Of a stretch of 43,891 bases of DNA, positions 1-43,891 are shown piece after piece (within the stretch, counting starts at the first letter, position 1; each line of letters opens with the position of its first letter). The notes under the pieces were generated by a model, which saw only the letters and a program-made list of their open reading frames with translations, did not search any database and had not been told where the DNA came from. The stretch is from Asterionella formosa (taxonomy: Eukaryota), in NCBI GenBank assembly GCA_002256025.1, contig NKIB01014399.1:1-43891 (forward strand), given 5' to 3'. A program made the position numbers and the translations under genes.

Positions 1-1391
1 AGCAGTATTTCCGCCACAGTCATTCCTCTCCGCTGCCCACCAAACAAGCAACCCTGATCATTCCATTCTGAGCAAGCGTGATCGCCACGCTGCTCCAGAA
101 CTATTGACTCTCTCTAGCTGAGTATTCTTCATGTAGCTTCTGATACGAACTCGTAGTAGAATTGTAGCAAAGCGCGTTAGTACAAGAAATGCATTGCTTG
201 GCGGCAATATTGACATCATTGTCAAGCAACAACTATACAAATCAACAAATACGATCAACAACGGCACAATACCACATCTTCAATGAGTAGTCATTGATAA
301 ATGCATTGGTTCTCATGTAGATATGTACAATCGAAACAAAACGACAGTGCGTAACGACAAACAACGATGGAAGCGATCAAAACAAACCACGGAAGCAATC
401 AAATCGGAAAGTCGATAAATACGATCTACAATCCATATTCAGTATTTCACTGTCGTACTCACTTATCCGCTTCAACTAGCATAACAAGCAGCAGACGATG
501 GGATAAAGGAAAGACGAACGTTGCCTATTGCAAGCCCGAATAGAGCAAAGGCAGGCAAGATAGAGTGAGAACTATATTTGTGAGGACGAAATCGGGCATA
601 CGGTACGTAAAATCAATGAATATGTGAACGATATAATTCAACATTTCAGGTCTCGTAAAAATAATACCGAGTCTACAGAGATAATATTATAACGTGTTCA
701 AAGTAAGCGTTAAAGCATGCATGGTTGTTTTTAGTACCACGTACGTATGTAGACTAGATGACTGCCGGTACCGGTAGAATATCCGTTAAGCATCATTACA
801 TACATGACCGGAACAAAAACTTTTTACCAACATCAGATGTATCGATATCATCGTGCGTCCGACGAAATATGGACGATGCGACTACATGAATACCTCGAGA
901 AGACAAGCAATCCAACAATCAACCGCGTCCGTTAGGCAAAGAATCGCTACTGGCGTCATCGCGGAACTGATTTCGCTTCAAACCGGTCATGATGGACGAC
1001 GACTGGCATGGTGAAAGGTGAATTGCCGAAGTCCACTTTTCAGGAGACGAACAAAAACGAGGTGAATTCTAGATATAAATTATTAGAATCTTTATAGTCT
1101 ATAAAATGGTTTCCTTAAGTAGACCCCTTGCCGATTTCGGCAATCCCAGGGCTGGAAAACCGAGGGGCAATTGGTGTCTGTTGTCTTGCCAAAATGCGAA
1201 CATATGAAATATACAAAATATATTTTAATGATGGGCAATATCGGACCTTTGGCAATTTTCGAGGTGAAGATAGGAAATATCCAAAATATATTTTATATGA
1301 TGGGCAATAGTAGGCTAAAATTGACATTTATGCTAAATTTGTGGGCAGTAGGTAAGCGAATGACGCGACGATAGCTAGAGCGGGAATTGCC
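1..1391 (+). mobile_element. Element A copy 1 (non-autonomous; right part only, left end lies outside the window)
   Basis: Direct, highly similar repeat of ~11337-12740. Ends in GACGATAGCTAGAGCGGGAATTGCC (1367-1391), the same 25-mer found at 3543-3567; near-identical versions end at 12740 and start (reverse complement) at 10796, and a 16-bp remnant starts at 43598. Subterminal GGCAAT words are repeated between 1139 and 1310. Confidence 0.85.
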
Positions 1392-1394
1392 TCA

Positions 1395-1578
1395 ACAATA
1401 CCCTTCTCGGCGGCTACTTGCCTTCTCGTATACATGTGTACTCGACTGGGATGGCACTCGTAGGGTGACCTTCTCGCAGCGCCGGGGGCGCCACTCGTAC
1501 GGTCAACCTACTCGCGCCACCCAGCCTCGAACACACGTATACTCGCGCAGGCATGAGACCTCCTCGGGCGTGTATTGC
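1395..1578 (+). repeat. Element B copy 1, ~184-bp imperfect palindrome (MITE-like or att-like)
   Basis: Near-identical reverse-complement copies at 10609-10792 and 43413-43594. Arms pair throughout (CAATAC/GTATTG, TGCCT/AGGCA, GTATAC/GTATAC, CTGGG/CCCAG, GTAGG/CCTAC, TGACC/GGTCA, GCGCC/GGCGC). Confidence 0.9.
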
Positions 1579-1599
1579 TGAAGGCAATATTGAAAGATT

Positions 1600-3077
1600 G
1601 CTTTGTTCTCCCTGTCGAAGGATTTCAATGGCGAGGTTGAGATTCAAGCATTTTTGAAAAAATATGGCTATTTCTGCCAAGCACCATCCATTGGAATACG
1701 GTCACAAGCCCATGGCGTCACAGTTCAATCAAGACGAAGACAGGAAGCTCCACGCACTCCAGATGCAATGTTAGAGGTTCAATTGAAATGCATGATTTGA
1801 CTTTCAACTAGGTGACAGTCGGTTTCTTGGACAAGAAACTACAAACTGTCGTGCTACATCCAAGTGAAGTCGAAAAAATAATGCCCTAATGTTGCAACAT
1901 GATGATACTGAGTGGAAGTATCAAGGTCTACAGGAATGTACCATGATTGAGGATACTGGCAACCCTACATGCATAGTGAAGCTCATACATAACTACCGGG
2001 ATAACCTCCTCTGTTCGCCCGAGATGGTAACTAGCAACCAACCGTTCTTTCAGCGACGTGCTCCTGAGAAGGAGCTCAAGGTATGTATATCTTCGATACA
2101 CTTGTTCTGCCGATATCAGGTACCGGTGATTTTTATGCATACTGGTACAGATATGCATACCTATGTTCTAAGTCATGTGCGTCTCTTCCTGCATTGCTCC
2201 TCGTATTCTTGGTACTAAGAACCGACGCAAGCTAGGGCTAACATACGAGGCAAGACACAAGAAGGGAGACTTCTTTGGTAAAGGCTATACAACTATGCTT
2301 TGCGTTGACTTAGCTACAGCTTCAGGCATGGATAATGCTGCTCGTTGCACTGCCCATCATGGCAGGAGGAAGAGTATGATTTCTTCACTTTTCAACTCTA
2401 GTGTTGCTGCATTACCTACAAAGATTATTCTTGATAAATCCAGGGATGGATCAGCAGAAATAAATGCCAGGTACCAGCTGCCATCAAAGGAAATGCAACA
2501 TCAAGCAAGGATTGCAGTTTTGAGATGTTTGAAGATGCCAAGGACCAGCTTGAAACTCCCGAAATAGCTATATACTTCCGACTTTGCATTGTTCCTCCTG
2601 ATGTGAACAAATCAGTTGGAATTTCAACTCCAATTGACGATCCTATTGTTGACTGCAAAGTTGATGTCTGCTACTGCAGCACCTCCTGCTGCAGCTGCTC
2701 TGGCTCCAGTTCACTACTACTCCCATCTGCCTCAAACACCTCAACACATATACACCTGTTCTGGTCCGCCTCCTCCACAACAAGCAATCTACCATTCCGG
2801 TCCCCCTCCCCCACCCAACAACATTACATATTCCTATCAGCAGCCATATTTTCATTCACTGCCAGCGCCAACACAACAAATGTACTACTCCCATGCTCCT
2901 CCTCCTGCTCCTCACTCCTCCTCAAGCATACTATCATCTGCTGCCTCCAGCCAGCAAAATCAACCACCAGCACCAGTCTACTGCCACCACCAGCCGGCTT
3001 CAACTCCACCACAAATCCATCCACCTCAACCTCACCAATATCAATATACTATTACCCCAGCTCCTCCTCCATATTGA
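1600..3077 (+). pseudogene. Degenerate, 5'-truncated tyrosine recombinase (Crypton-like) with probable Pro/Gln/Tyr-rich C-terminal tail
   Basis: Splicing a phase-0 intron 2081-2219 (GTATGT...TAAG) joins ...NPTCIVKLIHNY...PFFQRRAPEKELK to NRRKLG...GKGYTTMLCVDLATASGM..RCTAH-HGRR...KSRDGSAEINARYQ. HxxR is at 2358-2369, Asp (GAT, one change from His CAT) at 2445 and Tyr nine codons later at 2472, the canonical recombinase spacing. Upstream fragments SRRRQE and SRKNN lie in different frames with stops. Assigning the 2616-3077 Pro-rich frame to this gene is inference. Confidence 0.72.
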
Positions 3078-3401
3078 AAAATTCATTTCTGTGATGACGT
3101 GAACGAAAAACAGAATGTAAGTTTTTTGTGACATTGAAGTTTTAAAAAAATCCGGTTAATGATTTTCTAACCCATCTATATTCCTTTCCTTTTCTTCTTT
3201 CGCTCTCTCCCTACTTGAATCATCTTCTCGTTGCTTACCTTTGTTGTTAATGATTCAATCATGAAATCATACTTTGATTGCAAAAAAATGATAATCAATT
3301 TTTTGAAATCCATATGTTACAATCATTTTTGTTTGAATTTTTCGATGGTCAAATTTTTTTCTTCTCCATGGTGTTCTTTGACCAATTAAAAAAACCAACA
3401 T

Positions 3402-3567
3402 TTACTGTTATTCTGGCTGTCATGCTAAAATCGGCAATTTTAATCCAGAAAAATTCGATGTGCCCCATATTGCCCCTAAATAGAAATTTCTTAACAAATT
3501 ACTTTTGAGCCTAAAAATTACTTACAAGCACCCGAATGGCAAGACGATAGCTAGAGCGGGAATTGCC
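3402..3567 (-). mobile_element. Left end of an element-A-family transposon, downstream of the recombinase pseudogene
   Basis: Reverse complement of ~10796-10965 (e.g. AATTCGATGTGCCCCATATTGCCC, GAGCCTAAAAATTACTTA, CCCGAATGGCAAGACGATAGCTAGAGCGGGAATTGCC). Weaker similarity extends back to ~3140. Confidence 0.85.
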
Positions 3568-3779
3568 GGTTAATTAAAGTGCCCTCTGTTCTTTTTGTCC
3601 TACTTGGCGGATGAGAGTGCTTGCATGATGTTGTGATGTGTCGATCTGGTGTGAAAGCAAAACTAACGCGAGGAACAAGCGAAGAAGTAAAAGCCAAAGC
3701 ATCAGATAGGCCGGTACTCGCACTACCGAATTATACCGAGCAACAACCATAGAAACAATTTAGAAGCAACATATTGTAA

Positions 3780-4769
3780 ATGGCAAAGAACAACAAGAAT
3801 CGACGAAAGAAACGAACGACCAAGACTTCGCAGCACAATTTTGTCGCTGAAGCTGCGCCTGGTTGTGTCATTTGTCGCATTGATGATCCCTCGTGTCCTA
3901 TTCTCGGATGGGAAGGAGATTTAGACGGAGAGGACTTCGAAGGGCAAGATGTTCCTGACATTGCGATAGATCCTGACGAGAAAACTCTTTCTCTCTGCAA
4001 TATTGATACCATTACCAAAGTGGCGTACGTGACAGTTTTCGAGAATCAATGTTGGGGGAAGGATAATTACAAATTTATACAGGGTCAAACAACTAAAAAT
4101 AACGGAAAATCCCTGCGCTGTCAAACATTTATTGTACTCTGTCCGCCATTAACCTTTGTGCACCTTTGCCATGTTGAAATCGATGACATGTTGCTCGTCC
4201 AAATCGAAAGTGATGTTCAAGAATGGAGTCAGCACACAAATCCAGACGATAACCATTCACAAGTCATTGGTTTTCCATTGAGTGGTGGACCGTTTCTATG
4301 TACTCAAAGCGAAGGTGGCAAATTAACTCACTTCTTCAAAGGGAACTTGCACGCAATTGACTTTCGTTGCGAAGTCGGGACTCCGGTTCTTGCAGTGGGG
4401 AATGGCATCGTTTTGCATGCTTGTGATTCAAATACATTGACTGGTATTGCAACCTCGAATTTGTTCACGTGGAACTCAATATTGATACAGCTCGACGAAG
4501 AGAGTAATGATGGCCCTTTGTTTGTGGAATATGTCCACCTTCGATCTGTTACTTGCGAGAAAGGAGATCGAGTGGCCAAGGGTGAAACTATTGGATTTTC
4601 TGGATCTGTGGGATTCTCTCCAGAACCTCATCTACACTTTGCAGCATATCGCTCAATGGAGCCTGATGCTCCAACTGTTCGTGTATGGTTCTGCAGCTTG
4701 GTTGACAACATACCTTATCTGCCCCGAGCTGGCTATAGATACAGTATCAATGGGATGGTCGCGTCATAA
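3780..4769 (+). CDS. Peptidase M23 domain protein (329 aa, intronless) with uncharacterised N-terminal domain
   Basis: ATG-initiated ORF. C-terminal half has M23 motifs: THF..NLHAIDF, GTPVLAVGNGIV, EYVHL, V..GDRV.KGE.IG.SG.VGFS..PHLHF (HxH zinc ligand). Confidence 0.88.
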   Translation: MAKNNKNRRKKRTTKTSQHNFVAEAAPGCVICRIDDPSCPILGWEGDLDGEDFEGQDVPDIAIDPDEKTLSLCNIDTITKVAYVTVFENQCWGKDNYKFIQGQTTKNNGKSLRCQTFIVLCPPLTFVHLCHVEIDDMLLVQIESDVQEWSQHTNPDDNHSQVIGFPLSGGPFLCTQSEGGKLTHFFKGNLHAIDFRCEVGTPVLAVGNGIVLHACDSNTLTGIATSNLFTWNSILIQLDEESNDGPLFVEYVHLRSVTCEKGDRVAKGETIGFSGSVGFSPEPHLHFAAYRSMEPDAPTVRVWFCSLVDNIPYLPRAGYRYSINGMVAS

Positions 4770-6759
4770 TGAAAATATTGCGAAGGCTCCAATGATGATT
4801 TTTTAATGGGTTGTTGCAATGAATCCCTTTTTTCATTGAAGTCCATCAAAATATGGTAATCATTCATATGCATCAAGCCAGCCAGTGCACTAGAATTATA
4901 CAAGTATGTGTGCGCTGTATATTGATTATATTGGTTGGATTTTATTTTGGGGCTTACTAATATGTATAGGGGTGCTTGAATTCCCAGTATATACATATGT
5001 TGAAGAAGTTCCTTCTTATGTACAAGCGATGCCTTGATGTTGGAATCACAAAATAGAACATGTATCACTGTTTTGATAATTGATGGTCTGTTTCACTGGC
5101 AAACTCTTCTGATTGTAAATTCATGGGTGATTTTATATGTCAATTTGCATAATGATCATACAAGTTAACTCACTTTGCTTACAGGCTGTGTATGTATAGG
5201 AGTTAGTAAAAAATGAATAATAGTTATTTGATGGCCTGATCATTGAATCTGATGCTATTCTTCACCATCCCCCTGATCATCTATGTGACGACAAAAATTC
5301 AATGACATTTCAACAATGAAGGAGATCCTGGAGACCGCAAAGCTTTCATTGATTTCTGGCCACCTGCATGAGTATCGCCCCCAGTAGCCCACCAATGTGG
5401 ACTCTGAAACATGTTGCCCTTCCACATCTTGAAGATTTTGCGTAAACAATGGTCTTATCCCCACCACAGCATCTTAAATGCATCTGCCTCTCAGAGATTC
5501 AAGGATGAAGGAGGAGGGTTAGCGGAAATCGCTTTCAACAATAATCAGCAATCAGCCGGTTCGCTTTCAACTGACACTTGCCAAGTTGAAGACTTCCTCA
5601 CACAGGTTGGACTTCATCCATGCAAGCATGGTCAGCCAAATGGATATTTCTCTATACCAATTCAACACCTACATTGGATGGTGTATTGCAACAATGTTGG
5701 AACCATGTGCTGTACCAGTGCGAATATTAACTCAGGACGATGCATGATGATGCCATGACTTAACAAATATATGAGTTTCGTTTTGTGTTTGCCTAACGGT
5801 TTTCAGGAGAAATTATAGATGATTGCATTTTTACAAAAAATTACTTAGCAACATGCTTTAGCCCAAATTGAGATTCATGATATATGCAGTATAATAGTTT
5901 GTTTTAATGAAAATTAAAACTTCGTCAAAAGTATTGAATATCTGGCAAGCATTTTCAGGGATGCATCCTGTGGTTACATGATGCTCAAGAAATTTTTACC
6001 AGAAGTTCTACACTTTTGATGAAGTTACATTGTCAATAACCTGAATGAGACACCCAATTCCTCATTTTTCAAATTGGCAGAGTACTTAGGAGATTAGCAT
6101 GCAAATCTCAAGTCTGAACGAGGCCAAAACATGATTTAAGTGCCCTGGCATGATCTGAATCCTCTCTGCACATGACATCATGTCCTCCATGTGTTAGCAT
6201 GGCCCCTACTAACAACACAAGTGTACATAACATTATGCTTCAACTTAATTGGCATGCTATAATCACAACGACCATGCCAATATTCTGTTGCTCTACTCGA
6301 CAAAAGAACAACCTCCCGTGCCGCTTGAAATAGCCATATCTCTGCCATGAGCAGCGCTACCTGTAAAAATAACAACAAGCGGCACAGGAGCAGGTGACTT
6401 CCTGGTGTAACTATGATTTTTTGAGTTGGGCATTACATATCCATCCCTACATGACCAATGTATTCACATTGAAAAGCTTGTTGCGCTTGATAGTGGACAA
6501 GCGGGTTAGAGCTGAAACTGGAGAAGACTGCCTCAAATACGGTCCTAGCTATAGTAGTTACAAAGATGTTGTTGCTACAATCATGACTTCGCAACATCGC
6601 TGTGCAATGGTCTTCAATTTTAGCTTGTGATGAATGAACCCAATAATGACAACAACGAGATCTCAGATGCAACAATTAAATGATAATCTGTTTTATAGCC
6701 CATTCCTACTCCCTTTTTTCAAGGCAAGTGCTCATTGTGCTGCCTGTCAACAAGACCTG

Positions 6760-7050
6760 TGCTTCCCTAGTTTTGTTAGGGTAGGTGAGTCTCCAACCAC
6801 CTTTCGCGAAAGGTGATTGTCTTCGCCGCAGCCTTAGGGGAAACTCCGACCGCCAAGGAAAGCATCACAAGCTTCTTGTAAGAAGGGGGCAAACCCACTA
6901 TTTCTTGCACACCAGGCAAGACCATGCGGGACGGTAAAGAGTGTGGGAGTCGAACCCAAAAATTGCTGCTATAAAAATATTGCGGGAATCGAACCACACA
7001 ACTTCAGATCAAAGGCAACGTGACCACCAACTACCGTGAGCCAAGCTTCA
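6760..7050 (-). other. tRNA-related (SINE-like) or structured RNA-like segment
   Basis: On the minus strand: A-box-like TGGCTCACGGTAG (7031-7043), two B-box matches GGTTCGATTCCC (6984-6995) and GGTTCGACTCCC (6945-6956), then several hairpins including the perfect palindrome CACCTTTCGCGAAAGGTG (6798-6815). No complete cloverleaf. Confidence 0.4.
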
Positions 7051-7812
7051 GAGAGGGATTCCTCTGTTTGTGTTGAAAAACGATTCAGCGGAATATATCA
7101 TAAAGCAAAAGCGGGCATGAGCCCCACAACTCGTACAATCAGATGAAAATCTGTACAGAGTAAAAATGACGCTCATGAGACCCACATGAGCATAAGGGGT
7201 CATTTAAAGTCAAGGAATACATAAGGACAAGAACAAATATTCGCATGAAGTGGTGGATTTGAATGCAAAGGAGGATTTTTATGCAGGGGCTCAACATAGT
7301 AGAGTCAATGATGTTCAAGCAGTGGTATGCAAGAAAGGATAACATCAGCAAGTCAATCTCATCCTGTAAACAAATGACCAAAGCAGCATTGGAGATACCA
7401 AGACACTTCAAAGATAAATATGCTGTTGTCTTACACAATGAATACTGATTGGTGAAAGGGGAAAGTTTTTATCCAGTTGTGTTGGATAGAGGAAGCTGAA
7501 ATTGAGTACAAACTTTCCAAAAGATCCTTAAGGGAAGATGGCTCGTTGGATCACATATCATCCTGATTTTTAAGATATACTCATGCACAAGGATCAAGAG
7601 TCATCAAATCAAATAATAACTTCAGGGAAGAACTTATCATCCAAGCCCCTTCAACACACAAGAGCCATTAAATTAGAATATTTATCATCATCATGAATGA
7701 AAGGGAGTACTGAAGTAAAGACAGCTATCCAAGAATTTCAAGATTCATTATTATGGATGACCTCCAGGCAAAGTAGCATAACTTCTGATGTTACAGAATT
7801 TGCAGATCAGCA

Positions 7813-8152
7813 CCCTTCAGCTGATGACACATGTCCAGGGATTATTACTGGCTACACTAAAATAAGCAGTCACAATATAGAATACAATTTTCAAATTATC
7901 ATGTCGTACTATCCTGGAGGCACTTTCAAAAACTGTATCATAACGCACAGTTGCGATGTTCTCTGGGGATCATATATTATGATACCACAGAATGTGCAAT
8001 TTCTTCCTTCAGATGACACATGTGAAGGTTGTTTTATTGATTACACTTAGATAAGCAGTCATTATATAGGATAGTATGATTAACAAATTTCCCTGTCTTA
8101 TCCAGTATTTTCAAGGAATGGCTGTATTCTAACAGTTACAATGTTCTCTAGG
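7813..8152. repeat. Old degenerate tandem duplication, period ~190 bp
   Basis: CCTTCAG..GATGACACATGT...TACACT..ATAAGCAGTCA..ATATAG.ATA...CTGTAT...ACAGTT.C.ATGTTCTCT occurs twice, starting at ~7814 and ~8006. Confidence 0.7.
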
Positions 8153-8543
8153 TAGGCGCATTATCCTTATCATTTCCCTTTGCTAGGTTCCTGTTAAAAC
8201 TGCTTTGAACAAATTATTACTTTTCGCTTATAAGTCAGAAATTTTCAAGGTGTAGCTGAGGATGTAGCGCTCCTCTATATGTGAAGGAGCTACACTGAAC
8301 ATTCACATGCATGTATGATCGATATAAAAATGTGACACACAGTGTCAGTCAATCAATACAGCGCGAAGTTAACCATCATGTCTTCAGAGTATACATTCAT
8401 ATTTACGCAAGCATGAATGAATTAACCTTATTATCACATACGATTCTCGAATGCACATAAATTTGCTTTGCCACATGATAGCTAGTTGTAATCATACCAA
8501 GTGTATGGTAAATAATCATTATGAAACATTGTAATCCATCTTC

Positions 8544-8864
8544 CCTGTAAAACATTCATTTATTCAACAGTTTGAACCTCTACAATTAAAATGCGTCTTG
8601 TAAATATTCATATCGTCTGTTCTTGATGGCATATCATTGTTGAATCAATGGTTGAATAATAATCTGCCACCTCTAATGAACATCCAGAGCATCTACAATG
8701 ATTTCCTGTGAAACATTCATTTATTCAACGGTTTGAACCTCTACAATAAAAATGCGTCTTATAAATATTCATATCGTCTGTTATTGATGGTATATCATTG
8801 TTGAATCAATGGTTGAATAATAATCTGCCACCTCTAATGAACATCCAGAGCATCTACAATGATT
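8544..8864. repeat. Tandem duplication, 161-bp unit x2
   Basis: Units start at 8544 and 8705 (CCTGT.AAACATTCATTTATTCAAC...CATCTACAATGATT); six substitutions seen. Confidence 0.95.
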
Positions 8865-9265
8865 GTACATGGGTCTGGAGCTTTTGTGGTCACAAATAGG
8901 ATTCGGATTCCGTGACTAACAACATTTGTCCTCCAGACAGACTGAAAATTTCCAAAATAATACAATAATCTCCTCCTGACTCGGCTGCTCTGAGAAAATT
9001 ATCTGCATAACTTTTGGTTCAGCAGACTGAGATCTCGCTCAAATCAACGACTTCTTGCTGGTAAGCAAGTAAGCACTTTCGGAGTACCTTTATCCAATAT
9101 CAAATATCACACACACGAAACGCTTACCAGCAATATGTTTGATTGCTTGAGGAAGCTCGTAAATCGGCTGCTCTGAGCAATGGAACCAGCATGAGTACTA
9201 GGGCAATTCCCAGATGAAAAGATTTGGGAGGTTCTGCTGGAGGGTACTAGTGGTGTATCCAAAGA

Positions 9266-10012
9266 AAGTTTTGTTGGTACCTTCGGTAGGATCAAAAAGG
9301 ATTTTTCATCCAAAAATCTACCAATCGACCTATCCATGAACTCACTAGATAGTGATATATGGATGTGATTACTAGATGCTGTATAAATAGGATGGCATTC
9401 TTCTTGTTTAGCATACCATCAGCCTACACAATGGAATAGCAACCGTCGTTAGAATATTGGCCTCATTCATATTGCTTTAGTTGTCAATAGTTCTTATCCA
9501 ATGCAACCATAATCAAGTTTTGTTGGTACCTTCGGTAGGATCAAAAAGGATTTTTCATCCAAAAATCTACCAATCGACCTATCCATGAACTCACTAGATA
9601 GTGATATATGGATGTGATTACTAGATGCTGTATAAATAGGATGGCATTCTTCTTGTTTAGCATACCATCAGCCTACACAATGGAATAGCAACCGTCGTTA
9701 GAATATTGGCCTCATTCATATTGCTTTAGTTGTCAATAGTTCTTATCCAATGCAACCATAATCAAGTTTTGTTGGTACCTTCGGTAGGATCAAAAAGGAT
9801 TTTTCATCCAAAAATCTACCAATCGACCTATCCATGAACTCACTAGATAGTGATATATGGATGTGATTACTAGATGCTGTATAAATAGGATGGCATTCTT
9901 CTTGTTTAGTATACCATCAGCCTACACAATGGAATAGCAACCGTCGTTAGAATATTGGACTCATTCATATTGCTTTAGTTGTCAATAGTTCTTATCCAAT
10001 GCAACCATAATC
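9266..10012. repeat. Tandem triplication, 249-bp unit x3
   Basis: Units start at 9266, 9515 and 9764 (AAGTTTTGTTGGTACCTTCGG...GCAACCATAATC). Copies 1 and 2 look identical; copy 3 has two substitutions. Confidence 0.97.
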
Positions 10013-10608
10013 ATTGATGATGATGATTGACATGGCATGATGAATTTACTAAATCATTCCATAGAATTAAATAGCAAGCCAGCAATACTAAGGAGAAATA
10101 ATGGCATAAATGGCATTTTAATTCGGTGCTTTGGCTGGGTGCACCAGCCGAGTACATCGGGTAGCCGCCCATAGATTGTAGTTTGTTGGAAATTTAGCAT
10201 CACGAAATATTTGTTTTGCATGAATATACATAGAGTCGTTTTATTCAATTTTCATTCATTTATGTATCACTGGTGAATGTGTATGAATTTACCAGTCGTT
10301 GATAATGAATCATGATAAAACACATGCATGCCATTCACGCTCAGCCACAACCTTGTACTCGATCACCTCTCTCACCATGATAAATATTTCTGCTTGTCAT
10401 TGTTTGATCCTTACCTTTTAAGCCTTGTTGCTATATTATCAACCAGCAATGTCTCCTTCCTGATTGAGAACAGTTCCGGCCACTCATGTGTACCATTCGT
10501 TCCATGTTCCTTGAGATTGTTCGATGCATGGATTTGATTTTCAGGCATAACTAAACCAGCGCAAGTCATCGAAGCCGAAACACTTACCGGTACTCCTAAA
10601 TGCTGAAG

Positions 10609-10792
10609 GCAATACACGCCCGAGGAGGTCTCATGCCTGCGCGAGTATACGTGTGTTCGAGGCTGAGTGGCGCGAGTTGGTTGATTGTACAAGTGGCGCC
10701 CCCGGCGCTGCGAGAAGGTTATCCTACGCGTGCCATCCAAGCCGAGTACACATGTGTACGAGAAGGCATGTAGCCACCGAGAAGGGTTTTGT
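10609..10792 (-). repeat. Element B copy 2
   Basis: Reverse complement of 1395-1578, preceded by TGC-TGAAG (10601-10608) and abutting the left end of element A. Confidence 0.9.
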
Positions 10793-10795
10793 TGA

Positions 10796-12740
10796 GGCGA
10801 TTCCCGCTCCAGCTATATCGTCTTGCCATTCGGGTACTTTTAAGTAATTTTTAGGCTCTAAGTAATTTCTTAAGTAATTTTTATTTAAGGGCAATATGGG
10901 GCACATCGAATTTTTCGGCAATAAAATTGCCGATTTTAGAATGACAACCAGAATAACGGTAATATGCGTAGAGATGGTACAACAAGCGTAAAACACACGA
11001 GAATGATTGTAACATGCAACATCAATGAAAATTGAAGATGATGTTTGGAGCAACCTAAGTATGAAATGCGATGTAATAAGTAGCATCAAATGAGAAAAAG
11101 AAAAAATTGTTTTGGGTTAGAAATGAAGTAAAAAATAATAAGAGTTTCAATGGAGATGTATGCATTGTGATATTGTAGTACTTACACAGGCAATTGAATT
11201 TCCATCACCACACAATCAATGACCGAAATAAGAAGGGAAGGAGCTGAACCCAATCTTGACCTGCATCGTTATGTAGCGTAGATGATCTGCTTGCTGTAAC
11301 CAAGCACATCGCTGTAGCTAGGAGCCTGACACAAGTTGCAGTCTTTCCGCCCACAGTCCTCGTTCCTCCCACCAAACAACCCTGATCATCATTCCATGAT
11401 TCCAATCCATTCTGATTGAGTATAATCGCCAGGCTGCTCCAGCACTATCGACTCCCTCTAGCTGAATATACATAGCTTCTGATAAGAACTCGTAGTAGAA
11501 ATGTAGCAAAGCGTGTTGTTACAAGAAAAGCATTGCTTGGCGGCAATATTGACATCATTGTCAACGACTATACAAATCAACAAATATGATCAACAATGGC
11601 ACAATACCACATCTTCAATGATTAGTCATTGATAAATGCATTGGTTCTTATGTAGAAATATACAATCGAAACAAAACGACAGTGCGGAACGACAAACAAT
11701 GACGGAAGTGATCAAACAAACCATGGAAGCAATCAAATCAGAAAGTCGATAAATATGATCTACAATCCACATTCAGTGTTTCACTGTTGTACTCACCGAT
11801 CCGCTTCAACTAGCATAACAAGCAGCAGACGATGGGATAAAAGCAAAACAAATGTTGCCTATTGCAAGCCCGAATAGAGCAAAGGCAGGCAAGATGGAGT
11901 AAGAACTATATTTGTGAGGACGAAATCGGGCATGAGGTATGTAAAATCAATGAATATGTGAACGATATAATGCAACATTTCAGCCAGGTCTTGTAAAAAT
12001 AATACCGAGTCTACAGAGATAAATTATAATATGTCAAAGTAAGTGTTAAAGTATAGCTTAAACCATGCATGGTTGCTTTTAGTACCACGTACGTAGTATA
12101 TAGACTAGATGACTGCCGGTACCGGTAGAATATCCGTTAAGCATCATTACTTACATGACCGGAGCAAAAACTTGCCACCAACATCAGATGTATCGATATC
12201 ATCGTTCGTCCGACGAAATATGGACGATGCGACTACATGAATACCTCGAGAAGACAAGCAATCCAACAATCAACCGCATCCATTAGGCAAAGAATCGCTA
12301 CTGGCGTCATCGCGGAACTGATTTCGCTTCAAACCGGTCATGATGGACAACGATTGGCATGGTGAAAGGTGAATTGCCGAGTCCACTTTTCAGGAGAGGA
12401 AGAAAAACGAGGTGAATTCTAGATATAAATTATTAGAATCTTTATAGTCTATAAAATGGTTTCCTTAAGTAGACCCCTTGCCGATTTCGGCAATCCCAGG
12501 GCTGGAAAACCGAGAGGCAACTGCTACAAATTGTAATGCCAAAATGCGAAGATATGAAATATACGAAATATAATTTAATGATGGGCAATATCGGACCTTT
12601 GGCAATTTTCGAGGTTAAGATAGGAAATATACGAAATGTATTTTATATGATGGGCAATAGTAGGCTAAAATCGACATTTATGCTAAATTTGTGGGCAGTA
12701 GGTAAGCGAATGACGCGACGATAGCTAGAGCGGGAATTGC
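10796..12740 (+). mobile_element. Element A copy 2, complete ~1.95-kb non-autonomous element with terminal inverted repeats
   Basis: Starts GGCGATTCCCGCTCCAGCTATATCGTC and ends GACGATAGCTAGAGCGGGAATTGC. Left end matches 3402-3567 (reverse complement), and the right 1.4 kb matches 1-1390. No convincing ORF. Confidence 0.88.
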
Positions 12741-12745
12741 TTAAA

Positions 12746-12839
12746 GCAATACTCGCCCGAGGTGGCTACATGCCTTCTCGTATACATGTGTACAGGTACT
12801 CGCAGCCATGAGACCACCTCGGGCAGAGGGGTGTAATGC
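12746..12839 (+). repeat. Element B copy 3, internally deleted (~94 bp)
   Basis: GCAATACTCGCCCGAGGTGGCTACATGCCTTCTCGTATACATGTGTAC...TACTCGCAGCCATGAGACCACCTCGGGC...GTGTAATGC followed by CTTCA-GCA; both outer arms of B are kept and the centre is lost. Confidence 0.85.
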
Positions 12840-12943
12840 CTTCAGCATGCAACATATGTACTGTGCGCTACCATCAGGTTGTTTACCACAAAATTCTCGT
12901 ATGGAACAAGCAAAAAAAAAACCGATAGATCACAACATCAACC

Positions 12944-14697
12944 ATGACTATCTTTAAGCTCTCGGCTTTATTCACAACAGGGATACTGCTACTTGCTAGC
13001 CATTCTGAAGGGCACAGCTTCTACATTAGCAAGCAAAGCTTTTCGAACCGCAAGTCTGTTCTTCTTCAAATTCGCGGAGGCGCCACCAAAGCTAAACTAG
13101 ACGTTGCTTCTCGTACTTCAAAACAACCAACAACCACAACTGAAGGAGCCTCGATTCCTAGTGAAGTGTTTAATCTGGTAAAAGGAATTGTCGGAGTTGG
13201 CGTGCTTAGTTTACCCGCTGGTGAGTCATAGACTAGCTCATATTTACATATTTGGTACCACCAAAGAGTGAACCCCTTATACGTCTGTGTCACAACCACC
13301 AATCTAATGTCACAATAACAATTCCGTTGACAACATTCACAGGTGTTGCTGCTTTCGGAAATGCACAGTCCGCCGTCCTCCCTGCAATTCTTTTGATTAC
13401 TATCATTGGTATTCTTTCTGGATTCGGTTTCGCTTTGATCGGAAAAGTGTGTGCCTACACGGGTGCTACCTCTTGTGAGTGATTCTCGAATATATTTTTC
13501 GTTCTTGGTTGTCCCCTCCTAATCTCTTTACTTTCGTACTCAGACCGAGATGCCTGGAGCAAGACTGTCGGTGAATCCACTAGTTGGATTCCTGCTTGGT
13601 CTTGTACATTGAAGACCTTTTTTGCCTGTCTCGCTTACAGCATGGTTCTTGGCGATACCTTTTCCAAGTTGCTTGGTACCGTTCGTAATCCCACTCTACT
13701 CGTTGTAACGGGGGTTATTTTATTGCCCCTTTGTTTGCTGAAGAATCTGAAGTCCTTGGCCCCATTTTCTCTGCTGGGTGTGATGGGCATGGTACGTTTG
13801 GGTTACTGGAATCAATTGAACCAATCAACTTGAAGCTCACAATAGCATCCCATTCTGCCCGACATTTCTCGTTACAGGGCTTCACCGCGTTGGCCATGAC
13901 GGTAAGATTCCTCGATGGCAGTTACTCAGAGGGCGGAAATTTGCTGGGTCATGTTGGAACGGATCTGGTTCCTCGCTTTGGAGACAAAGGGATCGTATCC
14001 GTTTTTTCCAGCAATGCACTCATCTTGGTATGCATGTTGAGCACAGCCTACATGGCTCATTTTAACGCCCCAAAGTTTTATCTTGAGCTCAAGAATAATA
14101 CTATGGCAAGATATCATTCTGTTGTGTCTTGGAGTTTCGGCATATCCATCCTCCTCATGGGAGCCATGACTACATTGGGATTCTTAACCTTTGGTGAAGC
14201 CTGCAGTGGCTTGGTCTTGAACAACTATGCGTCGTCCGATGTTTGGATGAGCTGTTCTAGGATCGCAGTAGCCGTTTCTCTGGTATTTTCGTAAGTAAAT
14301 CGCGCCAAATCTGGTGATTGTGTTTTGCAATCCTGTGAACTGATTCATTTTCAATAGATACCCACTTGCATTTGTTGGCTGCCGTGATGGCGTTTTGGAT
14401 TTGTTGCAAGTGCCTTCTGAAAAGAGAACCTCTTCGACCCTCAATTTATTAACCGTTGCACTTTTGGCTGTCTTGACGACTCTGGCGTGCAACTTGAAGG
14501 ATGTGTCCTTTGTTTTAGCCTTCGGAGGCGCTACGCTTGGCAATGCACTGACATATGTCTACCCTGCTATCATGTACCGGACTGTTGTCAAGCAGCAAGG
14601 AAGAAAGGAGTCCACTGGAGTTGCGGTTGCCATGAGTTCTGCCGTTTTGGGTGTTGTTATGGGTGCTATTGGAGCTAAAATGGCACTCGGGAAATAA
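12944..14697 (+). CDS. Amino acid transporter (Aa_trans/AAAP, SLC38/AVT-like), 469 aa, 5 exons, signal peptide plus IRGG motif
   Basis: Exons 12944-13220, 13343-13474, 13544-13791, 13878-14290, 14358-14697; all introns GT-AG; total 1410 nt in frame. Motifs FNLVKGIVGVGVLSLP, LPLCLLKNLKSLAPFS, AYMAHFNAP, GFLTFG, LNNY, SYPL, YVYP. Confidence 0.93.
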
Positions 14698-15174
14698 TCC
14701 TAGCTTTTAGGAACTTTTCCACTCCATGTATCTATCGATAATGCTATAATAAAAAAGGCGCTGTCGTCAAAGTTCAACGATTTCCCTGGACAAAGCGCTG
14801 TATTGGATGGTAGAGATCTTGGTTGTACCTAATTGACTATTCTAAATGAAAATTAAGAAAGACGCAAAATGACTTGTCAAGATAAGTCGAACGCAACAAG
14901 TTTTCAATCAGTCCCATGCGTTCAAACATTGCAGCCATAATAAGTCGTCAGTATAATTTACCAATTGGCTGTTCCTCCACAGTTATTGAGAGTCGTCTTA
15001 GCAGAACTAACAAACTTACAACTCTCGCACGTCGTCTCGACTTGTGACTGGAAAATTTCCGCGCAATCGAACAAGTAACAGACTGCTAAGTAGGAAATTA
15101 TTACTTGCCCAAACTCAGGTCGAAAGGCGACGAAGGCATTACGCAATGCACATTTGATCGATGAGACTTGTACA

Positions 15175-16893
15175 CTATCCCAAGACTGACTTTAGTGCCA
15201 TCTTTGCACCTAGAACTCCCATTCCAAGTCCAAGTCCTGCCGAGCCCAATGCGAATTTGACTTCATTCTTTAAGCCCTGCGGTGCGTCTTTCATCTTGTC
15301 AACCGATCCACGGAACATCAATGCTGGAAAGATATAAATCAGGGCATTTCCAAGAGTAGCTCCTCCAAAGGCCAAAACGAAGGACACATCCCTGAGAACC
15401 AAAGCAAGGCCAGTGATCCCTGACAAACAAGCCACAGTCAATAAGTTCAATCTCTTATTGGATCGATCTTTCATATTGAGCATGTCCAAGACTCCGTCGC
15501 GAACGCCATTGAATACAAGCGGATAACTTTGAAGGACAAAGGGGGACGTGAGACGCTGATCAAAATATTACAATCCAGGCCACTGATTGCCAGCTACTTA
15601 CGAAAATACTAAGGAAACAAAGACAGCGATTCTGCTCAAACTCATTAACCCATCAGCATTCGCGTAATTGTTGAGAATCAATCCATTACTGGCGGATCCG
15701 AAGGTTAAGAAACCCAACGATGCAATCGCAGAAAACAATAGGATCGAGATTCCAAACGAGCTGAACACCACGGTATTGAAACGTCCCACAGTGTTGTTCT
15801 TTAACTCTTTGTAAAACTTTGGTGCGTTGAAGTGGGCCATATATGCTGTCGACAGCATGCTCACAAGAATGAAAACGTTTGGGGACAAGGCAGCAGCAGC
15901 ACCTGCATTGCCGAACTTTGGAGCAAAATTATTAGCCACAACGAATTTCCCACCAACTGCATAAGCTTTTCCAAAGTACCGAATGGCCATGGCGATAGCC
16001 GTATAGCACTGTGACGAAATTGTTGGATTTAACAGAGGTTTGTTGAGTCCGTAATAGAGGAAGCGAAAATAGGCAATCGTCTGAACGTACCATTCCGAGA
16101 CTCCCCAGCAATGAAAAGGGGGCCAAACTGGATAAATTCTTCATCCAACACAGTGGTAGGAGAAGTGTGGAAGTAACAGCCAACAAGGCTGGCGTCCTGC
16201 CGACGGTGTATCCCGCGGTTTGCACGAGACTGGTGGTTGTGTCTGCCAAAATCATACTATAGGCCAAGACAGCGCAGCTAGTCTTGAAGGTACAGCTAAC
16301 AGCCGGCAACCAACTGCTACCCTCGGCGATAGACTTACTCCATGCTTCACGATAACTGTTTGCGCCAGTATAGCTACACACTCGACCAATCAATGAAAAG
16401 CCATACGCGGATAGTGCCCCAATGGAGGCAACCAGGGCAACTGCGGGAATGACAGCCGATGGTGCGTTTCCAAAGGCAGCAATTCCTTACATCAAAGAAA
16501 ATAATTATATGTAAGATGAGTTCACGGGGTTTGTGGTCTATCGAAAAGGCAAAAAGGCTCCATCGGTGGAAGCGTAACAATACAAGGAGATCAACAACTC
16601 TGGCCAGAGCGCTACAACTTACCTGCTGGTAAACTCAAGACGCCAGCACCTACAATTCCCTTGACGAGATTGAAGATTTCGCTTGAAATGCTGGCAGTGC
16701 CTCCGCTGGTTGGCTGTTCAGGAGTTGCAACTGAGATGCTTTCATAGAGCTTAGTGCTGTATTGGCGACCATGAAAAGGTGCAGCTATGGATCCTTTGCT
16801 CAATGGAGATTTCACTAGATTACCAGCTGGCAAGAGAGAAAAGCCGGTGACCGCGGCCGATAAAGCCAGGAGAGTAATAGCTCGTAACTGCAT
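15175..16893 (-). CDS. Amino acid transporter (Aa_trans/AAAP), paralogue of the neighbour, 474 aa, 4 exons, bipartite plastid-type presequence
   Basis: Exons 16893-16623, 16485-16091, 16008-15602, 15526-15175; GT-AG introns; total 1425 nt in frame. Motifs FNLVKGIVGAGVLSLP, AYMAHFNAPKFY, GFLTFG, VLAFGGATLGNAL. N-terminus MQLRAITLLALSAAVTG-F. Confidence 0.93.
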
Positions 16894-17015
16894 AATGGTG
16901 AAAGCAAAACGAAATCAATGTAGCTTGATGAGAATATCTGAAACAAAAAAGCAGTGATAGATCATGATGGTCCATTAAAAAAGTAATGATGATGTCTCTG
17001 ACAGCTGAAATATCT

Positions 17016-17215
17016 GGTACCGGTACCTGGTACCAGGTATCTGGCAGTCAATTCTCAAATACACCTTCCTCCCAGTCGGGTCTACCTTGTAACAGGTAGA
17101 CTGCCAGTACTGGTACTGGTAGTTTGCCTTTCACATTCTTGGTGGTACTGTATCAGCCTAGTACCAGCTACCAGGTACTCCTTACAAGGGTACCTGGTAC
17201 TAGGGTACCAGGTAG
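17016..17215. repeat. GGTACC(A/T)-rich quasi-palindromic array upstream of the minus-strand transporter
   Basis: TGGTACCGGTACCTGGTACCAGGTA at 17015-17039 and GGGTACCTGGTACTAGGGTACCAGGTAG near 17188-17215. Confidence 0.7.
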
Positions 17216-17282
17216 TATTATATTCGTGCGTTGCACTTGTTGACCGCCGATCATTTGCCGCCGAGCAAGCTGTGTTACCAAC

Positions 17283-17366
17283 ACGTTGCGGTAATTTTGC
17301 TGAACTAAAGATTTAGCTATCTTTATCCGATATTAAATTGGTTTTTTAAGCAAAATGACTGCAAGT
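17283..17366. mobile_element. Small MITE-like element, copy 1 (~85 bp)
   Basis: Imperfect ~21-bp inverted ends (GTTGCGGTAATTTTGCTGAA / TTAAGCAAAATGACTGCAAG); core ACTAAAGAT.TAGCTATCTTTATCC shared with 40357-40447. Confidence 0.75.
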
Positions 17367-19849
17367 AACCCAATTTTGTAGACTTTCAGCAAATTTAATG
17401 CATTTCCTGAAATTTCCTGAAAGTCATAGTCATTTCCTGAAATTAATAGGAATTTTCTGAAAGTCATAGTCATATGCTGTGTGTACGCTCTTTTTTGCAA
17501 CTAGAAGAATATTTCCTCTTTTGTTGTATTATTCATTACAAATTCCTTAACCATGATGTGCCTTTGAATAAGCGGCAAGTGCAACCTAGACTAGCCATTC
17601 ATTTCTATACCATTGTTTCTTGTGGGAGTGACGACTATTTACCAGGATCCTCATAGAAACCGTTAAGGTTGCGGCCCCGGCTTAACCCCAGTTTGGAGCA
17701 AAATATCGCTAGGGTTTTAAAATGGCATGGAACAGGGAGTTCTTTTCCGTGAATTCCCATGATTCGATTGTCCATTTGAATCCTTAAATTGAATAGTAAT
17801 TGACGGAAGATTGATAGAGTTCCATGATTTCAAACAAACAAAAATGATATTTACACGTTTATATTATATCTTTGTTGGTGAATGTAAATATGATACATAT
17901 TACTCAAACCAAAACACATATAGAAATCATTAGTATGCCGGTATGTAAAATCAAAAAAATGATATTTAAGTGTTTATATTGAAGCTAGTACGTTGCTGGA
18001 GCGATGTAGATTTAATATTTCTCTACGCCCAAAAGCATCTACTGTCGGTATATAAATCATATAATCAGTGCGTAGTACCGGTATGTAAACTTGGTTCATG
18101 ATAATGGAAAAACCACCGGTACCTGTAGTACTGATTTTACTTACCAGTATACAGTGGATCTAATACATGTGGTTCAAGTATGGCTAGCGTGATTTTACAG
18201 GATCGGGAAACTCCGGCCAGCAATCTGGAACAGATGGGTAAATTCAATTCAACCAATTAGAATATATGTACTAGCGATCCGAGAACTTGTTAGCATGGAG
18301 TCTTTTCGGACAGAGAATTCTGCAGGAAAACATACCTACGCAAGATTCCTAGCTATGTCTACGAGAAAGCTTTCACACGTACAAATTCCGTTTCCAATAT
18401 TTTGAGATACGCACTGTTGAAAAAGCCAATCGGGTACTAGCTACCGGTAGACTTTTTGGAGGAGGATCGTTCTACATCAGCGGGGCTTCATGTATAAAGA
18501 ATGCACATCCGTGTACTACCCTATAACTTCAGGAGATCAACTGCAGCAGTTATCCATTGTAGATTTTCAAAGCTTCGTAGACCCATAAGGTAAGCTCAAT
18601 CTTCAGTTTTTGTCAGCAAAGGGAGCGATAAATCACATGGTTCTATTATTGCTCTGTAAATTTATTTTACATTTTAGCCGTCCATTTCATAACAGGAGCA
18701 TTCTTTTGAACGCATCAGTAAGTTGTGGTGCTGCCTGGCTGATGCCGGTTTGTTGTTTCAATCCGACTGCCCCGAGAAACAGTTGAATACTACCACATCT
18801 GTGTGTTGCTTTCTGCTGCTGCTAGTTCCATCATTTGAATTACTGACACACTGTTGTTATGTATATCTTTGCAGGTCAATGAAGAATTCATTTCTAGGAC
18901 AAAAAGGAAGCCATTGTGTGATGCATTCATGTTGCAACTTTGTACAATGATGCCTGTTCAAGAGTGAATAATTTTCCCCTTCTGAATGAACGGCTTCTCT
19001 TCGTCTTGCAATGTCATTACAGATGTTTCATAATGACTGCCTTCTCAAGACTGAAGATTCCATTCTGATTGAACAGCTTTGTTTGATTGCATTTCGAGAT
19101 TCGTTTCCCATGTAATGTGAAATACTGGTAGTTGAATTAGTAATCAACATTATTTGATAGTACTTTTAAATTACGTTAACAAATTTAATACAAGCTACAT
19201 TACATGACCTATATTATAGAATTACGTGAAAAAAAATATAAGGCAATGTGAACTAAATTACAGAATTAATTGAAGTATTTCAAATAATTTCGTGAAGTGT
19301 TTCAAATAATTACGTGAATGTTATCAAGTAATATAGTGATGATCAGGAATGCATGATGCATGATACTCTGATCAAATACTTAATGTGATGTATTCAGATA
19401 ATATATAGATATATTCAAGTGAGCATTTTGATGTATTCAACTAATTCGTGTGATCCATTCAAAATCAACTAGGCTTATATAGGTGAAGGTCACTTCATGT
19501 AATACTTGGCTTAGATGTTGGGAGTGAGTCGAAACTGAATGAGTTTACATAAAACGTGCGCTACCAGGCCTTCCTGGAGTAGCTAATTGTCTGTCGTACA
19601 TTTGTTTTTAGTCAGGCTTCTTGAGAAGGAAAAAATTGATGCATATGGCTGGTTGCAACTTGAAGACCAATATAGTAGGATACGTAGGCCTTAGTATAGA
19701 TTTTCTTTTGCATTTAATAATTAAGAGTAAAAAAATTGTGATGCATACAAAAATTGAAACAAATTCTTTGATATATAAATATTGCCCTCCGCACATTTCC
19801 CCTCAAAAGTTATGTAACATTGTTGAGGATCTGTTGTCATCGATCATGT

Positions 19850-21000
19850 TTGTTAATTTTGCTGCTCGCTTCTTATTTGCTTTGTTGCTCTGTTGTTCGC
19901 TATGTTAGATTATAGACACAGGTTGCCTTGCAGAAAGTTGTGCTGAAATTGAGGGCACAGCAGTGTGTTTTGATTTGTTTGACAAGCTTCTCAGCACTGA
20001 TGGGGTTCGCTTCATGTGTTGTTGTTTCAACTTCGCTGTCCATCCTGTCATCTTGTTATTTGTCAAGATCTTTCCCAACCTTGAAGTATGCACATATACA
20101 TTGTATTGCTTGCCTTGAGAAACTTCTAATCCTTTTTGTTGTTAACACTTTGTCTGTTGACATGCTCTCTCGTACCACAGACCTGAAGTTCTTTTTACCC
20201 TTTTTCCTCTTCAGAGAAACCCGACGGTAAGAATTCTTGGCGCAAGCCCAAGAATACTTGATTCCCTCTCCTGCAATTTCATAGTGACATTTTGCCGTTC
20301 GGTCAACAAGTACTCCCATTTCCCTTCCCATTGACTGCAATAGTGTCTCCTCTTCCTCGAAATCAAGACAGCCAGTTTCCATCAACAACTTCAAAGAAAA
20401 ATCTTTCAGGACAAATCCAAATGTATCCTGCTTTCCCTTCAATGTGGCTGCAGCTCTACAATCTCAATTTGTCAATAAATCCATGCTCCCAAAGTACCTG
20501 CAACAGACCTTTTTTGCCTTCCATAACTTTTGCTTTAGTCTCTTCAATTGGTAAGTTGTGTTCTCACGCCTTTGATTGTATTGCTTGCTTCTTACCCTTT
20601 GCTCCATGTGTGGTTTGAATTTGTTTCAATTTTGACTTGAAATCCTTAGAGTCCAAGAAGTCACAGTGCAACAATAGCTTACAGCACTCTGCTCCTCCTT
20701 GTACCCCTTAAGCAGGTTTATTGAATTTCGGATGGACAAGTGCCGGCCGGTAGGGCCTTTTCATGTATATATTTCGACCAGGTTTTCTTTGGCATATTGT
20801 TGAATACTCATGCAGATTTCAGGGTTGGCGTGGAGGGAGGAGGGTGATAGATCTTTTGAGTTTATTTTCAGTTTGAGCTTGTGGTGTTTTCGTAAATTGT
20901 GGTACCACTTGGAGACAATGTAGCCATGCATGTGTGACAAGTGTGAGAACAGTGCAACATTGTCCCCAGCTCCAGATATTCATGTCATCTTATGCAATTT
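19850..21000 (-). pseudogene. Decayed IS630/Tc1/mariner-type transposase, internally deleted
   Basis: Fragments KKGLLQVLWEHGFID (~20470-20515) and CLDFEEEETLLQSMGREMGVLVDRTAKCHYEIAGEGIKYSWACAKNSYRR...RIRSFSRQA..ICAY (20056-20442), matching the PKxHxE...IExxWxxAK block. Multiple stops and frameshifts; boundaries approximate. Confidence 0.8.
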
Positions 21001-22731
21001 GGAGTGAGTGAGAAATGTAATACTAGCAATTTTGATGGATGTTCCACCTGTGATGATGAGTGATGTTGTCTCCTTGGTTAAGTGGGTTGAAATTCTGAAT
21101 CAATGGGAGGTATCCAGAGCTGGAGTTATTTGTTTGCACAAAGATTTCTTTTCTTTTGTGATTGCATTCAGGGTGAACTCATTTGATAAAGGGTTGAAGA
21201 TTTTCTTGGCTTGAGGGTAGTCCCATTGTGTTGTTTTTGGTTTCTGGATGTCGTTTTTGCTGCTGAGAGTAGTGGATGAAATTATGAGTCCTCTACTAGC
21301 TAGCTGGATGTCGTTTCTCAGTAATTGGGACAGTGAAGCAGTAGCTGGTTCTGACGAAACATCAGTCCCCCCTTTAGCATTAATAATTTACTAGTACTAG
21401 CTAGTAATTGCTTCTTTCCCTTCTTCTTTTTCTTGAATTCAATTATTCTCCAACTAGACTAGTCATAATAGCTTTGATATTGGAACCAAAACTTGTACGT
21501 AGAGAAACGTTTTTCTCCAATAGTCAAGGTGAATTACTACTACCACTAGATGATATCACATGACAATCACAAAATTTTTGACCATTATGACCCCGATTTC
21601 CACTTCTTAGCAGCCTCTTCAATTTATCTTCCCACTCAGACAATATATATATATATATGTAGGAAGTTTAGGAACCGCTGATGCGTCTTTCTTGCTGTAA
21701 TATAAACAAGTCATTGCCTACTTTTTTCCTTTGTTTGATAATCATGTCGAAATATCATCACCTTCCTGCCTGTGGAAATCTCGACCTCATTTGCTTCCAA
21801 AGATAGATTTGGAAACACCTTATTGAGATACCTTATCAATCTATTAGGAGTAACGTTTATATTAACGCCATGGGAGTGCTTTCATGACGATATTCCCTGG
21901 ATTGATTGACCGGCAATCAAACACCATGAATGGCAGGGTCACTGATAGCAGCCATAACTGATATTGCTACAACTTTTTGAATACCATGTGAAAAGTGATT
22001 CCCCAAAAGCATTCCACTCATGACTCGAAGAACGCATCTAAAAGCCTTCAGGGAATAATTTTTGCGCAAGTAACTGCGGCAATATTGAGCAACATGGTGG
22101 TGAGGTGATCGAAGCAGACAAATTGGCGTGATATTCCTTAAACCTATAGAGATAAGGATAATATTTTGTACCAGTTCTACGTGGGCTACTATAATTATTT
22201 TTTTGATGCAACCAGCCTTAGTACAGGAACACTGCTTATGACCTAATGTAGAATCAGGAATCTCTGTGTTTCAACAATAGCGGTACAATTTCTATTGGCC
22301 AAGGCAGTGGATGCTGAGAGGAAGCATTCCGGGTACCTGGTACCGGTATACATGGTTGGATGACGTCTGATGGCTCCTTCATCATGATGATGTTGTGAAG
22401 AAAAAGAATGCAAATCTTATTCGAATAAAACAATAATCATCGAATCGGCCTGATTATCTTTGAAATCGACAAATTACAGCCGCGGTAATGTACTGGTAGA
22501 TAGGTGAGAAGTCATCCTAGTCAACAACAGACTTGACTATCATGATTCGTTGTCAGACGGCCCCCTATCTTGCTGATTCTCATGCCTGTCTTGTTCCACA
22601 ACAGGAATTCTTAGCTCGTGTTCGCTTTCAAGGTTTATTCATCACTGACAGCCATCTGCTGTTTGACTGGTGTTGGGTTCCTGATCGATTTTATTTTCTT
22701 GTCACCACCGTTGTTGACATACTTCTAAACC

Positions 22732-23808
22732 ATGCAGTTGAACCTCGCTTTCTCCATGTTGTTACCTGCAATAGCGCCGAATGCACTATCAACTCTAGAG
22801 CCAACGCCAGCAATGGAACAGCTGCAAACACTCACCAGGAAAATCCAACTCAAGGTGCCAGGATCCAGGTTGCACCGAAAGGCTTGGACGACTTGGTGTG
22901 TACAGGCAATAGATTGCATCAAGGAAGAACTCTCGTTAAATCTGCCTCATCCAGTCGACGATGTAACAACCGAGACCTTAGCATTTCAGCTCGGTGTGGC
23001 CGCTGATGTGGGTGAACGACCTTCCTTTACGAATGCTGGATCTCGATCGGGTTATGCCATGGATTTCTTTTGTCGGGCGCGACGATTAGCAGACATGTTT
23101 GTTTGCGTCGGGGATAGGTTTCCAGAGTTCTATGCTCTCCAGCTAAATTTATTGCTGCATAGGTCGGAGGTTTGTCGCATCGTGTCAATTGGTGGTGGAC
23201 CGGGATATGATTTCTGCGCATTAGCTCTTGCCAAAGCTTTCACAGGCTCAAATTGTGCAATAGAAGGAACAGTTTACGACTTTGAAGAAGGCTGGAGTGA
23301 TATGGTAGATGCCATGTCCATATCCACTACCCACATACTTCAACAAACTCACCCTTTTGAGTTATCGACAATCTCGTGTCACTTCGGAGGAAAGTGCGAT
23401 ATTACCAAGTCGTTGAGCGATCCTTCTAATACCTCACTGCTGGTATTTCCCGCAGATATTATTGTGTGTCAATACTGTGTAGCCGAAAATGCCAATCTTT
23501 TACGCGAGAGTGACTTTATATTTTTTCGAGACTTGTTTAAGCATGCCAAACAAGGGGCCATAATTATTTTGACGGAAACAACCCACAGACTTTGGCCTGA
23601 GTTTGTTGATCTTGTTCTCGATATGGATTTTGAAGTTTCTTTCGTTAGGGGACGCGGCACTCAGCTCGTGCTCCGAAAACAGATTGGGTGCCACCACCTT
23701 CGCCCTGGTGCAGATGAAATTGACCAAATGAAGGAAGATGCACACGACCATGAGCTCAAGATGGAAAGTGGACACAGTCGTCAACGACGGAAGATACCAG
23801 AGACATGA
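22732..23808 (+). CDS. Class I SAM-dependent methyltransferase-like protein (358 aa, intronless)
   Basis: Intact ATG ORF; motif I RIVSIGGGPGYD, acidic residue after strand 2 (VYDFEEGW), CDIT, DIIVCQYCVAEN, GAIIILTE. Possible N-terminal signal peptide. Confidence 0.78.
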   Translation: MQLNLAFSMLLPAIAPNALSTLEPTPAMEQLQTLTRKIQLKVPGSRLHRKAWTTWCVQAIDCIKEELSLNLPHPVDDVTTETLAFQLGVAADVGERPSFTNAGSRSGYAMDFFCRARRLADMFVCVGDRFPEFYALQLNLLLHRSEVCRIVSIGGGPGYDFCALALAKAFTGSNCAIEGTVYDFEEGWSDMVDAMSISTTHILQQTHPFELSTISCHFGGKCDITKSLSDPSNTSLLVFPADIIVCQYCVAENANLLRESDFIFFRDLFKHAKQGAIIILTETTHRLWPEFVDLVLDMDFEVSFVRGRGTQLVLRKQIGCHHLRPGADEIDQMKEDAHDHELKMESGHSRQRRKIPET

Positions 23809-24104
23809 TGAAATGAAACTTGAAAACAATCCTCCTATCATATTTTCAAAATTATGATGGTGTAAGCCCACCTGGAAATTTAAATTGATATAGTGCCATG
23901 AACAATGACTGCAGCATGCCTGCCCATTCTTTGCCTGTCATTCAAGTTCTACATGTCTGGAACCTTTACACTTTGAGGAACTCTAGAAAAACCAAGATAA
24001 TGCTAGCAAGAAGGATTAAGGCGCTTTTCTGGTCTTTGCTTCTGTTGACTTCTTCAAAATGTAACACAAGGGTGGAAAAGGCTTGAACAACTTTGCCGTG
24101 GAAT

Positions 24105-24170
24105 ACCAGGTACCTGGTACTCACTTATCTATTACACAGACTACCTGGTACCAGGGTACCAGGTACCAGT
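24105..24170. repeat. GGTACC(A/T) array
   Basis: TACCAGGTACCTGGTAC and TACCTGGTACCAGGGTACCAGGTACCAG. Confidence 0.7.
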
Positions 24171-24545
24171 TTGGAACTCTATCAATGTGGTCCCAATTTC
24201 TTCATAGCGGTATTTTAAATATACTACCGGTAACTACAGATATTTGCATCATGGGGCCTTATTCCCCACTGTTCCACGTCAATTTTACAACCCTAGCGAT
24301 GTTTTCTCCAAACTAGGGTTAAAGCCGGGGCCGCAACCCTAATAATAGTACAGTACATACTGGCATCGTCTACTAACTAACGCACAAATGCGCATGTGAA
24401 AAAATTCAGGACATCAGTAAAATTGTAGGCTATATATATAGAGATATCTGTCTACATGCGTCAAACACTCTCTCCTCGCCTTACCGGTACCAGGTACCGG
24501 TATTCTGATGGCATCATCAAATTACCAGTATTTGTTTATCGTCCC

Positions 24546-24616
24546 CTGTTGATGATCAGCATATGTTCACTCCAACATTCTGTTGATGATCAGCATATGT
24601 TCACTCCATCATTCTG
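24546..24616. repeat. 34-bp tandem duplication just upstream of the HECT gene start
   Basis: CTGTTGATGATCAGCATATGTTCACTCCA(A/T)CATT twice, starting at 24546 and 24580. Confidence 0.9.
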
Positions 24617-24644
24617 AAGGTTTGCATAAGTATCTCCAACAGCC

Positions 24645-27600
24645 ATGACGTCCTTACCTTACCACCAAGATCCACCTCCCAGTGGACGCGAGCGCGCTTT
24701 AGAGACTCTCATTGACATGGATGCACAAGGGTCACTGTACAGAGCTGCTAAGGCTTTGGTAAGTCTTTCTTCTTTGTTACTGCCGTACATTTTCTACGTG
24801 CTTGCTCCTCCCAAAATATCGGTCGCCTCGAGCTACGACCAACTGTATCGCTTCTCTGATCATTTGTTGGCTGCCCTCTTTAAATTAAGGACGATGGAGT
24901 TCCGCAAGCTCTCAGCAGTCGGCCAAATTTAATTACAAGGTCTGCGCTTGTCGAACAAGCGCACTCGTTAGGTAGATATGAAATTGATTCTGCCGCCAAA
25001 TATGAAGCTGTTTTTGGACGCCTCGAGCTCGTCAAGACAGAATCAAACGCAAACGAAGCCCGTAAAGAGCGGATTCTCAGACATTATCGTAAAATGATGA
25101 CCTTTAGAGATCAATCTGCTCCGGCACACCATGGTCCCTTAGTGGAAACCTTAACACGACTGTGTGGGGATTCCAAGATATCTAAACAAATGATCAAAAC
25201 AGTGTGTTCTCATTCCATTTACGCCTCCAAAACAAGTTATATCGAGAATAGCGATAGGGAAATTGCAACTTTGGAATGTATGATGGCAAATTTGGTGGAA
25301 CAGAAGGAACCTGACGTGCCGGGAATGCTGATTGCGACACTTGGCATTCTCACTGGATCCATGCTCGAGAAGGAAGACAATGAAGCTCCCAAACTTGGAA
25401 AAGGCGAAATGCTAACAAAATCTACTTCCAAAAAGCTTGATGCCGTTGAGGATATCCCTGGTTTGACTGTTGGTAGTATCCTCTCGCTTTTGGAGCCGTT
25501 GGAAGAATCCCAGGGTCCCTTTGGACTTGATCCTACCATTTTAGATTATCTCGGAACCGCCGCTGCTGCACATGAAGAGCGTATTGAGGTGCAAAAATCG
25601 CGCTTGCAACATGTTCCCCTTGTGGCATTCACGGACGCTGGCGACGAAGCTGGTACTGGTATTTCATCCGCAGCCTTTGACCGTATTCTTTCCGCTGTCA
25701 CAGCAGCAGAAGTCGAGGAAGACAATTTGAGCTTAGACGGTGCCCTACGATTAGCCCAGGCTGCCCACATGGATTCGTCAGAATCAGATGACTCCGACTT
25801 CGAGGAACCGCAAGTGGAACAGGAAGACTCATCAGATTCAGAAAGTGAGGAGGAAGTGAATATTAACGAGGACCATGATTTACTGCGACAAGCGCTCGCA
25901 TTGAGTTTGACAGGCCGTAGCTTTGACGAAGATTTTGATGAGCAGAAGGAAGAAGACATCGTTCAGCCGCAGATGCCAGAGTTGGAAGATGCCGAAAGCA
26001 AAGGGCACGCCATAGCTGACTACGACGAGGTTGATTTACCACCTCTGCCCGAGCCGCTACATTATTACCCATATTCTTTATTGCAACAAGAAGAAAACGA
26101 AGATATCACAAGTTATGTGGACCCTTCATCTCATGCAAAATTTGGATATATTCCTGCATCTCATGCCATGGTCCACACGTTTCGAAATGCTATGTCAATT
26201 ATTCTTAAGACAAGAGCAACAATTTCCTCAGAAACCCAAGAAATGCCATCGATTCCAGGAGGTATGGGCTTATCGCTATTCATTTCTCATGCGGAAGTAA
26301 CGAAACCGAAGAGAAACGACCTCTCAGGGTGTGCGCTCACGATTCAGTTACTTGTAATTACTCTTCTATTAATGTCTGAAAACCGAAATCTGGCGATTGA
26401 AGGCTTGAAGCAAGCTATTTTGGAAGAACAGCACTATGTCGAAGAAAAGGAAGAGCCATTGTCCGACGAAGAAGATGACCCTTTGGCCATTCGTGCGGTG
26501 GCGTCAGTCGCATCTTTGACTGAGTGTTTGGCAACGAAGGGGATGAGGCGCAAGGCGGCCGCTGCAGCCCACGACGCCGCCAATCGCCTCAAATCACTTC
26601 GGAAAAAGACTGATGCATGGAAAGATAGGCTTAAGTTGTATTCGCACTGCACGTTACTGAGTTTGCGGTGTCTGAAGCATTTCTTGCAAGGGATCGTATT
26701 GACGTGGCTACAGGCGGGGGGACTTTCTGTGGTTGACATCCACGAGATTTTACCATCAAGCGTTTGGTCAAAGCTAAGTGCATGTCTAGCGACTCTGGTG
26801 TCGGTACAGTTGACACGATCATTTGCAACCATGACTTCCGGCGACGATTCAAACGAGCTCGAAGACTTTTTAATGCCTTTTCGAATTTACAAAGAAGCCG
26901 TTGTGGCTTGGGGTGAATGTGTTCCTTTCCTTTATCCATCAAGAACATCCAGATCTGAAGCACTGAAATCCTTAATCGTGGAATGTTTTGAGGTTGTTCC
27001 ATCTGGCGCTGCCATTGAATCTCTGTTGACGATGCCCTCGACTGAGATGGATGCAAAGATGCATCGCCTCCAAACATTGTGTAAACGTCTCTGTGTCACC
27101 GATTTGATGAATGGCTTTGTGGACCGTCCAATTTCCTTTACAATTGATGACTCAAATGTTGAAAAGGAAGTGAAGGAGGATCCTGTACGAGCCAGTCCTC
27201 TTGTAAAACTTCTAGCATCTTCATGCTTGGTTTTGCATGATGCAGGTTATCTCAGAAATTTTCATCTTGCGCTTTGTCATCGATTAAATCTACGAGGACT
27301 ACTTTGGGACGGTCTTTACTTGGTTTCACACATCGAAACTGAAGATGCATCATCTCCTTCCCCTGCTTCCACAGCATCAACCACAGATGCTATCAGAGTT
27401 GTTCAAACACCGTCAAACAGTCTGGTATTTGATTCATTGAAATGTTCCGATTCAATCGCAATACTGTCAAATCAGAGTCATGGTGAGGGAAGTTCTCCTG
27501 TGAATGGTTCTTCTGCCCATCAACGAGCATCGAAAGTTTGGGGAACCGTCCTTTCCTCGCTGCATTTCAGCCCAAACACTGGAGTGCATCGATGGGCAGT

Positions 27601-30600
27601 TCGCTTGGACAAATGTGAGCGAGGCCATGTATTTGTTGGGGTCGCGACTGGTCAGGCTAGTACGAGAACATATGTCGGCGGTGACAAGAATGGATGGGGA
27701 GTCATCGGAACCCAGGCATTGTGGCACGACCGTAGAAAGATCCGAGGTGACTATGGGGCGACATTCCGAACTGGATCGATTATTATCATCACACTGGACA
27801 CTGATGTTGGCACACTAAGCTTTAGTTCTTGGAAGGATTCTACTGGACCATCTAGTGCCTTTTCATTGGATCCCCTTCTCCCTTCACCTCGGAGGCAAAG
27901 TCAGAGTTCATGTGGCACTGTAGAGGAATGGGGGGTCGCATTTGAAGGTCTCCCTATTGATTCGAAACTGTTCCCTGCTGTTGGACTGTACCAACGCGAT
28001 GACCGCGTTACACTTCTGCATGTGGACAGTGGGAGCCGATCTATTAGCAATGACTACCTTGTCAACGAAACCTCAATTGGTGCATCGTGTTACTTCCCTC
28101 ATCATCTTGATGCTGCAGTTTACAATGACCACCTACTCTCTAAGTTTATGTCGGTGAAACAACACAATTCTTTGCTCGCTATGGATATTCTGCAGTACGC
28201 CATTGATACATTACATGAAAGCAGCTCATCCATCGAAGCAAATGTTTCAGCCGTCCTTCCAAGCATTGCAGCCTCGCTTTGTCTGCTACCCTCGTCAATC
28301 CCAGTACTCTCTGAACGACTTGCATTAGTGTTACTTCCACATGTTACGAAATGTATCAAATCATTCGAACACCACAAGGGCGATACCATCCTGTTCAAGG
28401 AAGGGTTAGTGGAAGGCAAGTGGGTTATCAGAGCAACTGGGTCATCAGGTAGCTCAACTAGTATGGATTGCGAAGAGTACGTTGTTGATCTAACCAGTGT
28501 CTCGGACGAACATAATTTTTCAATCGGTTTCCAAGGCTGTGGAATTGGCACGACTGGAAAATCAAAAAATGGACTTGTCAAGATAGCTGGGGCAGTTCAC
28601 GGTTCATCGGTTCATTTCGAAGAGGAATGGACGGATGTAAGCGATGAATGCAACTCATCCGCCGATGAAACCGCGTCATCTTGCCTAGTAAATGCTCGCC
28701 TTAGCTTGGACGGCAGGAAATTTGAGGGGACATACCGCAACATTCAGTATGGAACTTCAGGTCACATTGCAGGGATTCTGACCTCGTCCAAACCCGAAAC
28801 AAACGAAATTAGTGCTATCCTCTGCCAGGCCCTTCTCTGCCTTGCACATGGACATCTACTGAGCATTGTGAGCGAGGATCGTGCTGGAGACATTGAATCA
28901 ATGGGTGGACATGATTCTCCCTCCAATATCACCAAAACTCTTGGGATTCAAAGGCGAGGTCGTCTCGACGAACAACTCGCAAGTCATCTCCTTTCTTATG
29001 GGTTTGTCGACGGCGATCATGTGCAATTAAAAAATGCCATCCAGGATTTGAAATCATTTTATTCGTACCGAGAATTACAGTGCGAGAAGCCCTACCACGA
29101 GTGTGCTATTGTGTACCCACATTTGTTAGATACCGACCCCTTCGTCAAAAAAGAAAAACAACAGACCCAGGCCAGTGGAGTACTGTTGCAAGAAGTCATT
29201 TCAATGGACGATGATGTAGCAGCATTGAACGGAGGAAAAGGCTCGTTGGCGATAATTTGTCCCGTCGAGTACTTGAATGCCAGGCAACACCTAATTGCAT
29301 GCTTTTTACGTCACTTACATTTTGATGGTGAAAGGCAATGCGATTATTTGGGAATGGTTTGGAAAACGGCGTTGAAGACCATGGACGATGGCCTGAGAGC
29401 TACACTCGCGTTTGACGATGGCACTAGCCGGCACGATAGAGCTTTAGCTTTCTGTGATCATACAATGGAGATGTGCCTTTTCTTAATGCAGATCGAACCA
29501 AATCCGGAAATTTCAATATCGCCTGAAGACACGATGGCTGAGATTGTTTCATTTTGTACAGTCATCATTGGGAAGTCCGATTTGGACTACTTGATGTCAA
29601 GGATGCGCGTTGCCATAACACGATCGTGCCTTCGCGGAATTGCTTTCCAGCAGGTGAAGTCAATCATTCATCATTGCTCAACAGAAACACACGATACAAG
29701 TACCCGACACATTTTGGTTGATTGTATCGCTGCATCTGCCCCCCGTCTCCTCGGTCGTGCATTCAGCCCTTCAGATCGCAGCAAGAACCGAAGACATGGG
29801 GATAATGATCTCCTTTCAAGTAACGATCTAGGTTCCTATTTTCTTTCTGGCCTATCCGGGGCTGGACTGGCAGCTTTGGATGGAATAAGAGAGAGCGTGT
29901 ATTTCCTACTGGGTCAATTCATTTTGGTGACGAAGGAGATTGGCGATCATGCTTACAACGCATCGACAGAGTCGTTGCTTCTTTCTAGTTTGGCTTGCTT
30001 TATGATGTCGTTCCGTGCTGTTGACATTCGCTCGATTGCCGAGGAAAGCGGCATTCTTTCCATTTTGCCGGTAGTTCTGAGCAGGCATCAAAAATCCTTG
30101 GCGCTTGCCAACTTGTTTACCGACGAAGGTGCCGAATCCAATCTTGTTCCTTTTTTACAGGAAGTCACCAAAGATAACGTTGCACGTGCCTTGTTATGCG
30201 CGGCTGTGACGGTAGCACATTCATTTTCGTTCCAGGTCGCGCAAAATGTGAAAGACCCTGATTCCGTGGTAGCCTCTCAAAAGTGTGAGATGATCCTGCT
30301 TGAGGAACTCCGACAAACGATACCCTTTCTTGAGAAAAGCATCAAAAATAGCTTAGTACGCTTCAGGGAAGAGCAATCCGAGGAGCAGTATTTGAAATGG
30401 CTTGAAACGTGTCGTCCAGAGAGCGATCTTAAGACGTCCAATTTGTTGATTATGAAGCGAACAACGAGTGCAAAGAACTCATCTGTTGGAATGTCAATTT
30501 TCGGACAGAGCGGATCTTTTGCTGCGCCGTTCATTAGTCAGGCAAAAGCAGTGAAGCCTTCAAAATCATCGATTTGTCAAGCCAGATCGACCTCAATCAC

Positions 30601-33600
30601 TTTTTCATCAAGGGGAGATGACCTTCTTGCCTTAATGGGCAACCCTGCTCAGCAACACCTGTCACATTTGCTTCACGTCTTGTCTTGTCTTATCACGTCA
30701 CCGTCATTTCCTTATTTGTTTTCGGATTCGGCATGGTTCGTTTTATTGCTTGAAGCAGCCGGTCTCCAATCTGATATCCCTTCAGTGATTGATGAGTTTT
30801 CCTGTGGTACTGGGAGCAGCAACCAGCTTTTACCTGGGAGATACAGGGCTAGAATTTTGAGGCTCTGTGAGCCTCTATTATCGCGATCGGTTCCGGATAT
30901 CAAAGTAATTCGTGGTTTGTTAATGATCGCAGGAAACTCAAGCCCTATGATGAGCCATAACATCGACGACGACGATGCTCTAGTGTCCAGCGAGGCGCTA
31001 TCGCTTCTTAGAAGCCTTCACGCTGAAAACCAAGTCGGTTGGCAAACTGCCATTCAAAAAGAAATAAAGATTAAATTTGACAACTGCAGCGAACCTTGGA
31101 TCTCGGATCCTTCTGTTGTTGGTACTGTTCTATTTCTGTCAGGAAAGATTGAAACCATTCGTCGGGGATCTTATGTTCTTCTCAAACCAGCAGCAGCGGC
31201 TTTTCTTTCTTTGGACGGACAATCCCCGCCCAGCAACAAGTTACACGGCAACACATTCCCTAGTGGTACGAGTGGTAGCAACGCTATTGCGCCCCACCAT
31301 GTTGTAGGGAACGGAACCGAGGGCATTGTGTCTGGATTGTGCCGGGCAGATGCCTCGGCGGGAATCGTGAGTGACGTCGACATGCATACTGGTGTATGTG
31401 AGATTATTCTTATGGAGCGTCACAGACAGAATAGGATTGAGGATGTCACTACTTTGGGCAATTCAAAGGAAGGAAAGGGGTCGAACATGTCAAGGGCTAC
31501 TCTCACTGTAAGAGCACTGCGAACTCCGTTGTCTGTCGTAGCACAAGCCGAAGAGATGCCATTGTATTTAGACAATTCCTTCCCTACTGATGGTTTCTTC
31601 ACAAAGCTCTTACCTGCTGCTATCAGAAAAGTTGATCACTCTATAAGCAACAATAGTAAGGTTATGAAGAACGAGGTTTCAGATATTACTGACGCTAGCA
31701 ATGGATTTGCTCTTCTTGTGCTGAGAGCCTGTATTGTTCTCCTGTCCGATGAACGTATACTTTTGGGCTTTTTGGAGAGAGAAGATTCACGAACGACTTT
31801 GAGCCAGCTGTTGCGATTGGCTTGCATGAACAAAGGCCTAACAAATGAATACCAAGCATATCAACCTGAATTTCTCTCGTCGCTCTCATCGCTTGAAGCA
31901 AAATTTAGCCATATCAGTGCGATGCTTTCCGAGATTGGGATCCGTAAGGTAATGTTGGAGGGAACTAGTTATTTAAGCTGGTCTCGCATACACGAGGAGT
32001 ATATTGCTCTAATTAGCAACACAAAAGACACGAAAAGCGAAAACGAACCGGCAGGGGTCGGAGCTAGTATTAATAGTGGTTCTTCCACAGAACCCATACC
32101 ATTTCCTGCTGAAGTCGAAACGTCTACAGGTTCTCGAATGAACGCAGCTCCCTTGGGTCGAACTGGTAATCTGTCATCTTTCAGCTCTAACAGCACAGAG
32201 GATGCCGATGACAACGAAGCAGCAGCAACAGCAGCTGCTCACCACCGAGAAGCAGCAATTGCACAGATGGCAGAGTTAGGTCTCCCAAGGTCTTGGTCGG
32301 AGCTGGCACTCAGGAGAACAGGTGGGACGAATATTGAAACAGCTGTGAATTTCTGTCTGGAACGGGGTGGAGATATGGAACGATTACTGATCGAAGAGCG
32401 TGAACGTGAGCGCGTTTTGCAACGCCAATCATCAAGTTCCGTTTCTCGCCGTCGAAGCACTAGGAATGATAGCAACAGTGCCAATCATCTGCTTCGTCAA
32501 CTGTTGGAAATGGGGTTTCCAAATAGATGGTGCACTGAGGCACTTATAGCTACGAGAAACAATGTAGACGAGGCTCTTACTTGGATCCTGGCGAATGGCG
32601 AACGGCTGAGTGCTGAAGATGAAGGCATGGAAGAAGAAACTAGTGAAGCCGACGAGGACCAGGATGATTCGATCGAGGAGGAGAGTGGTGAGGAAGATGT
32701 AGACGAAGACGTTGAAGACACTCCTACACCGGAAGGAGAATCTAGCCCAGCGAACGACTCATCTCTCCTAACAAATGATGCATCTGCTCCAAGTGTCGAA
32801 GAATCTTGCTCCCTGATAGGGGCAGACGACGGACAAGTAGATTGCACCCTATCAATGGAGTTAGAACCTACGATGAACGTTGGCCCCGCCGATCCCTCAC
32901 AGAAAGATATCAACCCATCTGCTCAGCTGGTGGTGCTCAAGGACGATACAAATTGCGAGAAGGGTGGATGGGCTGGTTTAGTGACACCTTTAAGATTTAT
33001 TTCTGGGCGTTCCATTATTGATCCACAAACACTAGCTATTTCGGGACTTCCAACTGGTGGATTCTCATCTGTGGGAACAAAAGGAGTGTTGCTCACTTCT
33101 GGAAAGTGGTACTATGAGGCTATTTTAGAAACTGCTGGCTGCCTGCAAATTGGATGGGCAGATGGAAGCTTTGCTGGACATTGTCACGCAGATCGCGGTG
33201 ATGGTTGTGGGGATGGGCCAAGTTCGTGGGCATATGACGGATGGAGAAGGTATAGATGGCATGCAATTGCTACAGAGTGGGGTTGCCGATGGAAGGAAGG
33301 TGATGTGGTTGGATGCTTGGTCGACATGGACGAACACCGTGTATCCTTTACTTTGAATGGACTTGGCGAAGAAATTGGAATGGGAGTGGCTTTTTCTGGG
33401 AATGGGTTTCGGCCTTGCGGAGGAGTGTACGCTTGTGTAAGCTTCAATCGTAGAGAGAAACTCCGTCTCATAATTGGAGGGGACGGTACGGAATCGTTCA
33501 AGTATACACCTCCGCCAGGTTATCACGGTGTAGGTGAAGCTCTGCAGGCTGCGGTCAAGGAAAGGCGTGAACTCATTAAGAAAGAAAGTGTATTAAACTT

Positions 33601-36600
33601 AAGGCTCGCTTTTGAACCTGAGGATTCCGGCAGTTCTAGTCGCTTCTTGTGCGATTTTTCCGACGGTGAGCACGGCCATGAACTTTTTGCGTGGCAGCAT
33701 AGATATTATGGATCAGACGCATCTGTGCACCTTGGGTCTGGGCGAAGTTCCCGACAGTCAGGCGCAGTCAAGGGCTCAAGTACACACAGTAAGAATGGAG
33801 AACTGTGTGTGGTAGAATCTGTTTCATCTCGTCTCGAGAAAATGTGGTCAAATTCGAAGCTAGCAGCAGATATGAGAATTGAAAGTATCAACTTCGCAAA
33901 ATCAGCCATGGTTGATGGGTACGATGGTATGGTGAAGAGTCTTTGTTCCACCATGACGGACGTTCATGCATCACTTGGCGTTCTTTACAGTCGAAAACTT
34001 GTGTTACACCTTATTATTGTTCTCGGTGAACGCTTTGATTTACGGGCATTTTTATCCTTGGATTCCGAGCCACCTTCTGAGTCTGACGAGCTTTGCACAG
34101 CGCTGCAACTTTGGGAGGTGTTGGATGCATGCGTAAGTCTCCGAGCAGCTGGCTGGGTTGGAGAAGCCGGGGCAATGGCAGTAGCAGCAGAGGCGCTCGG
34201 GCTTGGTATTTCCACTAATGATCATCAACATGGACGCCATTACACAGCAACCGATGAACACAGTCCTTTCTCGTCGTCAAATGCAGACGAACAATTCGTA
34301 GTGCCTGCTGCGGGACTTGCTCAACTCCTGACGACTGTTGTTCTGTCAAAGGAATGCAAATCATCTCCGTCGCTTCGATACACAGGACGAAGTTTGGCGG
34401 CCAGTGCCGAAGCTGCAATTGGGGCAGATGGAGGGGGTGGTCCTCTCGTTTTCTTACAACGTGGACTACAAAGCGCGGCGTGCAAATCTCGTCCATTTTG
34501 CGAAGTTCTTGTCGCAGTTGTGCGTCGATCAGTACGGCAACTTGCGGTCATTGACTACTCAGGCGACGATTTGGCTCAATTGGAAGGTACCGAAGACGAC
34601 GAAATGGATAACTCGATCGGAGCATTCAACAAATCAAAAACGGAAACTCGCGATGACAACGACCAAGATACATCCTTACAACCTGATGCTCGCTTGGCGT
34701 CATTCCTCACTGGTTTGTTGCTTAGTAACCCTGTCCATGCGTCTGTACCAGATAAAGTGTGGCTGACGGGGTCCCTTCTGGAAGCTTGGAGTATAGGTTT
34801 GCTCTCTGCTTCGGCACCATGGCGAATGGTGTGTGCTCTAACAGCATCTGGTATTCTCAACATGGCACCAACCGCGTTGGTTTGCGCAACTAGTGCTATC
34901 CCAGCACTCGAACGATTCTATAGTAGGTTACCTGGTACAGTCGCACGGAGGATATGGGCAGAACGCGCAGCAGTTCCTGTATGTTCTCGATATGTCCAAT
35001 CACTTGTCGAGTTACTTGCAAGTGCACGACGAGCTATAGCGGTATCTTCACCCACAGCCTCTTTTCTTAGAACGTGGGAAAGCTTTGAAGTTGACGCTGC
35101 CATGCCAATACCCTTCGATAAACCCTCAATGCTCTCATTTGAAATCCCAGGGAACGCCTTTATTGAGGAAGCGAATTGTGTCTCAAACTGGGAATGGTCT
35201 GATGGATGGTTATCGAACGATACAGGGTGGGAAGTTTGGTCCGGAGTTGCAGAATTTGTTGCTGTCGACTGGAAGCCTCCTTCCCGATCAGCGGTGCGAA
35301 CTCTCATGGATGGCGGAGAAGGTCCACCCATGCTTCGCGAAGGATGCATTGTCATGCGAGGACTTGACTGGGATGATGACAAAAATGACGATGATAAAAT
35401 TCAATACGAAGTCGAAAAAACAGAACGAGAGAAAGAAAAGAAGTCCCAGGAGGAATACGCTTCGAACGACATTGATCCAGCATCATCATCCCAACCTGTT
35501 CCCGACGACGACCAAGACCCCGTTGCAGACATCATTTCGCAAGAGGGAAGAGAGGACTCAATGGCAGCGTCCGAAGGCAAAGAACATGCAATTTCGCACA
35601 AGGACGTCCAGTGTACACCAGTCAAGAAGAAGAAACGCAAGAAGCTACCCAATCCAAAGCTCCCGACTGGCACGGTGCTGGCTATCGAGGAATGGGATGG
35701 TGTTCCCGCAATGGCTCGAAGAGTGAGATGGGATCGAACTGGCAAAGAGGGGATCTATCGCTATGGTGGCGATGGCGGCAGATACGACATTTGTCATGTC
35801 GAAGTCAACGAGAAATTTACTCGACTGCGCAAAAAACATCCACTTCCCGAGAGTGCAGAACAGTGCGCATCTCGGCATGGGTTTGGAGTTGCAAAGAAGT
35901 ACTGTATACTTCTGCGACTTCGTGAATTGGACAAAGATTCTGCTAACAACATGACGAGGAGACGTCGTCGCGAAGGCGTATTAGAATGGCCAGATTTCGG
36001 TGCTGGCGTTCGTGTAGAGTGCATTTTGAACGCAGATAACTCTGTTACAATCGAAGAGAAAGAGCTTTTGTATGGTTCCAAAGATGCTGGATGGGAGGCC
36101 AGATTCGGGCAACCTTCATTTGTGCCCAACACAACCACTGTTGTGATTCCGAGCGCTCGATCAATCAACACTCAGAACCAGGCTGAAGCAGATGCAAAAT
36201 CTTCGTTCATTTCCATGTATGAAGAACTTTTTGGAAGTAGTTGCCATGATGTTGCTCTACTTCGACATCGTGCCAGCGGTGACAGGGTTCGAGTCATATG
36301 TACAATGAGATTATTGCGAGGTCGACGGTCTAGACAAGATGGAGCTCCATTCACCCCGTCAACGTGCCCTCCTCCAATACGGTTCGATCGTGACTTTCAT
36401 GCTACTTCGTTGTCCCTATCGCGCGATGGCCGAACCGTAACTTGCGTTTCGCCCGACGGTAGAGGGACAGCGTTTGCCTCAACTGGGTTCACAAAAGGTG
36501 TACATTACTGGGAGGTGAAGCTAGAACAGGCCGATATTGGAAGCGTTTTCATTGGGGTGGCTGAGAAACCCAGTGGATCAGGGTCTGGCTCAACATTTGG

Positions 36601-39600
36601 AAATGATAGTCCACCCCGTCTCAATCGTTGGATTGGATGGGGACTTGTTAACTTTCGGGCCACTTATACATCGGGAGCCGAACGTGTTTATGGTGCTCAT
36701 TGCCACACCGACGACACTGTAGGCGTTCTGCTTGATTGTGATACCGGCAGGATATCATTCTTCTATGATGGCTTAAAGTATGGTGAGCATATCCTGAATG
36801 ACCTCGGTTGTGCGTTCGAGAATGTTTCTCCGTTTGGTTTCAATGCCGATGGCTGCGGAAGTGGAGGAGCAGGTCAAGGAGCCCCTTCCGCTGTTGAAGG
36901 CGGCCGTGGTGGTCGATATCCTGCTCACGGAGCTGTGAGACCTCGCTCTCTTTGGCCAGTTATTGGTCTACGAAATCCAGGTGACCGTGCCACGTTCTCG
37001 ACGAAGTGGATGACTAGCCTCGGAGTTGACAGCTCGATTACCTTAAAGAATATCCTTGCTGTGGACGAGGTACTTTCTCGTTACGATTTGAAAATAAAGA
37101 ACGGTCACGGTTTTCCGGAGTGGTTCGTTCGAGAATCGTTTCAGGAATTTAAGCGTTGGGAATGCGGCAGATGGTTTAGGACCGAGACTAGAGCAAGCGG
37201 GCCTCATCGACTTTCCAGTTTTGGCCTCGATGTTGAAGTCGACACTTCGCCATTAGCATGCGCTGTTGCATGCGCTGGTCTTGGTCTTCGACGTGCCCTC
37301 CTTCATGGCGACCGTGTTGTTGTGAAACGAAGTGCCGGTCGGATTTTGGAGCTGTCCGAAGAGGCTATTATTCTGGGCGCTTACCAAGGTCGACTGTACT
37401 ACCAGATTGTTTCGCAGAAGAGCGAGGGCGGGAGTCTGACTGAGGGTGGTGGCCGAGCTTGGTTTTGGGATGAAAGTGAAGCTGTCGACGATTCCCTGCA
37501 ATTGGTTGGGAGAGGGCAAGGATTTGATATTGATTTGCCCCTTATTGACCGCTTCACTTGCCTGTCCAAAGGTGGTTTGCGAATAGTTTACGAGGGAGGA
37601 GCTGTCGTAAGGTCGGATATTGAAATCTTTGATCGATCCCAGAATATTGGATCCATCAGTCATGGGGTAGTGATACCTCAAGACGATGTACTTGAACGTC
37701 GTGTGAACTCCTGTGGAGTTGTAAGGTACCGCGTTCGCTACGACGGTGTAGGCGAAGGATGGATAAGCAGTAGAATTCGAGGTGGCAAGGAAGAGCCAAT
37801 TATTGAGCCCGTTCGTGGGGATGCACTCGAAATCGAGACAGAAAGTAGATTCCCTACTCCAATGTGTGCTGCTCAAGCTTGGTACGAGACTTTCAAAAGA
37901 GCAACCCTGAGCGATTCTGGTATTCCAAACGACCAGTCAGAGTACAAACAGCAGTTTAGCATCAAGGATTTAGACGAGTTCAAAGGGCTGATTTCTGACC
38001 TACCAAAAGATACCTCGTCGGCCCAGCTGGACCAAGTGATATCGTCCTTGGTAGGGATAATTGCCGATTTCTCGGAAAGTGGCGATGCCGTCGAATGTTC
38101 GTTTGCTGAAACGACCATGGTGGTTTCATATGCCTTATCATCGATCCACAATAAGCGGCTGGATGCACAAATCGAAGGGAATCCTCAAGCGAATGAGGCC
38201 GCTGCTGCCTTCTTAGTAACTCATAATGTCACTCTTTCTGCAAGAGTTATAGTTGCTCGAATGGCAATTCTTCGCGCATTCAACAGGCGAATCCGCCTTG
38301 CGCTTCCATGGCTTACTGTGAGACCAAGTCAGGAAGGTTCTGCGATTCTGGGAGGTCTCTGTGGTCATGGTGCTTTGGCAGAACGAGCCGGACGTCAAAA
38401 AATTTCAAAGTCCACGGAGCTATGGGTGCAAGTGCCTTCAATAGCATCTAGAATCCGTGACCATCGCGGGCTTGTCTTTGGCAGCGTGAAGCGACTCTTA
38501 CTTGACAGCATCACATTTGCCACAACAACTCCAACTCCTCTGTCCCACGATGAATATGAGCTCCCCCGAGAGATTCGAACAGTGAGAGTAAACCGCTTGA
38601 AGGCGAAGCGAGCAATGGCAGGTTCTGACAATCTAATAAAACGGAAACATAGTGTGTTTTCTCAGCTGCAGAATGAGACTCGAAGTTGGGGTGGGGCGGC
38701 TTTACGTCGAGGCTTTGTTGCCAAGGGCCATGGTGGCCAAAAACGAGCTTTCAAGGTCAAACTGATTGGCGAGGGTGTGAACGACTACTCTGGACCGTAC
38801 CGTGAGGTTTTCACAGATGCTATGCACGATGTTATGGAGTTCGACGAAGCTGGCCGCGGAATTGTTGGTGTTCTAGATCCGACTCCAAATAAGGCTGCTC
38901 AACTCGGTGACAACCGAGATCTTTACATGTTCGCATGGGGTGATGGTGATTTGCGTAGCTATGACGAAGGTTGGAGATCAGAAGAAGAGCTTCGGATAAG
39001 GCGTTCCTTCGCCATCCTTACAACATCTTGTGACGAAGCTTCTCGAGAAATTGGAGAGTCACTCGCTTTCTTGGGTAGATTAGTGGGCACAGCTTGTCGA
39101 CATGGCATCCCAGTTGATTTGCCACTTCCTATGAATGCCGTCTGGAAGGCCATTGTAGAAGAAAAAACTGATGAAATTGAATCCTTGCGTGAAATGGACT
39201 TACTGGCATCACGTCAATTTACCAATTCCCTCGACTCCCCACCTTTGCTTTGGTGGCAGAGACGTATGCTTAATTCCTTTGTCGATGGCATGTCCAATGT
39301 CTTGCCTGTGGAAATCCTCACATTGCTTTCTGGTGAAGAATTACGTGACATCATTTGTGGCAACCCTGATGTTGACGTTGACTTGCTGAAACGAGTTGTA
39401 GAATACGAAGGTTATGAAAAAAATGACCCTGTTATTGGCTTCTTCTGGGAATCTTTGCGCGAAATGACAGGCGACGAGCGTAAAAAGTTCTTACAATTTG
39501 TCTGGGCTCGAAGCCGCCTTCCAAACAAGGAGTCAGATTTTGAAGCACCGTTTAAGATCATGAAGGGAACGGAGAAAACGTCAGATGAATCGTTGCCCAG

Positions 39601-39757
39601 TGCCAGCACATGTTTCTTCTCCCTGACTCTTCCATGTTACTCTTCGAAAGAGATTTTGAAAAGAAAACTTTTGTTTGCTATTGAAAATGTATGTACGATG
39701 GAATCTGATTATGTGACGAACGATGCTGAAATCGGCGAAGGATGGAGAGGGTTGTAA
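24645..39757 (+). CDS. Giant HECT-type E3 ubiquitin ligase (~4993 aa): UIM, 3 SPRY, 2 UBA, MIB/HERC2, HECT
   Basis: Exon 1 24645-24758, phase-0 intron 24759-24889 (GTAAGT...AAG), exon 2 24890-39757 open throughout. UIM-like DLLRQALALSL (~25880); SPRY GVHRWAVRL (~27580), GKWYYEAILETAGCLQIGW (~33100), GVHYWEVKL (~36500); UBA QMAELGLPRSWSELAL (~32265) and QLLEMGFPNRWCTEAL (~32500); MIB/HERC2 VMRGLDW...GTV...VRWD...YRYG; HECT FKVKLIGEGVNDYSGPYRE...LPSASTCFFSLTLP with catalytic Cys. Confidence 0.95.
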
Positions 39758-39863
39758 TTGATGTCGCTGTAATTTTAAATATAAATAAATACATCTGTCT
39801 GCTCATGTTTAGCTACTTGGTCATGAAGCAAATTCCATAGTAAGAGGAAGCAGCACCTTCGGC

Positions 39864-40271
39864 TTAATACCCGATAAGTTTCCTTCCAGCTGGACTTGCA
39901 GTAAAATCGAGTCCTGGTAATTTCAACGACGGAGGACTGTCTGCTCCTTTGACAGTTGTGCCATAGCCTAAAATTCCTGTCTCCCCATTGTCCGCGGATA
40001 TGCTACCACTTAAACCATCAGTTCGATCAGGTTGATCGCAGTAGGACTTGCAATTTTCATTGCAATACGCTGGGTCTTTAGGAGCAATCAACTTGCAGTT
40101 CTTTATGCAGTCAGCGAAGCAGTCAGCTTCAGCTGCGCTCGCCGCAAAAGGTAGACATACAGTCGATACTCCGAAAATCAGAGCTGAGCGACGTGAAATG
40201 ATTGGGTTGTTCGATAGCGACGCCCCTTGCGGGCAAAGAAGGAGGATGGCGAGAACAACTGTTATTTTCAT
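39864..40271 (-). CDS. Small Cys-rich protein, predicted thylakoid lumen (135 aa)
   Basis: Signal peptide MKITVVLAILLLCPQGAS, twin-arginine SRRSAL plus hydrophobic stretch and ASA cleavage motif; mature part has CxxxCxxxC-x10-CxxxCxxxC. Confidence 0.8.
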   Translation of the reverse strand: MKITVVLAILLLCPQGASLSNNPIISRRSALIFGVSTVCLPFAASAAEADCFADCIKNCKLIAPKDPAYCNENCKSYCDQPDRTDGLSGSISADNGETGILGYGTTVKGADSPPSLKLPGLDFTASPAGRKLIGY

Positions 40272-40356
40272 CTTGGCTGATAGCTACGATATGATCATGG
40301 CCAGGTCCTTCGTCTCTCGGTACACATTTATCACATAACAATGATAAGAAGAACCT

Positions 40357-40447
40357 GCAAGTTGTGTTAATTTTGCTGAAACTAAAGATGTAGCTATCTT
40401 TATCCCAGATTAAAAAAGTTTGTTTAAGCAACATGACCGCAACTTGC
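40357..40447. mobile_element. Small MITE-like element, copy 2 (91 bp)
   Basis: GCAAGTTGTGTTAATTTTGCTGAAAC ... GTTTAAGCAACATGACCGCAACTTGC imperfect 26-bp inverted ends; homologous to 17283-17366. Confidence 0.78.
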
Positions 40448-40605
40448 TAGTACCAAATACTCCGTACTCTGTGCCACAGGTCACAGATAGAATAATACCG
40501 GGAACGTAGTCGTAAAAAATTAAACTCCCAGTTAAACCCGTAGTGGAAGCTAGCACTAAGAGTTTACTAGTAAGTACTCCAGTACAGTGCACAAAGCTAG
40601 CGACA

Positions 40606-40708
40606 ATACTGGTACTGGTAGCAGGTACCTGGTACCTGGTACCATTTCTCCTATCGACTGGTACCCTGGTACCTGGAACCAGGTACCAGGGTACCGTAAC
40701 AGGGTACG
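40606..40708. repeat. GGTACC(A/T) array upstream of the lumen-protein gene
   Basis: CAGGTACCTGGTACCTGGTACC and TGGTACCCTGGTACCTGGAACCAGGTACCAGGGTACC. Confidence 0.75.
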
Positions 40709-42399
40709 TGTATGCGGGGAATAAACCATCGCATATATTAGAGTACTTAATATGGAGTCACCACGAGTACATATATTTATGCACTATATTACAGTAAAGA
40801 AAGGATCAAGTCTATTATTGGTAGGTATGTCTATGTATAATAAACATATAACCAAAATGAAGTAAAAACAATCAATGTGTAGCACATATTGAAAAATAAT
40901 GAAAAAAAATGTAACTACAGTAGTATGAAATCATGCATCTGTGTAATAATAACCTAAATACATACTAGCTGTGTATGACCACCAGTGTGATGATCAGCAG
41001 ATATCAATTGATTGGCAATCTAATCTGTGGCACTGATCTATCTGGAATATATACCTCATACATTTTGTCAATTTACAATGTGGCAGTGAAAAGAATGCAG
41101 CTCAAAGTAGGGTAGTCATCATATCCCACACAACACTTTTCCAAACAAAATACCACTCCACCTTTCTTACTCTATCCTGCACAACCCTTGTAACATTTTT
41201 AGCTACCATGCAAACCTAGTTCCAAATTTGCTTTCCTACCAAAGAACAAGTAGTTTTTGGTGTAACAGAAAGACTACAATATTGACAGAATTGCTTCCTC
41301 CCTCCTACCTCTTCATTGCACATCCTGCATCATTTCTGTTGGTTCATCAACTTGATAATTGTGGAAAACTTCTTTCTGGACTCTCAATCATCAAACTGCA
41401 TATTTTTCACTCCTTCTACTACCAATAATACTAGTAGTCAGAAGTCAAAACTCCTTCAAGATGAGAGTCGATTGGCTGATGTCATCCACCTTACTTTCAA
41501 AACTAGGCGACATTGCATCTCGATCTGCTGGGAGTACAACCTAAGTATAATTTGGTGGTCAGGGGCAGTATTCCTAAAGTTACTTTGCTGCAACAAATGC
41601 CAACAGCAGCCCAAAATAAAATTGTCTGCCCTATCGTCTGCAAATAAAAGCCATCATATTACTATGATGCATCATAGGATTATGATCATCTGATCATACT
41701 TTTTCGTTGTATCAGCATCTAATAATTTTGATAAATGCCCTCGTAATTTAAATAGTAACCCTTTTGACTATGGAAATTTAATTTTTATATGTATTGTTTC
41801 TTTTAGTTTCCTTTATTTAAATTTCTTGGTAGGATAATGTACCAATTAAAGTAATGTGGTTTGGCTCATCATCCTTGCCAATCCTCACTATGATTCTTGC
41901 AACAACGAGGACAAAGCAGCCATGTCGAGAGGAACGACTTTTTGTGATAAAATCTTCATTTGTCGTTTAAGTCATCATATTTCTTCAATTAATCATCATC
42001 TACATTGCACAGTATGTTTGTATGCAATCCGTTAAGAGCTTGAAAAGAAATCCAATGAAAACGAAATGGCTCATCACGCAAGACGAATATTCCCGGTCTG
42101 TCACTGGAGCATCGATCAGTGTTACAACCTAAATTATAGCTAAACAACAACCTCCATTATAGAACAGCACAATCTACTTCTCTGTAACATCGTCTCTCGA
42201 ACAAGAACGTAATACATCTAGAATTGAAGCACAGCATAGCAGACAATATGCACAAAGAAGCATGGCTGAGACTGTAAATTTTTAGTAACAGAGTGATTCT
42301 GGTTTCGTAATTTTCATGTCTCATCAGATTTCCTTTGTCATCGTACTAGTTCTTTACCTTTGACAACAAGAGCGTATTCTTTGATGTATCTGGAATGGT

Positions 42400-43260
42400 T
42401 CAATGGATGGCAGCAGTTGGATTTAGACACAAACCTCGACAAAAGCACTACTTTGTAGATGTTCATAAAAAGCCAGACACTTTGGCCTATCAACCACCAC
42501 CAGCCAGTCTATACTGCAAAAATGTAAGAAGCTCAAGTTGAATGCCCATTTATTGATTCAAGTTTCAGCAGTGCAACAATGTAAAATATTAGAAACCGGA
42601 AGTAAAATTTCATCTAATTACTGTTTTCATTAGCTATACTAGCTAGTATTGATTGAGAGGAAGCAATGATAGAATGCCAAACAGGCGGGGGCAAACAAAG
42701 AGAATCCTACTAAGCAAGTTTTCTCCCCAATGATCCCAGACCCTTCTTTAATGTCACTTGCTACAGAAAATGGAGAACAGCCGACATGATCTGTTGATTG
42801 TTGCTGTATGGTGCCACTGAGGACCAAAACCTCCAGAAAGCTCAATGAGTTGCTTGACTTGAATGCAAAAGGGATCAAAACCAGTGGAAAAATCAAAAGG
42901 GAACTAAAAATGCTCTACAAAAATCAGGACAATTGTGAAAGAGAAATGAAGGTTCTTGGGAGGAGAAGTAAAGGGATAATTGCTTCTGGTCTTGCGGGAA
43001 CAAGAATAGATTGACCCAAACAATGTTGACAAATAGGTACCCATGGGAAAAGGAAGCAATGCTTTCGGCATCATCAATCTAGCTATACACAAGCCTGCGC
43101 CACCTGAAATCAATATAGCTACCTCAACTTCATCAATGAAAAAGTCAATGGGTGGAGCATGTGAGGAAAATCGGGGTTGAGGTTTTCTTGACGCCAACGT
43201 GGGCCTGATTGGCTGAACTCCTTGCAGATGAAGGCATTGAGTAACCTGGGCCTGTGAAGC
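42400..43260 (+). pseudogene. Second decayed transposase of the same ITm-type family
   Basis: WMAAVGFRHKPRQKHYFVDVHKKPDTLAY (42404-42490, the YxDGHE block), IDPNNVDK (~43010), IGVEVFLTP (~43170-43196), AELLADEGIE*/WAC (43212-43255, equivalent to ELAGEGIEYxWAC). Heavily frameshifted, middle deleted. Confidence 0.75.
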
Positions 43261-43412
43261 CGAAGGATAGTAAAGAAAAATCTATGACAAGGGTGGTGAG
43301 ATAGTGTTTAGGAGGGGGGAGCAAAAGTTATCATAGCTGAACACATTCGAAACTCGTATAGACAATAAATGGTGGCATAACCTTGGCTGCTCTTGGCCGA
43401 AAGTTGCTGAAG

Positions 43413-43613
43413 GCAATACACGCCCGAGGTGGTCTCTTGCCTGCGAGTATACATGTGTTCGAGGCTGGGTGGCGCGAGTAGGTTGACCGTACGAGTGGCG
43501 CCCCCGGCGCTGCGAGAAGGTCACCCTACGAGTGCCATCCCAGCCGAGTACACATGTATACGAGAAGGCAAGTAGCCGCCGAGAAGGGTATTGTTGAGGC
43601 AATTCCCGCTCTA
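43413..43613 (-). repeat. Element B copy 4 (43413-43594) plus 16-bp stub of the element A terminus (43598-43613)
   Basis: Reverse complement of 1395-1578, preceded by TTGC-TGAAG and followed by TGA-GGCAATTCCCGCTCTA, then unrelated sequence. Confidence 0.9.
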
Positions 43614-43891
43614 CCGGTATGGATGTGAGAAAATTTCTTCCATCCTACCGGTAGTCTGTCTGTATGGATTTTTATATGCCGGTATAAATAACAACATAGC
43701 GGTACCTGATGAGTTTATGAGAACAAAAACCTCCAAATACAGATATAAATAAATATAGTCATGGATGAATAAATGCAAAAGATTTATTATATATATATGG
43801 TGATGAGGATGAGGATGATGATGGTGCGATGACAACACAAGAAACACCTCACAAGTCCTCTGATGATCATCATCATGGCGGTGATCGTTTT

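Follow-up and report, generated by a model that had tools for sequence, protein, structure and literature searches.

The window (the whole 43,891-nt stretch of DNA analysed here) carries a decayed recombinase-like gene, two copies of a non-coding repeat, A, and several small foldbacks, B and B', that lie against A. The question raised by this locus is whether these are parts of one mobile system, and which enzyme would move them. The earlier note proposed that one tyrosine recombinase mobilises both A and B and stacks them into cassette-like arrays at ATTGC-N4/5-GCAAT sites; the motifs and sequences that it listed are all present, each in its place. The features are collected in Table 1.

Table 1. 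Features of the repeat system in the window.
Feature	Position	Strand	Remarks
Repeat A copy 1	1-1390	.	non-autonomous; runs off window start
R-type terminus of A copy 1, GACGATAGCTAGAGCGGGAATTGC	1367-1390		exact 24-mer match
Spacer CTCA between A copy 1 and foldback B	1391-1394		
Foldback B	1395-1578		arm2 tip ACAAT adjoins A, arm1 tip ATTGC faces outward; inverted-repeat pairs I1, I2
TGAAGGCAAT outside foldback B	1579-1588		
Filler (~20 nt) between B outer end and truncated gene	1589-1608		L001 alignment begins at 1609 (= L001 2013)
5'-truncated, decayed autonomous-element copy	1609-3566	+	
Window gene copy: main exon remainder	1609-2080	+	
Window gene copy: intron	2081-2219	+	GT..AG
Window gene copy: last exon	2220 to ~3076	+	HHGRRK...SRDGSAEINARY, then proline-rich tail
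Window gene copy: L-type subterminal region	3402-3566	+	preceded by 3' non-coding DNA; terminus 3543-3566
Outer TGCTGAAG of inverted B	10601-10608		
Foldback B, inverted orientation	10609-10792		arm1 tip GCAAT 10609-10613; arm2 tip ends 10792
Spacer TGAG between inverted B and A copy 2	10793-10796		
Repeat A copy 2, complete non-autonomous element, 1,944 bp	10797-12740	.	ends: L-type GCGATTCCCGCTCCAGC..., R-type ...GAGCGGGAATTGC
Palindrome CGGCAAT-AAA-ATTGCCG inside A copy 2	10916-10932		
Spacer TTAAA between A copy 2 and B'	12741-12745		
Short foldback B'	12746-12839		inverted-repeat pair I17
Outer CTTCAGCAT beyond B'	12840-12848		
Foldback B with flanks	43405-43613		arm1 tip at 43413, arm2 tip ends 43593, then spacer TGAG
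A-terminus stub, 16 nt, after B and TGAG	43598-43613		unrelated sequence beyond 43613

The two A copies are 91% identical over 1,351 nt. The 24-mer GCAATTCCCGCTCTAGCTATCGTC occurs three times on the minus strand without a mismatch (1367-1390, 3543-3566 and 12717-12740; chance expectation 0 in 100 shuffles), confirming that the recombinase pseudogene ends in the terminal repeat of A; the region 3402-3566 is an inverted copy of the A left end (89% over 167 nt). Position 3566 is a true element terminus, as the loose contig ends past it differ from contig to contig (agreement 0.41-0.42; 23 contigs in run X2 and 16 each in X5 and X6), and upstream of 3402, 159 contigs of run X1 continue into A-internal sequence. 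The hexamer GGCAAT clusters near both A ends, with 13-15 occurrences per kb within the outermost 200-300 bp versus 0.62 per kb in 13000-43400 (approximately 20-fold enrichment). Compared with B at 1391-1578, the opposite-strand copies at 10609-10792 and 43413-43593 are 92.6% and 96.8% identical, and a short, centre-less form of B is also present as contig joints 1442->1546 (runs X1, X2 and X6). As single-stranded DNA, the 1391-1588 region folds at -42 kcal/mol (z -4.67; equalled by 0/200 shuffles).

Metagenome contig L001 carries a complete element of 3,986 bp (43-4028) that begins GCAATTCCCGCTCTAGCTATCGTC and ends GACGATAGCTGGAGCGGGAATTGC, the same 24-nt inverted ends as in the window, and contains one multi-exon gene and no other. 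Its left part (19-541) is 77% identical to the right part of A (73-77% over ~520-550 nt) and its right part (3866-4030) is 97% identical to the A left end (167 nt). Because ends and subterminal DNA are common to A and L001, A is a non-autonomous derivative of the recombinase element, and the view that gene and A form one family is upheld. The R-type subterminal region is joined to the gene on a second contig, L005 (93%), and the window copy joins the gene to the L-type end; near-identical element copies (98-99% identity) lie on several contigs. A Pfam scan of the ORFs in the 4-kb element found no reverse transcriptase, RNase H or transposase domain; beyond the gene, all ORFs of L001 and L004 lack Pfam matches. 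The window gene copy (79-89% identical to L001 2013-4033) is a 5'-truncated, frameshifted pseudogene: it lacks the first ~190 residues of the intact paralog P0001 and carries in-frame stops as well as several frameshifting gaps, including ones of 2, 62 and 1 nt.

The recombinase identity of the window gene is indirect, coming via the intact paralog, a homolog and language-model neighbours. For window peptides 1868-2218 and 2172-2567, Pfam gives no match at E<=10, a result that by the earlier note's own reckoning formally refutes its proposal for the window copy; the link is carried by relatives of the gene. P0001, 86% identical to window exon 1868-2080, matches DUF3504, a Crypton-derived domain, over profile positions 25-133 of 162 (E 0.0035; 17.8 bits, below the Pfam cut-off of 29.7 bits), and is the only one of the 11 sequences in alignment A2 to do so. 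The homolog P0006, which matches both the window peptide (E 8.3e-10) and the L001 last exon (39% identity over 110 aa, E 9e-23), also matches phrog_216 'integrase' (E 9.2e-6); this PHROG match is absent in 9/10 last-exon relatives. In a Pfam scan of nine window-peptide matches, none of the seven short family relatives gave a match; P0015 and P0016, two long proteins, hit unrelated families only (HYR, Na_Ca_ex and others). The ESM Atlas neighbours of P0001 residues 70-360 include DUF3504 (0.96), Phage_int_SAM_1, Phage_int_SAM_4, NDC10_II, DUF3435 and XerD clusters, and 22 of the 30 named matches among the language-model neighbours of P0017 are in the Phage_integrase set. PDB sequence searches for the recombinase-like family gave no match, and two AlphaFold models have pLDDT values too low for use (43.8 and 34.4). 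Candidate active-site residues, assigned by eye, are R (GVRGS), H-x-x-R (HGRR), H (SRH) and Y (ARY). Values of dN/dS of 0.15-0.21 for the window copy against L001-L004 (42-51 differences in 144-149 codons) and 0.06-0.12 for L002 against L001, L003 and L004 indicate that the gene is under purifying selection while carried in the element.

No target-site duplication of 3-10 bp surrounds any of the three complete units (A copy 2, the composite B-A-B' at 10601-12847, for which this had been claimed, and L001), also with boundaries moved as much as 4 bp in either direction, where only chance 2-mers appear at some shifts. Nor do the flanks at the two ends of any of these units have a direct repeat in common. 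Cryptons have terminal direct repeats of 4-6 bp according to passages of PMC3212892, so flanks of this kind count against a simple Crypton model with a shared 4-6 bp core; the palindromic AATT within the tip could be the crossover core. Summed contig depth, which is not equal to true copy number, is 1.7-3.2 million for A and B in run X1 (~1.8-3.2 million for A copy 1), while the gene reaches 8-52 thousand and the unique flank 745, placing A and B thousands-fold and the gene tens-fold above the flank. We consider it probable that A and B belong, together with the gene at 1609-3566, to one DNA-transposon family in a eukaryotic microalga, with the DUF3504-like recombinase as its enzyme.

An alternative is that A and B are separate mobile modules, served by the same recombinase and joined into cassette-like stacks at ATTGC-N4/5-GCAAT. 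The B arm1 tip GCAATACACGCCC matches the A tip GCAATTCCCGCTC at 10/13 positions (counted by eye), there are two distinct A-end/B junction types (CTCA+ACAAT and TTAAA+GCAAT), and the truncated gene copy adjoins the B outer site (1579-1608). B flanks A copy 2 on both sides but L001 on one side only, and it is missing from both L-type ends of the gene-bearing copies. Reading the arms as ...ATTG / CAAT... gives spacers of 6-7 bp, the usual size for tyrosine-recombinase sites, which passages of PMC3212892 put at 6-8 bp. However, no B in the window is free-standing: the single copy at 43405, one of the sites listed in the earlier note, is not solo but runs into the 16-nt A stub. B depth never exceeds A depth (4/4 runs); B has therefore not been amplified as a family of its own. 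The ATTGC-CTCA-RCAAT junction is identical at three window loci, with a mutated variant at a fourth, and recurs, as read from contig consensuses, in a subfamily with a diverged terminus (loose ends 1378/1384; X2, X5), which points to descent; inheritance as one unit thus fits at least as well as stacking. The outer 5-nt 'spacers' of the composite, TGAAG and CTTCA, are inverted rather than direct, and therefore belong to its 14-nt perfect inverted repeat (10600-10613 paired with the outer end past B') and not to a shared crossover core. Separate modules seem to us unlikely, and we think that B is for the most part passed on together with the element, as a module at its end; the proposed mobilisation by one recombinase is likely for A, through the ends shared with L001, but is not borne out for B, which gives no evidence of movement of its own. 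It is possible, if doubtful, that the arm-spacer-arm pattern has no mechanistic meaning and that GCAAT-ended repeats came to lie side by side through nested or adjacent insertions and later deletions. ATTGC-N4-RCAAT (1386-1399 and 43590-43603; 0.54 expected) is not significant alone, since 16/100 shuffles reach two sites. Motif matches depend on repeat copies and are not independent, because A ends ...ATTGC, B begins (G/A)CAAT and the two adjoin; in addition, ~20 nt of the junction at 1579-1608 is unexplained filler. Against this, the proposed ATTGC-N5-GCAAT junctions do exceed chance (1574-1588 and 12736-12750; 0.08 expected; 0/100 shuffles reach two), the tip motif GGCAAT is repeated in subterminal DNA, and in the diverged subfamily the inner terminus changes from AGCGG to TTTGT while tip, CTCA spacer and arm2 tip stay conserved, suggesting a constraint on the junction.

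Cut-and-paste (DDE) families are classically recognised by inverted ends together with subterminal repeats and short derivatives in high copy number, and the presence of these features here speaks against a Crypton-like reading. A, B and the 4-kb element might be cut-and-paste elements whose DDE or other transposase is encoded elsewhere, the DUF3504-like gene being a passenger or a domesticated DNA-binding protein. MITEs and other non-autonomous DDE families, foldback elements included, resemble the repeats here: their ends are inverted, subterminal repeats occur, the body is short and non-coding, and abundance is very high; B is itself a foldback. Passages of PMC3212892 and PMC13465315 describe Cryptons without inverted ends and many DUF3504 proteins as inactive domesticated forms. 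The recombinase assignment is also built on weak or transitive matches. Yet DDE transposition yields a target duplication, found here in 0/3 units, and the complete element has neither a second gene nor a transposase domain; the full-length relative encodes a recombinase-like protein rather than the DDE transposase that, with consistent 3-bp duplications, would have refuted the earlier note. The purifying selection on the gene inside the element, the H-x-x-R, H and Y motifs retained by intact copies and the near-identical copies across contigs make this alternative very improbable.

Crypton DNA transposons likewise have a single tyrosine-recombinase gene and no reverse transcriptase, and share with the element the DUF3504-type signal and the lack of a target-site duplication. 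Those compared were CryptonS (oomycetes and the diatom Phaeodactylum tricornutum) and DUF3504-type CryptonA, including Glomhopper. Glomhopper genes contain introns, as here (in part of PMC13465315), and CryptonI-1N1_RPro is a non-autonomous derivative that keeps both ends, like A (in part of PMC3212892). By contrast, passages of PMC3212892 describe Cryptons as without terminal inverted repeats or long direct repeats, with mostly TATGG ends in CryptonS and usually very low copy numbers; the element here has 24-nt inverted ends and subterminal GGCAAT repeats, lacks TATGG and shows no evident direct repeat, with derivatives at roughly thousands-fold depth and an attached foldback module. As known Cryptons lack terminal inverted repeats (passages of PMC3212892 and PMC13465315), the name Crypton, brought up in the earlier note, fits the enzyme but not the ends. 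Starship elements (DUF3435 'captain') are tyrosine-recombinase DNA transposons, some with terminal inverted repeats (in part of PMC13465315), and a DUF3435 cluster is among the neighbours of P0001. The element here differs in its 4-kb size, absence of cargo, algal host and MITE-like derivatives. Starships are giant cargo carriers of filamentous fungi, to which they are to our knowledge confined, and form direct repeats at insertion. In Cre/loxP and Flp/FRT, inverted arms flank a short spacer, with site sizes in passages of PMC3212892 of 11-13 bp for the arms and 6-8 bp for the spacer; joined ends here would form such a site, and the element junctions, known from sequence alone, have the same arm-spacer-arm form. 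Unlike transposon ends, Cre/loxP and Flp/FRT sites are fixed on plasmids or phages. DIRS1-like retrotransposons have a tyrosine recombinase and in some cases inverted terminal repeats, but carry the reverse transcriptase and RNase H that the 4-kb element lacks.

If A, B and the gene do form one family, its master form would be ~4.0 kb long, with 24-nt inverted ends bearing the tip GCAATTCCCGCTC, GGCAAT-rich subterminal regions and a single multi-exon gene for a Crypton/DUF3504-like tyrosine recombinase. A would be a 1.9-kb non-autonomous derivative that kept both ends and multiplied to roughly thousands of copies, and B a ~200-bp foldback with tips, (G/A)CAATAC..., resembling the A tip and placed tip-to-tip against element ends. 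We infer that the recombinase binds the GCAAT-tipped ends and GGCAAT repeats, and that the element may be excised as a circle, its joined ends then making a lox/FRT-like site (inverted arms, short spacer). The circle would re-insert by conservative recombination at half-site-like targets, hence without duplicated bases, and occasional end-to-end recombination could account both for the junction variant at 12736-12750 and for the place where the truncated gene meets B at 1579-1608. Such a 4-kb Crypton-like recombinase element, with 24-base inverted ends and without target duplication, would be of a kind for which we found no earlier description.

Starting from the window exon at 1868-2080, we identified a paralog of the recombinase-like gene product (P0001, 368 aa, 86% identity), and P0001 in turn led to five metagenome contigs (L001 to L005). 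The first of these, L001 (4,374 nt), contains a complete element at 43-4028, which begins with GCAATTCCCGCTCTAGCTATCGTC and ends with GACGATAGCTGGAGCGGGAATTGC. Over its left 520 nt this element shares 77% identity with the right part of A, the 1.9-kb non-autonomous repeat, and over its right 167 nt 97% identity with the left end of A. Between these ends lies a single multi-exon gene; the other ORFs have no Pfam match. The gene is tied to the R-type subterminal region independently in L005 (93% identical to L001 123-1903) and to the L-type end in the window copy. In L002, the DNA upstream of the gene (1-165) is A-internal sequence, 95% identical to window 99-267, whereas L001 is unrelated in this region. 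Because of this difference, at least two structural variants of the autonomous element must exist, and the A-internal DNA upstream of the L002 gene places A as a descendant of one such variant. Based on the shared ends, the L005 and window linkages, and the A-internal DNA of L002, A is a non-autonomous member of the gene's family. The claim of the earlier note that gene and repeat share one family is thus borne out by L001, which has A-type ends, A-like subterminal DNA, and the gene, and the relation of the enzyme to the ends is well supported.

The gene copy in the window has decayed into a pseudogene, and it aligns with L001 only from 1609 (L001 2013) onwards; it is without the upstream exons and approximately 190 residues of the main exon, and it has in-frame stops and frameshifting gaps of 2, 62, and 1 nt. 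It also reads SRDGS where intact copies read SRHGS, with D replacing the second H of the putative catalytic tetrad. Truncation of the gene at an internal pseudo-site (L001 'AAGGCATACC' compared with the start of the foldback repeat B) was dropped, as 18 extra nt lie between the two and they are not collinear. An intron-free Peptidase_M23 gene (3780-4769) begins 213 nt past the element end at 3566 and has the decayed element in its upstream region.

The repeats and junctions of the window are collected in the table below. On re-reading the sequence, all coordinates in the earlier note were confirmed. The 24-mer GCAATTCCCGCTCTAGCTATCGTC occurs in three exact copies (1367-1390, 3543-3566, and 12717-12740), where none is expected by chance. 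Two ATTGC-N5-GCAAT sites are found against 0.08 expected, and two ATTGC-N4-RCAAT sites against 0.54 expected, the latter not significant alone; these motif counts are by-products of the repeat copies and do not represent independent events. GGCAAT is dense in the terminal 200-300 bp (13-15 per kb, vs 0.62 per kb in the rest of the window). Approximately 120 nt inside the end, the L-type subterminal region keeps the palindrome CGGCAAT-N3-ATTGCCG (10916-10932 and L001 3896-3912), a candidate protein-dimer binding site. For B, the predicted single-stranded DNA fold has an energy of -42 kcal/mol (z -4.67). The window as a whole gave no Rfam or tRNA match, so A and B are not RNA-gene-derived repeats. 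A further motif, TACCGGTA / CCGGTA, recurs by element boundaries: at 43614-43660 (after an A stub ending at 43613), at 10575-10595 near the left flank of the B-A-B' composite, and at L001 4029-4070 after the right end of the element. Its recurrence may reflect a preferred target or a separate repeat family.

Repeat copies and tip-to-tip junctions of the element family
Feature	Position	Remark
A copy 1	1-1390	cut off by the window start
A copy 2	10797-12740	
B	1395-1578	foldback of approximately 185 nt
B	10609-10792	foldback of approximately 185 nt; inverted
B	43413-43593	foldback of approximately 185 nt
B'	12746-12839	short form without centre
Left end of A	3402-3566	inverted copy
Junction ATTGC-CTCA-ACAAT	1386	
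Junction ATTGC-CTCA-ACAAT	43590	reverse strand
Junction ATTGC-CTCA-ACAAT	L001	left end of L001
Junction ATTGC-CTCA-ACAAT	10788-10801	mutated variant
Junction ATTGC-TTAAA-GCAAT	12736	deviating

The true ends and the abundance of the family were assessed by aligning Logan contigs of four sequencing runs to window 1-3800 at ≥85% and summing the contig depth per region. Summed contig depth, which does not equal copy number, reached 1.8-3.2 million for A, 1.7 million for B, and 1.9 million for 3430-3556 in run X1, compared to 8-52 thousand for the gene and 745 for the unique flank. This indicates that A and B are thousands-fold abundant and the gene tens-fold. Contig sequence becomes variable beyond 3566 (agreement 0.41-0.42 in X2, X5, and X6), which sets the element terminus as ...GGGAATTGC at this position. 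Before 3402, 159 contigs of X1 run on into A-internal sequence, with 27 of 30 consensus letters matching 10963-10992 (matched by us); position 3402 is the point where the gene-bearing and non-autonomous forms part.

The earlier note had treated the gene as a tyrosine recombinase, and for the window copy no profile match stands behind this name: its peptides matched nothing in Pfam even at E ≤ 10, an outcome that the earlier note had listed, formally at least, among those refuting its reading. Relatives carry more signal. P0001 matches DUF3504 at E 0.0035 (17.8 bits, under the cut-off of 29.7; profile positions 25-133 of 162), a domain shown by Kojima and Jurka to have descended from the Crypton recombinase (PMC3212892). 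Searched exhaustively with phmmer, the last-exon peptide returned 16 proteins, chiefly short fragments. P0006 (phmmer E 8.3e-10) is 39% identical to the L001 last exon over 110 aa and, alone among the 10 last-exon relatives aligned in profile A1, matches PHROG 216 'integrase' (E 9.2e-6). The language-model (ESM) neighbour clusters of P0001 comprise DUF3504, Phage_int_SAM_1, Phage_int_SAM_4, NDC10_II, DUF3435, and XerD, and 22 of 30 named matches in a language-model search with a further protein, P0017, fall in the Phage_integrase set. When nine phmmer relatives were compared to Pfam, the seven short family members had no match and the two long ones (P0015 and P0016) matched only unrelated families; an NCBIfam scan found nothing relevant. 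Sequence searches of the PDB with A1 and with P0006 gave no match, and no longer uninterrupted relatives were found with A1. The terminus had no matches in genome-contig and viral-contig collections, nor did P0001 match in the viral-contig collection. AlphaFold models of P0017 (pLDDT 43.8) and P0001 (pLDDT 34.4) were too poor for fold comparison.

The putative recombinase domain is interrupted by an intron. Intact copies retain GVRGS...HGRRK...SRHGS...ARY, as do the homologs P0002, P0006, and P0008, and GVRGS, HGRR, SRH, and ARY are candidates, assigned by eye, for the R, H-x-x-R, H, and Y of the tyrosine-recombinase tetrad as given in PMC13465315. The dN/dS ratio is 0.15-0.21 for the window lineage against L001-L004 and 0.06-0.12 for L002 against the others; the gene has thus stayed functional during its time in the element. 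Taken at the sequence level, one sub-threshold match, one transitive match, and the language-model neighbours are consistent with a recombinase identity.

Bacillariophyta are the group in which the nearest protein cluster occurs most often, and the runs carrying the family are freshwater and algal metagenomes. The window is eukaryotic nuclear DNA, with spliceosomal-type introns, a HECT/SPRY/UBA reading frame, and amino-acid-transporter genes. The HECT/SPRY/UBA frame runs uninterrupted for 4,957 codons (24884-39757) and encodes a giant ubiquitin ligase of the HECT type. An 81-nt inverted repeat (14499-14579 / 15311-15391) lies between two Aa_trans gene fragments on opposite strands (13689-16486), an arrangement that looks like an inverted gene duplication. 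The intergenic DNA from the M23 peptidase gene to the composite contains two tandem arrays, 8541-8862 (2 x 161 nt, 96%) and 9266-10012 (3 x 249 nt, 99-100%). A region of approximately 7 kb (17170-24345) is bracketed by several inverted-repeat pairs (17189-17216/24140-24167, 17663-17723/24282-24342, and 17795-17824/24172-24201) and contains GGTACC-rich motifs; its ORFs, 22729-23808 (359 aa) among them, gave no match in Pfam, and the region may be another, unrelated mobile element.

Each complete unit, namely the composite at 10601-12847, A copy 2, and L001, was searched for target-site duplications of 3-10 bp at its boundaries, allowing shifts of up to 4 bp, and all three lacked one; the absence already claimed for the composite therefore holds and extends to the other two. 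With a single recombinase-like gene, inverted ends, and no such duplication, the element more probably moves by conservative recombination than by staggered-cut transposition. Terminal inverted repeats are shared with DDE cut-and-paste families and their MITEs, but those families make a target duplication of fixed length, and their autonomous copies encode a DDE/DDD transposase, where L001 has the recombinase-like gene only and its other ORFs are without Pfam match. DIRS-like retrotransposons carry reverse transcriptase/RNase H beside the recombinase, neither of which was found in the complete element. Starships are very large fungal elements that carry cargo genes, measure tens to hundreds of kb, and have a 5' DUF3435 captain. 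Some have inverted ends (PMC13465315); in contrast, the element described here is 4 kb with a single gene, and DUF3435 appears among its ESM neighbour clusters but not as a Pfam match.

Eukaryotic Cryptons are rare and low-copy, their ends are hard to define, and their mechanism is largely conjectural. The element resembles them in lacking a target-site duplication (three of three units); its single gene encodes a putative tyrosine recombinase, and no reverse transcriptase domain was found. It differs in its 24-nt inverted ends and in having no direct repeats of 3-10 bp at its boundaries: according to PMC3212892, Cryptons, among them the CryptonS found in oomycetes and in one diatom, have no inverted ends and 4-6 bp terminal direct repeats, with most CryptonS ending in TATGG and with very low copy numbers. 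Cryptons are again stated not to be associated with inverted ends in PMC13465315. No Crypton combining inverted ends with MITE-like derivatives was found in the open-access literature searched.

In conservative recombination, the joined ends of an excised circle would form a lox/FRT-like site, and the circle junction, where the R and L tips meet, would be expected to read ...GAGCGGGAATTGC-N(0-8)-GCAATTCCCGCTC... Every chromosomal junction examined has the arm-spacer-arm form expected of such a site. The arm2 (A-facing) tip of B always faces an A tip, and the ATTGC-CTCA-ACAAT junction is also present in contig consensuses of a subfamily with a diverged inner terminus (loose ends 1378/1384; X2 and X5). 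Following the outer (arm1) tip of B, CTTCAGCA is found in three of four cases and TGAAGGCAAT in one (1579). The outer-end 5-mers of the composite are inverted to each other and belong to a 14-nt inverted repeat, and so do not represent a shared crossover core. The palindromic AATT inside the tip was considered as a candidate for the true crossover core, with GC as the target bases.

The earlier note had separately mobile modules being stacked, a reading that we consider less likely. The B at 43405 is not free-standing, as it continues into 16 nt of the A terminus and then into unrelated DNA. B depth nearly equals that of A and is never above it, and no lone B is seen in the window. Because of this abundance, the constant association with A, and the conservation of the junction across subfamilies, we favour B as a terminal foldback module chiefly inherited with the element; occasional end-to-end recombination would account for the variant junction at 12736 and for the truncated gene next to B.

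It is conceivable, though we consider it rather unlikely, that the family represents a new class of eukaryotic tyrosine-recombinase transposon in which the 24-nt ends serve as lox/FRT-like half-sites, the full site on the excised circle is close to a perfect palindrome, integration is conservative and without duplication, and family ends act as targets, giving tip-to-tip arrays of elements and foldbacks. If true, this would amount to a eukaryotic form of cassette stacking and would have driven a MITE-like burst to thousands of copies. Sharply defined 24-nt ends, an identifiable master copy, and a very large number of short derivatives would make the precise recombination sites testable, and the family may be a source of a compact eukaryotic recombinase/site pair. 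It would also show that recombinase-driven elements can yield MITE-like bursts of a kind that would be wrongly assigned to DDE families by annotation pipelines. As a major repeat of this alga, the family also matters for the annotation of its genome.

Follow-up and report, generated by a model that had tools for sequence, protein, structure and literature searches.

How does a palindrome come to carry the same four-base word ten times on one strand and not once on the other? The question is raised by an imperfect inverted repeat, here called B, which lies at 1395-1578 of the window (the whole stretch of 43,891 bases that was analysed). A word search of this copy, c1, placed CTCG on the plus strand at 1406, 1425, 1441, 1457, 1473, 1494, 1511, 1526, 1542 and 1563 (spacings of 19, 16, 16, 16, 21, 17, 15, 16 and 21). 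On the minus strand the word does not occur between 1263 and 1632, and the plus strand is accordingly free of CGAG within 1395-1578. These are exactly the ten one-strand positions reported in a first-pass annotation of this DNA, and the partner sums of facing words (2969, 2967, 2967, 2968 and 2967) reproduce its range of 2967-2969, so that left-arm words face right-arm words pairwise in the hairpin. CTCG occurs 277 times in the 43,891 bases of the window when both strands are counted; about 0.58 occurrences are expected per 184 bases per strand, while 10 are observed on the plus strand and 0 on the minus strand (Poisson estimate for this split from the window counts, <1e-8). The CTCG pattern is a real feature, far outside what chance would give.

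The core common to the words is 4-5 nt long, with flank conservation limited to the avoidance of G at position -1, and in most loops one extra unpaired base stands beside the word. A sixth, degenerate one-sided loop pair lies nearer the ends of B (CTCAA vs CTTCA) and is purine-rich on the CGAG strand. An origin of the rod from tandem repeats was rejected, the stem segments between the words being dissimilar to each other when read from the c1 sequence.

B is the outermost ~210 bp of a ~250-bp terminal inverted repeat (TIR) of a non-coding diatom DNA transposon. The parts of this element in the window are the following.

1..1356, plus strand: F1, the right-hand body of a second element copy, 93-96% identical to 11340-12708 and cut by the window start
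1357..1391, plus strand: TIR-A beside c1, the inner terminal inverted repeat of ~35-40 nt, ending in ...GACGATAGCTAGAGCGGGAATTGCC and lying directly inside B
~1392..1590 (start also given as 1371), plus strand: c1, B in the CTCG orientation, with ten words within 1406-1566
3402..3567, plus strand: solo end fragment, a subterminal region with F2-type TIR-A and without B, stopping exactly at ...GGGAATTGCC
~10601..10795 (end also given as 10816), minus strand: c2, left tip of the complete element, with CGAG on the plus strand; the most diverged copy, 8 of 10 words kept
10796..10834, minus strand: TIR-A at the left end of the complete element (motif search and flank comparison)
10835..12704, no strand assigned: interior of the complete element (F2 ... 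F1), without a match in Pfam or Rfam
12705..12741, plus strand: TIR-A at the right end of the complete element (motif search and flank comparison)
12742..12847, plus strand: c3, right tip of the complete element, a centre-deleted B with the left outer arm converted and two variants private with c2
43405..43613, minus strand: c4, solo B with 16 nt of TIR-A only, 10 of 10 words kept, flanks unrelated to F1 and F2

The complete copy of 2.25 kb (10601-12847) is built as B(-), TIR-A(-), ~1.9 kb of interior, TIR-A(+) and B(+), with terminal inverted repeats at both ends of one element (c2, c3 and the TIR-A pair). Its inner flanks have in common an inverted repeat of ~40 nt, a GGCAATTTT motif ~120 nt further in and little else, a likeness that appears to be that of the two ends of a TIR transposon. 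Among the copies compared, the variants GGTGG and CATGCC are exclusive to c2 and c3, as expected of two tips that belong to a single insertion. Five occurrences of TIR-A were counted in the window (0.9 expected). The stretch 134-1329 is repeated at 11473-12679 with 93-96% identity, and by eye the homology of F1 extends as far as window base 1 at one site and about 11340 at the other; c1 is the right tip of a second element copy running off the window start. The solo tip c4 matches c1 at 99% identity over 171 nt. In all, B is present in the window in three full copies and one centre-deleted copy, to which a single B-less end fragment is added, and a profile search of the window found no further B copies beyond c1-c4 and the fragment at 3518-3567. 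Given the B-less end at 3567, B may be an add-on to an older TIR of ~40 nt. The right terminus is constant (...GTATTGCCTTCAGCA) and is followed by differing sequence in c2, c3, c4 and three copies from metagenomes (L004, L048 and L009); differing flanks past this terminus were seen again in loose ends at 1578 in the sequencing runs X4 and X15.

No Pfam match was found in the four frames that overlap the element (three of at least 90 aa on the complete copy and one across c1), nor in the eight frames scanned in or beside it, and no transposase was found in the window. In Rfam 15, nothing reached the gathering threshold for B or for the complete element (U4, 15.5 bits with a cut-off of 46 bits; mir-4716 on the shortened copy, both strands searched, 22.6 bits with a threshold of 76), and the Rfam search proposed in the first-pass annotation thus matched no family. 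A target-site duplication (TSD) is absent from the single complete copy, where the longest common word in the 30-nt flanks has 5 nt and is non-adjacent; this is weak evidence, coming from one element, and the duplication could have been lost through the age of the insertion or through recombination between copies.

The word GGGCAAT occurs 12 times in the window (5.9 expected), and six of the 12 lie in the subterminal regions of the element. Clusters of GGGCAAT/GGCAAT are found there at 1165-1308, 12583-12658, 10889 and 3469, and an internal duplication of ~68 nt at 1198-1240 and 1266-1309. The motifs and the duplication look like candidate subterminal binding-site repeats.

Among known systems, Mutator-like (MULE) and Foldback elements appear to be the nearest kinds by likeness. 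A MULE of the diatom Phaeodactylum tricornutum has TIRs of ~200 bp and 9-bp TSDs (bioRxiv 10.1101/2023.01.02.522487), and Tm1, a Mutator/Foldback element, has composite TIRs made of 13-15-bp tandem repeats, also with 9-bp TSDs (PMC3169594). The element shares with these groups its structured TIRs of ~250 bp, high-copy non-coding derivatives and short subterminal motifs, and with the MULE a diatom host as well. It differs in that no 9-bp TSD flanks the one complete copy; moreover, in the MULE and Foldback arms described there, a motif on one arm is the complement of that on the other, whereas the tip B is itself a palindrome in which the word stays on one strand. Membership among the Foldback elements was rejected: the arms are not tandem subrepeats inverted between arms, and the word keeps to one strand on both. 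Neither of these sources (10.1101/2023.01.02.522487, PMC3169594) describes one-sided phased loops for Foldback elements, MULEs or miniature inverted-repeat elements (MITEs), and in the open-access literature searched we found no description of a diatom foldback element or of a transposon hairpin with tandem G.A pairs. MITEs are likewise small, non-coding and dispersed with distinct flanks, and the solo c4 (209 bp) resembles one; however, most copies here are joined to a 1.9-kb body, a TSD was not seen, and c4 has 16 nt of TIR-A on one side. We file B under the long-TIR non-autonomous DNA transposons, with no TSD in the sole testable copy. The first-pass annotation had treated B as an independent unit; it is instead the terminal module of a long-TIR non-coding transposon, for which 'MITE' is nearer the truth than 'attC-like site'.

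Bacterial sites of three kinds offer a functional likeness. Integron attC sites are characterised by R and L boxes, a place at the cassette boundary and a cognate IntI. Like B, they are imperfect palindromes in which the strand is chosen through unpaired features of the folded strand (PMC5027507, PMC3053210). They are bacterial, much shorter than B, marked by extrahelical bases and not by symmetric tandem mismatches, and recombined by IntI, none of which was found for B. The end hairpins of IS200/IS605 elements and REP/BIME sequences are read as single-stranded DNA of one strand by HUH Y1 transposases (PMC3333891, PMC8266576). Those hairpins are ~20-40 nt long, on the same strand at both ends and without TIRs, whereas in B the folding strand differs between the two ends, which a TIR element would be expected to show. 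B would work most like the bacterial strand-selective folded sites (attC, IS200/IS605 and REP), yet it lacks the features that define membership among them. The 3' hairpin of Helitrons is a further hairpin at a transposon end, and the hairpin termini of parvoviruses and poxviruses carry mismatched bubbles that exist in flip and flop forms. The viral termini resemble B in mismatches kept through replication and in flipped variants, of which the small terminal loop in c1 and, in c3, the outer arm are examples; they differ in that B is dispersed in a cellular genome, with no viral genes nearby and no matches in scans of viral contigs.

Placing B in a transposon leaves the CTCG pattern itself unexplained, and the core puzzle stands. 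The first-pass annotation had named a known coding or transposon sequence as something that might account for the pattern; membership in a transposon is confirmed and the explanation is not.

With DNA parameters, both strands of c1 fold into a long imperfect hairpin (plus strand, -45.2 kcal/mol, z = -5.2; minus strand, -52.3 kcal/mol, z = -6.6), and none of 200 shuffled sequences folded as well for either strand. The CGAG strand folds better than the CTCG strand in all five full copies, c1, c2, c4, L004 and L048. As RNA, the CGAG and CTCG strands reach -112.9 and -87.0 kcal/mol in c1, -97.1 and -70.6 in c2, -123.0 and -97.3 in c4, -114.5 and -91.2 in L004, and -112.6 and -90.8 in L048; the margin in these five copies is about 22-26.5 kcal/mol as RNA and 5.7-9.8 kcal/mol as DNA. 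In the majority consensus, the CGAG strand forms a rod of ~95 bp with 67 Watson-Crick and 8 G.T pairs. The five 2x2 loops of this rod, evenly spaced at ~16 nt, all have GA facing GA, with C-G as the outer and G-C as the inner closing pair. At the same positions the CTCG strand has eight C.A mismatches, and T.G pairs are possible at three loop positions only. Tandem sheared G.A pairs in a pyrimidine-GA-purine context are stable. Since the tips are inverted, the better-folding strand at each tip runs 5' to 3' inward from the tip, and all ten words have the same orientation relative to the tip at both element ends. The strand-specific fold and the five tandem G.A loops on the complementary strand, both put forward in the first-pass annotation, are borne out by folding the two strands, and its structural inference was right.

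Variation among the copies gives a different picture. Variable columns among the five full copies number 3 of 40 in the words and 23 of 169 elsewhere (odds ratio 0.51, P-value = 0.43, Fisher test, with low power from five copies only), which goes against the expectation of the first-pass annotation that the words would be better conserved than their neighbours, and against selection in present copies. The covariation it had looked for is hardly seen either, as only one cell of the 75-pair consensus fold (c2, pair 37-173) is changed on both sides. Among the cells that depart from the commonest pair, 13 differ on one side and keep a wobble pair on the CGAG strand, 10 have lost their pairing and one is the both-sided change. 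By our own count, about eight transition events keep the pairing of the CGAG strand and one or two break it; this bias is a hint and not a result, most of the events being in c2, and a strand-biased C-to-T process would give the same bias. The excess of wobbles (8 vs 3) is not significant alone (binomial, about 0.11) and could also stem from such a mutation process. The stem changes in c2 are mostly uncompensated. The word counts given in the first-pass annotation for c4 and c2 were both reproduced; the losses amount to two words in c2 and one in L048, and one word of c3 is converted.

Larger changes were also found. The outer left arm of c3 now reads as the complement of the right arm, so that a CTCG/CTCG loop has become a paired CGAG/CTCG and a perfect helix is formed. 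The centre of B was lost between TACTCG direct repeats in L009 and in a similar way in c3, and the same centre-deletion junction appears as a loose end at 1444 in 24 records of run X1 and two of run X4. Short forms of B in which the central ~100 nt are gone (L009:283-396 and window 12742-12847) recur in several data sets, and this short B may be a subfamily of its own. The last 12 bases of c1 (1579-1590) form a small terminal hairpin with an inverted 5-nt loop (TGAAG, vs CTTCA in all other copies). The copies behave as decaying, rearranging palindromes in which a sign of present constraint is absent, and the one-sided words go back to the founder sequence of the family, from which the copies have inherited them. 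The suggestion of a selected single-stranded DNA or structured RNA substrate in the first-pass annotation is thus upheld for the asymmetry of the strands and not for constraint in the present copies.

Outside the window, a metagenome search by 17-mer returned 60 loci, three of which carry the element (L004 and L048 in full, L009 centre-deleted); the other 57 had a seed of at most 24 nt or no match. A scan of prokaryote genomes gave 14 loci, eight with seed matches of at most 26 nt and none with a longer one, and viral contigs gave no matches to two B patterns. The element was seen in DNA and RNA data sets of 14 studies, and the runs that contain it are freshwater, lake, river and estuary metagenomes and the coded organism A. 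Contigs over 700-2100 numbered 57,340 in X1 (the probable source run), 251 in the DNA run X4, 35 in X15 and one in X16, and the X1 contigs fell into identity classes of at least 99% (11,425), 95-99% (26,503), 90-95% (16,863) and below 90% (2,549). Summed contig depth was 1.2-1.9 million over B and 6-53 thousand in 1593-2100 in X1, and 91-232 over B and 5-33 in the flank in X4, with the drop located at 1546-1592; summed contig depth is no copy number, and we read it as a sign of a high-copy, diverse family only. The family looks abundant. X15 and X16 are RNA libraries: the former has a contig of 2,315 nt with a depth of 600, which runs from near the apex out through the right end, and the latter has one contig of 189 nt, identical over 1347-1535. 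Parts of 700-2100 are uncovered by the contigs of both libraries, and the run data are assembled contigs, in which strand, RNA ends and small RNAs are not visible.

The best overall explanation, to which we give a probability of about one half, is that B is a transposon tip whose founder was selected as a folded single strand. Such selection fits most features of the founder. Random decay cannot give the pattern, since for each of the five identical one-sided loops two bases of the same arm would have had to change; the first-pass annotation had held that decay of a MITE would not readily give it, and the identical bases, strand, closing pairs and ~16-nt period of the five loops agree with it. 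The founder tip would have been shaped by selection on its single-stranded folded form, most likely DNA exposed in transposition or replication, and a putative transposase would read the exposed strand. In that strand the G.A loops would act as marks of two-fold symmetry, present only in the folded form and absent from the duplex. Present copies would since have been released from constraint, with decay, centre deletion between the TACTCG repeats and arm-to-arm conversion. A role of B as a strand-specific folded substrate is plausible. Within the overall explanation we prefer DNA in transposition as the selected folded strand, a tentative choice that we rate well short of an even chance. It is doubtful whether TIR-transposon tips of this kind are recognised as strand-specific folded single-stranded DNA, and not as duplex, through some five or six phased G.A sites.

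The selected form might instead be RNA. A transcript running inward would carry the CGAG strand, whose ~95-bp rod could feed silencing small RNAs or bind a protein at the G.A loops. This would accord with the RNA folding energies of that strand (-97 to -123 kcal/mol, ahead of the other strand in 5/5 copies), with the confinement of G.U pairs to one strand and with the contigs that cover B in RNA libraries from two studies (X15 and X16). These contigs are strandless, however, carry-over of DNA into RNA libraries is possible, and a transposon tip within an untranslated region would be transcribed anyway. With both Rfam scores below their thresholds and a both-sided change in one of 75 pairs, we consider an RNA hairpin unlikely.

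Subterminal binding-site arrays occur in many transposons, and the CTCG words could form one in the duplex, as direct-repeated sites for a transposase or host protein phased at ~16 bp (~1.5 helical turns), the palindrome being a separate matter. The co-orientation of the ten words relative to the tip at both element ends, their regular spacing, the presence of other subterminal motifs such as GGGCAAT and the longer direct match that words 4 and 6 have in common (CACTCGTA.GGT) would be natural in such an array. But a word of 4-5 nt is short for a sequence-specific site, and an inverted duplication would misorient half of the sites, so that five two-base reversals would be needed. The G.T pairs and the loop-closing pairs that favour the fold of one strand would also be left unexplained, and this reading too has a low probability.

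It is just as improbable that the loops have no function and are a by-product of the origin or homogenisation of the palindrome, for example of an arm-to-arm correction that spares G.A/T.C. Tandem G.A and T.C pairs are poorly recognised by mismatch repair, c3 shows arm-to-arm conversion, c1, c3, L009 and many joints of X1 show small inversions and centre deletions, and the words are unconstrained in present copies. Five loops with the same bases, strand, closing pairs and spacing would nevertheless each require a double change in one arm, and a survival bias would cover the type of mismatch, not the common strand (a chance of 1 in 16 for five loops) or the ~16-nt period.

That B is an attC-like folded substrate of a tyrosine recombinase, as the first-pass annotation had suggested, is very improbable. 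The common logic of an imperfect palindrome whose unpaired features make the strands differ (PMC5027507, PMC3053210) is an analogy only, and nothing points to such an enzyme. The host is eukaryotic, a recombinase gene is absent from the 13 frames scanned (of 39 of at least 90 aa in 1-24800 and eight of at least 150 aa overlapping 24884-39757), and B stands inverted at both tips of a TIR element and not at cassette boundaries, with ~210 nt and five or six symmetric loops in place of two or three extrahelical bases.

If the G.A loops of the preferred folded single strand are a recognition feature, a eukaryotic inverted-repeat transposon would mark one strand per tip by structure alone, which has so far been documented for bacterial integrons and HUH elements. 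The folded single-stranded DNA reading, if true, would place the attC/IS608 logic of structure-read, strand-selective recombination in a diatom element of the cut-and-paste type, and B would offer a small natural system for studying phased tandem G.A pairs within long helices. Should the loops be non-functional, B would still be an abundant and easily recognised repeat of freshwater diatoms, and a clear case from a wild genome of palindrome dynamics, with centre deletion, arm-to-arm conversion and loop inversion.

Several further observations concern single copies. In L004:1-1185, B has a flank of the right-end type on one side (like 834-1391) and one of the left-end type on the other (like 10817-11223). 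TIR-A thus stands inverted to either side of B, which lengthens the palindrome to ~290 nt. L004 may represent two elements side by side, a tandem junction or a join made in assembly; a simple model with one B at each tip accommodates it only as two adjacent elements, and in this it counts against that model. Two adjacent elements are the simpler reading because TIR-A adjoins the left side of B in all other cases, and a flipping of B relative to its flank was dropped for this reason. In the CTCG orientation, c4 (43405-43613, minus strand) and L048 (~504-715) read ...G/GTAGAG and ...TTGCCTTCAG/, which is splice-site-like. B was considered as an introner, given this GT...AG at both copies, and the idea is not supported at c4, the flanks of which are without an open coding frame; an RNA contig keeps half of B unspliced.

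In the neighbourhood of the element, an uninterrupted frame of 4,957 codons at 24884-39757 (plus strand) has a HECT domain, three SPRY stretches, a UBA domain and a weak MIB/HERC2 match, and is predicted to encode a giant HECT E3 ligase. The HECT C-terminus (457 residues) is 85% identical to a metagenome protein, 71% to a protein from a diatom transcriptome (MMETSP) and 64% to one of Nitzschia, and only 36-38% identical to oomycete proteins; the taxa recorded for the HECT domain in a protein atlas were uninformative. The host is a freshwater diatom, most likely pennate, to judge by these two named relatives. Further frames in the window encode a peptidase M23 and an amino-acid transporter.

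Tandem repeats lie between two transposon ends, at 9266-10012 and 8541-8862 (3 x 249 nt with 99-100% identity and 2 x 161 nt with 96%). The palindromic octamer TACCGGTA occurs 12 times in the window (0.19 expected; none of 100 shuffles reached 12), at 769, 10585, 12120, 17018, 18076, 18442, 22341, 24225, 24482, 24495, 43612 and 43646, often in GGTACC-rich contexts (e.g. ctggTACCGGTAcctggtaccagg). Two of the sites are in the transposon body, one is 9 nt from the tip of c2 and one lies over the inner boundary of c4. Directly adjoining c4 is a 42-nt palindrome (43612-43653) with TACCGGTA at both ends, which may be a separate tiny element or an insertion target.
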